Part shown: positions 1-62,468 of the stretch, in pieces
How the letters are laid out: each line of letters begins with the position of its first letter
Numbering within the stretch: position 1 is the first letter of the stretch
From: a virus
Taxonomy: Duplodnaviria > Caudoviricetes
Reading direction: 5' to 3' (one strand)
IMG/VR virus record: IMGVR_UViG_3300006802_000003
Span: 1-62,468 of that record
DNA length: 62,468 nucleotides
Made by a program: the position numbers and the translations under genes
The notes under the pieces: model-generated
Told to the model about the DNA's origin: nothing
Database searches by the model: none
The model's input: the letters and a program-made list of their open reading frames with translations, nothing else

Positions 1-123
1 GGCAATGGCTCTGGAGGCGGTAGCCCCAATTCCCCAAGCTCTCCAGCACAGCAGGGGCAGCCACCGGCCAATGTCACGCTAGTGCAGCCGTCGATGCCGC
101 CAGCGTCGCCACAGGCTGATCCA
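1..123. repeat. Terminal direct repeat, copy 1 (circular assembly overlap)
   Basis: 1-123 is identical to 62346-62468 and lies inside the portal ORF. Confidence 0.97.
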
Positions 124-423
124 TCGCAGCTAATGAACGCGACGCTGGCGGCTATCACCAACCAGAACCAACAGCTTGCCAGGCAGCAGCAACAATCAAC
201 TCAAGCGGTAATGATGGCGCTGCAAGCCACCATGCAGGGGCTGGATCGCATTCTGCAGCAGATCAATGCACCAAAGCAGACAGAAGTGATCCGAGACGAG
301 AATGGCAAGATCGTCGGCGCAAGACAGGTTACGTCGAGCGTTGAGCCCCAACCGCAAGAAATGTCCATGCAGCAGGAAGCGATGCCCGCAGACCTTCCAG
401 GCCGGTTGCAAGGAATCCTCTAA
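1..423 (+). CDS. Portal protein, C-terminal Q/P-rich part (continues 60189..62468)
   Basis: Frame 1 is open from position 1 and is in frame with ATG 60189 across the repeat; the joined ORF is about 859 aa. Confidence 0.85.
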   Translation, partial: GNGSGGGSPNSPSSPAQQGQPPANVTLVQPSMPPASPQADPSQLMNATLAAITNQNQQLARQQQQSTQAVMMALQATMQGLDRILQQINAPKQTEVIRDENGKIVGARQVTSSVEPQPQEMSMQQEAMPADLPGRLQGIL

Positions 424-443
424 CTCTTTGAAAGGAGACACAA

Positions 444-881
444 ATGGCCACTTATACCAAGTATGAGAGTTTTGTGGAGGCACTGTTGGATGGCGGCGCT
501 GGCTCGATGGACCTGTTCGGCACCGTCGATACCATCAAAGCCGTTATTCACACCGATGCGCCGGTTGTTGCCACTGACAACGATCTGACGGACCTTACGC
601 AGATCACCGGAACCGGCTACACCGCCGGCGGCGACGACATCCAGAACGACTGCACCCGGTCGGGCGGCACGGCTACGCTTACCGGCGTTGACGTGGTTTG
701 GACGGCTGGTGCTGGTGACTGGACGACTACGGCCAGGTATGTGTCGATTCACGACGACACTGCCACTGTTCCGATTGCTGATCCCCTGATTGCCTCGTGG
801 GATTACGGTGCGACCTTCGCGCTCGGCAACGGCGAAACTTTCACGCTCGATTTTGGCGCGAGCGTGTTCACCCTGGCTTAA
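444..881 (+). CDS. Virion structural protein, probably fibre-associated
   Basis: SD AAGGAG; T/G/D-rich beta-type sequence ending WDYG..GETFTLDF; lies in the head module. Confidence 0.7.
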   Translation: MATYTKYESFVEALLDGGAGSMDLFGTVDTIKAVIHTDAPVVATDNDLTDLTQITGTGYTAGGDDIQNDCTRSGGTATLTGVDVVWTAGAGDWTTTARYVSIHDDTATVPIADPLIASWDYGATFALGNGETFTLDFGASVFTLA

Positions 882-895
882 TCGGAGACTGAACT

Positions 896-1276
896 GTGGC
901 CAAGTCACAGAAGCGAACGGTGGAGGCGGAGCGCGTTGCTCCGCCATCGCCACTTAAAATCCGCCCTGAAACGCTCACCATTCCCTACAACGAGAACGGA
1001 AGGCGCATTTGCCCGCCCTATCCAGTGGCGAAGCTGATGAAGAAGGGCGCCGACGGAAAAATGAGGATTCCGTCAAAATACCTGGAGGCGCTGGAGCAAA
1101 ATCAGAAGATTTCCAGTTGCTGCCGACATCCCGAGAATCACACGGTAGAAGGGCTCAAAAGCAAGCCGGAGGAGCCCGCACCGGACATTTACATTTTCCA
1201 TTGCACCTGTGGGCGCCAGCACCGTCGATTCTGCATTGGCGGAGACGATGAGCGGCCAATCTGGATTGTGGGGTAA
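896..1276 (+). CDS. Hypothetical protein with Cys/His cluster
   Basis: GGAG SD and GTG start; CCRHPENH, HCTCG and HRRFC motifs. Confidence 0.7.
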   Translation: MAKSQKRTVEAERVAPPSPLKIRPETLTIPYNENGRRICPPYPVAKLMKKGADGKMRIPSKYLEALEQNQKISSCCRHPENHTVEGLKSKPEEPAPDIYIFHCTCGRQHRRFCIGGDDERPIWIVG

Positions 1277-1295
1277 GCAAGGCGGGGTGAGCTAG

Positions 1296-3269
1296 ATGGC
1301 AGTTGTCTTAATAACGCATGATAAAGCTCATGTTAGCTCACCGTCCGATCCCCATACGTTTGCCAGTCTTTCTCTAGGCGGAACCGCAGACAGAACTGCT
1401 GCTGTTGTCTTTGTTTACCAAAGAGGCGCAACCCTTAACATCCCAACTTCTGTCAAAGTAGAGGACGTTGCATGCACCCGTGTGAACGGGACTCAATATG
1501 CTGGTGGCGCTGAAACCATTCGCATTGATGGCTATTACATCGATCTAACGTCAGAAACGGCAACAAATGGTGATATTGTCGTAGATTGGAATGGCACTCC
1601 CGACTCTGCGGCTGTCGCTATAAGCATCCTGAAATTTTCTGACACCGCCAATGCATCAGGGCCGAATTATACCAACGTCACGTCTAACGTAACAAACGTC
1701 GGCGCGTGGTATGGCTCTGGAATGCCTGATGGTGCAATCGCCATCATCGGCATGTGCAATGCTGATGGCACCGATCCAAATTTTGTTTCGGACGGAACAA
1801 ACTGGACCGCTCATCAAGAGGGTTATGAGGGCACGCAAGGCATTCAGTATGGGTCGGCCTACTACATAAACACCACCGGAAGCACGTTATCCAGTGCTCA
1901 CGCAAATACCAAGCCAGACATAACCAATGATGAATCCCGCATCATGGCTTGGACGGGTATGGGGATTGAAGAGGCTCTTGCCGCCTACACGCTAGACGCC
2001 ACGACTGGTGGCAGCTATTCGCTTTCCGGACAAACGGCAGCCCTGGAAGTGGGTTACGAAGTTGCTGCGGGACCTGGGAGCTACGCGGTTTCGGGAACCG
2101 ATGCATTACTAGAGCAGAGTCGGACATTCACGAACATCGAATGGGGCCTGTACTTCCTGCAGGCGCTTGGCGACAACCTTTACGTTGGACGCGCTGTAAT
2201 CGCAGAGGGTGGCTCCTACGCGGTCGGCGGTACGGCGGCAACACTACAGATCAACCTCACGCTGACTGCAGAAGCGGGCAGCTACGCCGTTACAGGAACC
2301 GATGCTGCCTTAACGATACCAACCGGAGTGGATCTTGTTGCCGATGGCGGAAGCTATTCGGTTGCTGGTACGGATGCGGCCCTTGAGGTCGGTTACGCGG
2401 TTGCTGGTGATGCGGGCTCGTACACCGTCAATGGTTCCGCCGCGACGTTGCAGCATGCCTGGGTGCTTTCTGCGGAGGCGGGAGCCTATTCTGTTTCAGG
2501 GACCGCCGCGACGTTCCTGCTTAACCGGCCTCTTACCGCCGAGGCAGGCTCGTATGCGCTAACAGGTACTGACGCCAATCTTGAAAGGTCGCGCAACTTT
2601 ACCGCCGAGGCAGGCAGTTATGCCGTGTCTGGCACCGATGCACTGCTAGAACAGGGATACGCCGTCACCGCGGAGGCAGGCAGTTATGCCGTTTCAGGGA
2701 CTGACGCGACATTGCAAATCGCGCTCGATGTCCTTGCTGAATCCGGCGCCTACTCGGTTTCGGGAACGGACGCTGCCCTAGAACAAGGCTACCTGGTCGG
2801 CGCCAACGCTGGCTCTTATGCTGTCACAGGGACTGCAGCAACGCCGTATCCATCGACGGTCCTATATCCAAACGCCGACGTGACGGACGGCTCCTGGCTG
2901 AACGAGCTGGGCAACAATACGAATCTGTATGCGTCGATCGATGAAATTGCCGCGAACGATACGGACTACATCGAGTCGCCGGCGCTTTCTTCTGGCAATT
3001 CGGACACCTGCGAGATTGCGCTGACGGCAAGCGGCGATCCGCAGCGTTCGTTTGGTCACAAGTTCGCCTACCGCTACCAGGCGCTAGGCGTGGCCACCAT
3101 GAACCTCACGGTGCGCCTGATCCAAGGAACGACGATCATTGCATCCAATACGCACAACAGCGTTGGCGGCACACTGGTCAATAGCGAACTTACGTTGAGC
3201 GCGGCAGAAGCGGACAGCATCACCGATTATAGTGATCTGCGCCTGCGGTTCACGGCGGAGGCAGCGTAA
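1296..3269 (+). CDS. Repeat-rich fibre/decoration protein (657 aa)
   Basis: About 12 repeats of AEAGSYAVSGTDAxL between globular beta-rich N- and C-terminal domains. Confidence 0.75.
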   Translation: MAVVLITHDKAHVSSPSDPHTFASLSLGGTADRTAAVVFVYQRGATLNIPTSVKVEDVACTRVNGTQYAGGAETIRIDGYYIDLTSETATNGDIVVDWNGTPDSAAVAISILKFSDTANASGPNYTNVTSNVTNVGAWYGSGMPDGAIAIIGMCNADGTDPNFVSDGTNWTAHQEGYEGTQGIQYGSAYYINTTGSTLSSAHANTKPDITNDESRIMAWTGMGIEEALAAYTLDATTGGSYSLSGQTAALEVGYEVAAGPGSYAVSGTDALLEQSRTFTNIEWGLYFLQALGDNLYVGRAVIAEGGSYAVGGTAATLQINLTLTAEAGSYAVTGTDAALTIPTGVDLVADGGSYSVAGTDAALEVGYAVAGDAGSYTVNGSAATLQHAWVLSAEAGAYSVSGTAATFLLNRPLTAEAGSYALTGTDANLERSRNFTAEAGSYAVSGTDALLEQGYAVTAEAGSYAVSGTDATLQIALDVLAESGAYSVSGTDAALEQGYLVGANAGSYAVTGTAATPYPSTVLYPNADVTDGSWLNELGNNTNLYASIDEIAANDTDYIESPALSSGNSDTCEIALTASGDPQRSFGHKFAYRYQALGVATMNLTVRLIQGTTIIASNTHNSVGGTLVNSELTLSAAEADSITDYSDLRLRFTAEAA

Positions 3270-4039
3270 TGGCAGTTACATGGGATAAAGCCACATTCGA
3301 TCAGTTATATCGCACAAAACCGTGGCATGCCGGTATTCGTCGCAATTCTGCGGAGGCGAGACTGCCGCCGTTTTTTCACTACAACTGGTTTGGCGTACAG
3401 AATGGGATGACAAGACAGCTAGACAGGTTCTTGTCTGTACCGGGAGCCGCGCAAATTTCAGACCTGTGCGTTATAGGCGGAGCATGGGGCTGGTTTGCTG
3501 AAATGCTCGAATCGCGCGGCATTAACACAATCAATGTCGATACCTCGACCTACGTCCTAGACAATCAGAACGTGTCAGAAGAGGGCGAGATTCGAGACAT
3601 ACTGACTGCCGGAGGAATGGATTGGGACAATCTTCCAGACTGCTTTGTTGATCCAAACGACTTTTCGCAGACGGTTGATCCTCGGCCATATTGGTTGCAT
3701 CCATCAGGCGGGCGAAGCGGCAAGCCGGTGATTGATGAGGATATGTCCACTAACACATCCCGCAAGAATGTGCGTCAGGCACTTGGCAATAACATGGATG
3801 CGATCTTGACCGAGTTTGTGTTGGACGGCTTCGACGTTGAAGCTGATGCCCTATCGTTTGTTGAGCGATGCGAACAGCTTCGACCAAATCCGAATTGCAA
3901 TGTTTTGCATTTCGTTTTGACAGTGAATGACCACCCACTTTTTCTTCCGTCAACACAAGCGGAGTGGAGGCAAAGACTAGACGCCAACGGATTTACGAAC
4001 CATTGGGTGATTAACCAGCTCGGTCAAGTGGTGACGTAA
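3269..4039 (+). CDS. SAM-dependent methyltransferase-like protein
   Basis: LCVIGGAWGWFAEMLESRGINTINVDTS resembles class I MTase motifs I-II; TAATG overlaps with both neighbours. Confidence 0.5.
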   Translation: MAVTWDKATFDQLYRTKPWHAGIRRNSAEARLPPFFHYNWFGVQNGMTRQLDRFLSVPGAAQISDLCVIGGAWGWFAEMLESRGINTINVDTSTYVLDNQNVSEEGEIRDILTAGGMDWDNLPDCFVDPNDFSQTVDPRPYWLHPSGGRSGKPVIDEDMSTNTSRKNVRQALGNNMDAILTEFVLDGFDVEADALSFVERCEQLRPNPNCNVLHFVLTVNDHPLFLPSTQAEWRQRLDANGFTNHWVINQLGQVVT

Positions 4040-7000
4040 TGGCTCTCCCATACGCAACAGGCTTTCCAACTAACGCTGAAAAGTTTGCCAGCGTTGGACA
4101 GCACATGGCTCGCCTCGGGAGTTTTGAGTACGGTGGAGAAGTCTTTGTCGTCTACGTGACGCTCCTAGATGGAAGCATCTTTACCGCGCGATGCGTTGTT
4201 TCTTACGCATCGGACCCGACCGGAACTTGGACGCAAGTTATTTCAGGAAATATAAATGGAGGCGGCGCAAATTCACCCAACGGTGCGACAATTGGGGCGC
4301 AGGCTCTTTTTGTTGATACCACGAATGGCGTTGTCACCATTTCGATGGAGTGGGGCAGTAGATATGTAGGTCCTAGTATCGGGAATTATTCCGGTAACAA
4401 CCTAATCCAGTTTGATCTTGATACCCACACCTTCATCACTGGAAATGTCCAAGATCCATATCCAAAGCAAAGTTATGGCGCAACAGATGGCGAGTCTGAC
4501 CCGGCTCCGGATTTCTTTGGCCAATCACAACAAGGATGGACCGGGACATCTTGTATTCGTCGCTCTAATGGCGATGTCGTTATGCTGCACACGGCTTTTG
4601 GGCCGTCCAGCATGGGTGGTACATACGACACCATCGACTATGAGTTTTATGACGACTCGACTAACACTTGGACGACGCATGTTACGGTTTTTGATGGGGG
4701 CGCAAAAAGTGACAATTATCTTTCCCCGACAATTATTCAGGGTTCAAGCGATCAATGCCACCTTCTGGCGGTCAACGTTCTTAATGATGACAGGACGGTT
4801 GGCGGCAACGTAGCACTGCGCGCTTTAAGCAGCTCGAACACGCTTAGAACCGAAAGAACCACAAGCGGAACGACCTGCTACAGTATCACGCCGCCTTCTG
4901 GAGAGCCTGTTACTTTTACAAGAAGCTCAACTGAATATGTTGGGGTTGTTGTAGCAACAAGCACAGTTAATCTGTCTCGCCTGTACTACCAGCATTTTAC
5001 AGACGACTCGAGCCCAACATTCAATTTCAATACGATTATCTCTGGCGGCTCTGTTAGCCACCACATGGAGCGCAACAAGTGTGGGGGTTATTGCTTCGAC
5101 CCCGACAATGGCCACCACTACGTTTTCTTTGCCGACCGTTCCGACCATATTTACGGCTACACAGACCAAGGGAACCTATCGACATGGGCAACGCTGAACA
5201 GCGGATCGTCTATCGGAGCGCCATCGACTGATTCTGGAACCAGCCGTGATGCTTATCAATTCACCGCAAACTGCTTCCAAGTCGGAAGCGATATAGTAGT
5301 TGGTTACACATGGAACAATCTTTGGGCCGAAGAAGATGATGATGGTTCGGCAACCATTATTTATTTTGGTGAAGGCGGTAGATATAACGGATTCTTATGG
5401 TCCGTCAGTCCGCAACAAGATCTCGTTACCAATGAAATTGACGGCAATTCAAAAACGTATCCGGCGTATTATGACCAGTGGACAATCCGTAGCCTTGGCG
5501 TAACGCTCGACGCAACGACAGGAGGCAGCTACAGCGTAAGTGGCACGGCGGCCACGCTGCAGATTAACACCACGCTGGCCGCAAACGGTGGTTCGTATGC
5601 AGTCACTGGCACGGACGCAACGCTTACAAAAGCGGCGCCAAAACTTCTCACGGCGGATGCCGGCAGTTACTCGATCAGCGGCACTGATGCGACACTACTT
5701 CACGACCGGACGCTAGATGCGACGGTTGGCGGCTCGTATGCGATCAGTGGCACCGACGCGACGTTGCAGTTCGGCTTCACGCTGGACGCCACGACGCCCG
5801 GCAGTTACGCGGTGTCAGGCACCGATGCCAACCTGGAATGGGGCCACGTTCTCGCTGCAGAGGCGGGCTCCTACGCAGTTTCTGGTACAGACGCCAGCCT
5901 AGAGCAGGGATATGCCGTCACTGCAGAAGCTGGGGCCTATTCGGTAAGCGGTACTGATGCCACTTTCCAAATCGCGCTGACGCTGACTGCCGATCCAGGT
6001 AGCTACACAGTCGCTGGCACGGACGCTTCGCTAGAGCACGGTTATGTGCTCGATGCGACGGTTGGAGGGACATATAGCGTCTCCGGTACGGACGCCACGC
6101 TAACCAAGGCCAAGAAGATTGCAGCCGATGCCGGTTCGTATGCCGTCTCCGGAACAGACGCCAGTCTTGAGCATGGGCGGCTGGTCACGGCTGACGCGGG
6201 CTCATATGCCGTAACCGGCACTGACGCCACGCTCCAGATAGCATTGTCCCTGACTGCGGAGGCTGGGGCTTATGCGGTCACCGGCACTGACGCCACGCTG
6301 CAAATTGCCGTGGATGTCCTTGGCGAAGCGGGTTCGTATGCAATCAGCGGCACCGATGCGGCGCTGGAACAAGGCTATGTCCTGGCTGCCGAGGCTGGGG
6401 CCTACACGGTTTCTGGCACTGACGCAGCCTTGCTGCAGGGCTATGCGGTTACTGCTGAATCTGGTTCGTACAGTGTTTCAGGAACAGAAGCCGCGTTCCT
6501 ATGGGATCGCCTGGTAACGGCGGAGGCGGGTTCCTACGCCGTCACTGGAACCGATGCCACGCTTACCGTTGGGGGTGCTACCGGCTTCACGCTGCCTGCA
6601 GACGCTGGATCTTATGCAGTCACTGGAACTGCGGCGACATTCCAGATTGCGCTTACGATTGCGGGCGACGCCGGTTCCTATGCGGTTACCGGCACTGACG
6701 CCAATTTGGAATGGGGCCATGTTGTTGCGGCAGAAGCTGGAAGTTACGCGGTCACAGGCACCGACGCCACATTCCAGGTCGCACTGGCCGTCACTGCCGA
6801 GGCTGGCGCCTACACGGTGTCAGGCACCGACGCGACGCTGCAGATCAACCTTCCTCTCACTGCCGAGGCTGGTAGTTATGCGATCAGCGGCACTGATGCT
6901 GCTCTTGAGCATGGCCGCGTTGTGGCTGCCGAGGCTGGTAGTTATGTCGTTACGGGTACAGATGCCGCGCTGACGCTGATAAACGCCTTTGCGCTCATTG

Positions 7001-8571
7001 CGGAGACGGGCAGCTACACCGTTACGGGAACGGATGCCAATCTTGAATGGGGCCACATCCTCACTGCGGAGGCAGGCTCTTATGCGGTTAGCGGCACTGC
7101 GGCAAGCCTGTTCCAAGGCTACGCAGTGGCGGGCGATACCGGGTCTTACACGGTCACAGGCACCGACGCCAATCTTGAACATGGTTATGTGCTTGCTGCC
7201 GAGGCCGGTAGTTACTCTGTTACAGGCACGGATGCTACGCTAACAACGGGAGCGGCAACCGGCCAAATAAGGGTCACCTGGGCCGCCTTCTACTTGCCAG
7301 ACACTGCAGGAAACCTGCAACTTGCAGGGGATGCGGGCGCCTATACGATTACCGGCACCGACGCGAGCTTCCTTTACGGCTACGCCACAACGGCAGAGGC
7401 CGGCACCTACGCGGTCACTGGAACCGATGCGAGCCTTGAATACGGCTTTGCGGTCACAGCAGAGGCCGGTTCATACGCCGTAACCGGAACAGATGCGACG
7501 TTCCAAATTGCCTTGGCGGTCGTGGCGGAGTCGGGTGCCTACACCGTTTCCGGCGTCGATGCCAACCTCGAACAAGGATACGTTGTTGCTGCAGAAGCGG
7601 GCAGTTACGCCACATCCGGCACTGACGCGGCATTTAGCAGGGGCTACGCCGTTTTGGCGGAAAGTGGCTCCTACGCTGTCACCGGCACCGACGCCAGCCT
7701 GGAGCAAGGATATACAATCACAGCCGAGGCCGGATCGTATTCCGTCACTGGCACCGATGCGACGTTGTTGCAAGGGCTTGCAGTCACCGCCGAAGCTGGC
7801 AGCTATGCTATATCTGGCGTGGATGCAGCGACATTGCATGGCCGCGTCCTGGCCGCAGGGGCTGGCAGTTATACCATCACCGGCAGCGACGCATTGTTGC
7901 TCAAAACCGGCGCGTATGCGCTGCTGGCGGAAGCGGGCAGTTACGCTATCACCGGCACGGATGCTGCGCTCGAATACGGTTTTGCGGTTGCGGCAGAGGC
8001 TGGCAGCTATGCAGTTGTTGGAACCGACTCCACATTTGTGTGGAATCACGTTCTTGGCGCCGAGGCTGGCAGCTACGCAGTAACGGGTACAGATGCAAAT
8101 CTGACGCTCCTCAATGCCTTCACGCTGACGGCGGATGCCGGGTCTTACGCGGTTGGCGGAACAGATGCGGCGCTGGAGCATGGGTATGTAGTCGCCGCCA
8201 ACAGCGGTTCTTATGCGGTCAGCGGAACGGATGCTGGCCTGGCCATCGGAATTTCAGTGGTTGCCGAGGCCGGATCATATCTGACTGCAGGAACGGATGT
8301 CGCCTTCGTTCGGGCGGTGCGCGTTATCAGCGGCGAAAGCGGCACATACAATATCAGCGGCTCGGAAGCCGAGTTGAAGCTGCCCGTTTACGGTTCTGGT
8401 TACAACAAGCAGCGCAAGCGGCAGCCCAGGCCGTGGGTCATTGACTTCAATCAAGAGGAATACAATCGCCTGGTTGGTCGCCCGAATCCGCCGCGGCCAG
8501 CGACTGACAAGGAGCGTGCGGCGCTCAACGACGACGAAGAAGCCTTGTATTACATCCTTATGGCTAGTTGA
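4039..8571 (+). CDS. Large repeat-rich fibre protein (1510 aa)
   Basis: About 490-aa beta-rich head, then about 42 repeats of 21-24 aa (AEAGSYAVTGTDAxL), then a basic tail ending DDEEALYYILMAS. Confidence 0.8.
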   Translation: MALPYATGFPTNAEKFASVGQHMARLGSFEYGGEVFVVYVTLLDGSIFTARCVVSYASDPTGTWTQVISGNINGGGANSPNGATIGAQALFVDTTNGVVTISMEWGSRYVGPSIGNYSGNNLIQFDLDTHTFITGNVQDPYPKQSYGATDGESDPAPDFFGQSQQGWTGTSCIRRSNGDVVMLHTAFGPSSMGGTYDTIDYEFYDDSTNTWTTHVTVFDGGAKSDNYLSPTIIQGSSDQCHLLAVNVLNDDRTVGGNVALRALSSSNTLRTERTTSGTTCYSITPPSGEPVTFTRSSTEYVGVVVATSTVNLSRLYYQHFTDDSSPTFNFNTIISGGSVSHHMERNKCGGYCFDPDNGHHYVFFADRSDHIYGYTDQGNLSTWATLNSGSSIGAPSTDSGTSRDAYQFTANCFQVGSDIVVGYTWNNLWAEEDDDGSATIIYFGEGGRYNGFLWSVSPQQDLVTNEIDGNSKTYPAYYDQWTIRSLGVTLDATTGGSYSVSGTAATLQINTTLAANGGSYAVTGTDATLTKAAPKLLTADAGSYSISGTDATLLHDRTLDATVGGSYAISGTDATLQFGFTLDATTPGSYAVSGTDANLEWGHVLAAEAGSYAVSGTDASLEQGYAVTAEAGAYSVSGTDATFQIALTLTADPGSYTVAGTDASLEHGYVLDATVGGTYSVSGTDATLTKAKKIAADAGSYAVSGTDASLEHGRLVTADAGSYAVTGTDATLQIALSLTAEAGAYAVTGTDATLQIAVDVLGEAGSYAISGTDAALEQGYVLAAEAGAYTVSGTDAALLQGYAVTAESGSYSVSGTEAAFLWDRLVTAEAGSYAVTGTDATLTVGGATGFTLPADAGSYAVTGTAATFQIALTIAGDAGSYAVTGTDANLEWGHVVAAEAGSYAVTGTDATFQVALAVTAEAGAYTVSGTDATLQINLPLTAEAGSYAISGTDAALEHGRVVAAEAGSYVVTGTDAALTLINAFALIAETGSYTVTGTDANLEWGHILTAEAGSYAVSGTAASLFQGYAVAGDTGSYTVTGTDANLEHGYVLAAEAGSYSVTGTDATLTTGAATGQIRVTWAAFYLPDTAGNLQLAGDAGAYTITGTDASFLYGYATTAEAGTYAVTGTDASLEYGFAVTAEAGSYAVTGTDATFQIALAVVAESGAYTVSGVDANLEQGYVVAAEAGSYATSGTDAAFSRGYAVLAESGSYAVTGTDASLEQGYTITAEAGSYSVTGTDATLLQGLAVTAEAGSYAISGVDAATLHGRVLAAGAGSYTITGSDALLLKTGAYALLAEAGSYAITGTDAALEYGFAVAAEAGSYAVVGTDSTFVWNHVLGAEAGSYAVTGTDANLTLLNAFTLTADAGSYAVGGTDAALEHGYVVAANSGSYAVSGTDAGLAIGISVVAEAGSYLTAGTDVAFVRAVRVISGESGTYNISGSEAELKLPVYGSGYNKQRKRQPRPWVIDFNQEEYNRLVGRPNPPRPATDKERAALNDDEEALYYILMAS

Positions 8572-8581
8572 GGTGTGCAAA

Positions 8582-8935
8582 ATGACAGACCACGAACACG
8601 AGCAAATGGTGGAGGAAAAGATCAAGCGAGAAATTCGCAGCGGTTGGTTCCGAACGCTAGTGACGACTCTTGTTGGCGTTAGTGCGCTTGCCGGCTCAAC
8701 TTACACCGTGGTGGCCAACATCACTGAAATGCGAATTATGGTGGCACAGAACTCGAAGGGGATCACGAACAACCATGAGCGCCTTGAGAAGCTGGAGAGC
8801 AAACAGCTTCCAGACGGGCTGGAGCGCGGACAACTCCAAGCGGCTATAAAGTCCGTCCAAATCACGCTCGACAAGATCGAGCGACGAATGGAGCGATTAG
8901 AAGAGCTCCAAAGAAACATCAAGCCCCGCCAGTGA
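8582..8935 (+). CDS. Membrane protein with coiled coil
   Basis: GAGG SD; one hydrophobic segment followed by heptad-like sequence. Confidence 0.65.
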   Translation: MTDHEHEQMVEEKIKREIRSGWFRTLVTTLVGVSALAGSTYTVVANITEMRIMVAQNSKGITNNHERLEKLESKQLPDGLERGQLQAAIKSVQITLDKIERRMERLEELQRNIKPRQ

Positions 8936-8947
8936 GCGGGGTTTTTT
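8924..8947 (+). terminator. Rho-independent terminator
   Basis: CCCCGC-cagtga-GCGGGG followed by TTTTTT. Confidence 0.7.
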
Positions 8948-8948
8948 A

Positions 8949-9371
8949 ATGCCCACCGGAGACATGGGAATGAGCATGGACGTTGAGGACTACGGCAATC
9001 AGCTCGATGAGAGCTACGGCCTGTCTGACGTACCTAAACTGCAGCACCTTTATCGTTTGGCCGCATCCAGCCGGTTCACGGTTCTGGAAATGCTCAATGA
9101 TGAAAGCCCGTTACGCCTCATCTTGGAGAAGGCCAAGAGCGAGGCAGATGCGGCGCTCGACAAGTTGATCGATGCCGATCTGCACACAGACGCAGGCATC
9201 GCCACCGCGCGCAAGCTACAGGCCACAGTGCATAGACACCTGGACCTGATGCGCTGGGTCGAGGAAATCACCACAGAAGGTGATGAGGCGGCCCAAACAC
9301 TCAAAACCGCGCCTATCGAGGATTTTGAAATCCAAGACGGCGAACCTGGAGACGAGACTTATGCCGACTGA
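8949..9371 (+). CDS. Hypothetical head-assembly protein
   Basis: Acidic helical ORF overlapping the scaffold start. Confidence 0.7.
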   Translation: MPTGDMGMSMDVEDYGNQLDESYGLSDVPKLQHLYRLAASSRFTVLEMLNDESPLRLILEKAKSEADAALDKLIDADLHTDAGIATARKLQATVHRHLDLMRWVEEITTEGDEAAQTLKTAPIEDFEIQDGEPGDETYAD

Positions 9372-10515
9372 AAACCAGAAACCCGCAGACGAACGCCCGG
9401 AGGACGTAAACGATCCCAGCTTGGATGATGGCTACGAAGAGCTTGAAGCTGCCGAAGAGGCTGCCGCCGACAAGGTGGCGCCGGAAAAGGACAAGGAAGA
9501 GGACGAGAAAAAGCCTCTTGAGTATGAAGCCGATCCTCGCGACGAAATCGAGGAAAGCATTTCCGCCAAGAAAAACGACGGCGAACAGCAGGGCGAAGAG
9601 GAAGAAGAGCCCATTGCTGATGAGGCGGAACAGGACGATGAAGAGTTGGAGGCCAACATTGATGGCCAGAAGGTCAAGGTTAAGCCATCCGAGTTGGAGA
9701 AGCGCCTGGCCGAGTACCAGAAACACGAAACAGCAGATAAGCGCCTGCGCGAAGCATCCGAGTTGCTGCGCCAGGCCAAGGAATTGTCAGCGTCTACCAA
9801 ACCGGCGACAGTTGACAACGAAGGAGCCGAAAGCGAGAGCCAAACTCCTACCTCTGAATCAGACGAGAACATCGATGATTTATTGGCGAAGGTTGGTGAA
9901 AAGCTGCAGTACGGCGAAACCAAGGACGTTGTGGAAGCCCTCAAGACCGTGATTGAGCAAGCGAAGGCTCAAGTGCGGCCCCAGGAGCCACAATTGGACG
10001 AGGCGAAGCTGCAGGCAGCAATGCTGGAGGTTCAGGAGCGCCAACGCAGTGACGAGGCGCTTCGAGCGTTCAGTTCTGAAAACGAGGAACTGGGCAAAAA
10101 TGAAAGGCTCCAAGGGGTGTTTCGCGACGAAATTGGCCGCGTTCTGCGGTCAGAAGTTCGCGATGCCTTATCAGCCCAAGGAGCCAGCCAAGATCAACTT
10201 AATCAGGTTGATACCCTCTCCGAAGCACAGATCGTTCAGGCTCACCGCACGATGCGCGTTAATGGCGTCGTGAAAAGTGATACCGCACACGTCTTGCAAA
10301 CGGCGAAGGATAACCTTGTGAAAGCGACTCTTTGGCCAGGCGCTAGTGCCGTCAACCCCGATCGACAGGCACGGAAACAGAGCGCGCAACAGCAACCAGC
10401 CGCCCGATCCCGGCCCAATCCGCCAAATGCTCAACAACAGCGACGTACCGCAGCGCAGACCGTTGCGGACATTGTTGCCGAAGAGCAGGAGGCGCGTGGC
10501 AATCCGGTGATTTAA
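9361..10515 (+). CDS. Capsid scaffolding protein
   Basis: Very acidic; IDGQKVKV motif; lies directly before the major capsid gene. Confidence 0.8.
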   Translation: MPTENQKPADERPEDVNDPSLDDGYEELEAAEEAAADKVAPEKDKEEDEKKPLEYEADPRDEIEESISAKKNDGEQQGEEEEEPIADEAEQDDEELEANIDGQKVKVKPSELEKRLAEYQKHETADKRLREASELLRQAKELSASTKPATVDNEGAESESQTPTSESDENIDDLLAKVGEKLQYGETKDVVEALKTVIEQAKAQVRPQEPQLDEAKLQAAMLEVQERQRSDEALRAFSSENEELGKNERLQGVFRDEIGRVLRSEVRDALSAQGASQDQLNQVDTLSEAQIVQAHRTMRVNGVVKSDTAHVLQTAKDNLVKATLWPGASAVNPDRQARKQSAQQQPAARSRPNPPNAQQQRRTAAQTVADIVAEEQEARGNPVI

Positions 10516-10550
10516 GCGGCCTTTCTCACTCTTGATAAAGGAAAAGACCA

Positions 10551-11546
10551 ATGGCCGTTGTCAATTGGACGACCAACAGTGAGGGTGGTTACACCTATGC
10601 GCCGGAGCTTTCAAAGGTCCTGCGCATGGCTGTCCGAGCCCTTACCAAGTTCCGCATGCTTTGCGATGCAAAAGACGCATCCGGCATGGGGCTGCGCAAG
10701 GGATCAACCTGGTACTGGAACGTTTACCAGCGTATGACCCCGCCGAGCTCGTACACGCTGTCCGAGTTCAACCCAATCCCGCAGGCAAACTTCACGATCC
10801 TGCAGAACAGCTTGACGATTCAGGAATACGGTCGTTCCGTGCCGTTCACCGAGCTCGTCACCAAGCTGGGCAAGCACGAAATCGTGGAAGTGATCGAGCA
10901 GGTCCTCAAGGACGATGCCGCTCACTGCTTTGATGCGGAGGCGTTTGATGCATTCAACACCACGCCGCTTCGCGTGGCGCCGACATCAGGCACCAGCACG
11001 ACTGCTGTCACGCTGACCACCAATAGCGCGACCGCAACCACCAACAACGTCGCGATGCGTAAGGATCACGTCAAGGCAATCGGTGATACGATGGCCGAGC
11101 GCAATATCCCGCCGTACCGTGGCGATGACTATGTGTCGATCTCGCACCCCACCACCTACCGGACCTTCAAGAACGATTTGGAGTCCATCAATCAGTATGT
11201 GGAGACTGGTTATGCGAAGATCATGCGCGGTGAAATCGGGCGTTTCGACAAGTTCCGCTTTGTTGAGCAGAACAACATCCCGAAGGGTGGCGCCAATGAC
11301 TCCACCACCTTCTCCGCGCAGTCGCGCACCGCAGATGCTTGGAACAACGGATTGTCGTCCTGGGCATTCTTCATGGGCCGCGACACCGTGAAAGAGGCCA
11401 TTGTCCACCCGCTTGAGCTTCGCGCCAAGATTCCGGGCGACTATGGTCGCGACCACGGTATGGCCTGGTACGCGCTGGAAGGTTTCGGGATCGTTCACCC
11501 CGACGCCGCGAACGCCCGCATAGTCAAGTGGGATTCGGCAGCCTAA
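10551..11546 (+). CDS. Major capsid protein (N4-gp56-like, HK97 fold)
   Basis: 331 aa; LTIQEYG, HP, GEIGR..RFVE and DYGR..GMAWY motifs; position after scaffold. Confidence 0.88.
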   Translation: MAVVNWTTNSEGGYTYAPELSKVLRMAVRALTKFRMLCDAKDASGMGLRKGSTWYWNVYQRMTPPSSYTLSEFNPIPQANFTILQNSLTIQEYGRSVPFTELVTKLGKHEIVEVIEQVLKDDAAHCFDAEAFDAFNTTPLRVAPTSGTSTTAVTLTTNSATATTNNVAMRKDHVKAIGDTMAERNIPPYRGDDYVSISHPTTYRTFKNDLESINQYVETGYAKIMRGEIGRFDKFRFVEQNNIPKGGANDSTTFSAQSRTADAWNNGLSSWAFFMGRDTVKEAIVHPLELRAKIPGDYGRDHGMAWYALEGFGIVHPDAANARIVKWDSAA

Positions 11547-11607
11547 CGCCACCACTGGCTGGGCTTCGGCCCGGCTTCACAGCAACGCTCAATGAAAGGT
11601 CATTCCA

Positions 11608-11991
11608 ATGAGCTACAGCAACCCGAACCGGATGTGCTATTCATTCGGTGCTATCGACTTCGGTGCTGGCGGCGACGTGACTTCGATTCAGGGGCCAGCC
11701 GGTAAGGCCGGTCGCCTGGTTGAAATCATGGTGGCAGCTACCGAAACCTTCACCGCAACCACGACGCAGGCAGACGTTCAGGTTGGCACTGGTGCCGATC
11801 CTGACGCCAATGCACTGTTCCAGCTCGGCACCCTTGCCGACACGAATTCGGTGAGCGCCTACGGTACGTCGAGCATTATCGATGCCGACATTGCGGCTGA
11901 TACCCAGGTGGAGGTTACCTTCACCGCACCGACCGGCGGTACGCCGGCTGGTATCGCTGACGTGACTATCGTTATCGATTGGGATTGGTAA
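11608..11991 (+). CDS. Capsid decoration/cement protein (putative)
   Basis: Small beta-rich A/T/G protein right after the capsid gene. Confidence 0.6.
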   Translation: MSYSNPNRMCYSFGAIDFGAGGDVTSIQGPAGKAGRLVEIMVAATETFTATTTQADVQVGTGADPDANALFQLGTLADTNSVSAYGTSSIIDADIAADTQVEVTFTAPTGGTPAGIADVTIVIDWDW

Positions 11992-12228
11992 TCCCCGACA
12001 TGGACCGAGAAGGTCGCTACCTGCAAATGGTAGAAGGCTCTGGCGGAGACGGTGACAACCCGATCCGCCAGGGTCGCCGGTCCAGTTCCCGCGAAGTCGC
12101 AGGCGCTGGTTACCGGACAGTGAGCTTGGCGGACGGAGCAGACGATTGCTGCATGACGGAGCTATCCGATCCGTTCTCCGACAAGGTGCTTTAAGCACTT
12201 CAACCCCCCGAAAATGAAAGGGAAAGCA

Positions 12229-12426
12229 ATGGCGTACAATCACGGTACGAAGTCCATGAAGGCCAAGTTGGGTAATTCCATCGAGACGCCTTATGGCATG
12301 GATCGCTCGGACCTTACCGGCCCGGCGAACATGGAGCGCGGCGCGGAACAGAAGTTCGGCGGCGGCGGTGCAGACCTTGGCGCATCCATCAAGGGTGCAA
12401 CGGCCAAGCAGGGAAACTCTAACTAA
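12229..12426 (+). CDS. Small hypothetical protein
   Basis: AAGGGA SD; 65 aa. Confidence 0.55.
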   Translation: MAYNHGTKSMKAKLGNSIETPYGMDRSDLTGPANMERGAEQKFGGGGADLGASIKGATAKQGNSN

Positions 12427-12428
12427 CC

Positions 12429-12851
12429 ATGACTAAGAAACCCGCGATCAACCTAGCCGATCCAAACAACATTGGATTGGTTTCGCCCATGTATAAGGGA
12501 GCCACGCGCTCACAGTATGGGCATTATTACGGCCCCACCGGAAACTACCTTTTCAGCGTCCAGGAGGAAGTTGATTTGGCGATCCGGCTGGGTCACAACA
12601 AGCGAGCCGTACCCGAGTCTATCGTCGCAGACGACACGGTGGCCGAGGAGACAGTTCGCGGGGATGCAGAAGCAGAAGTTGATGACGAGGCAGAAGCCGA
12701 TGACATCGATCTTGTTGCTTGGGCAAAGGGTGAGGAGACTTACCCGTTTTTCAAAGTCAGATCAGCGGTGAACAAGCAGTTTGGCGTTACCGTCCAAAAT
12801 GCTGCCCAGGCGCGGGAAACCGTGCTTGAGCCGCCGAAACACGACATTTGA
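12429..12851 (+). CDS. Hypothetical protein
   Basis: Operon-contiguous ORF. Confidence 0.65.
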   Translation: MTKKPAINLADPNNIGLVSPMYKGATRSQYGHYYGPTGNYLFSVQEEVDLAIRLGHNKRAVPESIVADDTVAEETVRGDAEAEVDDEAEADDIDLVAWAKGEETYPFFKVRSAVNKQFGVTVQNAAQARETVLEPPKHDI

Positions 12852-12866
12852 TAGGGAATCCCTAAC

Positions 12867-13511
12867 ATGAGTTACACCACGTTGACCGGCCTCAAGACAG
12901 TTGAGGGCTCGATAAAGAATTGGGCTAACAACACAACGATTCCGGCCAGCGTGGTGCTTGCCGAGGCCGAACAGTTAATGTTCACGAAACTACGCTGCCG
13001 CGAACAACAGGTGCTCTATACCGGCACCGTTGCCTCTGGTGTGTCGGCACTCACCCTTGCAACGGTTGCTCCGCGGTTCCTGGAGGCAATCTCTTTCCGG
13101 CGGGCAGGTGATGCCGCCGGCAAGATATATATCCGCGACAAGCAGTATTTCGAGGAGCGCCTGGCCACGGACACCGACGGCACACTGTTTACCGGCGTCC
13201 CGACCGAATGCACCATCGATGCAACGCAGATCAGGTTCAACATCGAGACAGACGACACTTACTATCTGCGACTTTGGTACTACGAGCGACCGGAGCCGCT
13301 TTCAGGCTCAAACGAGACGAATTTCATCACCGACAATCATCCTCGCCTGTTGCGCCACGCTTGCCTGGCTTCTGCCTACGACTTTCTCAAGGATACGGGC
13401 AACCGCGACTTCCACGAACAGATGATGGAACGCCTTATCTTTGAGGCAAACGCACAGACCGACATACAGCAGCAAGCCTTTGACGAGGACTTGTATTGGG
13501 ATGGGAGATAG
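12867..13511 (+). CDS. Head-tail adaptor (tail tubular protein A-like)
   Basis: AEAE..KLRCRE and LSGSNETNFITDNHPRLL..ACL motifs. Confidence 0.75.
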   Translation: MSYTTLTGLKTVEGSIKNWANNTTIPASVVLAEAEQLMFTKLRCREQQVLYTGTVASGVSALTLATVAPRFLEAISFRRAGDAAGKIYIRDKQYFEERLATDTDGTLFTGVPTECTIDATQIRFNIETDDTYYLRLWYYERPEPLSGSNETNFITDNHPRLLRHACLASAYDFLKDTGNRDFHEQMMERLIFEANAQTDIQQQAFDEDLYWDGR

Positions 13512-13514
13512 CAA

Positions 13515-14492
13515 ATGGTTTCAACAGCGCGCTTCGGCCTTGAGAAACAGGTCACAGGGACAAACAATAATACCTGGGGATCAGAGCTAAACACCGTGCT
13601 CGATAATATCGATTCGGCGTTGGGCGACATTCTCGCAAAGTCCTTCTCGTCTAGCGATGTCACGTTGAGCGCGGCTGAAAACCGCTCTCCAATCGTTGTC
13701 TGCAGCGGAACGCTGACAGCAAACGTCAACCTGATCGTTGCCAACGAGCGCCCATTGTTGGTCTACAACAACACATCTGGAGCCTTTACTCTCACGGTCA
13801 AGACCGCAGCAGGGACCGGCATTGCCGTAACGCAGGGAACCTGGCGCAAGGTGTACTGTGACGCGACGAACGTAAACGACATCGGCCCGGTCGGCGGTGC
13901 GCTTGGAGGGCTCGACAGCGTTGGGGCCGGTGAAATTGACACGGATGCCGTGACGACCGCCAAGATTGCCGCCAACAACGTAACGCTTGCCAAGATGGCG
14001 CAAATGGCTGCGAACGGCTTTATTGGCAACGACAACGGCGCCACGCAAGACCCACAACACTTGACCGTTGCCGAGGCGACCGCCTTGCTCAATGCGATGG
14101 TGGCTGACGGCGGTTCTGGCGGCACCAAGGGGCTCGTTCCGGCTCCAGCGGCTGGTGATTCAGTCAAGGCGTTGCTGGGCGATGCAGACTTCCATCTGGC
14201 CGAGGACATCGATGCGACCAAGAGCATTGGCACGAACGGTTACGTTTGGCTTCCTGGCGGCGTCTTGTTGCAATGGGGATACAAAACAATTTCCGCTAGC
14301 TCGACAACCGTGACGTATCCAATTGCATTCCCCACCGCCTGCTTAAACGTCCAAATCACAGACAGATATGACGGCGATACTGGCGGCGTGGCCGACAATG
14401 CCTCGGTCAGGGCGGCTCCCGGAACAACCAGTGTATCGGTTAGTTCGAACGCTGGCCTAGATGGTTTCTACTGGGTGGCAATAGGGTATTGA
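13515..14492 (+). CDS. Tail fibre protein with gp53-like C-terminal domain
   Basis: N-terminal NTWG..LN anchor; C-terminal GYVWLPGGVLLQWG..YPIAFP..YWVAIGY. Confidence 0.78.
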   Translation: MVSTARFGLEKQVTGTNNNTWGSELNTVLDNIDSALGDILAKSFSSSDVTLSAAENRSPIVVCSGTLTANVNLIVANERPLLVYNNTSGAFTLTVKTAAGTGIAVTQGTWRKVYCDATNVNDIGPVGGALGGLDSVGAGEIDTDAVTTAKIAANNVTLAKMAQMAANGFIGNDNGATQDPQHLTVAEATALLNAMVADGGSGGTKGLVPAPAAGDSVKALLGDADFHLAEDIDATKSIGTNGYVWLPGGVLLQWGYKTISASSTTVTYPIAFPTACLNVQITDRYDGDTGGVADNASVRAAPGTTSVSVSSNAGLDGFYWVAIGY

Positions 14493-14496
14493 GCCA

Positions 14497-16281
14497 ATGG
14501 CACCGCGCAAAGTTCCCATTCAAGTTCAGCCTGGTGTGATACGGGTCCAGTCTGACTATGCAGCCCCAGGTCGATACATCGACATGGACAAAATTCGCTT
14601 CAACGAAGGCTATCCGGAGAAGATTGGCGGCTGGACCGCGACTGGCTGGGATACTGTGACCGGCAGAGTTCGCTCGTCTATCGCTTGGCAGAACATTTCC
14701 GGCAACAGGTACATTGCAACAGGTTCATCGCAAAAGATCGAAGTCATCGATGATGATGGCGGCCTAACAAACATCACGCCCGTTCGGTCTAGCGGCACGC
14801 TCGGAACAGATCCATTCACCACGACGATTAGCAGCGCCGAGGTTACAGTAGCCCACACATCGCATGGGGCTGAACAAGGCGACTTCGTGACCTTTGGCGG
14901 AGCCAGCGCAGTCGGCGGCATCACCATTGACGGTGAGTATTCGATCACGCGCATCACCGACGCGAATAGCTATGTCATCACCCATTCGAGCGCAGCGACA
15001 TCGAGCGCGACGGGTGGCGGCGCGTCCGTCACATTTAGCTATGACATCAGCGTTGGCGAGGTAAATACGGTTTTCGGCGGCGGCTATGGTGTAGGCACCT
15101 ACGGCACTGGCACATGGGGTACGGAACGCACTGGAGGGTCGTATCTAATCCTTGCCTCACATTGGTCGTTAGACACCTACGGCGAAGATTTGGTCGCCAT
15201 GCGAAACAACAATGGAACCCTGTATCAGTGGGACTCTTCGGTTGGCGGACGCATGACGGCAATCGCCAACGCGCCGGTGGGCAATTATGCCTTTGTCACA
15301 TCAGAGCGCATCATTGTCGTGTTGGGCGCGGGCGGGAACCCGATGGCCATTCAAGGCTGTGACGATGAAGATAACACGGTTTGGTCAGCGAGCGTCACAA
15401 ACAAGGCTTTTGGGCGCACCTTGCAGACTGGATCGCGGCTGGTGGCGGCTTCTCAATTGGGCCAGGGCTTGAATTTGATCTGGTCCGATTCATGTTGTTA
15501 CATCCTGCAGTTCGCAAACAACAACGTCACCGTCTACGCGTCGCGCCTCATAGGCTATGGCGAGGACCTTGGTTTGATCGGCCAGGAGGCATTTGTTGTG
15601 GTCAGCGGCGTAGCCTATTGGATGAGTTCTTCTGACTTCAAGGCGTATGCCGGCGCCCCTGGGCGCATGCCAAACGTCGATGACATTCGCGATTATGTTT
15701 TTGACGACATCAACCTTGTGCAAGCTCAAAAGGTCAAGTGCCGCTACGATCCCATTAACCACGAAGTCTGGTGGCACTATCCGTCCGCCGATAGCAACGA
15801 AAACGATCGATATGTGATGTTTTCGATCAACGAGGCTCACTGGACGACCGGCACTATGGATCGATGCGCATTCGTCAATCAGCACGACCAGGCCTCGTCC
15901 ATCTATGGCTTCGATATAGATGGCACGAGCTATGCGCACGAAATGGGAGTTGACGATAATGGATCGGCACTGCCCTGGTATTTAGAGACAGGATATTCAG
16001 ACATCGAGGACGGCAATCAGCTGATGGATGTGTTTGCCTTTATCCCCGACTTCAAGCGTCACGCGGAGGACATCACCCTAACGCTTACCGCGATCGACTA
16101 TCCGCAAGACGGATCAACAATGGACAGCGTGACCACCACACTTTCCGAAGCCGAGGGAATCGATGATTTTCGCCTCAATGGCCGGGCCATCAAGTACCGC
16201 ATGGCTGGCAGCGCGGTTGGCAGCGACTTCCGGCTTGGCCGTATCCGCGCCGAAATACAAGAGGCTGGAGGCCGCAGGTAA
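14497..16281 (+). CDS. Tail nozzle / DNA-stabilisation protein
   Basis: RF..GYPEKIGGW, YWM and EVWWHYPS..ENDRYV motifs of podoviral nozzles, with an inserted beta domain. Confidence 0.75.
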   Translation: MAPRKVPIQVQPGVIRVQSDYAAPGRYIDMDKIRFNEGYPEKIGGWTATGWDTVTGRVRSSIAWQNISGNRYIATGSSQKIEVIDDDGGLTNITPVRSSGTLGTDPFTTTISSAEVTVAHTSHGAEQGDFVTFGGASAVGGITIDGEYSITRITDANSYVITHSSAATSSATGGGASVTFSYDISVGEVNTVFGGGYGVGTYGTGTWGTERTGGSYLILASHWSLDTYGEDLVAMRNNNGTLYQWDSSVGGRMTAIANAPVGNYAFVTSERIIVVLGAGGNPMAIQGCDDEDNTVWSASVTNKAFGRTLQTGSRLVAASQLGQGLNLIWSDSCCYILQFANNNVTVYASRLIGYGEDLGLIGQEAFVVVSGVAYWMSSSDFKAYAGAPGRMPNVDDIRDYVFDDINLVQAQKVKCRYDPINHEVWWHYPSADSNENDRYVMFSINEAHWTTGTMDRCAFVNQHDQASSIYGFDIDGTSYAHEMGVDDNGSALPWYLETGYSDIEDGNQLMDVFAFIPDFKRHAEDITLTLTAIDYPQDGSTMDSVTTTLSEAEGIDDFRLNGRAIKYRMAGSAVGSDFRLGRIRAEIQEAGGRR

Positions 16282-17186
16282 TGGCGATCGAGCGCCCATA
16301 TGTCCTGACGCCTCGCGCGGTAGGCCAATCGTTTGAAGAATGGGTGGAGCAGGCGCTCTATGAATTGCACCGCACTTCGCAAGAAGAAGGCGCGTTGGCG
16401 CCGGTCAGCATCGATCTGGATAATCTGGCTGACGGCGATTACCTGAATTTCGACGCGACCAACCAGGTTTGGACGAACGGAAACGCGATCCCGGCGAACC
16501 TTGAGCCCAGCGACGGCGATAAGGGCGACATTACCGTAGCGAGCGGCACCTGGACGATTGATAGTGGCGTTGTCACTTATGCCAAGATACAGGATGTCAC
16601 CGCCGACCGGCTTCTAGGACGCACTGGAACCGGCGGATCAATCGAGGAATTAACGCTTGGCGCCGGGCTGGCATTTAGCGGCGATTCGCTGATCGTCACT
16701 CAAACCGGCTCCAAGATCATCAAGAATTGGGGGCCACATGAGGCCAGCTTCCCGGCCAGCAACTACGCCACGCTGGACACGCGGAATACTCACCCCATCC
16801 TCGACTTCGATACGACCACCCAGGAGACGGTCTACTTTCACGGCGTCATGCCAGATAACTACGCCAATGAAGGAATCACTGTTGAAGTCTGGTGGACGGT
16901 AACAACGGTGACATCTGGCACAGTTGGCTGGGACGTGAGCCTGGAGCTTATGGACGGGCTAGACGTGGATTCTGACAGCTTTGCCACGGCGCAAACCATC
17001 ACCGCGACCACCGTTTCAGGAACCAATGGGACGCTGCAAAGCTCCACGGTAAATATTTCCGATGGGGCAAACATGGATAGCATCGATGCCGGCGATATGT
17101 TTCGCATCCGCATCCGTCGCGATGTAGCCAGCGACACGGCAGCCGATGATGCCGAGTTGCACATGGTCGAAATGAGGATTCAGTGA
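16281..17186 (+). CDS. Tail needle/spike-like protein
   Basis: Overlaps nozzle stop; DGDKGDITV fibre motif; jelly-roll-like C-terminus. Confidence 0.6.
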   Translation: MAIERPYVLTPRAVGQSFEEWVEQALYELHRTSQEEGALAPVSIDLDNLADGDYLNFDATNQVWTNGNAIPANLEPSDGDKGDITVASGTWTIDSGVVTYAKIQDVTADRLLGRTGTGGSIEELTLGAGLAFSGDSLIVTQTGSKIIKNWGPHEASFPASNYATLDTRNTHPILDFDTTTQETVYFHGVMPDNYANEGITVEVWWTVTTVTSGTVGWDVSLELMDGLDVDSDSFATAQTITATTVSGTNGTLQSSTVNISDGANMDSIDAGDMFRIRIRRDVASDTAADDAELHMVEMRIQ

Positions 17187-17851
17187 TGGCTAGGGGAAAC
17201 CACACCGATGATGTGGGCTACTTTGAAGTAGCTGTCTCGCTGGATTTTCCTTTTACTCTTGCGGGATGGGTGAGAAGGAGCGACGTTTCAGTTGCTACGT
17301 TTACGACCTTGATAAACAAGGCGAATGCTTCCGCGCGAGGTTTTTATATTCGCCACAACACTTCTGGCGGAGGTGACTTTGTAACTCTCAATGTTGGCGG
17401 CTCGCCTGGGTCTGTGACTGTTACTCCCACTGGGACGGCGAGCTCTTTAGGGTGGAACCATGTAGGGGCTGTCGTCACTGCGACAAATGCCCGTTCTGTG
17501 TGGCTAAATGGGCAAGGCAAGGTCAGCGACACAACCAGTATTTCGACCGATCCAACTACGATGACTTTTCTCCAGCCAGGATCGTTTGTCTACAATGGCG
17601 GCGCTACTATCAGCTACGGCGATGGCTGGGTCGCAGAGACTGGATTGTGGGATGTTGCTTTGAGCGATGGCGAAATGGAGGCTCTAGGCAAGGGCTTCCC
17701 ATGCCATCTTATCCGCCCCGACAATTTGCTTGTGCATTTACCTATGGTGCGTGGGGCCACCGACTTAATCAATGGTGTTGAAGCCACCACTACGGGCAAC
17801 GCTGTAGGGACATACGATCACCCGCCAGTTATGGCGGCAATCCCTGTTTAG
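17183..17851 (+). CDS. LamG/ConA-like domain virion protein
   Basis: FTLAGWVR, WNHVGAV, WLNG and GLWDVALSDGE motifs. Confidence 0.75.
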   Translation: MMARGNHTDDVGYFEVAVSLDFPFTLAGWVRRSDVSVATFTTLINKANASARGFYIRHNTSGGGDFVTLNVGGSPGSVTVTPTGTASSLGWNHVGAVVTATNARSVWLNGQGKVSDTTSISTDPTTMTFLQPGSFVYNGGATISYGDGWVAETGLWDVALSDGEMEALGKGFPCHLIRPDNLLVHLPMVRGATDLINGVEATTTGNAVGTYDHPPVMAAIPV

Positions 17852-17865
17852 GAAAGGAATAGGTC

Positions 17866-18651
17866 ATGGGTATTTTCGATTGGCTATTTGGCTCGAACCA
17901 AGAAAAAACCGGGAGTACCAAGGTCGAGATTCCAAAGTGGATCGAGGACGCCGGCAAGTCCAATTACCAGTTTGCCCAATCCATCGCCAACAAGCCCTAC
18001 GAGGCCTACGGCGGGCCGGGCGTGGCCGACTTTAGCGGCCTTTCCAACAAGGCGTTTGACCTGATGGGCGGCATGTCCTTGCCCGCGCTTCTAGCGGGCG
18101 GCGGCGGTTTTGATATGTCTCGCCTGGGCGAGTTTATGAACCCGTTTACGCAATCGGTGATCGATAGCTCCATCAGCGACATGATTAAGGGCTCGCAGAT
18201 CGCGGGCGAAAACATGGACAACGCCTTTCACCAGGGCGGTGCGTTCGGTGACATGCGGCAAGGCGCGTTCGACGCCGAAAACTTGTCGAATCTGCGCCAG
18301 GACATCGGCAGGATGTCGAGTGGCCTCAACATGCAGAATTTCAATCAGGCGATGGACAGCCTGTTCAAGCTGCCGCAGTTCGAGAACCAGCAGCAACAGA
18401 ACGCCTTCTCGTTCCTTGATGCGCTACTCGGCGGAGGCGGCCTGCAAGAGAACAAGGCGCAGCAGGGCATCAATTGGGACTATGGCCAGTGGCAGGAAAA
18501 GCAGGGTGATGACATCAACAAGCTCAATATCCTTTCGTCGGCTCTGTCTGCAACGCCTTACTCCAAGGAGCAAACCACTTATGAGGCTGCACCATCTACG
18601 GGCGCCAAGGTTCTTGGCACCGGCCTGAATATCGCATCAATGTTCATCTAG
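17866..18651 (+). CDS. DNA ejection (pilot) protein
   Basis: G/Q/N-rich; FMNPF and GAFG motifs; hydrophobic Gly-rich C-terminus. Confidence 0.65.
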   Translation: MGIFDWLFGSNQEKTGSTKVEIPKWIEDAGKSNYQFAQSIANKPYEAYGGPGVADFSGLSNKAFDLMGGMSLPALLAGGGGFDMSRLGEFMNPFTQSVIDSSISDMIKGSQIAGENMDNAFHQGGAFGDMRQGAFDAENLSNLRQDIGRMSSGLNMQNFNQAMDSLFKLPQFENQQQQNAFSFLDALLGGGGLQENKAQQGINWDYGQWQEKQGDDINKLNILSSALSATPYSKEQTTYEAAPSTGAKVLGTGLNIASMFI

Positions 18652-18661
18652 GGAGGCATCC

Positions 18662-19633
18662 ATGTACGACCAAATCCAGGCAATGTTTAGCCGACCAGAG
18701 GTTCAAAAACTTTTGCAGCAGCGCGTCATGGAGACGCTGCAGGGACCGGCGGCGCCTGATCCTATGGCAGAAGGCATGCGGGCCGCAGGGAGCGCGCTTA
18801 TCAACACGCCGGGCAATTTTCTGTCTGGCATTGCCGCGGCTTCTGGAGCTGGTGCCAGCGCGGCTGACAAGGCTGCCAGAACGCCACCGCCCGGCGGCAA
18901 GGACGCCATTGCAATAATCAACAGCCTCATCAATGCGGGCAAGGCAACGGACCTGGACAGGTACAGGATGAACAACTTGGATCGTATGGCCGAACGCGAC
19001 CGCGCTCGTGGCGCATACGAGTCAGGAAACCTCGCGCTGCGCGAAACGCTTATGTTACTTAGAGACGCGCTTGGCAACCGCAACGCGGCCAACGCAGAGG
19101 CGCGCACCGGCATCGCCCAGCAACAAGCAGACACCACCGCGAGCAATGTTCAAAGCCAGATCGCGACACGCCAAGGGCAGCTAGAGCAGGGCGACCGCCG
19201 TCTTGACCAGGGCGACCGCAGATTGAGCGCGACGGTTGAGCATTGGAATCAGCAATATGATCTAGGCGTGAAAAGGCTGGAGAACGAGCTCAAGAGAGCG
19301 AACCAGTCGAAGGCCGATCCGGACACGGTTTACAATACGAGTTGGCGCATCATTCAGGACATGGAAAAGTCCCTGCCCGATCCGGAGTTGGTTTCGGAAG
19401 AAGTTTACAACGCTGCGGCCAACAAGCTGGAGGCGCTTAAACAGCAGTTCATTTCCGGGATGTCTCCAGACCAGCAGAGGCGGTTTGGCGTAAGTGAGGC
19501 TAAAAATGCTGGCACAGCCGGCACAGTTAGCGGTTCTGGAACCGGCGGCCCGCCGAAAGGCTACGTCGATCCGAAAACAGGCCTTCGCTTCCTGGGCGGA
19601 GACTGGAGAGACAAGAACAATTGGGTGAAGTGA
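18662..19633 (+). CDS. DNA ejection protein
   Basis: A/Q-rich coiled coil; C-terminal RFLGGDWRDKNNW. Confidence 0.6.
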   Translation: MYDQIQAMFSRPEVQKLLQQRVMETLQGPAAPDPMAEGMRAAGSALINTPGNFLSGIAAASGAGASAADKAARTPPPGGKDAIAIINSLINAGKATDLDRYRMNNLDRMAERDRARGAYESGNLALRETLMLLRDALGNRNAANAEARTGIAQQQADTTASNVQSQIATRQGQLEQGDRRLDQGDRRLSATVEHWNQQYDLGVKRLENELKRANQSKADPDTVYNTSWRIIQDMEKSLPDPELVSEEVYNAAANKLEALKQQFISGMSPDQQRRFGVSEAKNAGTAGTVSGSGTGGPPKGYVDPKTGLRFLGGDWRDKNNWVK

Positions 19634-19646
19634 AGGATTAAATCAC

Positions 19647-22600
19647 ATGGCTGAAAAAGTCTTGATGCCGTGGGAACGCGACTGGAGCAACTTCCAGGCG
19701 GAACCCACGACACCTGATGAAACACAAGCGGCCCCTGCGGAAGATCAGGGTGACATGCCGTGGCAGCGCGATTGGTCGAACTACAAATTCATTGACGATC
19801 GCTTGCCGGGGATGGAGAAGGGCGACAAGCCAGAACCACCTACGCGCACGATCCAAGAGAAGGCCGCCGAGAAGGCCGGCATTTCCACGTCAGGTCGCCC
19901 AGTATGGCAGACGCCGGAAGGTGAACAGTACAGCGAGAAAACCGTCACCTTCCCGCTCGATGATGAAGGGAAGTCGTGGGCAACATTTCCGTCGGTCGAT
20001 GCCAGCGGCAAGGAAATGTCCGAGGACAAGGTTAAGCAATACGTTCTCCAGAACGGTTTGATTGACCCGATCACTGGTGAGAAGTTCCCGACATTTAACA
20101 GCCGCGAAGAAGCCTTGGCGTATGCTAAAGAACGCAGCGCCACGCGCCTCAAGGGCGAACCGTGGATGGAAGCTCCGGAAGTTAGCCCATTCAATCCACC
20201 GGCACCGAGCGCACCGGGCGAAGCGCCAACGACAGCAGAACGTGTCTCCAACTTTGGCGAGGGCGTTGTGCGCGGCGGCATAGACACCACCGGGCTCGCA
20301 GCTAAAGGCCTGGCCACCCTTGGCATGGTGAAGGACATCGAAGGCGTCACCGGCCTATTCAAATCTCTCGACAGCGCCAAGGATTGGACGCCGCAGCAAC
20401 GCAAGGACTTCCGTTGGGCCGTTCGCAACCAGCTCACCGAATCGCCCGGCCTTGGCATGGCCATGATCGACGCGGCGGACAAGATGCGTCGCGGCGAAAT
20501 TAAGTCGATCCAAGACGATCCGGAGCTAGTCAAGAAGTTCCAGGCCGCAATTCAGGACCCGCGCGAACGCCAAGCGTTTGCATTGGGTGAATGGCTGAAA
20601 GCCTACGGCCAAGAGAACTTCGGCGGCGATCCCCGGCTGCAAGAGGCTTGGGACACCAAGATTGCGCAGGGCTTTGGCTCGACGCTGCCGTTTCTCGCTC
20701 TTGGCCTGATGCCCGGCGGACAGGTTCTAGGTCCGATGGCCGGCACGTTCATGGGCCGCGGGGAGGCGCTGGAAAACGCTCTTGATGCGCAGCGCCAGGG
20801 CAAGAAGGTCGATCGCCAGCAGTTGCTCGATGCCGTTGGCTGGGGAACAATCCCCGGCGCGTCCGAATCGATCCCGATCGAGAACCTGCTGGGCCGTCTC
20901 CCCGGCGGCAAGGCGCTCGAAGCGATGGGCGCCATTGGCCGCATTGGCATGCAGGTGCTTGTCGAAGGCGGACAAGAGGCATTCCAGCAGTTCGCGCAAA
21001 ACGTCATTCAAAACTATGTCTACGACCCCAAGAAGGATTTGACCGAGGGCATCCTCGAATCAGCAGCGATCGGCGGTATTGTCGGCGGCGGCATGGGCGC
21101 CGTCACCGAGGGCGTCAAGGCTACAGGCTCTGCCGTGCTTGGAAAGGGCGACCGCGAGGAAGGTCCGCCGGAAGGCGACGCCACCATTTCCGCCGAGGCC
21201 ACGGCGACCGGCCAGACATCCACCGGCCCGGTCAAGACCAAAGAAGATGCTGTCCCGCCCGGCCCGCGCGCCGATCAGGTTTTGAAAGATGCAGGCTGGA
21301 CGGAAGAAGAAATCGCAGGCATGGCTCCACAGGCCCGCGCCCGCGCGGTGGAAGAGGCAATACAAACTGGCGTCAAGCCAGCCCCACAGCCCGGCCCCGC
21401 ACCTGGTACAGCTCCAGCAGCCCCGCCCATTCAGCGTGAGCAGCCCACCCGCGAGCCTACCAGCGACATCGATGCGCAGCTACGGGACCTCAAGGACCCG
21501 AACAACGCGCGCACGGCTGTCTACCTCTCCCCGACTACCGTTCAGCAGGCCATAGACACCGGCAAGCTGGACGCGATGAAAGCCGCAGGCGTTGCGATCG
21601 AGGACTTCGATGGCAAAGGCGGCATTCTAATCGCTGAAAACGACCAGTTCGCGCAAATGGCCACCCAGGCCAAGGCAGATGGCGTCCCGACCGACCAGAT
21701 CATCGGCATACTTACTGGATCAGGTCAGGGCAAGCCGGAAGGCGGCGATACCGTTGTCCAGCAGCGCGATGAGCAGGGCAATGTCACGCGCGAAACCGTC
21801 ACCACTGCCGATCAGGCGCAGCAGACGGCGCAGGCAATGCAAGAGTCCGGTCGCGGAACCACTGTCCTGTCGCCAGAGCAGGCGCTGGACGAGCGGGAAG
21901 CCCGCGCGGCTGCCGAAGTACCGGAGCCCGGCAAAGCCCCTGCAGCGCCCCCGCGCGTGGGCTCCAAGGACAAGCCGATTGATCTGGATCAAGTCGGAAA
22001 GCAGTTTGGCGGTGTGTTTGGTGCGCGCGAGGATGCCCGCGAAGCAGTCGAAGAGCCCAAGTCTGACGCCCAGGCCGAGGCTGGCAACTACAAGCATGCC
22101 CATGTCAGCGTAAACGGCTTTGGCATTGCGATGGAGACGCCAAAGGGTGGCCGGCGTACTGGCACCAATGAGGACGGGCAGCGGTGGGCCGTCAAGATGC
22201 CTGCCGATTATGGGCGCCTCAAAGGCACGAAGGGCATGGACGGCGACCAGATCGACGTTTACCTGGGCGAAAACACCCAAGCCTCTACGGTCTATATCAT
22301 CAACCAGCGCAACCTCGACGGATCGCCCGACGAGCATAAGGTGATGATGGGCTTTGACTCCGAGAAGGAAGCCCGCGACACTTACTTCAAGGGATTTAGT
22401 GACGGCAGCGGCCAGGCACGGCTTGACTCGATGGTGCCGATGTCGCTGGAAGAGTTTCAGGATTGGATCGACAATGGCGATCATACCAAATTCGTAGGAC
22501 CTTCCGATGAAGCAACACAAGTGCAGAGAGGCGAGGATAATCAGGGCGATGTGGGTGCATCGCCGGTATCTCCAGAGCCAACACCGGAAGGCGGTGAGCC

Positions 22601-25600
22601 CCGAGCACAAGGAAGTATGGAAAGTAGCGATCAGGTCGGCGGACGTGGCGCTGGCGACCGCGTTCAGCCTGATCCGGAACAACTAAGAGCTTTCCGCAAC
22701 TACCTTGTCGGCCCAGGCTCGATTGCCGACATCGACAAGCTGGCAAAACAACTCAAAATGCCTCGCGATGTTGTGGCCGCGATGTTGCAGGACGCCGCGA
22801 AAGACGGCGCGGTGATCGCCACGAAATCGGGCTCGTTCCGCCGGGCGCCGAAAGAAAAGAAGCCAGTGGACCTTATACGGTTCGTCGCTCACATCGGCGG
22901 CATTGCCGACCCTGACGGCGACGTGTCGGCCTTGACCGGCGGCACCAATCCCCTCGTTCCTGGCAAGGGCAAGCTCATTCGCGCCAAGGGCAATCGTCCA
23001 GACAAGGTGCGCGAGTTGGCCGTTGAGGCTGGTTATCTCCCCGAAGGCGCAAGCATCCGTGACCTGTACGACGCGATGGACCGCAACATGCGCGGCGATC
23101 GTGTCATTCGCGATGAGGATGCGGAATGGGAACAGGAGCTGCAGGCCCAGCAAGAGCAGGATGCGCTCAACGAAGAGTTTCCGACTGACGCTGAAAAGGA
23201 CCTGGTTCGCAAGCACGGCATCGGCGCGGCGCGCAAGCTCATCGCATTCCAGCAGGAAACCGGCCTTGGCGTTGGCGGCATGTCCGACGAAGAGGTTGCC
23301 AGGGCGGCGTCTTACATCGATCAGGGCATGGACGTGGATTCAGCAATTGAGCGCGCCGCGATCGAATACGCTGACGAAGGCCACATCAACGGCTATGATG
23401 ACATTACGGAGATTCCAGTCGATGAAATTTACCCGGACACAGCACCTGCAGATGGCGAAACGATCGAAGCAGATTTCGGCAGGGACGAAGGACCAGAAGA
23501 AGAAGGCCAAGTACAACGGCCTCGCCAAGACGTTCCGCGCACTAGCGAAAAGAGCGAAAAACTAGACAACAAGGCATTTGATCTAAGCATCAAGAAAGCC
23601 AAGGAAGCTGGCATAATTGGCGACTGGGAAACAAACACCACCATGTCGCCAGACAAGGTGTTTCCAAAACTTACAGGTAAAGTCGTTCGGGCCGAGGATG
23701 TGGCTGGTGACTATCTGCCGCCCGCCGAGGCCAAGTCCCGCGTGAAGGAATGGAAGGATTTTGCCAAGGCGCAGGGCGACACGATGCAAAATAGCAATCG
23801 CGTGATCCTGTCGTTGTTCGACTACACCGGAAACTGGTCAAAGCCGTTTGTCGATGCTGGCTTCACGGTCGTTCAGTACGACATCGAGTTGATGAAGGAG
23901 GACCCAGAATACGCCCCTGGCGACGAGAGGTTTGGGGAAATCTTGTCGCGCATGCCTACGGCTGACATTATCGCTTTGCGCAGCGCGGGTTATGAAATTT
24001 ATGGCGTCATGTCTGCCTGTCCATGCACCACGTTTGCGTCGTCCGGCGCTAGGTGGTGGGAGAGCTTGCATGACGTGGAATCGCGCGAGGCGGTGGAAAA
24101 GGTGTTTGGCGAATGGGTGCCGCAAGGCTTTGAGAGCCCGTTCGAGTACAACAAGGCGCTGGTTGCTGCCACCGAGGTCATTATTGAGTTTGCCAATCCG
24201 ACCGGCTTCCATGTGCTGGAAAATCCCGTTGGACGGCTTGGCCGCGCGACTGGGCTCGACAAACCTCAATATCGCTTCGACCCGAATAATTTTGGCGATC
24301 CGTACACCAAGAAAACGCAGCTTTGGGGTGATTTTGGAACGGAATTGCCGACCGCAAATGTGGAGCCAACCGAGGGCTCATTGATTCACAAGAAATCAGG
24401 CAAGGACCGTAGCCGCAGCGATACGCCGCTTGGCTTCGCCTATGCGTTCTTCATGGCCAACAATCCGGATGTGCGTAAGCCGTCGCGCGTTGTCGAGGAC
24501 CGTAGCGAAATGGACCCCGAAAAGCGGGCCGCGCGGGAGGAATATTGGGGTTGGCCAAATCCGATAGACGGCAAGATTGTCCAACGCAAGGATTTGTTGC
24601 CTGCCATTGAGGAGCAGGACGCCGATGCCTGGCCGCCCTACCGCGGCGACGTTCCAGAGTTTGGCAAGTTCGATGAAGAGCAAGAACTGGAAAACGGCAA
24701 CAAGGTTGCCTATTCCCGCTTGTCGTCTCTCAAGAAGGATGGCCAATGGCGAACCCACAGCATCTACAAGGAAATGCTGCCGAAGGGTGCGCCCATCTGG
24801 AGCAAGTCTGCTTCGGTCGTTGCGAAAGACAAGGAGGCCGCCGAGAAGCTGGCGTATGACATCCTGCACGGCGACGTTCAGCCCGACCTGTCTGGCACGG
24901 CAACCGAACGGCTCAACCAGTTCATGGATTGGGCGCTTGAGCACAGATACGATTCGTACAAAGGCAAACGCACCGGCGCTAATCCATACAATCTCGAAGT
25001 GCATTCCTGGAAGGATGAACCTCAAACGGATTTGCCAGATCAGGTGCAGTTTAGTTGGGGAGGGCCGAAAGAAAACGAGTTCGAGCACCAGAATAAAATC
25101 AAGTTCGTTCGTGAGGGCGACACATGGGCGATTGACCGCTTCACGCTTGCGGACAAGCCGCTTCGCAAAGCCGAATACAAGAACCGCTTGAATGACGTTG
25201 CCGAGCAAATCCTGTCCTTACCAGGCCTAGTGCCTGGCGCAATGCCGCAAGCGACAGACCTGTTCGCCACAGAGGCTGGCGCGGACGGCAAAGGGCAGAC
25301 AGTTATGCCCGGCATGGAGAAGATTAGCGACAAGGAGCTCGCAGAGCGCAAGGCCAAGGGCAAGAAGAAAGCCGCCGTTGCGCAGAAGGACATGGACGAG
25401 GGCTTGTTCGGAACGGACAAGGACCAAGTGGACATTGCAGACGTTGAGCAGCCTTCCGGCCTGTGGTCAGGTGACGACGATCCCCGCATTCCAGAAGGGC
25501 GCAAGGCGACCGCAGAGGTCAAGAAGCCGGTTGGCTACACGGAGATTTTTGGCCATGACCTAAACTTGAGTCCTACTTTCCAACCACCAAAAGAGCACCT

Positions 25601-28600
25601 GGTTCGCATCACAAACGAAACGCTCATTCACTATGCCAAGCGATACGATGTGCCGTGGGAAGGGCGGACGCGCGGCGAAGTATGGGCCGACATGCAGGCA
25701 AAAGGTGCAAAGAATGCAGGCTACGGCCAGATCATTCTCACACCGCACAAGGCCAAGGCCGCGGTGCAGTTGCTGCAAAACGCTGGCTACGGCGAAGGCG
25801 CCAAGATCAGCCACCAGCTATTTGCTAAGTTCAAGAAGGTACTTTTTGAAAACCTCGACCTCGTAAGGACAGAGGGCGAGTCGAACAGTGAAAAGCTAGG
25901 CGGAAACTGGACAGTTGGACACCTTCGGCAGCGCAAAGGCAACTATTCAATAAGCTGGGGTGCATACGGTCCCGATACGGTACTTCTCACCAGCATTACT
26001 GATCCCGAAAACGGCGTGGGCTATTCGGGCAGCACTGCAGGCGCAGCCAGAGTCAAGCGAGCTATCGAGGCGTTCATCGAGGAGAACAAGGACCGTAAGG
26101 GCGGCCCAGCTCCAGCGCCCCAGGAGCCAGCGAAGCCAGAGACTGAAATTCCGTCGCAGGAGCCAGCGCCGATCGCGGACATGGGAATTAGCATATTTTT
26201 CCGCGACGACGGCAAGCTGTCCAGGGACGTGAAGCAGGTTATTGTCGAAGTCGGCATGCACATGAATCCGAACGCGACCGCCGACGAGCGCAAGCGGGTG
26301 ATTGTGGACGGCTATTTCAAGTCTCCAAGGGCAGCCGGTTTCGCTTTTGACAGCGATCAAGGCGCCGGTATTCGCGTTGTCGATTACAATGGGAAGCCCT
26401 CGTTTGTCTCGGCACGGCAGGTGCGCGATGGCACCGTTCGCATTCGCGAGGACAAGTCTCCACCGCCATTGCCAACACAGCCAGAACAGGATGAGGATGC
26501 GTTTCTGGACGACATCATCAGCCAGGAACTGGGTGAACAACCCGCAGCAACCCCGCTTGCCAAGATCAAATCCCAGTTGATTGCCTATGCTTCTGGCATG
26601 ACTCGTACCAAGGATTTCGCTGCAGGCGCATATGCGTGGGGCAAGGAAAAGAACCTTGGCCTGGGTGTCGATGCAACCGAGCTCACCACAGAGGCAATCA
26701 AGGCTATCGCAGAGCGTCACGTCAACATGCAGACCAACTTGTTTGTTGATTCTGGCGCGTTCGGTGTGTTCCGGCGCAACATGCGCGCGGTTACGGAATA
26801 CCGCAAGGCCGCAGGCGATCTATTCCGGCAGCAAGGGCTCCCCACCCCGAAGCTGGAGAAAATGGACTTTGACAACGTAATTGCCCGTTACGAGCATCTG
26901 CAACTCGCCATCGAGAATGAGAATGTTGCCGAGGACCAGGATGTGCCGGCACCGTTGTTTGTTGCGCCTGACATTGTTGGCGACCAGCAGGGCAGCCTCG
27001 ATCTGCTGCGCCAGTTCGCGCCATCGATGCGATTCATTGGCAAGGGGCAGGTGGTCGTTCCTCTCCAGAAAGGAGACATGACGCTTGCCGAGGCTTACGC
27101 CAAGGCCAAGGCAATCATGGGCGGCAAGCCGTTCATTGCAGGCATTCCGTCCAATGCAAAGGCTGTAAGCGCCGAGGAGTTCCGGCAGTTCGTTCGCGAA
27201 TCTGACGCGACTGCCTTCCACTTCCTGGGCGCACTTTCTCCCAAGACGCTCGATCCAAAGCTGCAGGTGCTTGCGGATGAGAACGTGGACATCACGCACG
27301 TTTCTGCCGACGCCAATCTGCTGCGGTCAGCCCTCTATGGCAGCGCCGTAGCAAAAGAGCTTGGCCGTCCGGATGCAATCGTCAAGACGCTCGATGAGCA
27401 ACGCACGATTGGCCAGGCAGCCGCATCAGCAGCCAAAAACATTGGCGAGGGATTGAAAGACGTTGGCGACGCCTTCAACACCCTATTCAACGACCCAAAC
27501 AAGCTGAAATCCGGCATAGGCTTTGACGAAGAAACCTACGCCCGCGCAAAGCCCATTTTCAAAGCGGGCGCCGCTCATTTCTACGAAGCAGGCATGGATA
27601 TTGCCGAGGTTCTGCAAAAACTGGTACGTTGGCTCATGGCAAAGGACGGCGGCAACCAGCCGCCGGAAGCCATTAACCGGGCTCGACCGTACCTCAAGCA
27701 ATTCGTCAAAGACGTTCGAGACGGCAAGGAGCAAATCGATGTACCAGATCGACAGCCAGATATGGAACCAGGTCGCGGAGGCGAGCCCGCTCAAGACCGG
27801 CTTCGCGAAACGAATGTTCCCGCTGCCGCAGGACCAGATGGAGAAGGAGCTGGAGGCGGAAGAGGCCAGACTGGTGAAACTCAAGAGGGTGGACCCGGTA
27901 GTGGTGGCGGCATATCTGGCAGTAATGCCTCTCCTATGGGAAGCCGAATCGATCAGCGCATTTCTCGACCAGAGGCCGGGATTAGCGACTTCAATCCAAC
28001 CGATACCGACACTGACGGAGGCGTTGAGGGCGGCCAGCCAAGACTACCCATTGACAACGGCAGACCAGACAGCACTTCGGAATTTGCTACAGATAGCCCC
28101 GGAATAAAGGATCGCCAGAAAGCCCAGGCTGCCGCCGAATCCATTGAGGTCAAGGACGCTGACCTAGACAACATTCGCGAAACGCTCCCGATGCTGTATC
28201 CAAAGCAGCAGGAGGACGTTTACAAGATCGAGCAGCGTTTCACCAAGGGCGCCGGTATGCTCATCACCAACGGCACCGGCACTGGCAAGACGTTTTCCGG
28301 CCTTGGTGTCATCAAGCGGTTTGCCAAGAAGGGCAAGGGCAACATCCTGATCGTTGCTCCTTCTGACGGCATCCTGCGGGCGTGGATCACGTCTGGCAAG
28401 CTCCTTGGCATCGACATAAACAAGCTGGACGACACCAAGAGTGTAGGCGAGGGCATAGTTGCTACCACCTACGCCAACCTTGCCAACAACGAGACGCTGG
28501 CCGATCGCGAGTGGGATTTGGTCGTCACGGACGAGGCCCATAACCTTTCGTCCAACAAGGACGGCGCCGAAACTGCAAACCTCTCCACCTTCCGCGCCAT

Positions 28601-31600
28601 CACCCGCCACCCGCGCGCCGTGGTTAAGCGGACACAAATGCTGCATCGCGACCTGATGGAGAAGATTCGGAAGGTCAAAAGCGATCTGGAAGTTGCACGG
28701 ACTGCTGACGATCAACGCTGGTGGGCTCAAATTGAAGGGTACGAACGCCAACTCAAAGAGTATTGGAACCAATACCAGGAGCTCCAGAAGGCCGTTGAGG
28801 CCGACATGAAGGCCAAGCCGCGGCCCAAGGCGCTCTTCCTGTCTGCAACGCCGTTCGCGCATGTGTTCTCGGTGGACTACGCAGAGGGTTACCTGTTCGA
28901 CTACCCAGCCGACAAGCCCGGCGGCGGCTACAATTCCGCAGACGGTCGCAATGCGTTCTTTGTCGAAAACTTCGGCTTCCGCATGCGCTACAACAAGCTG
29001 ACGCGGCCAGAAGCGGAAGTGGATAGTTCGGTCATGGAGCGCCAGTTCCATGAGAAGCTGAAAAAGGAAGGCGCTCTTTCCGGTCGCAAGCTCGATGTCG
29101 AGCACGACTATGACCGCCGCTTCCAGACGGTCAACGACAAGGAAGGCGCCCGCATCGATGAGGGCTTCAAGTGGCTCCGCGATCAGGGCAAGGGCTTCCA
29201 TGCCGTAGCCGACATTTACCAGAAGAATTTCGACTACCTATCTCGCATGCGCTTGCTTGAGGCCATGAAGGCCAAGGCGGCAATTCCTTACATCCAGGCC
29301 CACCTTGATGCTGGCCGCAAGGTCATGGTGTTCAACAACTTCAACGAGGGTGGCGGCTTCACCGTATTCCCGAAGCTCATATCAGACGACGAAGTGTTCT
29401 GGTACGACGACAACATGAAACAACAGAGCGCCAAGCTCAAAGATCTGTATCAGGCATTCGAGGATGCCAATCCGTGGATCACCAAACTGGACTTCTCCGA
29501 CTATGACGCGCCGCGCCACACCCTGCGGGCAGCGTTTGGTGATCGGTTTGGTGAGTATAACGGCACCGTCACCGCGAAGAAGCGCGCCGAGAACCTGGAG
29601 CGGTTCAATAAGCCGGAAAGCGGCCTTGATGTCCTTGGCGTTCAGGCGGACGCCGGCGGAGCTGGGCTGTCTGGTCACGACACGCTGGGCATAGCGGAAG
29701 GCGGCAGGCAGCGCGTCCTTATGAACCTGGGTATGCCTGTGCGCCCGGTCACTGCAATCCAGCAGGAAGGCCGCATCTATCGCGATGGGCAGATGTCCAA
29801 TGCCATGTTCCGCTATTTCACGACCGGAACCACATGGGAGCGCATGGCCTTTGCGGGCTCGATCGCTGAAAAATCGGAAACGGTCGAGAACCTGGGCATG
29901 GGCGACATGGCCAGATCGTTGCGCGATTCGTTTGTCGATGCCTACGAAGAGGCAGGAGACTTCCAGCCTGGCCATGAAGATGAAGGGGTGGGTGGCAAGG
30001 AGCGCGACGCGCCGATCACCAACAATATGTCTGACTTTGAGCGCGCCAAGACGCATTATTGGGCGATCCAAAAGAACACTAGCAAACGCGAAAGCCGCGG
30101 TGAGTATTACGCTACGCCAGAGCCGGTCGGCGTCAAGATGGTGGAATGGGCCAACATCAAGGGAAATGAGCGCGTTCTGGAGCCGTCCGCCGGTCATGGC
30201 GCTATCTCCAGGTACATCCCGGCTAACACCAGCACGACCATTATCGACACCAACGAGGACCTGCTTTCGTCGGCAATGCTGCGGACCCAGCATGCCAAGG
30301 CGATCCGCAGTCAGTTTGAGGGCCACAACATCGTCAACAAATATGATGCTGTGGTGATGAACCCGCCGTTCGGCCAGGGCGGCAGTCTCGCAATCGCTCA
30401 CTTGGAAAAGGCTGTGAAGCACCTTCGCAATGGCGGTCGTGTCGTGGCCTTGATTCCGACCGGGCCTGCTGCCGATGCAAAATTCGACAAGTGGTGGCAC
30501 AACACCGATGGCAGCCTTGGCATGGTGGCCGAAATCAAACTTCCAAGCGTGACGTTCGCCCGCGCTGGCACCGGCGTTATGACCCGTATTGTCGTGATCG
30601 AGAAGCAGACGGATAAGGAAGTCGGGACGCCGATGGGGCCGCGCGCCGATCTGTCAGGCGCCCAGGACATCAATACGCTGTTCGATGCGCTCGACAATAT
30701 CACTTTGCCGCCTCGCGCGGAGCCGCTGACCAAGGACATCGACGCGCCGGCCATTGGGGAGTTCCGTATTGCTGGCATCGATGTAAACCTGCAAGAAAAT
30801 GTTGTGGGGCTTGCGAAGGGCGTAAAGCTGTCCAAGGAGCAATTCAAGCATTGGGCTCGGCTGGGCGAGGCCGCGCAAGGCACATACCTTAAAAGCCTTC
30901 GCGGATGGATGTTTGACAACCAGGAAATGCGCGACGCATTCCTTGCAAGCGTCGAGAAGAACCCCGAGCCCGCAATCATGGCGGAACCTGCCCCAGCCAC
31001 CCTGGACTTCGAGAAGAAGAAGGCGTGGCATGCGGTCAAGCAGCGCGACACGTTCGTTGCCGTTCCAAACCAACGCATCAGCACCGATGATTATGCCCGC
31101 GTGAAGCGCGTAGCGCAGGCCAATGGCGGATACTGGAGCAAGTACGCACAGAATGGTGCGATCCCTGGGTGGCAGTTTGAATCGGAAGCCGCTCGCGACA
31201 AGTTCATCGATGAAATCAAGGCAGCCCGGCCAAAGGACCTGGGCGCCCGCACCGAAGTGCCACTTTGGTATTCGCGCTTGGCTCGTTTTGTCCAGACGAT
31301 TCCGATGGCGAAGGGAACGCCAGATCAGTTTGCGGCCATGATCCAGAAAGGTCCGCTCAAGCCCAGCGAAATCGCCTGGAGTGGCGTCATAGAGTGGCTG
31401 GAGACGGAAAAGAACCTTGGCCGCCAAGTGGAGCGCGACCGACTGCTGGAATGGCTGAACGATAACCAGATCGCCATTGATGAGAATGTGCGTCAAGGCG
31501 GTTCGCCACTTGCCGAAGAGTTTTGGGTGAGCGACTTCGAGCGCGAAGAGCCAGGCCAAGAGTATGTCGATGACATTGCTCAAGACTACTTGCCAGATGA

Positions 31601-34600
31601 ATTGCAACGGCTGGCCGACGACAAGGGCGTTGCCGTCGATGAGCTCGATGATGCGGACGAGGAAGCTGCATTCGATGCTGCACGGCAACAGGCCTACGAC
31701 CACGCATCGGAAATGGCGAGTCAGAGGGCCAACGGCACCTATACCGGCTTCGCTGGGGATCAAGACTTCGAGGTTACGCAAGACGCGGACACCGGCGAAA
31801 TGATGCTCTACATGACCATCGAAGGAGTTCACTATTCCGAAAGCCTTCGCCGGTTTGCCGACAGTGCTGAAATCAAGCAGGCCGTCAGGGAAATGTACTC
31901 CGAGCATTACCGCCGCAATGATGAGGATTACAAGGAGACACTGCATGCCGAGCACACGGAGCCCGGCGGCGAGGACTATACGGAACTGACACTCACGCTT
32001 CCCTACGACACCGTAAAGATTCCGCAATGGGCGGTCACCGTCGCCACTGCAACACCCGGCGTCAGGCGTGTAATTTCTCGCTATACGGATCGCCAGAACG
32101 CGGAATGGTGGATCAAGGAAAACAAGCCAGATGATGCCGAAGTTGAATTGCAGTGGGTAAACCGCACCCACCTGGTCGAAGATCACTGGCCGGATGAAGA
32201 GAATGTCATTGCCCACCTGCGCTTCAAGACCCGCTATATCGATGGCAAAAAGGTCATGGCCATTGAGGAGGTTCAGGGTGATCTAGGCCAAGAGCTACGC
32301 GACAAGAAAAAGGAATTGGCTCGCCTCGAAGGCAATCCGGCTGTCAACAAGGACTACCTGGCTGTCAACAAGCGCGACATCGACTTCCTTGAGAAATTCC
32401 CGTTTACCCCGTCCGAGGAATGGAGCGCGCTTGCGATCCGCCGGGCGCTGCGCTGGGCCGTGGACAATGGCTTCGATCGTGTCGCATGGACGCCGGGCGT
32501 TGTCCAGGCGAAGCGGTGGAAAGCGGATCACTACATTAACGCTTTCACCGTGCTCAACCGCAGTGAATATGCCGGCACACCCACCTTCCAGCTCACCCTT
32601 GAAGCCGACACCGGCCTGCACATCCTAGAATTTGATGATCGACAGACCATCATTTCTGCCAAGGGCTGGGTGATGTCCAAGAACCTTGGAAAAAACCTCA
32701 AGGAAGTGTTTGGTGAGCAGATGGCCGCCGACATTGTGGCCGCCATCAAGCCGAAGGATGGCACCGGCTTCAAGCAGTACAAAGAACCGATCCGCTGGGG
32801 CGGCGAAGGTCATCGCTTCTATTACGACACCCTGCTGCCAAAGCTGGTTGGCAAGATCGCCAAGCCGTTTGGAGCGAAAGTTGAAGCCTTGCAAATGGCC
32901 GACCTTCCAACGCCGGTTACTGATGCGGACGTGATCGCTTATCACGATATGAGCGTAGAGTTTTGGCGCTCCCTCACGACGCGACAGAAAATGGACTTGT
33001 CCAATGAGGCAATGAAAGGCAACGCTGGCGGCTACCAAAAATGGTGGTCGCTCGACGTAAACGACGCCATGCGCCAGGAAGTCAGCCAGGGCATTCCTCT
33101 TTGGCAGAAGAAATACCTAAAGGCCGCCAATCCAAACGAAGGGCGCCGCCTGACGACACGCGAGCAGGTGCGCATCAAGGAAATGGTGGACGAAGTGGCC
33201 CAGCGCGTCCTTGGTCGGTCATTGCGCGGCGTGAAGCTGTTCACGCGCCTCTATGACGAGGCCAATAGCGGCGCTTACGAGCACGGCACCGGCGTAATCA
33301 AGCTGGCGCTGGAAGGTTGGCTGAACCCGTTGGTGGGCATTCGCCACGAATCGATCCACGCTTTGCTGCGCACTGGCGTCATTTCCAAGCCTGAATTTGG
33401 CGTCCTTCGCCGCAACGCCGCCCGCTGGCGCCGGGACTACAGTATCGAGGAACGCTATCGCGACTTCTTTGAGGAGAATTACCCGCAAGACATGCCTGGC
33501 CGCAATGCTGCGATTGAGCTATCGATGGACGAGGAAGCCATTGCCGAAGCGTTTGCGCGTCATTGGATGCTGCAAGAAGAGCGCGGCATCATCGCTCGCA
33601 TCTTCAACAAGATGAAGAATTTCCTGGAAGCCTTGCGCAACGGGCTAACTGGGCTGGGCTACGAATCGGCGGAACAGATATTTAGCCGCATCGAGGAGGG
33701 CGAGGTTGGCGAGCGCACCCCACGCATTCCCCGCAGCGTTAGCGCGCCCACCACGCACCTGTACGCTTCGGGCAAGCCGGCGCCTGCACGGTCTATCGAA
33801 ATGGGCGATACGCCGAGCATTACGCTGGCGAAACCGCCCAGGCTATTCGCCAAAGACCCTCGCTTCAACTTTGAAGAGGGGGCCGATGGCAAGCCGCAGT
33901 CAATGATTCCCGGCTCCGAATCTATGACTAAGGCGCAGCTCGACATTATCAAATCGCGTGAAGCCAAGCGCCGTGCCGAGTTGACATATAAATCAACTCT
34001 CAAGCCAACGGTCGAGCAGGAAAAGATTGGCGGCCTGTTTGAGCAGGTGGAGAAAGACGACGATCCACAAGGCTCACTGTTCGTTCGCAACGTGTTGCAA
34101 GGCAGCCATGCCGTGTCGATTCCGCAGCGCACCAGGCGCATGCTCCAGCACCTTCGCCAAGGCGCCAGCGAATACACGGTTCTATGGCGTCGCCGCATGC
34201 AGGACAGGTTCATTGACTGGAAAAACCTGGAGCGCAAGATGGCGCTGCCAGAATATCTGTCCGTATATCGCGCGGAAGAGCTCTATTATGGCAAGGTCGG
34301 CGGGCGCATGGATGATATGCGCTGGACTCACTTCGAGCCCATCATGCGCGCGATTCGCGACAAGAAAATCAAGGTGGACGAGTTCAACAAGTTCCTGATG
34401 GCCATGCATGCCAAGGAGCGCAACGACTTCATCGCCACGCGCAACCCGAAAATGCCGGATGCCGGTTCTGGTATCGCTACCCAAGACGCACTGGACTACC
34501 TCAACATGCTCCGTCGTCATGGCAAACTGCGCGACATGATGGATGTGGGCCGCATGGTATGGGCCATGAACCAGGCTGCGCTTGATGAGCGACTGGCGGA

Positions 34601-36806
34601 CGGCTTGATTAGCGCCCAGCTCCATAATGACCTTTCTACACGGTGGAATTATTACGTTCCGCTGCGCGGATGGGCCGTTGACCTCGATCCAGACGCTGAT
34701 CCCGAATTGCCGCGTGTAGGCAAGGGATTTTCGGTAATGGGCAAGGAATGGAAGGCCGCCCTTGGCCGCGAGTCCGTGGCTGACGATCCGCTTGCCTATT
34801 CCTTCACGCAAATGCAGGAGGCAATTGTTCGCGGCGAAAAGAACCGCGTCTCGACCACGTTCCTACGTCTAATGCGCCGTTATCCCGCGCCCGACACATG
34901 GGAAGAGATTAAGGGCCACATGCGCCGTCACCTGGACAAGAAAACCGGCACGGTAAAGGAGATTTGGGAACCGGAAACCGGCTACGATAAGGATGTGCTG
35001 ACGATCAAGGTCAATGGCAAGCCGGTCTATGTAAAGATCAAGGACAAGAATCTGCGCAAGTCGATGCTTGAAATGGGATCGACCGACATGGGGTGGGTGC
35101 AACGGCACCTTCACAAGCTGAATAGGTTCCTGGCCGCGGTCAATACATCGCACAACCCCGAGTTCATTCTCACCAACCTCGCTCGCGACATTCAGACCGC
35201 AGCAATCAACGTGACCCAGGCCGACATCAAGGGGCTGGAAAAGGCGATGCTCATGGACATGCCCAAGGCCTTCAAGGGTGCCTTGCGCGGATCGCGCGGC
35301 GACTTCTCAACGCAATGGGCGCAGCACTACAAGGAGTTCAACGAGGACGGCGGCAAGATTGCGTTTTTCGCCATTGACGACATCGAGGCCCAAAAGAAAA
35401 AGATGGTGGCCGAAATGCATCGGATCGCTCCCGGCAATCCGGCGCGAGCCGCCTTCAACTATGTGATGAAGTTGGACGGCATCATTCAAGATTACAATAT
35501 GGCGGTCGAAAACACGCTCCGCCTGTCCGCTTATGTGAATGCCCGCCGTCTTGGCGCCAGCCGGTCCAGGGCCGCCAGCCTGGCCCGCAACCTGACCGTC
35601 AACTTCAACAAGCGCGGTGAGTGGGGAACCGCGATGAATGCCTGGTACTTGTTCTATAACGCTGGCATTCAGGGCTCGTTCCGGATGCTGCAGGCTCTTC
35701 GCTATAGCCGTAAGGCGCAAATCGCCGCCGGCATACTGGTGGCAAGCGGCATGTTGCTCGACATTTTCAATCGCTGGATAGGTTCTGATGATGATGAGGA
35801 GGAAATGCCGAACAGGTACGACCAGATTCCGGCATGGGAGAAAGAGCGCAACTGGATTCTGATGGTCCCTGGCGCGGACAACGGACACTACATCAAGATT
35901 CCTATGCCTTGGGGCTACAACACGTTCCATGTTCTCGGTCAACAGATTGGTCGGCTCATGCCGGTACTGGGTGATCCAAAGGCAGAGGTTTCCGACGCCC
36001 TGAACACCATTCTTGTCACGTCGATGAACGCCTTTAACCCAGTCGGCGGGTCGGATCGCATCACCCGCATGCTCTCGCCAACCATTGGCGATCCGTTCTT
36101 TGACATTGGCGAAAACCTGACCTGGTTCGACTCGCCGCTAATGCCTGACTATGGCAACGGCGACAAGCGTCCGGACTCGCAAAAGGCTTGGAACAGCACC
36201 CCGCAAAAGTGGAAAGACCTTGCGACGTTCCTCAATGAACAAACAGGCGGCAATCAGTGGCGGCCTGGAGGGATCGATGTTTCACCTGAAACGCTGCAGT
36301 ATTGGTATGAGTTTGCAACCGGCGGAGCGGGCGCGTTCGCCAATCGCACGGCCAACTTTGCCGAGCGCATGGCCGCCGGGCAATGGGACAAGATTGAAAT
36401 GTTCCAGGTTCCGTTTGCGCGGCGCTTCTATGGCACACCTAACGACCGGCAGTTAGCAAACGACTTCTACAACCTTCTGGACGAGGCGCGCATCGTTGAG
36501 AAGGAAATCAAGGGCTTTCATGCCGAAGGGAAGCACGAACTGGCCAAGGAAATTGCCAGTACGCCAGCCGGGGCGACCTACAAGCGCATCAAAAAAGCCC
36601 ACAACACCATTGCGCAACTGAAATCGCGCATGAAGGAAATACAGGGCAATGGCAGCTTGACCGAGGAACAAAAGGACGAACGGCTCAAGCCCTACGTCGA
36701 TAAGGTCGAGCACAACATGCGCAATGCCGTCAAGGCCTACTACAATGCGGCCAAAGAAGCGTCAGGAGACACGCTCACGGACAATCTGCTGGACGTGTTC
36801 AGATGA
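19647..36806 (+). CDS. Giant polyvalent (DarB-like) virion/ejection protein, 5719 aa
   Basis: Domains in order: InPase-like (DYG..DGDQIDV..DEHK, ~22075-22490); C5-MTase (LSLFD..PC..ENP, ~23790-24465); TGT-like (DSGAF, ~26580-27330); SF2 helicase (GTGTGKT, DEAH, SAT, QQEGRIYR, ~28190-29950); N6-MTase (LEPSAG, NPPF, ~30100-30610); zincin (HESIH, ~33345); LPD38-like C-terminus. Confidence 0.9.
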   Translation: MAEKVLMPWERDWSNFQAEPTTPDETQAAPAEDQGDMPWQRDWSNYKFIDDRLPGMEKGDKPEPPTRTIQEKAAEKAGISTSGRPVWQTPEGEQYSEKTVTFPLDDEGKSWATFPSVDASGKEMSEDKVKQYVLQNGLIDPITGEKFPTFNSREEALAYAKERSATRLKGEPWMEAPEVSPFNPPAPSAPGEAPTTAERVSNFGEGVVRGGIDTTGLAAKGLATLGMVKDIEGVTGLFKSLDSAKDWTPQQRKDFRWAVRNQLTESPGLGMAMIDAADKMRRGEIKSIQDDPELVKKFQAAIQDPRERQAFALGEWLKAYGQENFGGDPRLQEAWDTKIAQGFGSTLPFLALGLMPGGQVLGPMAGTFMGRGEALENALDAQRQGKKVDRQQLLDAVGWGTIPGASESIPIENLLGRLPGGKALEAMGAIGRIGMQVLVEGGQEAFQQFAQNVIQNYVYDPKKDLTEGILESAAIGGIVGGGMGAVTEGVKATGSAVLGKGDREEGPPEGDATISAEATATGQTSTGPVKTKEDAVPPGPRADQVLKDAGWTEEEIAGMAPQARARAVEEAIQTGVKPAPQPGPAPGTAPAAPPIQREQPTREPTSDIDAQLRDLKDPNNARTAVYLSPTTVQQAIDTGKLDAMKAAGVAIEDFDGKGGILIAENDQFAQMATQAKADGVPTDQIIGILTGSGQGKPEGGDTVVQQRDEQGNVTRETVTTADQAQQTAQAMQESGRGTTVLSPEQALDEREARAAAEVPEPGKAPAAPPRVGSKDKPIDLDQVGKQFGGVFGAREDAREAVEEPKSDAQAEAGNYKHAHVSVNGFGIAMETPKGGRRTGTNEDGQRWAVKMPADYGRLKGTKGMDGDQIDVYLGENTQASTVYIINQRNLDGSPDEHKVMMGFDSEKEARDTYFKGFSDGSGQARLDSMVPMSLEEFQDWIDNGDHTKFVGPSDEATQVQRGEDNQGDVGASPVSPEPTPEGGEPRAQGSMESSDQVGGRGAGDRVQPDPEQLRAFRNYLVGPGSIADIDKLAKQLKMPRDVVAAMLQDAAKDGAVIATKSGSFRRAPKEKKPVDLIRFVAHIGGIADPDGDVSALTGGTNPLVPGKGKLIRAKGNRPDKVRELAVEAGYLPEGASIRDLYDAMDRNMRGDRVIRDEDAEWEQELQAQQEQDALNEEFPTDAEKDLVRKHGIGAARKLIAFQQETGLGVGGMSDEEVARAASYIDQGMDVDSAIERAAIEYADEGHINGYDDITEIPVDEIYPDTAPADGETIEADFGRDEGPEEEGQVQRPRQDVPRTSEKSEKLDNKAFDLSIKKAKEAGIIGDWETNTTMSPDKVFPKLTGKVVRAEDVAGDYLPPAEAKSRVKEWKDFAKAQGDTMQNSNRVILSLFDYTGNWSKPFVDAGFTVVQYDIELMKEDPEYAPGDERFGEILSRMPTADIIALRSAGYEIYGVMSACPCTTFASSGARWWESLHDVESREAVEKVFGEWVPQGFESPFEYNKALVAATEVIIEFANPTGFHVLENPVGRLGRATGLDKPQYRFDPNNFGDPYTKKTQLWGDFGTELPTANVEPTEGSLIHKKSGKDRSRSDTPLGFAYAFFMANNPDVRKPSRVVEDRSEMDPEKRAAREEYWGWPNPIDGKIVQRKDLLPAIEEQDADAWPPYRGDVPEFGKFDEEQELENGNKVAYSRLSSLKKDGQWRTHSIYKEMLPKGAPIWSKSASVVAKDKEAAEKLAYDILHGDVQPDLSGTATERLNQFMDWALEHRYDSYKGKRTGANPYNLEVHSWKDEPQTDLPDQVQFSWGGPKENEFEHQNKIKFVREGDTWAIDRFTLADKPLRKAEYKNRLNDVAEQILSLPGLVPGAMPQATDLFATEAGADGKGQTVMPGMEKISDKELAERKAKGKKKAAVAQKDMDEGLFGTDKDQVDIADVEQPSGLWSGDDDPRIPEGRKATAEVKKPVGYTEIFGHDLNLSPTFQPPKEHLVRITNETLIHYAKRYDVPWEGRTRGEVWADMQAKGAKNAGYGQIILTPHKAKAAVQLLQNAGYGEGAKISHQLFAKFKKVLFENLDLVRTEGESNSEKLGGNWTVGHLRQRKGNYSISWGAYGPDTVLLTSITDPENGVGYSGSTAGAARVKRAIEAFIEENKDRKGGPAPAPQEPAKPETEIPSQEPAPIADMGISIFFRDDGKLSRDVKQVIVEVGMHMNPNATADERKRVIVDGYFKSPRAAGFAFDSDQGAGIRVVDYNGKPSFVSARQVRDGTVRIREDKSPPPLPTQPEQDEDAFLDDIISQELGEQPAATPLAKIKSQLIAYASGMTRTKDFAAGAYAWGKEKNLGLGVDATELTTEAIKAIAERHVNMQTNLFVDSGAFGVFRRNMRAVTEYRKAAGDLFRQQGLPTPKLEKMDFDNVIARYEHLQLAIENENVAEDQDVPAPLFVAPDIVGDQQGSLDLLRQFAPSMRFIGKGQVVVPLQKGDMTLAEAYAKAKAIMGGKPFIAGIPSNAKAVSAEEFRQFVRESDATAFHFLGALSPKTLDPKLQVLADENVDITHVSADANLLRSALYGSAVAKELGRPDAIVKTLDEQRTIGQAAASAAKNIGEGLKDVGDAFNTLFNDPNKLKSGIGFDEETYARAKPIFKAGAAHFYEAGMDIAEVLQKLVRWLMAKDGGNQPPEAINRARPYLKQFVKDVRDGKEQIDVPDRQPDMEPGRGGEPAQDRLRETNVPAAAGPDGEGAGGGRGQTGETQEGGPGSGGGISGSNASPMGSRIDQRISRPEAGISDFNPTDTDTDGGVEGGQPRLPIDNGRPDSTSEFATDSPGIKDRQKAQAAAESIEVKDADLDNIRETLPMLYPKQQEDVYKIEQRFTKGAGMLITNGTGTGKTFSGLGVIKRFAKKGKGNILIVAPSDGILRAWITSGKLLGIDINKLDDTKSVGEGIVATTYANLANNETLADREWDLVVTDEAHNLSSNKDGAETANLSTFRAITRHPRAVVKRTQMLHRDLMEKIRKVKSDLEVARTADDQRWWAQIEGYERQLKEYWNQYQELQKAVEADMKAKPRPKALFLSATPFAHVFSVDYAEGYLFDYPADKPGGGYNSADGRNAFFVENFGFRMRYNKLTRPEAEVDSSVMERQFHEKLKKEGALSGRKLDVEHDYDRRFQTVNDKEGARIDEGFKWLRDQGKGFHAVADIYQKNFDYLSRMRLLEAMKAKAAIPYIQAHLDAGRKVMVFNNFNEGGGFTVFPKLISDDEVFWYDDNMKQQSAKLKDLYQAFEDANPWITKLDFSDYDAPRHTLRAAFGDRFGEYNGTVTAKKRAENLERFNKPESGLDVLGVQADAGGAGLSGHDTLGIAEGGRQRVLMNLGMPVRPVTAIQQEGRIYRDGQMSNAMFRYFTTGTTWERMAFAGSIAEKSETVENLGMGDMARSLRDSFVDAYEEAGDFQPGHEDEGVGGKERDAPITNNMSDFERAKTHYWAIQKNTSKRESRGEYYATPEPVGVKMVEWANIKGNERVLEPSAGHGAISRYIPANTSTTIIDTNEDLLSSAMLRTQHAKAIRSQFEGHNIVNKYDAVVMNPPFGQGGSLAIAHLEKAVKHLRNGGRVVALIPTGPAADAKFDKWWHNTDGSLGMVAEIKLPSVTFARAGTGVMTRIVVIEKQTDKEVGTPMGPRADLSGAQDINTLFDALDNITLPPRAEPLTKDIDAPAIGEFRIAGIDVNLQENVVGLAKGVKLSKEQFKHWARLGEAAQGTYLKSLRGWMFDNQEMRDAFLASVEKNPEPAIMAEPAPATLDFEKKKAWHAVKQRDTFVAVPNQRISTDDYARVKRVAQANGGYWSKYAQNGAIPGWQFESEAARDKFIDEIKAARPKDLGARTEVPLWYSRLARFVQTIPMAKGTPDQFAAMIQKGPLKPSEIAWSGVIEWLETEKNLGRQVERDRLLEWLNDNQIAIDENVRQGGSPLAEEFWVSDFEREEPGQEYVDDIAQDYLPDELQRLADDKGVAVDELDDADEEAAFDAARQQAYDHASEMASQRANGTYTGFAGDQDFEVTQDADTGEMMLYMTIEGVHYSESLRRFADSAEIKQAVREMYSEHYRRNDEDYKETLHAEHTEPGGEDYTELTLTLPYDTVKIPQWAVTVATATPGVRRVISRYTDRQNAEWWIKENKPDDAEVELQWVNRTHLVEDHWPDEENVIAHLRFKTRYIDGKKVMAIEEVQGDLGQELRDKKKELARLEGNPAVNKDYLAVNKRDIDFLEKFPFTPSEEWSALAIRRALRWAVDNGFDRVAWTPGVVQAKRWKADHYINAFTVLNRSEYAGTPTFQLTLEADTGLHILEFDDRQTIISAKGWVMSKNLGKNLKEVFGEQMAADIVAAIKPKDGTGFKQYKEPIRWGGEGHRFYYDTLLPKLVGKIAKPFGAKVEALQMADLPTPVTDADVIAYHDMSVEFWRSLTTRQKMDLSNEAMKGNAGGYQKWWSLDVNDAMRQEVSQGIPLWQKKYLKAANPNEGRRLTTREQVRIKEMVDEVAQRVLGRSLRGVKLFTRLYDEANSGAYEHGTGVIKLALEGWLNPLVGIRHESIHALLRTGVISKPEFGVLRRNAARWRRDYSIEERYRDFFEENYPQDMPGRNAAIELSMDEEAIAEAFARHWMLQEERGIIARIFNKMKNFLEALRNGLTGLGYESAEQIFSRIEEGEVGERTPRIPRSVSAPTTHLYASGKPAPARSIEMGDTPSITLAKPPRLFAKDPRFNFEEGADGKPQSMIPGSESMTKAQLDIIKSREAKRRAELTYKSTLKPTVEQEKIGGLFEQVEKDDDPQGSLFVRNVLQGSHAVSIPQRTRRMLQHLRQGASEYTVLWRRRMQDRFIDWKNLERKMALPEYLSVYRAEELYYGKVGGRMDDMRWTHFEPIMRAIRDKKIKVDEFNKFLMAMHAKERNDFIATRNPKMPDAGSGIATQDALDYLNMLRRHGKLRDMMDVGRMVWAMNQAALDERLADGLISAQLHNDLSTRWNYYVPLRGWAVDLDPDADPELPRVGKGFSVMGKEWKAALGRESVADDPLAYSFTQMQEAIVRGEKNRVSTTFLRLMRRYPAPDTWEEIKGHMRRHLDKKTGTVKEIWEPETGYDKDVLTIKVNGKPVYVKIKDKNLRKSMLEMGSTDMGWVQRHLHKLNRFLAAVNTSHNPEFILTNLARDIQTAAINVTQADIKGLEKAMLMDMPKAFKGALRGSRGDFSTQWAQHYKEFNEDGGKIAFFAIDDIEAQKKKMVAEMHRIAPGNPARAAFNYVMKLDGIIQDYNMAVENTLRLSAYVNARRLGASRSRAASLARNLTVNFNKRGEWGTAMNAWYLFYNAGIQGSFRMLQALRYSRKAQIAAGILVASGMLLDIFNRWIGSDDDEEEMPNRYDQIPAWEKERNWILMVPGADNGHYIKIPMPWGYNTFHVLGQQIGRLMPVLGDPKAEVSDALNTILVTSMNAFNPVGGSDRITRMLSPTIGDPFFDIGENLTWFDSPLMPDYGNGDKRPDSQKAWNSTPQKWKDLATFLNEQTGGNQWRPGGIDVSPETLQYWYEFATGGAGAFANRTANFAERMAAGQWDKIEMFQVPFARRFYGTPNDRQLANDFYNLLDEARIVEKEIKGFHAEGKHELAKEIASTPAGATYKRIKKAHNTIAQLKSRMKEIQGNGSLTEEQKDERLKPYVDKVEHNMRNAVKAYYNAAKEASGDTLTDNLLDVFR
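22507..22686 (+). CDS. Overprinted small ORF A (+1 frame, 59 aa)
   Basis: AGGA SD; MKQHKCREARIIRAMW...TAFSLIRNN; spans a disordered linker of the giant gene. Confidence 0.5.
   Translation: MKQHKCREARIIRAMWVHRRYLQSQHRKAVSPEHKEVWKVAIRSADVALATAFSLIRNN
23422..23565 (+). CDS. Overprinted small basic ORF B (+1 frame, 47 aa)
   Basis: GGAG SD; MKFTRTQHLQMAKRSK...LAKTFRALAKRAKN. Confidence 0.45.
   Translation: MKFTRTQHLQMAKRSKQISAGTKDQKKKAKYNGLAKTFRALAKRAKN
27739..28107 (+). CDS. Overprinted ORF C (+1 frame, 122 aa)
   Basis: AAGGAG SD 7 nt upstream; globular helical sequence MYQIDSQIWNQV...; the host frame here is G/P/D/E low-complexity. Confidence 0.7.
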   Translation: MYQIDSQIWNQVAEASPLKTGFAKRMFPLPQDQMEKELEAEEARLVKLKRVDPVVVAAYLAVMPLLWEAESISAFLDQRPGLATSIQPIPTLTEALRAASQDYPLTTADQTALRNLLQIAPE

Positions 36807-36925
36807 GCGACAAGATGGTGTTGGTAATCATCATCAGTGCCATCCTCTCAATCGTCTTTGACCTACAGCCCTCGATAGATCAGGGCTTGCGAATCCCCGA
36901 TGGACCTATGGAGGAATGGAAATGA
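36803..36925 (+). CDS. 40-aa membrane peptide (possible holin or lysis regulator)
   Basis: MSDKMVLVIIISAILSIVFDL...; ATGA overlaps with both the giant gene and the endolysin. Confidence 0.5.
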   Translation: MSDKMVLVIIISAILSIVFDLQPSIDQGLRIPDGPMEEWK

Positions 36926-38148
36926 CCGAGTTCCAGGCAGGCGCCGCCTTGCAGCGCACCAAGGGCGCCGTTGAGCGCGCCGCAGCGATGGTGCCATGCC
37001 ACCCGGCGATGATTGCTGCATTCATCGATGTGGAGGCTGGCGGGACCGGCTATTACGCCAACAACATGCTCAAGGTGCTGCCAGAGCCTCACTGGCTTTA
37101 CCGCCTGCTGCCAACCGGCCAGCGCAACAAGGCGCTAATGCTGGGACTGGCAATCAAGAGCTGGTCGCGATCCACCTACAGGCGCATGTTTCCAACCGCG
37201 ATGTCGCGCTACGATTACCTGAATGACGTGGCTAGTCGCTGGGGCAAGGAAATCGCCGTTGACACGGCGTCCTGGGGCGCCGGGCAGGTCATGGGCTTCA
37301 ATGCGGAGAAGTGCGGCTATGGCTCCGCCGTTGAAATGTATGATGCATTCGCCGGGTCGGAAGATGAGCAAATCATTGCAATCGTCAAGTACCTGATCCG
37401 CTCCGGTGGACGTGACGAGTTGCAGCGCGAGGACTGCCAAGGCTTGGCGAGGATCTACAATGGATCTGGACAAGTGGCCATCTATGCGCCGCGCCTTGAA
37501 GAGGCCTTGAAGCGCCGCAAACGTCAAAAGTGGCAAAAAACACCTAATTCGCGTTTGCCTGCCAAGCGAGACAAAGATTGGATAGGCATGGGCGACAGCG
37601 GCGCCCAGGTCAAAGTCCTGCAGGAGCAGCTAGTCGCGCTGGGTTACTTTGTCGAAGTGGACGGCGACTTCGGGCCAGCGACCAGGAGGGCGGTGCGCAA
37701 CTTCCAGCATGACCGCGGGCTAAAGGTCGATGGATACGCTGGATCGGACACTATGGCCGAGCTCATTCGCGCCAAGCCGGTCCCTGCGGTCTATCAAGGC
37801 AATCCAACCGAGCGCGAGGAGGCGACCGGCGACGATCTGCTGGCCAAGGGATCGAGCACGGTGCGTCGCGCCCGGCAGGGAAAACTTACCAATGTCGTCA
37901 CTGGGAGTCTAGCTGGGGCAGGCGCTATAGGGAGCGTTATCGAGGCTGGCGAGACGGCACAAAGTAACGCAGAGCGCGCCGGCGGATTGTTGGAGTGGAT
38001 TCTACCAAACAGCCTGTCAGGCTATGTGGTTTGGATCATGGCCGTGGTCGCAGGGCTGTCCATCATCGGCTGGATCGTCAACAACAAGATCGAGCGCCGC
38101 CGCGTGGAAGAACACAGGCGGGGCAAAAACCTATCGATTGGAGGGTAG
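36922..38148 (+). CDS. Endolysin: N-acetylmuramidase (DUF3380-like) + peptidoglycan-binding domain + C-terminal TM
   Basis: VEAGG, EPH, SWGAGQVMGFN and YNG motifs; LQEQL..GY..VDGDFGPAT..FQ..GLKVDG. Confidence 0.88.
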   Translation: MTEFQAGAALQRTKGAVERAAAMVPCHPAMIAAFIDVEAGGTGYYANNMLKVLPEPHWLYRLLPTGQRNKALMLGLAIKSWSRSTYRRMFPTAMSRYDYLNDVASRWGKEIAVDTASWGAGQVMGFNAEKCGYGSAVEMYDAFAGSEDEQIIAIVKYLIRSGGRDELQREDCQGLARIYNGSGQVAIYAPRLEEALKRRKRQKWQKTPNSRLPAKRDKDWIGMGDSGAQVKVLQEQLVALGYFVEVDGDFGPATRRAVRNFQHDRGLKVDGYAGSDTMAELIRAKPVPAVYQGNPTEREEATGDDLLAKGSSTVRRARQGKLTNVVTGSLAGAGAIGSVIEAGETAQSNAERAGGLLEWILPNSLSGYVVWIMAVVAGLSIIGWIVNNKIERRRVEEHRRGKNLSIGG

Positions 38149-38150
38149 CT

Positions 38151-38417
38151 ATGCTTCAAATCATATCGTGGGCGAAGAGCCTCGTGCTCGGATCGATGTC
38201 CAAAATCTATATCTACGCCGGGATTGCGGTGGCCGGGATCATTGCCGTTGCCTCGATCTTGGCAGGCGCCCGCAAGGCTGGCCGGGATGCTGAACGTGCT
38301 CGCCAAGCCAAGGCTCGCCTGGAAGCCATAGCGCACAAGAACAAGCTGGATCGCGAAATAGATGCTTTGGATGATGATCGACTGATGGAAAGGGCAAAGC
38401 GATGGGCAAGGGACTAA
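38151..38417 (+). CDS. Inner spanin-like protein
   Basis: N-terminal TM followed by a helical periplasmic part; follows the endolysin. Confidence 0.65.
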   Translation: MLQIISWAKSLVLGSMSKIYIYAGIAVAGIIAVASILAGARKAGRDAERARQAKARLEAIAHKNKLDREIDALDDDRLMERAKRWARD

Positions 38418-38614
38418 TGCTTTTGGTGGCCATGCTGACATTGGCCGGATGCGATGCGTGGAAGCAGGCCTATGGCGACTTCTGCGACGTGGCAGAGCCT
38501 CATTTTCACACCACTGCAGCCCTCAAGGCTATGAAGCCGAAACAGGTTGCAACGGAGGTCAAGCACAATGAATACGGTGAAGCAAAGTGCGGATGGAAAG
38601 CCAACAGTAATTGA
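38402..38614 (+). CDS. Outer spanin-like lipoprotein
   Basis: Lipobox LAGC; overlaps the end of the i-spanin gene. Confidence 0.65.
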   Translation: MGKGLMLLVAMLTLAGCDAWKQAYGDFCDVAEPHFHTTAALKAMKPKQVATEVKHNEYGEAKCGWKANSN

Positions 38615-38909
38615 TCGCCTCAAGGCCATCACGGTTGGCGAGATTTGCGCGGTCGTCATTCCGTTGGGTGCCGTTATCGGCGGCATATGGTGGCTGTTCG
38701 AGCCCGCCGTGGCCGGGCAGATCGAGCGCGTTATCAAAAAATACGGCGTGGACAAGGATAGCTTTCAGCGCGTCCAGGGCGAGATTGAGGACATCAAGAC
38801 CAAACAACGCCGGGTTCTCGACCAGAACGCCACCATCATTTTCCAACTGCAGCAATTGCGCGACGAGCTCAAAAAAAAGCCCGCCGCCGGGGCCGACAAC
38901 GGGCAGTAA
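38568..38909 (+). CDS. Membrane protein (holin candidate)
   Basis: One TM plus coiled coil at the end of the lysis cassette; start uncertain. Confidence 0.5.
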   Translation: MNTVKQSADGKPTVIDRLKAITVGEICAVVIPLGAVIGGIWWLFEPAVAGQIERVIKKYGVDKDSFQRVQGEIEDIKTKQRRVLDQNATIIFQLQQLRDELKKKPAAGADNGQ

Positions 38910-38932
38910 GTTTGGAGAAATGCGTATGTCAT

Positions 38933-39184
38933 TTACGCAGGCTCTAATCTGCTCTCAACGTCAGCAAAAAGCAAGATATAAGGCACCTGGATTGTTTTGG
39001 CGATCAGGTAAAGCGTAGGAGCACTTATGCGCCTTTTTCCCGCTTCCCATTGCTGGACCGTCTGCTGGGCAACGTCCAGTTTCTCCGACAAAGCGGCTTG
39101 AGACATTCCCACTTCCGTTCTCCAATATTGGATCGCCTTGCCGATCTGCTTGGCAACAACGGCCTCTTCCTCTTTGCGGTTCAT
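38933..39184 (-). CDS. XRE-family HTH regulator
   Basis: GMSQAALSEKLDVAQQTVQQWEAG. Confidence 0.88.
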   Translation of the reverse strand: MNRKEEEAVVAKQIGKAIQYWRTEVGMSQAALSEKLDVAQQTVQQWEAGKRRISAPTLYLIAKTIQVPYILLFADVESRLEPA

Positions 39185-39555
39185 ACCTTGGTTCCCCCAC
39201 CACCCCTGCGCACCGGCCCCTTCACAATTTCCGGCGGCACTTCCCCCTCTCCCTCATCGACTGAATCAGGAATCACGTCACCAACGATGTTTTGCACATC
39301 GCTGTACGCCGCTTGAATTGCCTCGTGCATTGCGTCGAGCCTTAATTCCAAGGTGTTTAATGCTTCGAGGTCCTTCTCATACCTCTGCCGCAGGTTTTCT
39401 TTCGCCGCGACAATTTCCCCTTTCATGGTGCTGGCCCAATCCGCACTCCCCTTTCTGCCATCATTCATGGCGTTCCATATTGCATCAAACGCATTGTAAA
39501 CAGCGTCCGCAGCCTGGCTCGCTGCGAGGATTACCGGGTTATTGAAATCAGTCAT
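39181..39555 (-). CDS. Hypothetical coiled-coil protein
   Basis: GGAGCAAG RBS. Confidence 0.75.
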   Translation of the reverse strand: MTDFNNPVILAASQAADAVYNAFDAIWNAMNDGRKGSADWASTMKGEIVAAKENLRQRYEKDLEALNTLELRLDAMHEAIQAAYSDVQNIVGDVIPDSVDEGEGEVPPEIVKGPVRRGGGGTKV

Positions 39556-39961
39556 TTGCTTGCTCCTTTAGGTTCGGCTTCTCGCCGTTCATCATGTCTG
39601 CGATCCGCACCAGGTACTCGGTGCGGCGCGGCATATAGATCGCCACCAGCTCCTGCAGCATCCACGGATCGTTGGTATGCTCATACAGGTGCGCCGCGAA
39701 GGCGATCACATCAACTCCCACATACTCCCACCATAGCCGTTCGTTGTGATTGTGCTGCGCGCCTGAATGCATGGTGTGCAGCTCTGGACACAAGGGAACG
39801 GCCCATCGGTCGTCTGGCTTCTCGCCCATGCCGGTTGGCCTTTTGCCCGCAGGCTCCCAGCCAAACCTCACATGGGCCGCGTGGACGCCTGGGCGGGCCG
39901 TCAGGACGCATGGAAGCGCCCTGATCCGGTTTAGGTGGCCTTCGTCACGAACACGCTTCAT
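39548..39961 (-). CDS. DUF968/Ref-like HNH-type nuclease
   Basis: HL..IRALPC..HAAHVR..DDRWAVPLC..H..QH. Confidence 0.7.
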   Translation of the reverse strand: MKRVRDEGHLNRIRALPCVLTARPGVHAAHVRFGWEPAGKRPTGMGEKPDDRWAVPLCPELHTMHSGAQHNHNERLWWEYVGVDVIAFAAHLYEHTNDPWMLQELVAIYMPRRTEYLVRIADMMNGEKPNLKEQAND

Positions 39962-41088
39962 CGCTGCTGCATTTCCTGCATGCGCTTCTTGGCGGAGTCC
40001 AGTAGCCCCTTCGGGTCTTTGTAATCGTCTGGCCATGCTTCCAGCGCCTCACAAATCTCCTGCAGCCTCTCCAGCGTGGCGTTTCGATCCATCAGGATGC
40101 GAACCACCTGCATATCCTTGTGGCTGGTTTCTGCCTGCTCTTCCTTGGGCTTTGGAACTTCCTTCTCTGCCACCTTCTCTTTTTCCGGCGGCGCTGGCGG
40201 CTCCTCTTTGGCGGTCAATTCCTTATCCGCCTTATCCCAACCAAGCTGCCACGCGCGAAACGCCTCGGAGTCTAGCTCGTCCGGACACGCGGAGATGTCC
40301 TCTCCATCCTGGCGCGCCGCATATCCGTCTCGAAACGGATCAGGCACATGGCCGCCGCCTTCTGGCCGGCGCGGCGGTGGTGCTCCAACCGTGTCATGGT
40401 CAATGACGACGCCCCCTGCCTCGACGATCTGCCCATGCATTTCTTCTGCCACCAGGTCGCCACCAAACTCTTCGGGGAAGGCTCGGCGCAAAGCGGCAGC
40501 CTCGGCGCATTTCTCAAGCTGGCCACGCGGGCGCTGTTGCCACATCGAGTTCGGTAAGAGGCTCTTCCCGCTCGCCTTGGCGTAGGTTTCACCCCAATAG
40601 ACTTTTGGCCCCGCGAAAAGAACCCTTTCACCGCCAACCATGCGATAGACACGAACCTGCGCCCATTCCGGATAGGTGAGCTCGATTTCGGCGTCCCTTT
40701 TGAGTTTCTTGCCGTTCTCATAATACGTCTCCTGCCCATTGAATTTCCTGGTGCGATCCGGCCCCCAAACCGTGTCGTCTATCCCGGCAAACTCGCCCGT
40801 TCGCATGGCGGTCGTGCGCAGCTCTCCAATGCCCGGCCAGATCGTCTCGACCATCCCCCGCTTCTCGCTACTCCAGACCGGAACGATGTGAACTGGTTTT
40901 TTCATGATGTCGAAGCGGCGGGCGGCACAATATTCCAGCGCCATTGCGATCGACTCGACTGATTGCGCGGACGGGAATATCGTGTCTAACAGCACTTTCC
41001 ATCGGCTCTGATCGAGCTCGTATTTCTTGGCCAACCTTGAATCCAGCGGTAGACGCGGACGGGCCAACACTATTTCATTTTCGCTCAT
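39958..41088 (-). CDS. bet: Single-strand annealing recombinase (Bet/RecT family)
   Basis: GIGELRTTAMRTG and MW..RPRGQLEKCAEAAALRRAFP. Confidence 0.85.
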   Translation of the reverse strand: MSENEIVLARPRLPLDSRLAKKYELDQSRWKVLLDTIFPSAQSVESIAMALEYCAARRFDIMKKPVHIVPVWSSEKRGMVETIWPGIGELRTTAMRTGEFAGIDDTVWGPDRTRKFNGQETYYENGKKLKRDAEIELTYPEWAQVRVYRMVGGERVLFAGPKVYWGETYAKASGKSLLPNSMWQQRPRGQLEKCAEAAALRRAFPEEFGGDLVAEEMHGQIVEAGGVVIDHDTVGAPPPRRPEGGGHVPDPFRDGYAARQDGEDISACPDELDSEAFRAWQLGWDKADKELTAKEEPPAPPEKEKVAEKEVPKPKEEQAETSHKDMQVVRILMDRNATLERLQEICEALEAWPDDYKDPKGLLDSAKKRMQEMQQR

Positions 41089-41091
41089 GGC

Positions 41092-42327
41092 TTACCTCAC
41101 AATGGTTTGGGTTTCATATTCAATGATGCAGCCGGGGATCGCATTGCGGTGGCGATGCTTCTCGTCTGCTTGAAGCGTCTGCATGTAGCGCCACGCGGCG
41201 GCTTCGATTGCATCCTCATTCAAATACGGCCACAGGGCTTCCACATCACACTTGGTTGGATCAATCAGGGTCAGCTTCCATCGCCGTTGCTGGGTGGCCA
41301 GCGCGCCTCGATCCGACCGGGTACGCGCCATGCCAGCCTCGTCTTTAGCTTGGGCAGCGGCCCGATCAGCATGCTTCTCGGCCCGTTCAGCCGCCGCCAG
41401 GTTCAACTTTTCATCCTTGGCGGCTTCTGCCTGCTCGGTCTTTCGCTGCTTTTCCTCTTCTTCCCACCTGCGGCGCTCTTCGAGGCGCTGCTTTTCTTCC
41501 TCGCGATGGCGCCGGCGGGCTTCCTCGGCTTCAATTTCTTGCTTGCGCATTTCCTCGATGCGCTTGCGGTTCTCTTCCTCGGCCTTGGCGCGGGCTTCGG
41601 CCTCTGCCTTCTCGCGCTCTGCCGCTACGGCCCTTTCTTCCTCGGCCCGTTCAGCGGCTTCGGCCTCGCGCTTCTTGCGCTCTTCCTCGGCCCTCTTGCG
41701 CTCTTCCGCCATCTTGCGTTCGAGCTCGATACGCTCCTGGCGCAAGCGTTCGGCCCTCTCGGCCTCTTCCTTGGCCTTGCGGGCAGCCTCTTCCCGTTCC
41801 GCTTGCGCTCGGGCGGCGGCCTCTTCTGCCTTCCTACGCTCTTCCTCGGCCCTCAAGCGAGCATCTTCCGCTTCCCTGGCCTTGCGCAGCCGTTCCTCGG
41901 CTTCCTCGCGCTCTTTCCTCTCCTTCTCCAGACGTGCTTGCCGTTCCTGTTCCTTCTTGGCCTCGGTGTACTTGGTCAATCCATCGCGCACCGCATCCAT
42001 TGCCTTGCTCAATCGCTCTTGCGGCTTTACGAACGTCGCGTTGATTTCGGCCACCTGGTCCTTGAGGGGCTTGGTGTAGTGGGCTTGAACCTCTTTCAGC
42101 TCCTTGACCAGCGCGCGGGCGATCTTGATGTTTTCCGCAACCAGCCCGGCGGTATCTTCATCATCGACGGGGATCGAGGTCGGTGTGCGCTCGATGGCGT
42201 CGAGGATTTTGGCGAACCGATCAAACAGTTCGGATTGCTCCTGCTTTATCATGTCGCCAAGCGATTCTGGCGGCCTGTTGTGGCCGATGTCGATATTTTC
42301 GACCGCGTTTGAGGTTTGTTCAGTCAT
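41092..42327 (-). CDS. Long E/R/K/A coiled-coil protein
   Basis: GGAGCAAG RBS; IGHNRPP N-terminus; IPGCIIE C-terminus. Confidence 0.75.
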   Translation of the reverse strand: MTEQTSNAVENIDIGHNRPPESLGDMIKQEQSELFDRFAKILDAIERTPTSIPVDDEDTAGLVAENIKIARALVKELKEVQAHYTKPLKDQVAEINATFVKPQERLSKAMDAVRDGLTKYTEAKKEQERQARLEKERKEREEAEERLRKAREAEDARLRAEEERRKAEEAAARAQAEREEAARKAKEEAERAERLRQERIELERKMAEERKRAEEERKKREAEAAERAEEERAVAAEREKAEAEARAKAEEENRKRIEEMRKQEIEAEEARRRHREEEKQRLEERRRWEEEEKQRKTEQAEAAKDEKLNLAAAERAEKHADRAAAQAKDEAGMARTRSDRGALATQQRRWKLTLIDPTKCDVEALWPYLNEDAIEAAAWRYMQTLQADEKHRHRNAIPGCIIEYETQTIVR

Positions 42328-42739
42328 TGTCTTGCTCCTTTGTGAACCTGTGCGGGGCGATCTTGCCCCATTGGATTGTGAAATCCGGATTGGCTTCCGG
42401 GCTGTCAGGCTCATGAATGGCCGCCCATTCGAGTTTCTGGTACAGGTACAGGTAGGCCGATTCCGTGATGGGATCGTGAGCGAGCCACGTCCACGCCGTC
42501 ATGGGGTCAAAGACCTTCCTGTAGATTTTGCACTTGAACACTTCATCATCGGTGAGCCGCCCGCTTTGATCGACGGGTTGATGGCACCAGATCACCGCTG
42601 GCACATAGGGGCCGCCCTTCACTAGCCTGGTTCTGTACCAGCCGCATTGCGGATCGCCGTCATGTATTTCTGGATGTCCGCCCAAAATCGCGGACGTGTG
42701 CCATTTGTATAGCTCGCGCCGGGGTGTTGGCCGTCTCAC
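42320..42739 (-). CDS. Hypothetical protein
   Basis: PQCGWYRTRLVKGGPYVPAVIW; overlaps both neighbours. Confidence 0.7.
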   Translation of the reverse strand: MRRPTPRRELYKWHTSAILGGHPEIHDGDPQCGWYRTRLVKGGPYVPAVIWCHQPVDQSGRLTDDEVFKCKIYRKVFDPMTAWTWLAHDPITESAYLYLYQKLEWAAIHEPDSPEANPDFTIQWGKIAPHRFTKEQDND

Positions 42740-42954
42740 GAGTGTTCCTCGCAGATGATGATGTCCCGCAGCTTAAACCGGGGCTTGATCTTGCAGTGCG
42801 TCTTGCCCGCGTTCTTGCAACGAAAACAGGAAACGACCACGGCCTTGTTCTTGTTGTCGTGGGAGGGCTTTCCGCCAAGGCGGCGCACCTGGGCGGCCAT
42901 TCGCGTTGCGCTAGGTGGCATTTTCATTTGCTTTCCTCTCCATGTTGATCCCAT
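42736..42954 (-). CDS. Small Cys-containing protein
   Basis: CFRC..C..CEEH; start uncertain. Confidence 0.5.
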   Translation of the reverse strand: MGSTWRGKQMKMPPSATRMAAQVRRLGGKPSHDNKNKAVVVSCFRCKNAGKTHCKIKPRFKLRDIIICEEHS

Positions 42955-43144
42955 CTTCCATCGCTCGGCTCACGGTTTGCTCCATCATTCGCGTGTCGTG
43001 CCGCTTTAGTTGGTCGTGATACCGCAAAGCGTGGTACAGGGCGTTGAAAAGAAGTTTCTCGCGGTCTGTCCAGCCGCTTGAATTGTATGCCCGTAAAGAA
43101 TTTTCCAGATAGTCGGGGAAGCCCTCAATGTGGGTTTTCGCCAT
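42911..43144 (-). CDS. Hypothetical protein, first gene of the leftward operon
   Basis: AAAGGAG SD before ATG 43144. Confidence 0.65.
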   Translation of the reverse strand: MAKTHIEGFPDYLENSLRAYNSSGWTDREKLLFNALYHALRYHDQLKRHDTRMMEQTVSRAMEDGINMERKANENAT

Positions 43145-43241
43145 AACATGCTCCTTTGTTGTTGGCGACGCAACGCTACAGCTATTTGTGTGTGGCTGCA
43201 ACAGGTCTGCTGCGATAATGTCGATTTTGGAGACAGATTTG

Positions 43242-43532
43242 ATGCATCCCCTAGTATTCATTCGCGATTATGTTTTGAAATGCACGACCGCGCGATTTGC
43301 GCGAATAGCCGGGGTGCATCGCATGACAGCTTACCGTTGGTTTCTGGAGGAAACTCAACCGACGTTAGACCAATTGGGCCGTATCCGTGCGCATATACGG
43401 GCAAATCACATCCCTTTCGACGCCGACTGGTTTTTTGCGATTCCGCCCGGTTTTCTACAGGAGAATGACGAAGATGGTCGAAGTGGCGAAGATCGAGTAC
43501 GAAGCGGAGAATATCATTCCGGACCTGTCTAA
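43242..43532 (+). CDS. Cro-like HTH protein
   Basis: TARFARIAGVHRMTAYRW; first gene after the divergent gap; GGAG SD. Confidence 0.7.
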   Translation: MHPLVFIRDYVLKCTTARFARIAGVHRMTAYRWFLEETQPTLDQLGRIRAHIRANHIPFDADWFFAIPPGFLQENDEDGRSGEDRVRSGEYHSGPV

Positions 43533-43995
43533 TCAGATGGGAAAAGGTGAGTTTCTTCATTTCATGGCTTTGCACAGCAAGGTCGAAAATGAACTCCAAT
43601 TGGTGAAGGATAAGCGCAAAAAGCTGCGTCACTACATGGAGCGGCAGGGCATCGAACTGCAGCTATTCGACCAGGTTCGCAAGGACATGGATGTGGCGAT
43701 TGAGGTTCTGCGCGAACGGCAGCAGACTTTGGAGCTCTATCGCAATTACGCATCCTTGCCGGTTGGAACGCAGGGCGAAATGTTTACGCCCGACGAAGAA
43801 GGGCCGACCGATGAGATTAGTGCCGATGAGCAGGGCTATTTGGCGGTCATGACGGGCCGCGGCGCGACTTCCGACGAGAACCCATTTGAGGCTCAAACCG
43901 ATGAGGCCAACGATTGGCATCAGGGCTGGTTGCGTGGCCAGCAGGAGTTGGCAAAACAAATGCAGAAGTCGGGGCCGGAAATTGGCTGGTCTTGA
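43465..43995 (+). CDS. GapR/DUF2312-like N-terminus with RMF-like C-terminus
   Basis: KDKRKKL..MERQGI..FDQV; GY..G..NPF..W.QGW.RG. Confidence 0.55.
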   Translation: MTKMVEVAKIEYEAENIIPDLSNQMGKGEFLHFMALHSKVENELQLVKDKRKKLRHYMERQGIELQLFDQVRKDMDVAIEVLRERQQTLELYRNYASLPVGTQGEMFTPDEEGPTDEISADEQGYLAVMTGRGATSDENPFEAQTDEANDWHQGWLRGQQELAKQMQKSGPEIGWS

Positions 43996-44238
43996 GAGTT
44001 TTGAGACAGAACAAGAGGAGTTTCCCTGGCGCCCGGTAGAGCGGTGCGCCAGCGGACACTTTGTTGAGCTTGCGAGCATTCCCGACGATGAACTGCTGAT
44101 CGGGATAATCCGATGCACACGCTGCGGTGACGAGCTCGATTTCAATGCGATTAAGCGCCGGTGGTGGGTGTATTTTGAAATGCGCCAGGAGCGACATCGC
44201 TTGCAAGCTGACGCCGAAAACTTGTGGAACAAGTACCG

Positions 44239-44802
44239 ATGGTCCGTGTAGCCGGGATCGATCAATCGAGAAATGGTTTTGGGTGGGCGATTGGTTCAGA
44301 TGAGCCAGACGCCATTCCGCGCTGGGGAACGGACAACCTATCGAGCGCCGGCAATAACGAGGGGTTGATGTATCACCTGGCCGCCAAGCGCGTCCGCCAA
44401 CTTATCAAGGACGGCGCGCAGAAAGTGTTTTTCGAGAAGCCTATCAAGCTCCGCACTGATAAGCTGGAGGGCGATTTAATCACGGTGGGCATCCCGGCAA
44501 TCATTCTCCATGTTTGTTATGAGCACAAGGTTCCGTGCGCCTGGGTGCCGGTCGATGAGTGGAGGTCTAGGTTCCTGGGCTTTCACAAGCCGCCGCCGGG
44601 CATTGTGGAGGCTAAGGCCCGTCGCGCCTGGTACAAGGAAACGGCGATTCAGCAGTGTTTGGCGCGCGGTTGGTTGGTTCAGGATGACAACAGCGCCGAG
44701 GCGCTTGGCATACTGGACTTTGGCTTGTCCTGTGTGTCTAATTCATACCGCAGACGAGTGGGGCCAGTGATCCGGCGAGCGCAACTTAGGAGGTTGCTAT
44801 GA
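44239..44802 (+). CDS. RuvC-like Holliday junction resolvase
   Basis: VAGIDQS..GWA, VFFEKP and DDNSAEALGI. Confidence 0.75.
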   Translation: MVRVAGIDQSRNGFGWAIGSDEPDAIPRWGTDNLSSAGNNEGLMYHLAAKRVRQLIKDGAQKVFFEKPIKLRTDKLEGDLITVGIPAIILHVCYEHKVPCAWVPVDEWRSRFLGFHKPPPGIVEAKARRAWYKETAIQQCLARGWLVQDDNSAEALGILDFGLSCVSNSYRRRVGPVIRRAQLRRLL

Positions 44803-45230
44803 GGCTCCCGGCAAATCGTTTTGAGTGGATCACTGTTGCGTTGGTCGCCGTTGTGGCGGCCATTTTTCTTTTGATGATGATGGGATGGCAGGCCCTCGCG
44901 CACACCACGATTTGGAGGGCAGAAACAAGCGATCCTCAAATCCTCGACTTCCAGCGATGGGAGAACCCCAAGAGCAGGGCAGGATGTTGTGGTGAGGACG
45001 ATTGCCGTCCTATCGATTCTGGCTTGATTGTGTGGGGATCTGATGCGGTGTCGTTTGTTCACGACAAGACGGGGCAGCCAAAACGCTATTGGATTCCGCG
45101 CGATGAAATCGATGGAAGCCCAAATCAAACTACATATGGCTGTGTGGTCGGAAGCGGTAACGCGGCAGAACATCCAGAATTTCCAGGTCAGCGAAGGGCT
45201 CGATGTCTGATGCTTTCGGGTGGTACATAA
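44799..45230 (+). CDS. Exported Cys-rich protein
   Basis: Signal-peptide-like N-terminus; CCGEDDC motif. Confidence 0.7.
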   Translation: MRLPANRFEWITVALVAVVAAIFLLMMMGWQALAHTTIWRAETSDPQILDFQRWENPKSRAGCCGEDDCRPIDSGLIVWGSDAVSFVHDKTGQPKRYWIPRDEIDGSPNQTTYGCVVGSGNAAEHPEFPGQRRARCLMLSGGT

Positions 45231-45389
45231 AAGTTGCCGTCTTGACGAATAAAGCTGCATAGTTGTTACATATTGCCATGCGGACTCGAAATCCGCATCT
45301 GACCCAGCTCGACGGAGCTGTTAGCAATGCGGCAGGGGTGCGCGCCGAGACGTTCGGAAGGCGGCCCCGTAAGCAGGGGAGCAAGCGCG

Positions 45390-45827
45390 ATGTGGGATCG
45401 CCAATCTATCGACTTGATGAAACGCCTGTTGGACATGGGAGACTACACAGCCGCGGAGGTAGCCCGCGCGTTGACGCGGAAGATCGGACGCCCATTCCGA
45501 ACGGACATGGTGCAAACCAAGATTGCCCGAATGCGCGCCGCCGGCGACCTGCCAAAAAGCACAAGCCGCGATCTGCGCCGCTTTATCAAGCCAGAGTTGA
45601 GAACCGGCAACCTTCCCCCGCCTTCTAAGGTCGATGAATGTATTGGCGAGCTGTTCACCTATTGCCAGTGGATTGACGACCACGGCAAGAAGTGCGGCTG
45701 CAAGATCGAGAAGCGATACCCTGGCGTGAAAAACTATTGCGGCTGGCACCAGGTTGTCGCGGTGCGCTCGATCCTTCGCCCAAAGGTAGCCGCTTTTCAC
45801 AATATCGAAATGGAGTCCGCCGAGTGA
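45390..45827 (+). CDS. GcrA-like cell-cycle regulator
   Basis: MW....LMKRL...TAAEVA N-terminal HTH; C-terminal CQW..CG..YCGWH. Confidence 0.7.
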   Translation: MWDRQSIDLMKRLLDMGDYTAAEVARALTRKIGRPFRTDMVQTKIARMRAAGDLPKSTSRDLRRFIKPELRTGNLPPPSKVDECIGELFTYCQWIDDHGKKCGCKIEKRYPGVKNYCGWHQVVAVRSILRPKVAAFHNIEMESAE

Positions 45828-46570
45828 GTTTTCCATACATTCCATTTTACCCGGCGGACTATTTAAGCAAGGCGCATTGGTTGTCGCTGGGCGAGCACGG
45901 CGCGTATTTCAAGCTGATGCTGTTATGCTGGGAGACGCCCGGCTGCAAAATACCTGCCGAACGGGAGTGGATTCAACGTCGTTTGAGTGTGTCGGATCAG
46001 GAGTACGAGACAACCGTTCAGCCGGTCCTAAATGAGTTTTTCAAACGAGAAACCGAGTGGTTTTTTAATGCGCGACTTTTAGATGAATTTGAGAAGCTAA
46101 AAACACTGTATGAATCGCGCAAAAACAATGGGAAAAAGGGTGGTCGTCCAGCCAAAAAAACTAAGTCACTGAAAAACAACAAAAAGAGCAAAACCACTAG
46201 GTTAGTTTTAGGTTCCGAAAATCAAAACCTAAACGAAACCGAAACGGCCTATAACCAGAACCAGAACCAGAACCATAATAAACCCTCTGTATCTCCCTTA
46301 CCGCCTGCTGGTGAGAGTGTGGTAACTTGGAACTTCGAGTTTGAGGAGTGGTGGAAAGATCAATATCCACAGCGCCTCAATGGCAGGCAGGGATCGAAGG
46401 TCAAGGCGAGGGAGTATTACGTCAGGTTCAGAAAGGAAGGGGTCACCAAGAAACAGATATGGGACGCGACCGAGGAGTATTTTCAGGAGCTGGTGCAGAT
46501 CGACCGGCTCAACACCGAGTATGTCAAACACGCATCGAGCTGGTTGTTTAGCCAGCCGTGGGAAAAATAG
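45824..46570 (+). CDS. DUF1376/YdaU-family replication initiator
   Basis: YIPFYPADYL...LSLGEHGAY..L; NGKKGGRP; NQNQNQ linker. Confidence 0.8.
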   Translation: MSFPYIPFYPADYLSKAHWLSLGEHGAYFKLMLLCWETPGCKIPAEREWIQRRLSVSDQEYETTVQPVLNEFFKRETEWFFNARLLDEFEKLKTLYESRKNNGKKGGRPAKKTKSLKNNKKSKTTRLVLGSENQNLNETETAYNQNQNQNHNKPSVSPLPPAGESVVTWNFEFEEWWKDQYPQRLNGRQGSKVKAREYYVRFRKEGVTKKQIWDATEEYFQELVQIDRLNTEYVKHASSWLFSQPWEK

Positions 46571-46580
46571 GAGCAAGAGA

Positions 46581-46673
46581 ATGACAGCAGAAATCGCAGG
46601 AATAATCGGCCAGGTCGTGTTCATGGTGTGCATGGCCGCCGTTCTAATCGCTGCCATAAAGTCGATGGGGTGA
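46581..46673 (+). CDS. 30-aa membrane peptide
   Basis: GGAGCAAG RBS; one TM. Confidence 0.5.
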   Translation: MTAEIAGIIGQVVFMVCMAAVLIAAIKSMG

Positions 46674-46676
46674 GTC

Positions 46677-47225
46677 ATGGCTAGGAGCAACAAAAGGGAA
46701 ATGCCAGCGGACAAGGCGAGGTTGGCGCTGGATGCGTCCGAGAAGGCAACGGGTGTGACGGAATCGAATTTCTATCGGCTGTTTCGCGCTTATTGCTATG
46801 CCCGCGGAGGAACGTCGGACGATTTGGGCGCCATTCAGGTCAATCCAATCGATTCTCCGTCCGAGTGGGGCGCGTGGCTTGGATATGCCAAGGCCCGGCA
46901 CTTGGGCGCGCTTCATCGGTTTATGCTGGCGCGTGGAAAGATGCTGTCAGACATGGGTCATGGATTGCGCAATCAGCGGGTAGCCATCTTGGTTCCCGCG
47001 ACCTGGCCGGCGGACTTCGATGCGGAGTGGGAAGCGCAGAACGATACCTATAATGCCGACCGTTTCGTGCGCAAGCAGTCTGAAAGGCGCGCGGTGGCTG
47101 ATATGGATCAATCGCAACGCGATAAGCTCAATGTCGTCTTAGGGGCGTTTGTGCGCCACAGGGGCGAGGCACCAAAGTGGGTGCGCGACAAGATGGAGGA
47201 GCTGAAACATGCCGATGAGAGCTAA
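46677..47225 (+). CDS. Hypothetical protein (replication module)
   Basis: Contiguous ORF. Confidence 0.65.
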   Translation: MARSNKREMPADKARLALDASEKATGVTESNFYRLFRAYCYARGGTSDDLGAIQVNPIDSPSEWGAWLGYAKARHLGALHRFMLARGKMLSDMGHGLRNQRVAILVPATWPADFDAEWEAQNDTYNADRFVRKQSERRAVADMDQSQRDKLNVVLGAFVRHRGEAPKWVRDKMEELKHADES

Positions 47226-47403
47226 GTGGTTCAACGGGAAGCCGCCGTGGCACCAGCGGATGGTGTTGATTGAGTCGATGATGAATCTCTGCCTGCAGGG
47301 GTATGCGAAGCCCACCACGCCGCTTATCGCACAGTTGGTTGAAGATGCGCAGAAAGCCGATGAAATGGCTAAGAGGTTGAGGAAGTCAGTGCGCAAGCGT
47401 TGA
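47209..47403 (+). CDS. Hypothetical protein
   Basis: GGAG SD; overlaps previous gene. Confidence 0.5.
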   Translation: MPMRAKWFNGKPPWHQRMVLIESMMNLCLQGYAKPTTPLIAQLVEDAQKADEMAKRLRKSVRKR

Positions 47404-47418
47404 CAAACGCAACACCAT
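47399..47418 (+). promoter_or_regulatory. Repeated promoter/operator, copy 1
   Basis: GTTGACAAACGCAACAC(CAT) containing a perfect -35 box. Confidence 0.75.
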
Positions 47419-47459
47419 AATTGAGTATTGATCCGTTCAATCACAAAGGAGCAAGTGAA

Positions 47460-47912
47460 ATGAGCGAGCTAACAGACAAACAACGCGCCGATTGGGTGCG
47501 CCAGGTGGTCAAGGACACGCGCCGCCGCTTTCGAGGGGAGAAAAACCAGCCGTTTAACAACACGGTGGCAATCTGCAATCTTGCAAACGTGCATTGGTCG
47601 ATAAATGAACGGGCAGAATGGCGTCGCGCTTTTTCAAAGTTTGAGGAGGGTGGCAAGGTCGCGTTTGTTCGATCAGGGATGGATTGCGACTCCACACAAT
47701 ACTTCGATGTCCATTTTATCGACGTGCCGGTGAACCTGGTTGACTGGGTGAAATCCGAGGAAGAACGGAGATATTGGCTCGATGGACCGGAAAGAGCATG
47801 GCTGGAGAAGCCGAGCGCGTTTCCAGACGGGGAGGAACACCGCAGCGCGGATCGGGCGCTGGAGGCCTTCGAGGATGGCCACCCGCATTCGGTTCGATGG
47901 GGCAGCCTGTGA
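47460..47912 (+). CDS. Hypothetical protein
   Basis: GGAGCAAG RBS; C-terminal DRALEAFEDGHPH. Confidence 0.75.
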   Translation: MSELTDKQRADWVRQVVKDTRRRFRGEKNQPFNNTVAICNLANVHWSINERAEWRRAFSKFEEGGKVAFVRSGMDCDSTQYFDVHFIDVPVNLVDWVKSEEERRYWLDGPERAWLEKPSAFPDGEEHRSADRALEAFEDGHPHSVRWGSL

Positions 47913-48091
47913 TGTTTCCGCAGCGATTCACCACTAACAGTGACGCGATCATCAGAGCAACGCCCGATCTTGGCGGCTATTTGATCCAGATCAACAATCC
48001 GATCAACGAGGGCGGCGCGGTAATGAACAGGCTAGACCTTATTCAGGCCGCGCGCTACTTGTTGAAGCTGGCGGAGGAGGTTAATGCCTGA
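47912..48091 (+). CDS. Small hypothetical protein
   Basis: TGATG coupling to previous gene. Confidence 0.55.
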   Translation: MFPQRFTTNSDAIIRATPDLGGYLIQINNPINEGGAVMNRLDLIQAARYLLKLAEEVNA

Positions 48092-48662
48092 TCCGCTGGC
48101 CCACCTTAATCAAGGCTACTCATATGCGGCTGACGATTCGCGGTTTCTTGACTATGCGGCCAGAAGCGAGCCTTGGCGGTTTGCGGTTGTTACCCACCTG
48201 GAGGCAATCGGGGAGAGGCTAAAGGTCAAGCCGATGCAGCTTCGCCCACACCATTCGCAGCGCCGCAAGTTCAAGGACGGCGGAGACATATGGACCGAGG
48301 ACGGGAGATTGATCGAGGTCAAGGGTATGTTTACGGCCCATTGGAACGACCGGCGCAACTTCCCCAAGTCGGAGGGCCACCAGCCGCAAGCCGGCCACAT
48401 GATAATCGATGATGTCTATAAGGTTCACGAGAAGCCAGTTTTCCCGTGGGCATATTTCCGCGTCAACGCCTGCAAATCGCTCGCGCTTGTTGCCTATGAC
48501 ACATCGCGCCCGCAGTGGATTCAAAAAGAGGTCTACACCAGAGTATCGAAGCGGTGGAACACGCTGTATCTGTGTCCGCTTAAATGGACCCACCTGGTCC
48601 CACTACATGGCGCGACATCGATGTGTCCGCGCTGCACACCAAGAGGAGCAAGACATGACTAA
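48084..48662 (+). CDS. PD-(D/E)XK nuclease-like protein
   Basis: DGGDI...LIEVKG. Confidence 0.6.
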   Translation: MPDPLAHLNQGYSYAADDSRFLDYAARSEPWRFAVVTHLEAIGERLKVKPMQLRPHHSQRRKFKDGGDIWTEDGRLIEVKGMFTAHWNDRRNFPKSEGHQPQAGHMIIDDVYKVHEKPVFPWAYFRVNACKSLALVAYDTSRPQWIQKEVYTRVSKRWNTLYLCPLKWTHLVPLHGATSMCPRCTPRGARHD

Positions 48663-48828
48663 AGAGGAACTAAAGCTGCAGCGTCAGGAACTGATGTATT
48701 CGCAGCGAATGCTGGGCGAGGCGCTGGGAGCGTCGCGTAACACGGTCGTTGCATGGGAGAGTGGCCGCCGTCCGGTGCCGAAGTGGATGAAATGGGCAAT
48801 CATCGGATTGCGGGCGGTGAAAGCATGA
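48655..48828 (+). CDS. Small HTH regulator (Aca-like)
   Basis: MT.EELK..R..L.YSQ..LGEALG.SRNTV.AWESGRRPVP. Confidence 0.8.
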   Translation: MTKEELKLQRQELMYSQRMLGEALGASRNTVVAWESGRRPVPKWMKWAIIGLRAVKA

Positions 48829-48992
48829 TCGCGCTAGGTGTGACCATTTGTATTGTTGGGCAACTTGTCGGGATCGTCGGCGGGTTCATCGCCGGGCAGA
48901 GCGATGAGCACAACAATCTGGCCTTGGCGTTAATGGTTGGTGCGCTGGCAATGGCTGGAGCTGGTGTTGCGCTGGTGGAGATAGGGGGTTGA
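48825..48992 (+). CDS. Small two-TM membrane protein
   Basis: ATGA overlap; two hydrophobic helices. Confidence 0.6.
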   Translation: MIALGVTICIVGQLVGIVGGFIAGQSDEHNNLALALMVGALAMAGAGVALVEIGG

Positions 48993-49007
48993 CAAACGCA
49001 ACACCAT
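48988..49007 (+). promoter_or_regulatory. Repeated promoter/operator, copy 2
   Basis: 20-bp identity to copy 1. Confidence 0.75.
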
Positions 49008-49055
49008 GAACGCATGATCGCGCTTGTCACTAGCCAACTGAAAGGAGCAAGACAG

Positions 49056-49319
49056 ATGGCAGACAAGCTCAAAATCAAGTTCATTGCCGACCCAGGGCAT
49101 GGATGGCTGCAAGTACACCGCGGCGAATTGGTGAAGTACGGGATTGAAGCGAAGATTTCGTCCTTTAGCTACCAGCACGGCGAAACGGTGTATCTCGAGG
49201 AGGACTGCGACGCAGCTCACTACCTCAACGCGCTGAAAGCGGACGGGATTGATGTTGAGTTCATCGAGGTGTTTCAGGACCCGACACCGATCCGCAACTA
49301 CCCCTCATACACTCACTAA
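49056..49319 (+). CDS. Hypothetical protein
   Basis: GGAGCAAG RBS; DPGHGWL..YLEEDCD motif. Confidence 0.75.
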   Translation: MADKLKIKFIADPGHGWLQVHRGELVKYGIEAKISSFSYQHGETVYLEEDCDAAHYLNALKADGIDVEFIEVFQDPTPIRNYPSYTH

Positions 49320-49371
49320 AACCTGACGGGCCGGGCCTCACAAGCCCGGCCTAACCCATTGGAGCAAAGCA

Positions 49372-49607
49372 ATGGCCGATAAATTCTATCTCTTCGACGT
49401 GAAACTGTTCGCATCGGTTCGCGTCAAGGCGACGTCGGAAGCGGACGCGCGCCGCCAACTGAAAGAACAGATCGACCACGCCGAATGCAATTTCGGCTCA
49501 TGGGAGAACGGCGAGCTGATCATTGCAATGTCAACGATCGACGACGGTATCCTGCTTTGGTCGAGGTTATGGACGAGAACAACAACTTCATTGAGGAGTT
49601 CGCCTGA
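49372..49607 (+). pseudogene. Small gene with apparent 1-nt frameshift near 49549
   Basis: An alternative frame gives PALVEVMDENNNFIEEFA* with its TGA coupled to the next ATG. Confidence 0.5.
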
Positions 49608-49813
49608 TGCCAACGATCCGGATCATCCTTGGAGAAGATGCCTGCCACGCCTACACGCACGAAAACGTGCGAGACAGCGCCAAGCTGGGCGATCTAGGCG
49701 GCGAGGTTAAGCGCAAGCACTTCGCAACCGGCGCAGAGCTGGCCGCATACATCGAAGGCCTTGACGATGGGCAAGGCTATTTTGACTACATTTACGAAAC
49801 CCTAAACGACTGA
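49607..49813 (+). CDS. Hypothetical protein
   Basis: GAGGAG SD; F.T.AEL.AY..G motif. Confidence 0.7.
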   Translation: MPTIRIILGEDACHAYTHENVRDSAKLGDLGGEVKRKHFATGAELAAYIEGLDDGQGYFDYIYETLND

Positions 49814-49834
49814 CCAGCGCGAAAGGAGCAAGAC

Positions 49835-50305
49835 ATGAGCGCGTTTTATGTAGGGACTGACCATATCAATGCCATGCTGACGATACTGCAGCACACCGGC
49901 TATAACAGCGGGCGCAATGGCTACTGGATCGACAAGCCCACCAGAGCTCAATTGACCGATCTAGGTAAGGTGCTGATTGCCGAAAATCTCAAGAGCCTTG
50001 AATACCGTTATCCAACCGATCCCGACAACAAGCACAATGGGGGAGAGGTCGAGGGCTTCACATATGAGCCCGACCTGCGTGTAATGTCTGACATGAGCAC
50101 CCGCACGATGTCCGATCTGTTCCTGTGCTACGAATATCAGGCTTGCGAGCACGATGCATTTGAACAGTCGTGGGCGCAGCGGATTGTCAACGGCGCAATC
50201 AAGAGCATTGCCCGGCGCAATCCCGAACAGAAGCACATCAGCGCTTGGCCATATCAGCGCGACAAGAAGCAGCCAAAGATGGTTCTATTATCTGAACCAG
50301 CCTAA
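49835..50305 (+). CDS. Hypothetical protein
   Basis: GGAGCAAG RBS; EN.KS..YRY and CYEYQACE motifs. Confidence 0.78.
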   Translation: MSAFYVGTDHINAMLTILQHTGYNSGRNGYWIDKPTRAQLTDLGKVLIAENLKSLEYRYPTDPDNKHNGGEVEGFTYEPDLRVMSDMSTRTMSDLFLCYEYQACEHDAFEQSWAQRIVNGAIKSIARRNPEQKHISAWPYQRDKKQPKMVLLSEPA

Positions 50306-50316
50306 GCCAGAACCAG

Positions 50317-50357
50317 GTTGACAAACGCAACACATTGGAGGACGATGTGTTGCGTTT
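50317..50357 (+). promoter_or_regulatory. Repeated promoter, copy 3, with 13-bp perfect inverted repeat
   Basis: AAACGCAACACAT-N9-ATGTGTTGCGTTT overlapping the TTGACA promoter. Confidence 0.8.
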
Positions 50358-50381
50358 TCATATGTGAAAGGAGCAAGTCAC

Positions 50382-50699
50382 ATGAAACTCACGCAGACAA
50401 CAGCACCTGTGCAATTCAGTGTAAGCAGCAACTACTTGAACGATCCGGCACCTACAGATTTCACGCTGCAGGACCTCGAACTGTGCCGGATCATATCTGG
50501 TAAGTCGGACGAAAAGGAACGCTGCCCAGTGTTCCATGATTTGATACCGTGGAAAAGCTGTACTGTGATCGTACCCCTCAAGCACGAGCAAGACGCGCTT
50601 TATTGGCTGGATTTCATACACGGCGCTGACTCGATCCAATGGCGCAAGCCTATCGATGATCGCAGCGTCGCGATCCGCAGCAATTACATGGCATGGTGA
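50382..50699 (+). CDS. Hypothetical protein
   Basis: GGAGCAAG RBS. Confidence 0.7.
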   Translation: MKLTQTTAPVQFSVSSNYLNDPAPTDFTLQDLELCRIISGKSDEKERCPVFHDLIPWKSCTVIVPLKHEQDALYWLDFIHGADSIQWRKPIDDRSVAIRSNYMAW

Positions 50700-50704
50700 G
50701 AGAC

Positions 50705-50941
50705 ATGGCTAAAATTCCAGAAGAAAGAACGGCGGAACAGATCGCCAAGGCAATCGACTTTGGCCAACTGAATTACGGGCAGAGCATCGACCTGAACGCC
50801 GCGTTGGTGAAGGCTATCAACGCAATGGCCTATTGGTCAGGATCGGATAGCTGTCTCCATATGATCGCAGCATTGCAGGCAGAGGTCCAAGTCAGGCAAG
50901 CCGAGTGTTTTCGCGAGACGGAAGGAAAGGAGAAAGCATAA
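50705..50941 (+). CDS. Hypothetical protein
   Basis: Contiguous ORF. Confidence 0.6.
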   Translation: MAKIPEERTAEQIAKAIDFGQLNYGQSIDLNAALVKAINAMAYWSGSDSCLHMIAALQAEVQVRQAECFRETEGKEKA

Positions 50942-51135
50942 TGGCAAAACATATTGTGTTCACCCTTCACGTTGATTCAAGCAACCATGCCTTCCAAGAG
51001 GATCACGCGCACGAGATTGCCCGCATTCTCAAAGAGGTTGTCGCCAAGCTGGACGCAGGCAAGGTCGTGAACCGCTTGCATGATGTCAACGGCAACTTTG
51101 TGGGATCGGCCACCATGTATGTGAGTGACGTATAA
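50941..51135 (+). CDS. Hypothetical protein
   Basis: AAGGAG SD; N.AF..EIARIL..D.NGN.VG motif. Confidence 0.7.
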   Translation: MAKHIVFTLHVDSSNHAFQEDHAHEIARILKEVVAKLDAGKVVNRLHDVNGNFVGSATMYVSDV

Positions 51136-51332
51136 TGGTGTGGGTCGTCATATGTCGCGACAACGGTTATCCAACCGACGAGTGTCGCAAACCCACATGG
51201 GATGAGGCGCTGCACCTTGCCCGTAAATGGGCAGAGTGCCTAACATCAGAGGACTTCCCTAGCCTCAAAGCCGGGGAACAGGTTGAAATTGGAGACTGTG
51301 AAACCATCGAGATACAGGAGCAAGCACGATGA
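51135..51332 (+). CDS. Hypothetical protein
   Basis: TAATG coupling. Confidence 0.55.
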   Translation: MVWVVICRDNGYPTDECRKPTWDEALHLARKWAECLTSEDFPSLKAGEQVEIGDCETIEIQEQAR

Positions 51333-51847
51333 ACCTCGAAATGAAATCCATCAAATACGCCGCATTCGCTTCACAAGAGACAAATTGCTTCGAGGCCGTC
51401 ATATGGAAGGACGGACAACCGTGGGCGCACGTCTCTAACGAGGGACACGGCGGACCAGATCGGTTTGAACCCATATATCCAGAAGCGCAACCAAACTTCT
51501 ATGACGATGTGAAGGTGGTGAACGATGCACTGGCATCCTCACCAGAAGGCATCAGATACACCGCAAGATGCAAAAAAGATTACAAGATGAACCTCACATT
51601 CGATCTTGAAGCATGGTGTGGCGAGCGCCTAGAGGATCACCTACAGAAACAGAAGCTGAAAAGAACGCTGCGCAACAAAGTGGTGTTTATCGACAAGGGC
51701 AAGCTGTTTCAGATCGGTTACAACAATAAGCGCAAGGTCGATACGTTGCTGGTGGAGCATGTGAGACAGAAATATCCAGAGGCCGTCGTGCTTAACACGA
51801 TGAAACCAGACATGGCTTTTGAGGCTTGGCAGACAGTCGCGGACTGA
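51329..51847 (+). CDS. Hypothetical protein
   Basis: GGAGCAAG RBS; SQETNCF..VSNEGHGG motif. Confidence 0.78.
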   Translation: MNLEMKSIKYAAFASQETNCFEAVIWKDGQPWAHVSNEGHGGPDRFEPIYPEAQPNFYDDVKVVNDALASSPEGIRYTARCKKDYKMNLTFDLEAWCGERLEDHLQKQKLKRTLRNKVVFIDKGKLFQIGYNNKRKVDTLLVEHVRQKYPEAVVLNTMKPDMAFEAWQTVAD

Positions 51848-51870
51848 TCCAGCCAAATCAGCTAGGCAGG

Positions 51871-51897
51871 AGCCCGGTGCAAGCCGGGCTTTTGTTT
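51871..51897 (+). terminator. Rho-independent terminator
   Basis: AGCCCGGT-GCAA-GCCGGGCT followed by TTTGTTT. Confidence 0.75.
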
Positions 51898-52048
51898 GCC
51901 TTGATGCACACACAGATGCGCACCTGCGACGCAATGGGCGGGTTATCCGATGCGCATATGTGACGGCCCGTCCGAGTATTGCGCAAATGCGCAGTGACGC
52001 ATACACTGCACACCCATTGTAGGGCTAGGCACAATGGACAACTGCAGG

Positions 52049-52600
52049 ATGGCGCGCACCAGAGGTCCAAAAGGCCTGATACCCTATCGCAAGAAGCGCA
52101 AGAGCGGCGCGCAAAAGCGCAAGGCGACCATCGATCCGACACCAGAATTGTTGAAGCGCAAGGCGGACGCGCTAGGGCGATCCCCATCGAGCGCAACACG
52201 CAATCAATCCATCGAGCCCCTAGATGTTATGCTGTTTCATGGCCTGATCGACCCCGGCGCCCACCGTGCCGGGGTTATGTTTGGCTACTTGCGGTTCGTC
52301 GTTTACGGCCGCCAGCGCGAGTGTGCGCACCTGGTCGCCGTCATTCACGGCCACCTATCGAGCGAGGACGCGCGGGATCGCCTGCTAACTGATGATGAGC
52401 TGATCGACAAGCGCGAGCGCGAGGAGGCCTCTTACAACAAGGCTTGTGCGCTGCTGAAATCGCTAGATCGAAGCTGGTTGGCCGCGGCCCAGTCGGTGCT
52501 GATCGATGGGCGCTGGCCCGACTATCTCACGCGAGTGAGGGCGATCCGTGCATTCAAGGCGCTGGCCCAGGTGTGGGGGATACGGGAGGGCGATCTATGA
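52049..52600 (+). CDS. Hypothetical protein (possible transcription regulator)
   Basis: Basic N-terminus; PLD...GLID...RAG motif. Confidence 0.6.
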   Translation: MARTRGPKGLIPYRKKRKSGAQKRKATIDPTPELLKRKADALGRSPSSATRNQSIEPLDVMLFHGLIDPGAHRAGVMFGYLRFVVYGRQRECAHLVAVIHGHLSSEDARDRLLTDDELIDKREREEASYNKACALLKSLDRSWLAAAQSVLIDGRWPDYLTRVRAIRAFKALAQVWGIREGDL

Positions 52601-52962
52601 GCATGTGCCGGGACTGCGCTCAAATGCGGCGGGAACTGGAATTGATCCGCCTAGAGCTGTATCTCCTGCGCAAGGCAATAAGCCGTGAGCGGCGCTTTGA
52701 TCCCAAGCTGTGCTTAACGCCGGCCCAGTCGCGGGTGCTATCGCTGATGTTGCGGCGTCCCGTAGTCGCAAACGATGCGCTGGCCGCCGTGACTTGCGGG
52801 CATATGCGGGAAGGATCTGTTGATAGTGTCAAAACGCAAATGTGCCGGTTGCGCCGTGTGCTCAAGCAACACGACATCCACATCAAGACCATGCGGGCCG
52901 TAGGGTATTACCTAGAGGGCGAGGACAAGAAGAAGCTCGCAAGGCTGGCGGTATGGTCATAA
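52597..52962 (+). CDS. OmpR/CtrA-type winged-helix protein without receiver domain
   Basis: LTPAQSRVL..L..VKTQMCRLRR.L..IKTMRAVGY. Confidence 0.75.
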   Translation: MSMCRDCAQMRRELELIRLELYLLRKAISRERRFDPKLCLTPAQSRVLSLMLRRPVVANDALAAVTCGHMREGSVDSVKTQMCRLRRVLKQHDIHIKTMRAVGYYLEGEDKKKLARLAVWS

Positions 52963-53192
52963 ATCAAAATAAACGGCCCACCACGCCGCCGAATGGCATC
53001 GCGATACACTACGATGAAATAACGTACAAATGGTCGTTCACTAGCTGCCCAGGTGGATTGTTGACCGACGAAAACGGCAAGCCGATCACCCTTGACGCAT
53101 CGGTTGGCCGACAATCCCGCTACGCATACGATGAGCTGCAGAAGGAAGGTGAACGCATTATGCGCTGCATGGCGATCTGCAGGCAATTATGA
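52953..53192 (+). CDS. Hypothetical protein
   Basis: Overlaps previous gene. Confidence 0.5.
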   Translation: MVINQNKRPTTPPNGIAIHYDEITYKWSFTSCPGGLLTDENGKPITLDASVGRQSRYAYDELQKEGERIMRCMAICRQL

Positions 53193-53207
53193 GAGGAGAG
53201 CAAGACG

Positions 53208-53936
53208 ATGAACACTGGCAAGATCACCCAAGCGGAAATGGTGGAGCTGTTTGGCGAGAAAGCCCCGATTGAGGCTATCACCCTGCTATTCGACGCAAAG
53301 CCTACCGAAACCGTGGGCGAGATACGCGCCAAGCTACGAGCCATAGCGGAGGCCAACAAGCCGCCAAAGCTGGAGGGCATTCCAAACGACACGGCCGCCA
53401 TGCGGATCATGGCAGAATACGTGGAGTTCGGCACCATCAAGGACTTGGAGACAGCCACCCAAATCATGCGCAACCTGTCGTGGATACGTGATCAGATGGA
53501 AATCAACACAGGAAGCGACGCAATGGACCGCCAACTGCAGGATATAGCGCAGATCGGCGCGTTCATGGCCTATTGCCAGGCTGTGGGAGCCGTCACGCCA
53601 GAGGTTCGCGGCTCACGCATAGGGCTGGAGATTTGTGTCGATGATACCGCGGGCGAAGAGACGAACTGTTGCGTGGGTGATTGTATCATGCTGGACGAGA
53701 CAAAAGGCACACCTCTTGATTTGTGGTTCTGCCTGAAAGTGATTGACCTTTGTTATGCGGAAGGCCGGGCGGTTCACAAGCATGCACCACGGCAGATGGA
53801 ACGCATTCGTGGCATGATCGATGACCTACTGACCGATGGGACTTGGCCAACCAGTGGCCACGGTTATCACAAGATCAGAAGGAAGTGGTTGCAGGCATGC
53901 AGAGCGGACCTGGACAAGCAGGAGGCTACGCAATGA
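53208..53936 (+). CDS. Hypothetical protein
   Basis: GAGGAGAGCAAG RBS; 242 aa. Confidence 0.7.
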   Translation: MNTGKITQAEMVELFGEKAPIEAITLLFDAKPTETVGEIRAKLRAIAEANKPPKLEGIPNDTAAMRIMAEYVEFGTIKDLETATQIMRNLSWIRDQMEINTGSDAMDRQLQDIAQIGAFMAYCQAVGAVTPEVRGSRIGLEICVDDTAGEETNCCVGDCIMLDETKGTPLDLWFCLKVIDLCYAEGRAVHKHAPRQMERIRGMIDDLLTDGTWPTSGHGYHKIRRKWLQACRADLDKQEATQ

Positions 53937-54103
53937 ATGCCCAGATACAGCTAATGCGGTCCCTGCTGGTGCTGATGCGCGACGTTCGCGGCCACATCGA
54001 TCCCACCAATCAGGCCTTTCTGCACATGAGCCACGCCATTGAGAGCGTTGAACGCGCTTGCATACAGGAGCAACAGGACCATGAAGGACAAGGCCAAGAA
54101 TGA
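53933..54103 (+). CDS. Small hypothetical protein
   Basis: GGAGG SD; ATGA overlap. Confidence 0.55.
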   Translation: MNAQIQLMRSLLVLMRDVRGHIDPTNQAFLHMSHAIESVERACIQEQQDHEGQGQE

Positions 54104-54270
54104 CTGAATGGCTGCTGATAATGATACTTGTCTGGCGTGGATCGGCCATCGAGCAAGTGCTATTCGCCAACCAGCAGGAATGCCTGGCGGCAAAGGCTCG
54201 GATCGAACAAGGGTTTGAGGACGGCGGGTTGACGATGATGTGCGTCCAGAGGACGTGGACCTATGACTAA
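54100..54270 (+). CDS. Small exported protein (56 aa, not in ORF track)
   Basis: MTEWLLIMILVW..F..QQECLAA..CV; overlaps both neighbours. Confidence 0.55.
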   Translation: MTEWLLIMILVWRGSAIEQVLFANQQECLAAKARIEQGFEDGGLTMMCVQRTWTYD

Positions 54271-54496
54271 GGGCAACCATACAAAGTGGATCGCTGTCAG
54301 TGCTGACGGGGAGATTTTGGCAGACAAGTGCCGCTGGGCAGACAATGGCGACCTAGTGTTCGAGATTAAGCGGGCAGGCACGCTCCACGCAGTTATGCCG
54401 CTCATCGAGGCATACACCTACCATCACATCGACAAGCACCAGTGCCACGTTAATCCGGGCGATACCGTGTCGCTGTCTTTCCGGCCCGAGAACTAG
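54263..54496 (+). CDS. Hypothetical protein
   Basis: Contiguous ORF. Confidence 0.55.
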   Translation: MTKGNHTKWIAVSADGEILADKCRWADNGDLVFEIKRAGTLHAVMPLIEAYTYHHIDKHQCHVNPGDTVSLSFRPEN

Positions 54497-54508
54497 GGAC
54501 TTAATCGA

Positions 54509-55045
54509 ATGCCGTATGACATACAGGAGGGGAAAGCGGTGATCTGCCCGCCTAAGTGCGCCACAACGATGATAATGCATGTATGGCGCTACCTGGGCTT
54601 TGAGGAGCGCATGCCAGACCACGTTCCGGCGTGGGTAATGCTTTCTGATCTGCAGAAGGCAGGCAATCCACCGATGCAATGGGCTATGAACGTCCGCCAT
54701 CCAGAGGAGAGACTGGCCAGCATGGTCAATAGCCAGCTCTACGGGCGCAACGGCAATCCAGACCACATCCTCGACCGCGTAATGCTTGGCGAGTGGATAT
54801 TGGTGAAGCCGCAAAGCTGGTTTTTGGAGAACACACCCGACGATCTGGACCTGACATTGTTCCCATTCGCACCTCACATGCCCATAGTTAAGTGGCTAGG
54901 CTACATCGATCCACGCGGCGACGTGCCGGTTGCGAACAGGAGCATGGGGGAGCTCACCATCGAGGAGCTGCGCGCATTGCCTGGATGGAAGGATGCACTG
55001 GCCATGTACGATAGCGACTGGGCATTATGGGAGAAGGTCAAGTGA
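54509..55045 (+). CDS. Sulfotransferase family 2-like protein
   Basis: PPKCATT (5'-PSB-like), VRHPEERLAS (3'-PB-like), KPQ and YDSDW. Confidence 0.6.
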   Translation: MPYDIQEGKAVICPPKCATTMIMHVWRYLGFEERMPDHVPAWVMLSDLQKAGNPPMQWAMNVRHPEERLASMVNSQLYGRNGNPDHILDRVMLGEWILVKPQSWFLENTPDDLDLTLFPFAPHMPIVKWLGYIDPRGDVPVANRSMGELTIEELRALPGWKDALAMYDSDWALWEKVK

Positions 55046-55062
55046 CGCTAGGAATGGGCAAA

Positions 55063-55275
55063 ATGCACGAAAAGCCTGGGGTTTTTAGTCCAGAAGAAAA
55101 CAACTGGTTAGGATCGCTGGCCAGCTACCTAGATGAATTTGACGAGCACACCGCTGCAGAACTGGTGCGGGTTGTTGATCGTATGATAACAATTCTGCAG
55201 CAAAACCACCGCGAGGACGTGGACATTGCGTATCATCAGGCGCTACAAGAGGTTAGAGAGGAGCAAGACACATGA
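55063..55275 (+). CDS. Hypothetical protein
   Basis: Acidic helical ORF; start uncertain. Confidence 0.55.
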   Translation: MHEKPGVFSPEENNWLGSLASYLDEFDEHTAAELVRVVDRMITILQQNHREDVDIAYHQALQEVREEQDT

Positions 55276-55541
55276 CATTGAGTTTAATGGATGAACTGGA
55301 TGCAGCCTTCCGCACGGTGCAACGCCTATTGGCCGACATCGAAACAGAGGATGGCAGCCCGGCACACGCCCAGGTTCTCATGGTTGTATCGCTTGAACTG
55401 GGCGATCCCCAAAAGAAGGTGATTATGGTCCCGAACGGGCTCACCAAGGGGCAGGCGCAGCTTGAATTGGAGCAGACCATCGAAATCCTCAAGGCAGGCA
55501 AAGAGAGGAGTGCTGTCAGTGGCGAATTACAGCCGGTTTAG
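55272..55541 (+). CDS. Hypothetical protein
   Basis: GGAGCAAG RBS. Confidence 0.7.
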   Translation: MTLSLMDELDAAFRTVQRLLADIETEDGSPAHAQVLMVVSLELGDPQKKVIMVPNGLTKGQAQLELEQTIEILKAGKERSAVSGELQPV

Positions 55542-55560
55542 ACGGTGGAGACGTGAGCCG

Positions 55561-55695
55561 ATGCTAAAGGATGCCGCGGCATTGTGGGCATTGAGCAAGT
55601 CAACGCTTGAGATTGCGCAGATGCTGCGTGTGTCGGAGCATTTCATTTGGAACAACATGGAAGAGATAAGGGACCTGGCCCATGACAATCGTTGA
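55561..55695 (+). CDS. Small HTH-like protein
   Basis: STLEIAQMLRVSE; start uncertain. Confidence 0.45.
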   Translation: MLKDAAALWALSKSTLEIAQMLRVSEHFIWNNMEEIRDLAHDNR

Positions 55696-55942
55696 CAATC
55701 CCGATCCTGTCTTATTGCAGGCGATCACGCTCAAGCATGCGTTGAGGCTCTACGCCAAGACCGGGCTCCTGCCGAATAGGCAGACCAGCGCAACCAAACT
55801 TTTGCAGATCGCCACTAGAGTGACCGGCAAAAGCTACAAGCGCGGGCAACACGCCAAGGCAGCCGAGGACATTGAAAAGATACTCAAGGCCGGCACCGAT
55901 CCAATCAATCACAGCCAGCAATTGAGCGAAGAACACCACTAG
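55682..55942 (+). CDS. Hypothetical protein
   Basis: TGKSYKRGQ motif; overlaps previous gene. Confidence 0.6.
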   Translation: MTIVDNPDPVLLQAITLKHALRLYAKTGLLPNRQTSATKLLQIATRVTGKSYKRGQHAKAAEDIEKILKAGTDPINHSQQLSEEHH

Positions 55943-55956
55943 AGGAGGCCCGCAGT

Positions 55957-56172
55957 ATGGCAACCGTCACCAAATCGATCCTATGGAGCAAGCGGCTGGA
56001 GAAGTATGTCGCTAGAGTTTCGGTCCTGGCCGAGAGCTGGGCCGTGGATCGCGACGTTTACAGCTATGCCAACGACAAGGAATCGCTGCAGAAGTGGGCA
56101 AAGCGCCAGCAGGAGGCTTGGGCCATCGATCCGCTTGCGCAAATCGTGTTTAACCTTGAGAAGGCAAAGTGA
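55957..56172 (+). CDS. Hypothetical protein
   Basis: GAGGAGG SD. Confidence 0.6.
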   Translation: MATVTKSILWSKRLEKYVARVSVLAESWAVDRDVYSYANDKESLQKWAKRQQEAWAIDPLAQIVFNLEKAK

Positions 56173-56196
56173 TGGCAGCAATACGAGGAGAAGGCG

Positions 56197-56490
56197 ATGA
56201 GTGAAAATGTTAGAATTTGGGAAAGGAAGGTCGGAAAACATAGGACGGAAGACGACGAAAACAAATGGCAAGCCGACATTTTTTGGGGAAACGAAGATCA
56301 TCATGGCATAGGGAAAACACCGTCTGAAGCATTGGTTAGAGCAGCAACGCACTGGGCTTCCCGAAGCCGCTCAATCTCTGCTGCCTGCGCGGCTCTTCAG
56401 GAAGTGGCCGACTTGAGTACGGGGTATGATGACCTCGTTGACGCCCTTAAAATAGCCCGCGCAGCCCTAGAAGAAAAAAGAGTCAGATGA
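56197..56490 (+). CDS. Hypothetical protein
   Basis: GAGGAG SD. Confidence 0.6.
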   Translation: MSENVRIWERKVGKHRTEDDENKWQADIFWGNEDHHGIGKTPSEALVRAATHWASRSRSISAACAALQEVADLSTGYDDLVDALKIARAALEEKRVR

Positions 56491-56493
56491 GTG

Positions 56494-56685
56494 ATGAGTA
56501 GTTGGCAATCAGACATGACACGAGCGCCTATTGGAGAGCGTGTGCTGGTGAAAAACCGTGAAGATGGCACGCCGTACTATGCGGTCAAAGGAAACGACGG
56601 GGAATGGCGGAATCCGGTAGTTCATTCCTGCGTGTATGATCCGCAGTTGTGGAGCAAAGAAAGAATAATTGTTTCAATGACTTAA
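56494..56685 (+). CDS. DUF551-like small protein
   Basis: WQ..M..AP.GERVLV...W pattern. Confidence 0.5.
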   Translation: MSSWQSDMTRAPIGERVLVKNREDGTPYYAVKGNDGEWRNPVVHSCVYDPQLWSKERIIVSMT

Positions 56686-56782
56686 TGCTTCTAATCACCC
56701 AGTTTTCACCATAGAAAAAGCATTTAGCAAAGAACGTCCTGGCAGGGTTTGAGTAACATCCAGCTCTATGATACAAGATTGA

Positions 56783-56888
56783 TGTCGGAAGTATGCACCC
56801 CTCGATCCCCTGCAACGGATCACGGTCCCACAGGCATATTTCTGACACTTGCTCCAGAGGGCGGTTGTACTGATGTGCAGCCGCCCTC
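56783..56888 (+). ncRNA. Candidate sRNA 1: two 14-bp hairpins flanking single-stranded CTTGCTCC
   Basis: Stems 56783-96/56834-47 and 56857-70/56875-88; every non-Watson-Crick pair is G-U on the + strand; TTGAGT-N17-TACAAG promoter-like sequence upstream. Confidence 0.65.
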
Positions 56889-56916
56889 ATTGCGTTGTGC
56901 TGCAAATTCGTATATA

Positions 56917-57097
56917 GGGACCACTTAGGCAGTTTCGACTTTTGCCGGTGCGCGTCCTCGCCGTCGCCTGCAGTTCTCATCCGAATCGAGAACCGGCCTG
57001 TCAACTGCCCGTAGCCTGGACCGACTTGCTCCCCTAAGCGGCCCATCTAAATAGCAACCCCTGGTCACGACGGAAAGCCCGCGGCCAGGGGTTTGCT
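56917..57097 (+). ncRNA. Candidate sRNA 2 / structured late leader with second CTTGCTCC
   Basis: Nested stems GGCAGTT/AACTGCC, GCCGGT/ACCGGC and GTTCTC/GAGAAC; closing stem 56917-29/57033-44; then hairpin CCCCTGGTC/GGCCAGGGG. Confidence 0.55.
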
Positions 57098-57114
57098 TTA
57101 CGGGAGACACTTCA

Positions 57115-57675
57115 ATGGCCAAGATCACCCGCGAGCACTTCACCAAAAAGAATTGCGATCCGGAGGAGCTGTATAAGCTCTATCTAAACCTGCCCCACAA
57201 GAAGCGCAGCCACGCCGAAACCGCGCGCCAGTGGAATGCCAAGGTCGATCTGGACAAGGACAAAATCAGCGCCGCCTATGTCAGTACCCAAAGCAAAAAG
57301 CACGGCTGGCAGAGCAGGCTCTACCACGACCTGGGCGAACAAGGCGTTGCTGGATTTGCAGGCGTTCAGAAATTGCGCATCAAGACGATGTGGGAGGACA
57401 TCGAGGCTGATATGCAGCACCTGTCCAGCGAGTTTATGAAATCGATCGAGGGCAAAATGCTTGCCAAGGTCAAGTACGAGCTCGACAGCATCAAGCTGGA
57501 CAGCACGGAAAAGCTGGACGCTATGCTCGACATCATTATGAAGCTGACCGAAGTGGAGCACCGCATTCGAGGCCTTAACATCGACAAGAGCGACAACAAA
57601 CCACCAGAAGCGCCGAGCAAGCCTATTCCAGACTGGGATAAGATCATAAACGCCGCGCCTGTAAAGCCGAATTGA
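57115..57675 (+). CDS. Terminase small subunit (putative)
   Basis: KRSHAETA..S.KHGW..R HTH-like region; directly precedes terL. Confidence 0.65.
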   Translation: MAKITREHFTKKNCDPEELYKLYLNLPHKKRSHAETARQWNAKVDLDKDKISAAYVSTQSKKHGWQSRLYHDLGEQGVAGFAGVQKLRIKTMWEDIEADMQHLSSEFMKSIEGKMLAKVKYELDSIKLDSTEKLDAMLDIIMKLTEVEHRIRGLNIDKSDNKPPEAPSKPIPDWDKIINAAPVKPN

Positions 57676-57679
57676 ACCG

Positions 57680-59410
57680 ATGGCCAGGCCTGTTTACGGA
57701 ACCCGGTACATTTCCGAGAGAAACCAACGGCTGCGAGAGCAGATCGAAAGCGGCCAGGTATTCAACAAGGATTTTCAGGAGATTCAGGGCTTCTACAACG
57801 AGTTCAACGAGAAAGCCGATCCCAATGACAAGGCGCTGTTGGCCTGCAATGATCGCTACTACCTGCTGGTGGAATTACTGCACCGCCGCGACGCGCTGCA
57901 GCCGTGGGTGTATGATCGGTGCCGAGAGGTCGAGGAGAATCCGGACGGCTACCTCGATCTGTGGGCGCGCTACCACTACAAAACATCAATCATCACATCC
58001 GCCGGCATCATTCAGGAGATATGCCGCGATCCGGAAGTGACCATCGCGATTTTCAGTGGCACGTTGAAGATCGCCAGCAAGTTTTTCACGCAGATACAGG
58101 AAGAACTCGAATCCAACCTTGAACTGCAGCAGGCCTTTGCGGATGTACTCTATATCAGCCCGCGCACCGAAGCCAAGCGGTGGTCACGCTCCGCCGGTCT
58201 TGTGGTCAAGCGTAAATCCAACCCCAAAGAGGCGACGCTGGAGTGTTTTGGCTTGGTCGAAGGCATGCCGACTGGATCGCACTTCAAGCTGCTGGTGTAC
58301 GATGATCTGGTGACGGTCGAGCTTGTCTCCAATAAGGACATGGTGGAGAAGGTCACGGAACGCTGGGAGCTATCCGACAACCTGGGCGTAGGGGAAAAGA
58401 CGCGCAAGTGGCATGTTGGAACGCGCTACTCATATCAGGACACCTACGGCACCTTACTGGAGCGCAAGATACTCAAGTCCCGCCTTTACCCGGCCACGGA
58501 CACTGGATTGCTAGACGGCACCCCGGTTCTGATGACACCTGCGGCATGGGAAAAGGTGAAGATGACGCAACCCGGCACCGTTGGTGCGCAAATGCTGCAG
58601 AACCCGGTTGCTGGACACGAATCGACGTTCCGCATGGAATGGCTCAAGAACTTTGAAATTCTCCCGGCAACCCTCAATATCTACATCATGGGCGACCCGT
58701 CGAAGGGTAGGACCAGGGAGAGCGACCACACCGCCATTGCCGTCGTTGCGATGGATTCGGCGGAAAATATGTACTTGGTCGATGGCTTCTCGCATCGCAT
58801 GAACCTTGACGAACGATGGATGCGACTCAAAGAGCTCAAGAGGCGTTGGGATCATGTGCCGGGCGTCCAGTCCGTCCGCGTCGGCTGGGAACAGTATGGC
58901 CTCACCACGGACATCGAGCACTTCCAGAAGATGATGCGGATCGAAAAGGATTCGTGGCCAATCGAAGAACTGAACTGGGTGCGAGAAGGCAGGCAATCGA
59001 AAGAGGATCGTGTGCAGCGCCTGCAGCCAGACTTTTTGCAATCTAGGTTCTATCTCCCGCAAGTGGTTTGGCACGAGGTCAACGCTGGTGGCGGTCATGC
59101 CGTTTGGACCGTCAATGTCGGAACCAACAAGATCGAATACCGCCCGTTGCTTAACGAAACAAAGCCCCAGCGCATGATGAAGGCAGCCGGGCAGGCTTGG
59201 CGCATCCAAGAGCCGATCACGCGCAAGGACGAAGATGGCAAGCTCTACGACCTTACGCGCCGGTTCATAGAACAGTATCTAGCCTTTCCAAAATCCAGGC
59301 TTCGCGACCTGATCGACGCCACGAGCCGCGTGTATGACATGCAGCCCGTTCCGCCTTCGGTATGGGAGGCTGCGATAGAAGATGAGCCGGTCTACTATCC
59401 CGACGCTTGA
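57680..59410 (+). CDS. terL: Terminase large subunit
   Basis: ARYHYKT Walker A variant, YDDL Walker B, GTRY, nuclease DPS..SDHT and DLID. Confidence 0.9.
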   Translation: MARPVYGTRYISERNQRLREQIESGQVFNKDFQEIQGFYNEFNEKADPNDKALLACNDRYYLLVELLHRRDALQPWVYDRCREVEENPDGYLDLWARYHYKTSIITSAGIIQEICRDPEVTIAIFSGTLKIASKFFTQIQEELESNLELQQAFADVLYISPRTEAKRWSRSAGLVVKRKSNPKEATLECFGLVEGMPTGSHFKLLVYDDLVTVELVSNKDMVEKVTERWELSDNLGVGEKTRKWHVGTRYSYQDTYGTLLERKILKSRLYPATDTGLLDGTPVLMTPAAWEKVKMTQPGTVGAQMLQNPVAGHESTFRMEWLKNFEILPATLNIYIMGDPSKGRTRESDHTAIAVVAMDSAENMYLVDGFSHRMNLDERWMRLKELKRRWDHVPGVQSVRVGWEQYGLTTDIEHFQKMMRIEKDSWPIEELNWVREGRQSKEDRVQRLQPDFLQSRFYLPQVVWHEVNAGGGHAVWTVNVGTNKIEYRPLLNETKPQRMMKAAGQAWRIQEPITRKDEDGKLYDLTRRFIEQYLAFPKSRLRDLIDATSRVYDMQPVPPSVWEAAIEDEPVYYPDA

Positions 59411-59609
59411 GGAGGAAATCGAGTTTGATCAAAAGCTAAAGGCGTTCGAGCTCAACTGGTCGCAATGGTGCGGATTCTGCGGCAAGCGCATCCGCGACAA
59501 CGATTACGACATCTACCTGGTTCAAGAAATCTATTACCACGGCTGCTGCATCCATTTTCTATGCGGTGCGGACGGAAAGACGTTGGCTAAGACGAGGAAA
59601 CCGAACTGA
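59382..59609 (+). CDS. Small Zn-finger protein
   Basis: CGFC...HGCC. Confidence 0.55.
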   Translation: MSRSTIPTLEEEIEFDQKLKAFELNWSQWCGFCGKRIRDNDYDIYLVQEIYYHGCCIHFLCGADGKTLAKTRKPN

Positions 59610-59776
59610 TGCCTGCTACCAAGCAAATCGTCACGACATGGATGGCCGAAGTTCTCCAGGCCGATCCAGAGTGGCACAACAAGTATTATGTCTGCGATGA
59701 ATACAAGTTCTCGAACGGACGCATATTCGAGGCTAAGTACAATACACGCGGCGCGTATGGACCGGACTATGATTGA
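59609..59776 (+). CDS. 55-aa hypothetical protein (not in ORF track)
   Basis: TGATG coupling; MPATKQIV...YKFSNGRIF. Confidence 0.55.
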   Translation: MPATKQIVTTWMAEVLQADPEWHNKYYVCDEYKFSNGRIFEAKYNTRGAYGPDYD

Positions 59777-60185
59777 TCCGAGCGAGCTCTACCTAGAAAA
59801 CTTGATCGCCCGCGCCCAGGCCAAGATGAAGGCCGACAAGGTGATGGACACGTTCGACAAGCGCGTGAACATGCCGTTGGCCCAGCAGGCTACCAACCTT
59901 CTCTACACCAAATACCCAGCACCCAAGGGCTTTTGGGAGGTCGAGGTGCGGCTGGAGAACAAGCTGGTTGAGGTTCGCGCGCCCATGCTCGAAGTGGGCG
60001 GCTACTACATCGATCCAGACAAGCACCTGGACGATCCCAAGATGAAATGGGTTATCACCGCCGGCGGCGAGCTCTTGGAGCGTTACCGCGTCAAGCGCGG
60101 CATGTTGGACAGAGACACCGTGGAGGAGGCAATCGCCCATTGGGGCGAGCCAGACAGCCGCGCGGATGTTCATGTGGAGGGCTAA
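59769..60185 (+). CDS. Hypothetical protein
   Basis: AGGELLERY motif; lies between terL and portal. Confidence 0.7.
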   Translation: MIDPSELYLENLIARAQAKMKADKVMDTFDKRVNMPLAQQATNLLYTKYPAPKGFWEVEVRLENKLVEVRAPMLEVGGYYIDPDKHLDDPKMKWVITAGGELLERYRVKRGMLDRDTVEEAIAHWGEPDSRADVHVEG

Positions 60186-60188
60186 CGT

Positions 60189-62468
60189 ATGTCCGATTCG
60201 ATTGTCGCGGCACAAGGATTTGTTGGAAACAACATCGAGGAGGACGTGGTTTCTCGTGCGAATGAAGGTCGCGACCGCGCTGGAAATGTTCAGCATCCAG
60301 ATGATGAGTTTTTTCAAGCGGGCATCAACGCCATCAGCACCGGCCAGTCTCATCTTGCGAACGGTGTTCGAGCACGTTGGATTGCCTCGCAGCAGGCTTA
60401 CAACAACAAGCATTTTGACGGCTCCAAGTACAACTCCAAGCGGTTTAGAGGCCGCACACACCTGTTCCGCCCCAAGACGCGCAGCGCAGTTCGAGCGGTT
60501 ATGCAGACAGCGGCGAACGCCTTGTTTGCCAATCCGGACGTTGTTTCTGTTTCGGCGGGCGACGATCAGGACCAGGTGCAGCGCGCAAGTGCGGCGATCA
60601 AGCAGGAGTTGATTAACTACCGGCTGGATTCAGGATCAGGGCGCAATTCAGTGCAATGGTTCGTGACGGCAATGGGGGCCGCGCAATCTGCAACAGTGAC
60701 CGGCCTGTGCGTTTCCAAGCAGTATTGGGAGTACCGTGAGCGCGAGGTCGAGGTTCAAGTGGAGCGCACTACTCCACGCGAGGTCCAGCCCGGCTTTTCC
60801 GTGATGGACAAGGAAACCGTCACCGAAACGCGCAAGATCATCGAGCGTGATCGACCCATGATCGAGCTCTACCCGATTGAGCAGGTGGGCCGCGATCCGG
60901 CTGCAGACTGGACGGACCAAGCCAGCGGATCGTTCATCTACCTGTCAAAGCCAATCACCGTTGACGACCTCAAAACCCTGATGGCGCAGCCCGGCCCGGT
61001 CAAATGGCGCGAGCTAGGCGATCAGGAACTGAAAAAGTCGATCATCGACTATGAGGCTTCCGCAGTTCGCCGGTCGCGTGAAGAAGGCCAGGACCGCCTC
61101 GATAGAGCCCGCCCGGCCCGCGGTCACGACCTGACGTGGATACACGAAATGTTCATTCGTTTGGATGGGCAGGAATGGCATTACTGGATGCTAGGCAAGC
61201 ACCAGGTTCTATCCGAGCCAATGCCGCTAGAAGAAGCCTACCCGCACCTGGAAGGAGAGCGCCCGGTGATCGTCGGCCTTGGTGCGCTCGACGCTTTCAC
61301 GGTGAACCCGATGTCGCCGGTCGAAAGCTGGCAGCCGATGCAGCAGGAAATCAACGACCTGGTGAACCTGCGCCTCGACAACCTCAAGCAGAATATTTCC
61401 CCACTGACCAAGGTTCGCCGGGGCCGCCGCGTATCGGTATCGGCCATCCAGAACCGTTCTCCCGATTCGATCCTGTACCTCGATGAGCTCGATGATGTCG
61501 AGTTCGACCGGCCACCATCCTTTGGCACCGAGGCATATGCCGAAATGGATCGCCTCAACGCCGACTTTGACGATCTGGCAGGCAAGTTCAACGGCGCGTC
61601 CGTCCAGTCCAATCGTCAACTGAATGAAACGGTCGGCGGCATGAAGCTGTTGAACCAAGCGGCCATGTCCATGTCCGAGTTCGATCTGACCGTGTGGATC
61701 GAGACGTGGGTGGAGCCGGTCATGCGGCAAATCCTCAAGCTGGAGGAGTATTACGAATCCGACGAGGTTGTGCTGGCACTGGCCGCCAAGAAAGCAAAAC
61801 TGCTGCAGAAGTTCGGCGTCAACGATGTGTCGGACGACCTGCTGAATCGCCAGGTGACGTGCCGCGTCAATGTTGGCAAGGGCGCCGCCGATCCAGTCGC
61901 GAGCCTGCAACGCTTTGGCATGGCGCTCGAAATGTTCATCAAATACACCGGCGAAGTGGGCATGATGAAGCTCAATGTGGACGAGATTGGCGACGAGATA
62001 TTCGGCAAGGCCGGCCACAAGGATGCAGATCGGTTCATCAAGAAAGATGATGGCGAAAACGATCCGCGCATGATGCAGATGCAAAAGCAACTGCAGGAAA
62101 TGCAGAAGGTCATTGAACAGAAGCAGATCGAGAACAAGGCCAAGGTGGACGTTGCCCAAATCAACGCCCAGGCGAAGCTCAAAGAGCAGGCAATGGAGAA
62201 CCAAGGCGATCTGCAGGTTGAGCAGATGCGGGCGCAGCAGAAGCAGATGGAAATGCGCCAAGCCAGCAACATGAAGGTCATTGACCATATGTTCCAGTCG
62301 CAGCAACCGAGAAACGGCGCACAGCAACCGTCAGGGGCGGGGCAGGGCAATGGCTCTGGAGGCGGTAGCCCCAATTCCCCAAGCTCTCCAGCACAGCAGG
62401 GGCAGCCACCGGCCAATGTCACGCTAGTGCAGCCGTCGATGCCGCCAGCGTCGCCACAGGCTGATCCA
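60189..62468 (+). CDS. Portal protein (wraps to 423)
   Basis: GGAGG SD; open frame MSDSIVAAQG..LFRPKTRSAV..QQEINDL.N.RLDN..NETVGGM..TWVEPV with no stop before the contig end. Confidence 0.88.
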   Translation, partial: MSDSIVAAQGFVGNNIEEDVVSRANEGRDRAGNVQHPDDEFFQAGINAISTGQSHLANGVRARWIASQQAYNNKHFDGSKYNSKRFRGRTHLFRPKTRSAVRAVMQTAANALFANPDVVSVSAGDDQDQVQRASAAIKQELINYRLDSGSGRNSVQWFVTAMGAAQSATVTGLCVSKQYWEYREREVEVQVERTTPREVQPGFSVMDKETVTETRKIIERDRPMIELYPIEQVGRDPAADWTDQASGSFIYLSKPITVDDLKTLMAQPGPVKWRELGDQELKKSIIDYEASAVRRSREEGQDRLDRARPARGHDLTWIHEMFIRLDGQEWHYWMLGKHQVLSEPMPLEEAYPHLEGERPVIVGLGALDAFTVNPMSPVESWQPMQQEINDLVNLRLDNLKQNISPLTKVRRGRRVSVSAIQNRSPDSILYLDELDDVEFDRPPSFGTEAYAEMDRLNADFDDLAGKFNGASVQSNRQLNETVGGMKLLNQAAMSMSEFDLTVWIETWVEPVMRQILKLEEYYESDEVVLALAAKKAKLLQKFGVNDVSDDLLNRQVTCRVNVGKGAADPVASLQRFGMALEMFIKYTGEVGMMKLNVDEIGDEIFGKAGHKDADRFIKKDDGENDPRMMQMQKQLQEMQKVIEQKQIENKAKVDVAQINAQAKLKEQAMENQGDLQVEQMRAQQKQMEMRQASNMKVIDHMFQSQQPRNGAQQPSGAGQGNGSGGGSPNSPSSPAQQGQPPANVTLVQPSMPPASPQADP
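62346..62468. repeat. Terminal direct repeat, copy 2
   Basis: Identical to 1-123. Confidence 0.97.

Follow-up and report, generated by a model that had tools for sequence, protein, structure and literature searches.

A zinc-less DpdA-like barrel in a giant polyvalent phage protein: a candidate virion-carried DNA guanine transglycosylase

The window analyzed here is the whole 62,468-nucleotide stretch of DNA in IMG/VR record IMGVR_UViG_3300006802_000003 (Duplodnaviria; Caudoviricetes), a complete record of 62,468 bp with direct terminal repeats (completeness 100). A single open reading frame on the plus strand encodes a protein of 5,719 aa that houses the feature under study, a DpdA-like barrel. 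The relevant genes and domains are:

10551..11546, plus strand: major head protein (phrog_1357, E 2.6e-16), marking the virion module that the giant gene closes
17866..18651, plus strand: homolog of a DNA-ejection protein (phrog_4287, E 6e-8), two genes upstream of the giant gene
19647..36806, plus strand: giant polyvalent protein gene, a single open reading frame (Pfam matches: InPase, ResIII/DEAD/SNF2, Helicase_C_4, MTS, LPD38)
22065..22469, plus strand: InPase domain, aa 807-941 (PF18823, E 8e-45), a marker of phage-type polyvalent proteins (Iyer 2017)
26541..27425, plus strand: DpdA-like (beta/alpha)8 barrel lacking a zinc site, aa 2299-2593 (defined by an AF2 model, phmmer homologs and hhalign to the 9g DpdA family)
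28194..29909, plus strand: SF2 helicase block (ResIII/DEAD/SNF2, aa 2850-2986; Helicase_C_4, aa 3332-3421)
30168..30446, plus strand: N6-adenine-type methyltransferase, aa 3508-3600 (PF05175 MTS, E 4e-5, 23.8 bits; NPPF at aa 3572)
35811..36416, plus strand: LPD38 domain, aa 5389-5590 (PF18857, E 1.5e-40)

The giant gene is encoded together with virion and late genes, with homologs of major head, tail-fiber, virion-structural and DNA-ejection proteins on its upstream side and an endolysin-like gene on its downstream side. Its product combines the unrelated InPase, SF2 helicase, MTS methylase and LPD38 domains in one polypeptide, and the same domain repertoire is found in 33 giant homologs. InPase and LPD38 are phage-only markers of polyvalent proteins (Iyer et al. 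2017, PMC5512222). The helicase block, which begins about 260 aa C-terminal of the barrel, contains the motifs GTGKT at aa 2878 and DEAH at aa 2962, and together with the methyltransferase it represents a DarB-like dyad in the sense of Iyer 2017. Polyvalent proteins with such a dyad, e.g., DarB of phage P1, likewise bring unrelated enzymes together in one giant, with InPase and LPD38 and a position in the virion module (PMC5512222), and the giant protein that carries the barrel is probably packaged in the virion. Pfam searches with eight unassigned segments of the protein yield nothing at E<=0.01, and a megablast search of the giant gene against 50,697 phage records finds no match; no cultured relative was found among these records.

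The preliminary description of this DNA, made from the letters alone, proposed a base-exchange domain of the tRNA-guanine transglycosylase (TGT) and DpdA type at 26580-27330 (aa ~2312-2561), a span that falls within the barrel domain. The proposal relied on six short motifs in the order of the TGT barrel. Each of them indeed occurs once in the open reading frame, all in one frame between aa 2365 and 2556 and in the order claimed, and they are conserved across 135 family domains, so that a chance occurrence is excluded:

26739-26762, plus strand: LFVDSGAF, aa 2365; D2368 is the predicted general acid/base and F2372 a predicted base-stacking residue
26964-26984, plus strand: APDIVGD, aa 2440; D2442 is the predicted binder of the guanine Watson-Crick edge
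27054-27068, plus strand: VVPLQ, aa 2470; Q2474 stands at the place of His181 of DpdA and His141 of 9g DpdA
27138-27152, plus strand: AGIPS, aa 2498; beta6/alpha6 loop, the reader of the 7-substituent in TGT and DpdA
27216-27230, plus strand: FHFLG, aa 2524; L2527 is the predicted second base-stacking residue
27300-27314, plus strand: VSADA, aa 2552; D2555 is the predicted nucleophile

An AlphaFold (AF2) model of the domain (pLDDT 92.3, pTM 0.90) contains eight beta/alpha units, in which the motifs coincide with, or immediately follow, the C-terminal ends of strands 3 to 8 (model residues 66-70, 139-141, 170-174, 199-203, 225-229 and 253-258). The active sites of TIM barrels are found at the C-terminal ends of the strands, and the predicted active site thus lies on the C-terminal face of a (beta/alpha)8 barrel, as in TGTs. 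ArcTGT, Cap10, bacterial TGT, DpdA and QTRT2 are among the best structural neighbors, with class II aldolases tied within 1 Z unit. Modeling of a 9g-type DpdA from 24 sequences gave a result that is too poor for a fold search (pLDDT 57, pTM 0.53) and provides no fold-level calibration.

The edges of the module are sharp: in the phmmer coverage plot, the barrel is common to 56-66 of 75 giants, compared to at most 13 for its flanks. A phmmer search against 1.84 billion representatives retrieves 516 proteins at E<=1e-3, of which 173 reach <=1e-10 and 47 reach <=1e-30; each of the 516 stands for a cluster at 50% identity. These homologs are found in giant polyvalent phage proteins, as stand-alone genes, and in Microvirga genomes, in one case on a plasmid. 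Within the giants, the barrel has been shuffled into many different polyvalent architectures, where nucleases, ARTs and toxin-like domains lie beside it, and the neighbors of stand-alone members are generic mobile-element genes; clustering of the neighbors of 43 stand-alone genes reveals none common to more than 9 loci. A search of genome contigs with the single domain finds nothing, and a profile search with a smaller alignment identifies six Microvirga loci, in which the neighbors (an OMP beta-barrel and GDPD) are uninformative. A tblastn search with the barrel domain and with one distant stand-alone member (locus L034, discussed below) against the 50,697 phage records yields no match.

Curated models overlook this family. 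Neither the domain nor the six frames of the genome match Pfam TGT (PF01702) at E<=10, although E. coli TGT, used as the control, is matched at 2.8e-168; PF20314 (DUF6610, i.e., DpdA4) and Pfam DpdA (PF23859) likewise find nothing in the window at E<=10, and the latter has no hit at E<=1 in any of 38 related viral records. Searches of Pfam, PHROGs and NCBIfam with the domain produce only noise (DUF5678, E 0.2; phrog_26424, 0.01; ElyC, 0.045), no Pfam LPD model matches the module, and no relevant Pfam family is detected in 34 distant stand-alone members. The PADLOC models recognize none of 26 family members at E<=10, PDB sequence searches with the single sequence and with a profile find nothing, and a word-index search with the family alignment returns only 10 unnamed proteins. 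The ESM Atlas feature search points to a cluster in which 17% of the members carry Pfam DpdA, a weak lead because the recognition value (1774) is below the 2300 mark. Judged by sequence similarity, then, the barrel is a member of a large family that lies outside the curated models. The DpdA of Enterobacteria phage 9g (gp3) similarly escapes all Pfam models at E<=10, including TGT and DpdA.

Profile-profile comparison connects this family to DpdA. An hhalign comparison of the 135 family domains with the 9g DpdA family gives a probability of 93.2% (E 2.9e-7, score 55.7, 145 columns), whereas 20 column-shuffled controls score at most 19.5 (<=0.7%) and reversed ones 17.4 and 17.0. The comparison with four PF23859-type DpdA sequences gives a probability of 55.9% (E 1.1e-4, score 38.6) over 182 colinear columns, against scores of at most 18.4 for 20 shuffles. 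For calibration, 9g DpdA and PF23859-type DpdA match each other with 93.9% (E 1.6e-7, score 57.4), and two accepted DpdA groups are thus no closer to one another than the present family is to 9g DpdA. The 9g profile is shallow because its best 120 homologs are all at least 70% identical to it. Homology to accepted DpdAs is therefore detectable in the comparisons with the 9g family and the PF23859-type; a third comparison, with DpdA4 (HVTV1_69), gives no significant match (4.9%, E 0.008). The comparison with the single E. coli TGT sequence (3.5% and 7.9%, in the DSG[GA]F stretch only) cannot decide the matter because the 9g DpdA profile itself reaches only 2.1% there, and a tblastn search of phages with E. 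coli TGT retrieves canonical TGTs, not DpdAs. At the level of sequence profiles, the barrel is an uncatalogued branch of the TGT/DpdA superfamily, closest to the small 9g-type phage DpdA. The claim of a TGT-like barrel accordingly holds up, with a predicted (beta/alpha)8 fold, TGT and DpdA among the best structural neighbors and an hhalign probability of 93% to a phage DpdA.

Conservation was counted over the alignment of the 135 near-full-length domains, which includes giant and stand-alone forms. Seven residues are invariant (D2368, D2442, P2501, H2525, L2527, G2528 and D2555), and F2372 (93%), Q2474 (90%), G2476 (99%) and R2560 (96%) are nearly so. Each of the six motifs has at least one residue conserved in at least 90% of the rows, and five contain an invariant one. 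The region of APDIVGD retains P2441 (99%), G2445 (94%), D2446 (80%) and Q2447 (96%), and AGIPS combines the invariant P2501 with G2499 (87%) and S2502 (84%). In the alignment with 9g DpdA, D2368 and F2372 pair with D72 and F76; D2442, G2445 and D2446 with D114, G117 and D118; Q2474 and G2476 with H141 and G143; G2499 with G166; and H2525, L2527 and G2528 with H196, F198 and G199. D2555 pairs with D215 in the global alignment only.

In the bacterial DpdA of Salmonella Montevideo (PDB 7UI4, PF23859-type), functional roles have been assigned to D95, F99, D130, H181, L236 and D256, and the D95A and D256A substitutions abolish base exchange (PMC10164549). The family shares with this enzyme the general-acid Asp, the aromatic residue at position +4 (the spacing of D2368 and F2372 is that of D95 and F99), the edge Asp, the stacking Leu and the nucleophile Asp. 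Given the roles described in PMC10164549, three invariant aspartates (D2368, D2442, D2555) and a stacking pair formed by L2527 (invariant) and F2372 (93%) are thus in place. A fold other than the TGT barrel or misplaced aspartates, either of which would have undone the original proposal, is not what is seen: the three aspartates and both stacking residues fall on their DpdA counterparts. The set of catalytic and base-binding residues is apparently intact, with the geometry of the pocket judged from strand positions. PF23859-type DpdAs also carry PVLQG (PVLQGW at the VVPLQ position) and HSADS, which resemble VPLQKG and VSADA of the window protein. The bacterial enzyme differs in that the window domain has no PF23859 match at E<=10, no zinc site and no Ins8.

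The closest comparison is with 9g DpdA. It is likewise a small barrel without the CxCxxC zinc motif and has an identical DSGAF, with xDxxGDx, H-x-[LF]-G and S-x-D also in common; we take it to represent the DpdA1 subfamily of Hutinet 2019. The differences are that 9g DpdA has His at the Watson-Crick-edge position where the window family has Gln, that the beta6 loop of the family contains an invariant Pro, and that identity is about 16% over the aligned columns. Moreover, 9g DpdA is a stand-alone gene beside folE, queD, gat-queC and queE, whereas the barrel of the window is a module of a 5,719-aa protein in a genome without these genes. DpdA4 (DUF6610; Halovirus HVTV-1 gp69) is another very divergent viral DpdA branch, discovered by profile methods alone (PMC10516641), but HVTV-1 encodes its own preQ1 pathway.

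The lack of folE, queD, queE and queC that was noticed at the outset is borne out by six-frame HMM searches of the complete genome, which find nothing at E<=10 for QueC, PTPS/QueD, GTP cyclohydrolase I, radical SAM, QueF or the Vut_1 transporter; no 7-deazaguanine synthesis genes are co-encoded with the barrel or neighbor it in this genome. Across the family, que genes are present within 10 kb at one of 118 loci (L034) and absent from the other 117. At L034, a 261-aa stand-alone member directly follows QueD, QueC, FolE and QueE and closes the operon, whose genes overlap or abut at their ends. This protein belongs to the family with an hhalign probability of 99.9% (E 2.8e-35), forms a long branch in a different starred clade from the domain of the window, and matches DUF6610 weakly (E 7e-5, 23 bits, under the 27-bit cut-off); no other TGT or DpdA model matches its contig. 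Among the 38 viral records, QueC and PTPS/QueD each exceed the Pfam cut-off in a single one (55% complete), and neither does so in the 24 that are at least 90% complete, where one sub-threshold PP-loop match (19.3 bits) is found. A QueC match is absent from two of the six Microvirga genomes with a stand-alone member. Among known phages there are some that have DpdA alone and depend on the host, and 9g DpdA expressed alone in E. coli inserts dPreQ0 into plasmid DNA from host preQ0 (PMC6884629).

These observations are best compatible with the barrel being a DNA guanine transglycosylase that is carried in the virion and draws on a 7-deazaguanine made by the host. It would represent a new subfamily of DpdA-like enzymes in a new architectural context; we assign this reading a probability of roughly 55%. 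By extension from DpdA and TGT, a guanine flipped out of duplex DNA would be protonated and expelled by D2368, with the base sandwiched between F2372 and L2527, its Watson-Crick edge read by D2442 and Q2474, and D2555 acting as the predicted nucleophile. The intermediate would then be resolved by a free 7-deazaguanine base (preQ0 or preQ1), so that G is replaced by a restriction-resistant analog. Since the phage has no detected synthesis or salvage genes, this base would have to come from the queuosine pathway of the host. The phage genome would probably be modified in cis, when it enters the cell and/or before it is packaged in the producer cell. Bacterial DpdA, a component of a host system that resembles restriction-modification, requires the ParB-like ATPase DpdB (PMC10164549). 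No DpdB is detected in the setting of the window, where the neighbor within the polypeptide is the SF2 helicase, and this adjacent translocase might play the role that DpdB has for the bacterial enzyme.

The SF2 helicase and N6-methylase dyad of polyvalent proteins has been proposed to modify injected DNA in cis (Iyer 2017, PMC5512222); compared with those systems, base exchange would give incoming DNA a second kind of mark, different in its chemistry. The terms 'TGT', 'queuine', 'TIM barrel' and 'deazaguanine' are absent from the main text of that paper. The literature search found no paper that ties DpdA or TGT to polyvalent proteins, and the connection of PMC12839542 is a citation of Iyer 2017 in its reference list. 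The full scenario is more doubtful: a widespread DpdA-like class inside phage particles that rewrites incoming guanines in cis within the first minutes, with bases of the host queuosine pathway and no phage biosynthesis, an SF2 translocase replacing DpdB, and DarB-type methylation alongside.

The homology and the catalytic residues fit equally well with true TGT/DpdA-superfamily chemistry that has another outcome or target, such as a hydrolytic glycosylase for guanine or modified guanine in DNA, an exchanger of a base other than preQ0 or preQ1, or an enzyme that acts on host DNA, e.g., by erasing or copying a Dpd-type mark. In line with this alternative, the family has the invariant P2501 where TGT and DpdA have a Gly-rich beta6 loop (PMC10164549), and given that this loop reads the 7-substituent, the incoming base could differ; the absence of que genes at 117 of 118 loci, the shuffling of the barrel beside nucleases, ARTs and toxin-like domains, and the generic mobile-element neighbors of stand-alone members point in the same direction. 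However, the sole informative gene context is the preQ0 synthesis operon of L034, DpdA-only, host-reliant phages have precedent (PMC6884629), and hydrolysis would be expected to leave abasic sites in any DNA encountered, including the co-injected genome. We consider such an outcome unlikely, though with a real share of the probability.

That the domain is instead an unrelated TIM-barrel enzyme, aldolase-like or handling sugars or phosphates, with convergent motifs, is improbable. The Z scores of class II aldolases, PdxJ and mannanases come to within 1-2 units of those of the TGT-like chains, these enzymes are also among the top ranks in Foldseek, curated TGT and DpdA HMMs give no match, and the connection to DpdA4 is not significant. 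Against this, the alignments with two independent DpdA profiles are colinear and score far higher than the shuffled and reversed controls, the invariant residues of the family correspond one-for-one to the catalytic and base-binding residues of DpdA, one member lies in a preQ0 operon, and the Atlas cluster adds its weak lead.

Host tRNA, which the preliminary description had offered as a possible target, now appears a poor candidate. Under this explanation, queuosine-family bases would be exchanged or removed at position 34 or at another guanine, reprogramming translation at the start of infection; the superfamily is shared with tRNA-guanine transglycosylases, and polyvalent proteins include RNA-targeting domains (PBECR; Iyer 2017). 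TGTs (bacterial TGT and ArcTGT), however, have a zinc subdomain, an N-terminal lid and tRNA-binding insertions that this barrel lacks. In particular, TGTs hold the anticodon loop with a large insertion at beta8/alpha8, which the CxCx2C...H zinc site pins in place (PMC10164549), and both elements are missing here: CxCxxC occurs in none of the 135 family domains (with 150 aa downstream included), no Cys column exceeds 7%, and in the model strand 8 is followed by only three helices, two short and one 19-residue terminal. Furthermore, the closest relatives that can be detected are DpdAs, which act on DNA, and not TGT. The likely substrate is DNA, not tRNA, and a role in tRNA modification is very improbable. 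Finally, polyvalent proteins contain many uncharacterized LPD modules (Iyer et al. 2017, PMC5512222), but the view that the barrel is an inactive or purely DNA-binding module kept in the polyprotein deserves hardly any credence, given that the predicted catalytic residues are invariant across 135 giant and stand-alone members, which is unexpected for a pseudo-enzyme.

The 7-deazaguanine modification of phage DNA has been pictured as self-contained, with synthesis genes and a stand-alone DpdA that acts after replication. The gene put forward as its signature is that of DpdA (PMC10516641). The present family would add a large hidden DpdA-like branch that is almost never found alongside synthesis genes and represents a set of candidate small (~260-290 aa), zinc-free transglycosylases for DNA base exchange. 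If these proteins are active, 7-deazaguanines derived from host precursors could be present in many phages that are now classed as unmodified, polyvalent proteins would have another chemistry for marking DNA in addition to methylation, and whether a phage escapes restriction would depend in part on the queuosine metabolism of its host.

The genome, 62,468 bp with direct terminal repeats (an exact 123 bp), is complete (completeness 100), and a single ORF on its + strand encodes a giant protein of 5,719 aa. The domains of this protein detected with Pfam are listed here together with the DpdA-like barrel.

Domains of the giant protein (19647-36806, + strand)
aa 807-941: InPase (Pfam)
aa ~2300-2590 (nt 26541-27425, + strand): DpdA-like barrel
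aa 2850-2986: SF2 helicase, first part, ResIII/DEAD/SNF2 (Pfam)
aa 3332-3421: SF2 helicase, second part, Helicase_C_4 (Pfam)
aa 3508-3600: MTS-type methylase (Pfam)
aa 5389-5590: LPD38 (Pfam)

Matches to a major head protein, a tail fibre, a virion structural protein and a DNA ejection protein lie 5' of the giant gene, and an endolysin-like gene lies 3' of it; given the protein family and this gene position, it is reasonable to infer that the giant protein is injected into the host. The virion module opens with two large + strand ORFs (1296-3269 and 4039-8571; 657 and 1,510 aa), neither of which matches a PHROG at E<=1e-3. The giant and endolysin-like genes are followed by a short opposite-strand block with long minus-strand ORFs at 39958-41088 and 41092-42414, and GC skew and AT skew go negative across 38000-42500. 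Within the giant protein, a motif series similar to that of cytosine-C5-methyltransferases (SLFDYTG, CPC, ENP; aa 1389-1527, window 23811-24227) occupies a segment with no Pfam match even at E<=1; the block around it (aa ~1350-1600) is common to 13-14 of 75 related giants and is a candidate for a divergent DNA methylase. The sole HExxH motif, HESIH (aa 4567-4571, window 33345-33359), belongs to a region without a Pfam match that may be a candidate zincin-like peptidase, an activity proposed to cut polyvalent proteins into units (Iyer et al.).

The preliminary description listed six strings in the order of the tRNA-guanine transglycosylase (TGT) barrel, and each of these (LFVDSGAF, APDIVGD, VVPLQ, AGIPS, FHFLG and VSADA) indeed occurs once, at aa 2365, 2440, 2470, 2498, 2524 and 2552, respectively (nt 26739-27314). 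The segment aa 2252-2618 has no meaningful match in Pfam, PHROGs, NCBIfam, PADLOC or PDB sequences. A phmmer search of 1.84 billion representative proteins identifies 516 relatives (E<=1e-3), of which 173 reach <=1e-10 and 47 reach <=1e-30; in the relatives, the barrel is part of a protein of 1.8-7 thousand residues or stands alone (~240-450 aa). With the whole giant protein as the phmmer query, residues ~2300-2590 are common to 56-66 of the 75 related giants and the flanks to at most 13; given this sharp block, the barrel is a discrete module shuffled between architectures. Across 118 family loci, all retrieved from viral or metagenome contigs, the ORF with the domain has at least 1,500 aa in 50 cases, 500-1,499 aa in 16 and <500 aa in 52 (9 of which run off the locus end), and a FastTree built from 173 domains shows at least 25 switches of the giant/small label. 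The 33 giant homologues examined (3,145-10,009 aa, source annotation absent or generic for all) carry a polyvalent repertoire of InPase, LPD38, Sno-type helicase, ART-PolyVal, DdrB-ParB, RadC and Zeta domains; a Pfam TGT or DpdA label is found in none of the 33. In seven of these giants (P0285, P0286, P0288, P0289, P0048, P0297 and P0291), a ParB-superfamily domain is present beside the DpdA-like module (PF18763, DdrB-ParB, in six and PF02195 in one), a co-occurrence of possible interest, since DpdB, the ATPase required by bacterial DpdA, is itself ParB-like (PMC10164549).

A local hhalign comparison of the family profile (135 near-full-length domains) with that of the DNA transglycosylase of phage 9g (9g DpdA and 120 close homologues) reveals similarity over 145 columns (strands 3-7) with the probability of 93.2% (E 2.9e-7, score 55.7), against scores of at most 19.5 (probability at most 0.7%) for 20 column-shuffled templates, 17.4 for the reversed template and 17.0 for the reversed query. 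For DpdA of the bacterial, PF23859 type (a profile of four sequences, from 4 of 401 Pseudomonadota genomes), the alignment covers 182 colinear columns with the probability of 55.9% (E 1.1e-4, score 38.6; 20 shuffles at most 18.4, reversed 17.4). The 9g and PF23859-type enzymes, two accepted DpdA groups, match each other at 93.9% (E 1.6e-7, score 57.4), so that, on profile similarity, the family is as far from 9g DpdA as these groups are from one another. The comparison with DpdA4 (HVTV1_69) is not significant (4.9%). Against E. coli TGT, represented by one sequence, even the 9g profile scores no more than 2.1%, a negative result of little weight. The 9g enzyme (gene at 3007-3960 of its locus), whose activity is proven by experiment, is detected at E<=10 by none of the Pfam models TGT, DpdA (PF23859) and DUF6610; precomputed Pfam domains are likewise lacking in its close homologues. 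Thus, curated models miss even the best-known phage DpdA, and their failure on the window's domain is no argument against superfamily membership.

The absence of folE, queD, queE and queC reported in the preliminary description holds: the window genome has no match to QueC, QueD, FolE or radical SAM at E<=10, nor to QueF or the Vut_1 transporter at the same threshold. The one clear link of the family to 7-deazaguanine metabolism is an operon (L034:7592-10525) on a 40.5-kb viral contig, G032, that is 55% complete. Here, genes for QueD (PTPS, 5.6e-22), QueC (2.6e-58), FolE (1.6e-63), radical-SAM QueE and a stand-alone family member follow one another with overlapping or abutting ends, between DNA polymerase A upstream and an Eco57I-type N6-methylase downstream, the same layout as in the known phage dpdA clusters of 9g and HVTV-1. 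This member (261 aa; FVDSGAF, APDCIGDQ, VPLQKG, HFLG, SLDA) matches the family with the probability of 99.9% (E 2.8e-35, hhalign) and DUF6610 (DpdA4) weakly (23 bits; cut-off 27); PF01702 and PF23859 have no match on the contig. In the FastTree, it sits on a long branch in a starred clade (63 rows, mostly stand-alone) other than that of the window's domain (60 rows, 35 giant). Otherwise, such a link is not seen: Que genes are found at only one of the 118 family loci, L034 (tblastn, three sets of Que proteins), and QueC and PTPS each exceed the Pfam cut-off in one of 38 viral records, G032, and in none of the 24 that are at least 90% complete, where a single sub-threshold QueC-model match reaches 19.3 bits. 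Stand-alone members occur in six Microvirga genomes (one copy on plasmid pMVF16-3), of which four encode QueC elsewhere and two gave no QueC match. The four (G040, G042, G043 and G044) have 2 to 5 QueC-family matches each, and G040 also encodes a PF23859-type DpdA (L131), so that one organism holds two different DpdA-like enzymes.

Dependence on the host has a precedent: expression of 9g dpdA alone in E. coli yields dPreQ0 in plasmid DNA (~0.3% of G, from pBAD24), and phages encoding only dpdA exist, most of their hosts having the queuosine pathway (PMC6884629). That the barrel is a DNA guanine transglycosylase using host-derived 7-deazaguanine is given a probability of roughly 0.55. Possible, if unlikely, is that an enzyme of DpdA-like chemistry inserts a different base, hydrolyses instead of exchanging, or acts on host DNA; the beta6 loop, where TGT and DpdA read the 7-substituent through Gly residues, contains an invariant Pro in the family, a difference that, judged from sequence, matters for the substrate.

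The AlphaFold2 model of the barrel (26-sequence alignment; pLDDT 92.3, pTM 0.90) consists of eight beta/alpha units, with the conserved motifs at or just past the C-terminal ends of strands 3-8. Foldseek against PDB retrieves many TIM barrels (E ~2e-5, TM ~0.5), with Z. mobilis TGT among aldolases and others. VIA-align, run exhaustively over 48,161 representatives, gives the following Z scores, with generic barrels next at ~12.

Best structural matches of the barrel (VIA-align)
ArcTGT 1iq8: 15.4
Cap10 9ntn_B: 15.0
fructose-bisphosphate aldolase 3pm6: 15.0
TGT 3unt: 15.0
YdjI aldolase: 14.6
DpdA 7ui4: 14.2
class II aldolase 1rv8: 14.2
PdxJ: 13.5
QTRT2: 13.1

Half of the ten best-ranked chains are from the TGT superfamily, but aldolases score equally well, so that, of the predicted TGT barrel, the fold alone upholds only a TIM barrel with TGT-like proteins among the best matches. 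An unrelated barrel enzyme, for which this tie would speak, is nonetheless improbable, the profile match to 9g DpdA standing far above its controls. A viral structure library yields, as the best match, a member of the family embedded in an ART-PolyVal protein (E 8e-13) and, after it, several phage "queuine tRNA-ribosyltransferase" models (E 1e-4 to 6e-3). A common superfamily with the TGT chains would fit host tRNA as the target, the 9g relationship a DNA substrate, and the tRNA alternative is very improbable.

Residue roles are described for Salmonella DpdA (PMC10164549): general acid/base catalysis falls to D95 and nucleophilic attack to D256, and changing either one to Ala (D95A, D256A) abolishes activity; the Watson-Crick edge is bound by D130 and H181, and the base is stacked between F99 and L236. 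This enzyme also has a 128-residue beta8/alpha8 insertion held in place by a zinc site, CxCx2Cx22H.

Residues of the window's barrel paired with 9g DpdA by hhalign
D2368: D72
F2372: F76
D2442: D114
G2445: G117
D2446: D118
Q2474: H141
G2476: G143
G2499: G166
H2525: H196
L2527: F198
G2528: G199
D2555: D215 (global mode only)

Across the 135 domains, D2368, D2442, D2555, L2527, H2525, G2528 and P2501 are invariant and F2372 (93%), Q2474 (90%) and R2560 (96%) nearly so, and PF23859-type DpdAs have MLDSGAF, PVLQGW, LHGFGVK and HSADS at positions matching the family motifs. The zinc motif is found in none of the 135 domains, and strand 8 of the model is followed by no more than three helices, two of them short and the last, terminal one of 19 residues; CxCxxC is also absent from the functional 9g DpdA. 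Very probably, the barrel is an enzyme of the TGT/DpdA superfamily whose active site is intact; an inactive module is hardly credible beside this conservation.

The barrel, as a transglycosylase of the DpdA kind, would be carried in as part of the virion polyvalent protein and would put a host-supplied 7-deazaguanine base into the phage genome. It lies ~260 aa upstream of a DarB-type helicase and N6-methylase dyad, for which cis modification of injected DNA has been proposed, the ATPase moving along the DNA (Iyer et al.); speculatively, the in-polypeptide helicase may fill the part of DpdB.

The known DpdA subfamilies (bDpdA and DpdA1-4; PMC10516641) have all been described as stand-alone enzymes. 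The terms "TGT", "queuine", "TIM barrel" and "deazaguanine" are absent from the main text of the polyvalent-protein survey (Iyer 2017), and a full-text literature search found no paper linking DpdA or TGT to polyvalent proteins; in one candidate, PMC12839542, the connection amounts to no more than an entry for Iyer 2017 among the references. By profile comparison with the 9g-type, PF23859-type and DpdA4 groups, the family is a new DpdA-like subfamily. With base synthesis not encoded by the phage, a DpdA-like module of a polyvalent virion protein is also a new deployment of this enzyme type.

Follow-up and report, generated by a model that had tools for sequence, protein, structure and literature searches.

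The late operon of phage lambda is preceded by a leader that comprises the pR' promoter, the 6S RNA and the tR' terminator and is governed by Q antitermination, and lambda-like phages carry terminase-binding repeats just before the small terminase gene. In bacteria, the small RNAs RsaE/RoxS, RsaA and CcsR are rich in hairpins and use C/U-rich seeds exposed in loops or linkers to pair with the Shine-Dalgarno sequences of many mRNAs. Among phage RNAs, the review PMC12197685 describes lambda 6S as an Hfq-dependent sRNA of unexplored function, and P1/P7 c4 and P22 sar as antisense RNAs that block a ribosome-binding site (RBS), c4 by displaying two short complementary stretches in loops. In phage T4 it is proteins, the RegB endoribonuclease and the RegA repressor, that shut off early mRNAs via an extended Shine-Dalgarno motif; GGAGRAYARAA is common among the strong RegB sites, where the sequence 3' of GGAG matters (PMC3014915).

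The window, i.e. the whole stretch of DNA analysed here, is the 62.5-kb genome of an uncultured freshwater phage in which the small and large terminase genes (terS and terL) are preceded by a gap of 429 nt without ORFs, the sole long ORF-free stretch in its part of the genome (Table 1). Codon scores are negative for all ORFs that overlap the gap. A 153-aa ORF lying over it on the - strand scores -0.108 per codon, belongs to no Pfam or PHROG family and found itself alone among 5.8 billion proteins. No tRNA was found in the gap, Rfam covariance models (C4 antisense RNA included) gave no match at the gathering score anywhere in the window, and an Rfam scan of 56400-57300 returned only four matches with E of 1.4-7. 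The gap had no blastn match in phage records, and the 11 contig pieces recovered from four DNA runs, which leave parts of the gap uncovered, are all identical to the window with zero variants. The gap shares k-mers with the remaining genome in numbers near chance (3 12-mers versus 3.2 expected, 15 11-mers versus 12.8 and 61 10-mers versus 51). TerS, assigned by position, has no PHROG or Pfam family and shares 33% identity over 81 aa with the ORF that precedes TerL in a compared contig, L099.

Table 1. Features of the gap before the terminase genes and of the RBS cassettes in the window
Feature	Coordinates	Strand	Remarks
ORF-free gap	56686-57114	+	Follows the last early/middle ORF (56491-56685), precedes terS
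H1 hairpin	56784-56846	+	13-bp outer stem, two G.U pairs, inner 5-bp hairpin
CTTGCTCC copy 1	56848-56855	+	In the 10-nt H1/H2 linker; mean unpaired probability 0.41-0.70, depending on transcript model
H2 hairpin	56857-56888	+	Perfect 14-bp stem, UGAU loop, two U.G pairs; no clear U-tract after it
H3 branched structure	56926-57010	+	z -2.23 on +, -2.08 on -; no strand preference
CTTGCTCC copy 2	57025-57032	+	CUUG paired in small hairpin 57019-57043; CUCCCC forms the loop
Terminator-like hairpin	57056-57101	+	11-bp outer stem, then TTTGCTTT; stops 2 nt short of the terS Shine-Dalgarno
terS (small terminase by position)	57115-57675	+	Shine-Dalgarno GGGAG 57103-57107; codon score 0.36
terL (large terminase)	57680-59410	+	phrog_38, E 3.1e-36; 3258 homologues at E <= 1e-10
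RBS cassette	39559-39566	-	Gene 39181-39555
RBS cassette	42331-42338	-	Gene before RecT-like gene (weak PHROG exonuclease match, E 0.0043)
RBS cassette GGAGCAAG	45378-45385	+	4 nt before ATG 45390
RBS cassette	46570-46577	+	3 nt before ATG 46581
RBS cassette	47448-47455	+	4 nt before ATG 47460, the first gene downstream of promoter-like repeat 47400-47418
RBS cassette	48645-48652	+	2 nt before ATG 48655 (HTH_3/HTH_31 protein)
RBS cassette	49044-49051	+	4 nt before ATG 49056; after promoter-like repeat 48989-49007
RBS cassette	49825-49832	+	2 nt before ATG 49835
RBS cassette	50370-50377	+	4 nt before ATG 50382; after promoter-like repeat 50318-50336
RBS cassette	51317-51324	+	4 nt before ATG 51329
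RBS cassette	55260-55267	+	4 nt before ATG 55272

The reading that we favour, with a probability of roughly 0.5, is that the gap is a structured early/late boundary, a 3' untranslated region and late leader with a terminator that is read through for terS. The gap would separate the early/middle operon from the late (packaging, structural) operon. Its + strand transcript would form the structured 3' untranslated tail of the preceding operon, which ends at 56685, the late-operon leader, or both. A putative intrinsic terminator, the hairpin with its U-tract, would close the gap just ahead of the terS ribosome-binding site and leave no room for a promoter after it, so that terS and the genes downstream would be expressed only by read-through; this in turn would imply that antitermination is regulated, as it is at lambda pR'-tR'. 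Termination would yield a small, stable RNA some 180-320 nt long. The reading is based on the non-coding character of the gap, the strand specificity of the H1-H2 fold, and the terminator-like hairpin with its conservation in one relative, from which we infer transcription, termination and read-through of the gap. Like the lambda late leader, the locus would place a short structured stretch and an intrinsic terminator before a late operon, with read-through and a small terminated RNA. Unlike lambda, the window phage shows neither a promoter call nor a Q-like gene in the ORFs scanned, terS is itself the first late gene with the terminator abutting its RBS, and the lambda leader has no sequence or Rfam relation to the gap.

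The lack of a promoter call counts against an early/late boundary: a scan for sigma-70-type promoters gave none in 55900-57700. Read by eye, -10-like hexamers lie directly 5' of H1 (TATGAT, 56767) and of H3 (TATATA, 56911). No antiterminator (the Q family included), sigma factor or late activator was found among 18 early/middle ORFs searched against Pfam or 10 searched against PHROGs, between 43.4 and 56.7 kb, which is weak evidence because such phages are poorly annotated and most of their ORFs have no family.

The structure of the gap is strongest in its first module. An earlier note on this DNA had described two 14-bp hairpins flanking the first CTTGCTCC copy; this is exact for H2, whereas the outer stem of H1 is one base pair shorter. 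The + strand of 56783-56900 folds at -55.8 kcal/mol with z of -5.75 (reached by 0 of 200 shuffles), compared with -43.7 kcal/mol and z of -1.81 on the - strand (11 of 200 shuffles), and the fold of H2 likewise falls from -27.6 kcal/mol (z -8.25) on + to -18.0 kcal/mol (z -4.56) on -. The + strand folding preference that the note ascribed to the gap therefore holds for this module but not for H3, the terminator hairpin or the stretch 56923-57101, where the strands are equal. Coding stretches of the same genome also reach folding z of -3 to -4, and windows with z near -6 were met in the 15.3 kb of the genome scanned for them, so the structure score alone is not exceptional. Two other stretches, 8572-9279 and 11547-12213, were considered as structured non-coding gaps and rejected, as each holds + strand ORFs. 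RNAduplex energies for the whole 322-nt RNA were left out, being inflated and obtained with huge loops.

The terminator-like hairpin (57056-57093, without its U-run) folds at -23.6 kcal/mol. It was missed by an automated terminator scan, probably because it exceeds the loop limit, and its call rests on a custom fold and scan. In that crude scan, sites combining a GC-rich stem with a U-run are few on the + strand, those at 8942, 51890 and 57092 among them, and only a weak one, at 54821, lies between the last two, a spacing that fits an operon running from 52034 to 56685 and ending at the gap. The pattern of the terminator plus the terS start gave 0 matches.

Relatives lend the hairpin some support. 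The TerL relatives P0002-P0005 have 65-72% identity, a range that becomes 64-72% when P0007 is counted with them, and L099 encodes P0006, a TerL 65% identical to that of the window. At 6326-6370, L099 has the same terminator layout, with AACC...GGGGTTT(TT)GCTTT in common with the window; the hairpin itself differs, yet the AACC...GGGGTTTTTGCTTT frame is kept at an equal distance before the terS ATG. The remainder of the L099 gap is unrelated to that of the window and unstructured (z -0.53). About 185 nt upstream of its terS, on the same strand, L099 also carries TTGACAAACG, a -35-like box, and in the window this 10-mer stands at the head of three promoter-like repeats. Further away, the relative G005 (TerL about 50% identical; locus L024, position 2101) has a hairpin plus T-run ~70 nt ahead of the gene that opens its packaging module. 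In the wider family (TerL ~50%) a crude finder, applied 250-1500 nt upstream of terL, located a hairpin followed by a T-run in only 9 of 57 loci, and a terminator before terS was accordingly rejected as a family trait. A TerL alignment search yielded 80 loci, all at <=56% identity; TerS was undetectable in these, and blastn and nhmmer of the gap against them gave nothing below E 0.7. A single-query TerL search of IMG/VR found no close relative.

A second feature of the genome bears on the gap, namely a standard RBS. The earlier note had pointed to a motif, GGAGCAAG, as the RBS of 11 early/middle genes, and both parts of this claim are borne out. Counting both strands, there are 17 occurrences of the motif; 100 dinucleotide shuffles average 2.91, and none of them reaches 17 (largest count 11). 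Of the 17 copies, 11 stand 2-4 nt before an ORF-opening ATG, nine of them on the + strand and two serving - strand genes. Four more lie inside genes (7701, 24799, 31135 and 55985), and the remaining two are the antisense pair in the gap. As an RBS the exact motif is confined to the early/middle region at 39-55 kb and is absent before late genes; in most cassettes AAA precedes GGAG as a conserved flank. The standardised early cassette is real, and other members of the family seem to have one too, each genome with a sequence of its own: AAAGGAGCAAG in the window phage, AGGACTGA in L099, AGGAGCAA in G005 and, in a further relative (G002), a hairpin plus ACAGGAGGGATCC. GGAGCAAG itself is not enriched in five complete relatives (0-5 copies versus 2-5 for a control word).

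The exact complement of this RBS is present twice on the + strand of the gap, as had been claimed. Elsewhere on that strand, further antisense copies are only the RBSs of the two - strand genes. Both copies in the gap extend to a 9-mer, ACTTGCTCC, with GCGG 5 nt after it, and they lie 177 nt apart. Module 2 was rejected as a duplicate of module 1, the likeness ending, by eye, at the 9-mer plus GCGG. Under a first-order Markov model the gap should contain 0.006-0.013 copies of CTTGCTCC, and the probability of at least two is 2e-5 to 8e-5, a value for the gap and its strand only that rises to ~1e-3 after rough correction for all non-coding DNA on both strands. Such a probability per genome is not negligible, and over very many windows scanned the coincidence is expected many times. 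An early/late boundary would need neither copy, both being either coincidental or a secondary trait of the leader RNA, and it leaves two exact complements of the RBS 8-mer so close together unexplained.

The alternative proposed in the earlier note, taken here in a slightly wider form and considered unlikely, is that one or two RNAs from the gap use CUUGCUCC seeds to pair with GGAGCAAG of the 11 early/middle genes, cover the Shine-Dalgarno and stop translation. The candidate RNAs would span ~56783-56900 and 56923-57101, or be a single RNA ending at 57101, and could be transcripts of their own, the product of termination in the late leader, or fragments processed from the early-operon 3' UTR. 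Since the motif serves as an RBS only in the early/middle region, such an RNA would be class-specific. Its physical prerequisites hold: the motif, its exact complements on the would-be transcribed strand of a long ORF-free gap, a + strand fold, an openable seed and a terminator-like 3' end. The linker between H1 and H2 reads A-CTTGCTCC-A and is thus almost all seed, as the note had it; this single-stranded copy between two strong, + strand-specific hairpins costs 1.0-1.9 kcal/mol to open, where the median 8-nt window costs 5.0, which places it under the 10th percentile (2.3) of those in 56780-57101. The 8-bp duplex of seed and RBS is worth -12.2 kcal/mol, and opening the targets costs 0-4.4 kcal/mol. 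Copy 2, just 5' of the terminator-like hairpin, had been described as unpaired; in the fold of 56923-57160 this is right for its CUCCCC loop and wrong for its CUUG half, which pairs with UAAG at P 0.78-0.95. Its opening energy is 2.4-4.1 kcal/mol, and its accessibility is ordinary, 23-58% of windows being at least as open. A role for copy 2 as a cis anti-SD of the terS Shine-Dalgarno was rejected (P ~0.04 in 56923-57160).

The extent of pairing argues against such a regulator. Of 22 seed-RBS pairings, 17 are exactly 8 bp, and neither seed runs on into the AAA before GGAG; the flanks of the seeds are not tuned to those of the RBSs. The note had drawn attention to longer pairing with some targets, and three pairs of 10-11 bp do exist, but ~2.75 are expected by chance, and it is the four copies inside genes that pair longer with the seeds (8 to 12 bp). 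The lack of a promoter call, of a U-tract after H2 and of an Rfam family (C4 included) likewise weighs against an RNA of this kind. A pattern made of the seed plus the H2 stem matched 18 loci that reduce to ~7 different sequences, a number near the chance level; no match is module-like, and several are the RBS of a gene on the opposite strand. The expectation that seed and RBS would co-vary between genomes was not borne out: L099, G002 and G005 all possess a standard early cassette of their own, and none of the three has an antisense copy of it within 2.5 kb upstream of terL, even with one mismatch allowed. This is a weak test that goes only part of the way towards refuting the regulator, as the relatives are distant (TerL 50-65%) and have no homologous gap. 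No test able to separate a trans-acting regulator from coincidence favoured the regulator.

The repeat could instead mark a DNA-level site for packaging or replication (pac, cos or protein-binding), with ACTTGCTCC bound by a protein and its likeness to the RBS due to chance. The position of the gap directly upstream of terS, where lambda-like phages have their terminase-binding repeats, suits such a site, as does the direct 9-mer repeat with its equally spaced GCGG; a repeated 8-mer is, however, expected about once by chance in 429 nt, so the repeat alone is uninformative. H1-H2, moreover, folds far better on one strand owing to its G.U pairs, which points to RNA and not to double-stranded DNA, and the 123-bp terminal repeat of the record, probably an assembly overlap, is located elsewhere. 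We regard a DNA-level site as very improbable.

Alternatively, the two copies may be read on the - strand as relic RBS cassettes of lost - strand genes, the structure having some other cause. The cassette does serve two - strand genes in this genome, in L099 a 195-aa - strand gene that looks real lies immediately upstream of the terS control region, and an orphan AGGAGCAAaccATA in G005 resembles a cassette whose start codon has decayed. On the - strand of the window, as the note had stated, no gene follows either copy: one lacks a start codon in reach and the other is followed by an ORF of five codons, with no remnant of a start codon at cassette spacing after either. The - strand ORF over the gap has no homologue and its codon score is negative, and comparison of the gap with all L099 ORFs (tblastn, tblastx) gave no protein similarity. 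We see only a slight chance of relic cassettes.

Set against the described systems, the gap resembles c4 and sar in its short, exposed stretches complementary to a ribosome-binding region, a likeness that for the gap is one of complementarity read from sequence. Those RNAs, which offer a precedent for an anti-RBS RNA, as does lambda 6S (PMC12197685), differ in having one target each (ant/icd) and in controlling immunity, whereas the complement found here fits the cassette of 11 genes. RsaE/RoxS, RsaA and CcsR are host RNAs with generic CCCC or UCCC seeds, unlike the exact 8-mer directed here to a phage-specific cassette, and there is no homology. T4 RegA and RegB are proteins and not RNA, and the window motif is GGAG-CAAG; no relative of either was found among the early/middle proteins scanned with Pfam and PHROGs. 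Recognition of the cassette by a protein would account for the conservation of CAAG and would leave the gap no part to play.

The cassettes themselves are read or maintained by something, be it a RegB-like protein, an RNA or recombination at gene boundaries. Taken alone, an early/late boundary closed by a terminator would be an ordinary one, and would help to annotate a large uncultured family of phages of roughly 60-65 kb. If, on the other hand, the gap RNA does pair with the cassettes of 11 or more early/middle genes, a single phage RNA would switch off the translation of a temporal class, an RNA counterpart of T4 RegA/RegB, and would define the first regulon of this kind in phages, with one RNA governing a temporal class via a common RBS.

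The IMG/VR record is complete (62,468 bp, 56.4% G+C, with a terminal overlap of 123 bp) and nearly every gene of the window lies on the + strand. The late block encodes a major head protein (phrog_1357), a 5,719-aa polyvalent protein and an endolysin, and the remaining modules follow in the order listed in the table. TerL has thousands of metagenomic relatives, a handful only above 60% identity, and a single match (29%) among cultured phages. Judged from their LAGLIDADG/Hom_end domains (PF14528, PF05204), the 830-930-aa homologues P0004, P0007, P0014, P0064 and P0104 contain an intein; the window's own TerL is without one.

Features of the window, in order of position
Feature	Position	Strand	Remarks
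Adjoining late genes	1296-3269; 4039-8571		common 66-nt (22-aa) tandem repeat, ~35 copies, at 1980-2850 and 5500-8240
Late-gene sites with common CTGGAGCAAG	7699-7708; 31133-31143; 24796-24807		10, 11 and 12 bp complementary to copy 1, respectively
Large polyvalent protein, one ORF	19647-36806		InPase, ResIII/DEAD helicase, methyltransferase and LPD38 domains
Two recombination genes	39958-42414	-	RecT-like protein and weak exonuclease match; after late block
Small early/middle genes	~42.7-56.7 kb		include HTH_3 protein and DUF1376 protein
Promoter-like boxes TTGACAAACGCAACAC(C/A)	47400-47418; 48989-49007; 50318-50336
One-letter GGAGCAAG variants	49361; 50929; 53197; 54067		at early genes
GGAGCAAA	56651-56658		inside last early ORF
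Gap	56686-57114	+	downstream of early/middle block
Hairpin H1	56784-56846
Copy 1 of CTTGCTCC	56848-56855	+
Hairpin H2	56857-56888
Branched structure H3	56926-57010
Copy 2 of CTTGCTCC	57025-57032	+
Terminator-like hairpin	57056-57101
terS	57115-57675
terL	57680-59410		phrog_38, E 3.1e-36

The gap before terS is non-coding. A codon model built from the long genes of the phage gives every overlapping ORF a negative score, and neither a tRNA nor an Rfam family was found; a 153-aa - strand ORF spans both copies of CTTGCTCC in a single frame, matches no Pfam or PHROG family, and has its own record as sole homologue among 5.8 billion proteins. The two exact copies of CTTGCTCC described in the earlier note are present, where a Markov model of this gap and strand expects 0.006-0.013 (P for two or more, 2e-5 to 8e-5). 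Once the whole of the non-coding DNA and either orientation are taken into account, we put P at roughly 1e-3, which is suggestive, though such coincidences are unavoidable across very many windows. K-mers common to the gap and the genome show no excess over chance level.

The complement of this motif, GGAGCAAG, occurs 17 times in the genome against 2.9 expected, a count reached in 0 of 100 shuffles. Eleven copies (nine on the + strand, two on the -) stand 2-4 nt ahead of an ORF-opening ATG, mostly preceded by AAA, which bears out the claim that CTTGCTCC is complementary to the RBS of 11 early/middle genes; of the others, four are inside genes and two are the antisense ones of the gap. At least four further early genes have a one-letter variant ahead of them, and the Shine-Dalgarno sequences of late genes differ from GGAGCAAG. 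From these counts, start positions, variants and differing late sequences we conclude that a standardised early RBS is real in this phage. A promoter-like box, TTGACAAACGCAACAC(C/A), is present in three copies (0.01 expected), each about 50 nt upstream of a GGAGCAAG cassette, and the third, which is followed by the inverted complement of AAACGCAACACAT, resembles a promoter that carries an operator. A one-letter sense variant, GGAGCAAA, lies 190 nt upstream of copy 1 and could form 7 bp with either CTTGCTCC copy in the same transcript.

The earlier note took the gap for a trans-acting RNA that occludes the early RBS, and a leader or 3' UTR RNA might also act in this way. The modelled energetics would permit it (duplex -12.2 kcal/mol, target opening 0-4.4 kcal/mol), its class specificity is attractive, and there are precedents in P1 c4 and P22 sar, phage RNAs able to block an RBS (PMC12197685), and in T4 RegB, by which early mRNAs are shut down at an extended GGAG motif (PMC3014915). 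The conserved CAAG would be explained just as well by a protein of the RegB or RegA type, and the gap would then need no part in it. Of the 22 seed-RBS pairings, 17 come to 8 bp exactly and neither seed extends into the conserved AAA flank; the three 10-11-bp pairings reported do exist, but their number is about that expected by chance. Longer pairings are formed by the four in-gene copies, which are incidental (12, 11 and 10 bp with seed 1 at the late-gene sites, more than any RBS reaches with copy 1). What an antisense RNA shaped by evolution should show in finer detail is not seen; the observation itself is confirmed, while the sRNA interpretation is unproven and we consider it unlikely.

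Folding of the whole gap gave z -3.77 on the + strand and -0.79, no better than shuffles, on the -. For the H1-H2 module (56783-56900) the values were -5.75 (0 of 200 shuffles) and -1.81 (11 of 200), to be read with caution as coding stretches of the same genome also reach -3 to -4 and 200-nt windows near -6 were met elsewhere in a scan over 15.3 kb of it. The asymmetry of this module arises because H1 and H2 each contain two G.U pairs that turn into C.A mismatches on the - strand, and it is the only source of asymmetry in the gap; the proposed + strand-specific fold thus stands for 56783-56900 and fails for H3, the last hairpin and 56923-57101, which have no strand preference. Copy 1, within the 10-nt linker joining H1 and H2, opens at little cost (1.0-1.9 kcal/mol; median 5.0, 10th percentile 2.3), but copy 2 is not unpaired: it sits in a small hairpin in which CUUG is base-paired and the loop is CUCCCC, and its accessibility is ordinary.

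In the relative locus L099, a 9-kb Anderseniella MAG contig whose TerL is 65% identical to the window's, the terS homologue is preceded by a 250-nt control region that is unrelated in sequence to the gap and not notably structured (z -0.53). Common to both is a hairpin framed AACC...GGGGTTTTTGCTTT, which ends equally close to the start of terS and differs in the sequence of its stem; TTGACAAACG, which heads the three promoter-like boxes of the window, lies about 185 nt upstream of terS in L099. L099 relies on a separate RBS cassette, AGGACTGA, used four times, and the complement of AGGACTGA occurs nowhere in it. None of five complete relatives (TerL ~50%) is enriched in GGAGCAAG, and two have cassettes of their own, a hairpin plus ACAGGAGGGATCC in G002 and AGGAGCAA in G005. 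On the - strand of G002 (L122-L125), at ~46.5-50.9 kb, an intergenic cassette recurs about 10 times, made up of a GGAGCgccagtGCTCC hairpin followed by ACAGGAGGGATCC and ATG, and 13 of 16 copies of GGAGGGAT are at gene starts. This comparison suggests that a standardised cassette at early gene starts is a recurring trait of the phage family, each genome having a sequence of its own.

Antisense copies of the own cassette, exact or with one mismatch, were found in none of L099, G002 and G005 in the 2.5 kb before terL. This argues against a trans-acting RNA and goes part of the way to refuting the seed conservation and co-variation on which the earlier note let its reading depend, these relatives being too distant (TerL ~50-65%) for missing copies to be decisive. 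That the CTTGCTCC copies are relics of lost - strand genes would fit the - strand gene at the corresponding place in L099 and an orphan cassette in G005 whose start looks decayed, but no protein similarity is left in the gap and we regard this origin as very improbable; a site acting at the DNA level, for packaging or otherwise, is about as improbable. In G005 (L134) an ORF at 2366-2827 with an HNH-like cysteine/histidine pattern, read by eye, lies two genes upstream of terL and about 70 nt downstream of a hairpin and T-run, a packaging module start unlike that of the window.

The part of the gap that is conserved is the terminator-like hairpin with its U-tract, which ends 2 nt ahead of the terS Shine-Dalgarno. 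No promoter fits downstream of it, and terS and the late genes would therefore need read-through; no sigma-70-type promoter was called in 55900-57700, and no antiterminator gene was recognised among the early/middle ORFs scanned against Pfam and PHROG. The operon at 52034-56685 probably extends into the gap and ends at this hairpin. Because the hairpin is conserved, leaves no room for a promoter behind it and is, in a crude scan, the first strong hairpin with a U-run past 51890, we interpret the gap as both a structured 3' UTR and a late leader whose terminator is regulated, a reading to which we assign a probability of roughly one half. In lambda, the terminated product of pR'-tR' is the 6S RNA. 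Lambda 6S now figures among the Hfq-dependent sRNAs of phages, its function unexplored (PMC12197685). In the late-leader reading the gap would work much like pR'-tR', the early/middle operon transcript running on through it to the terminator-like hairpin, and terS and the late genes would be expressed by read-through of the regulated terminator.
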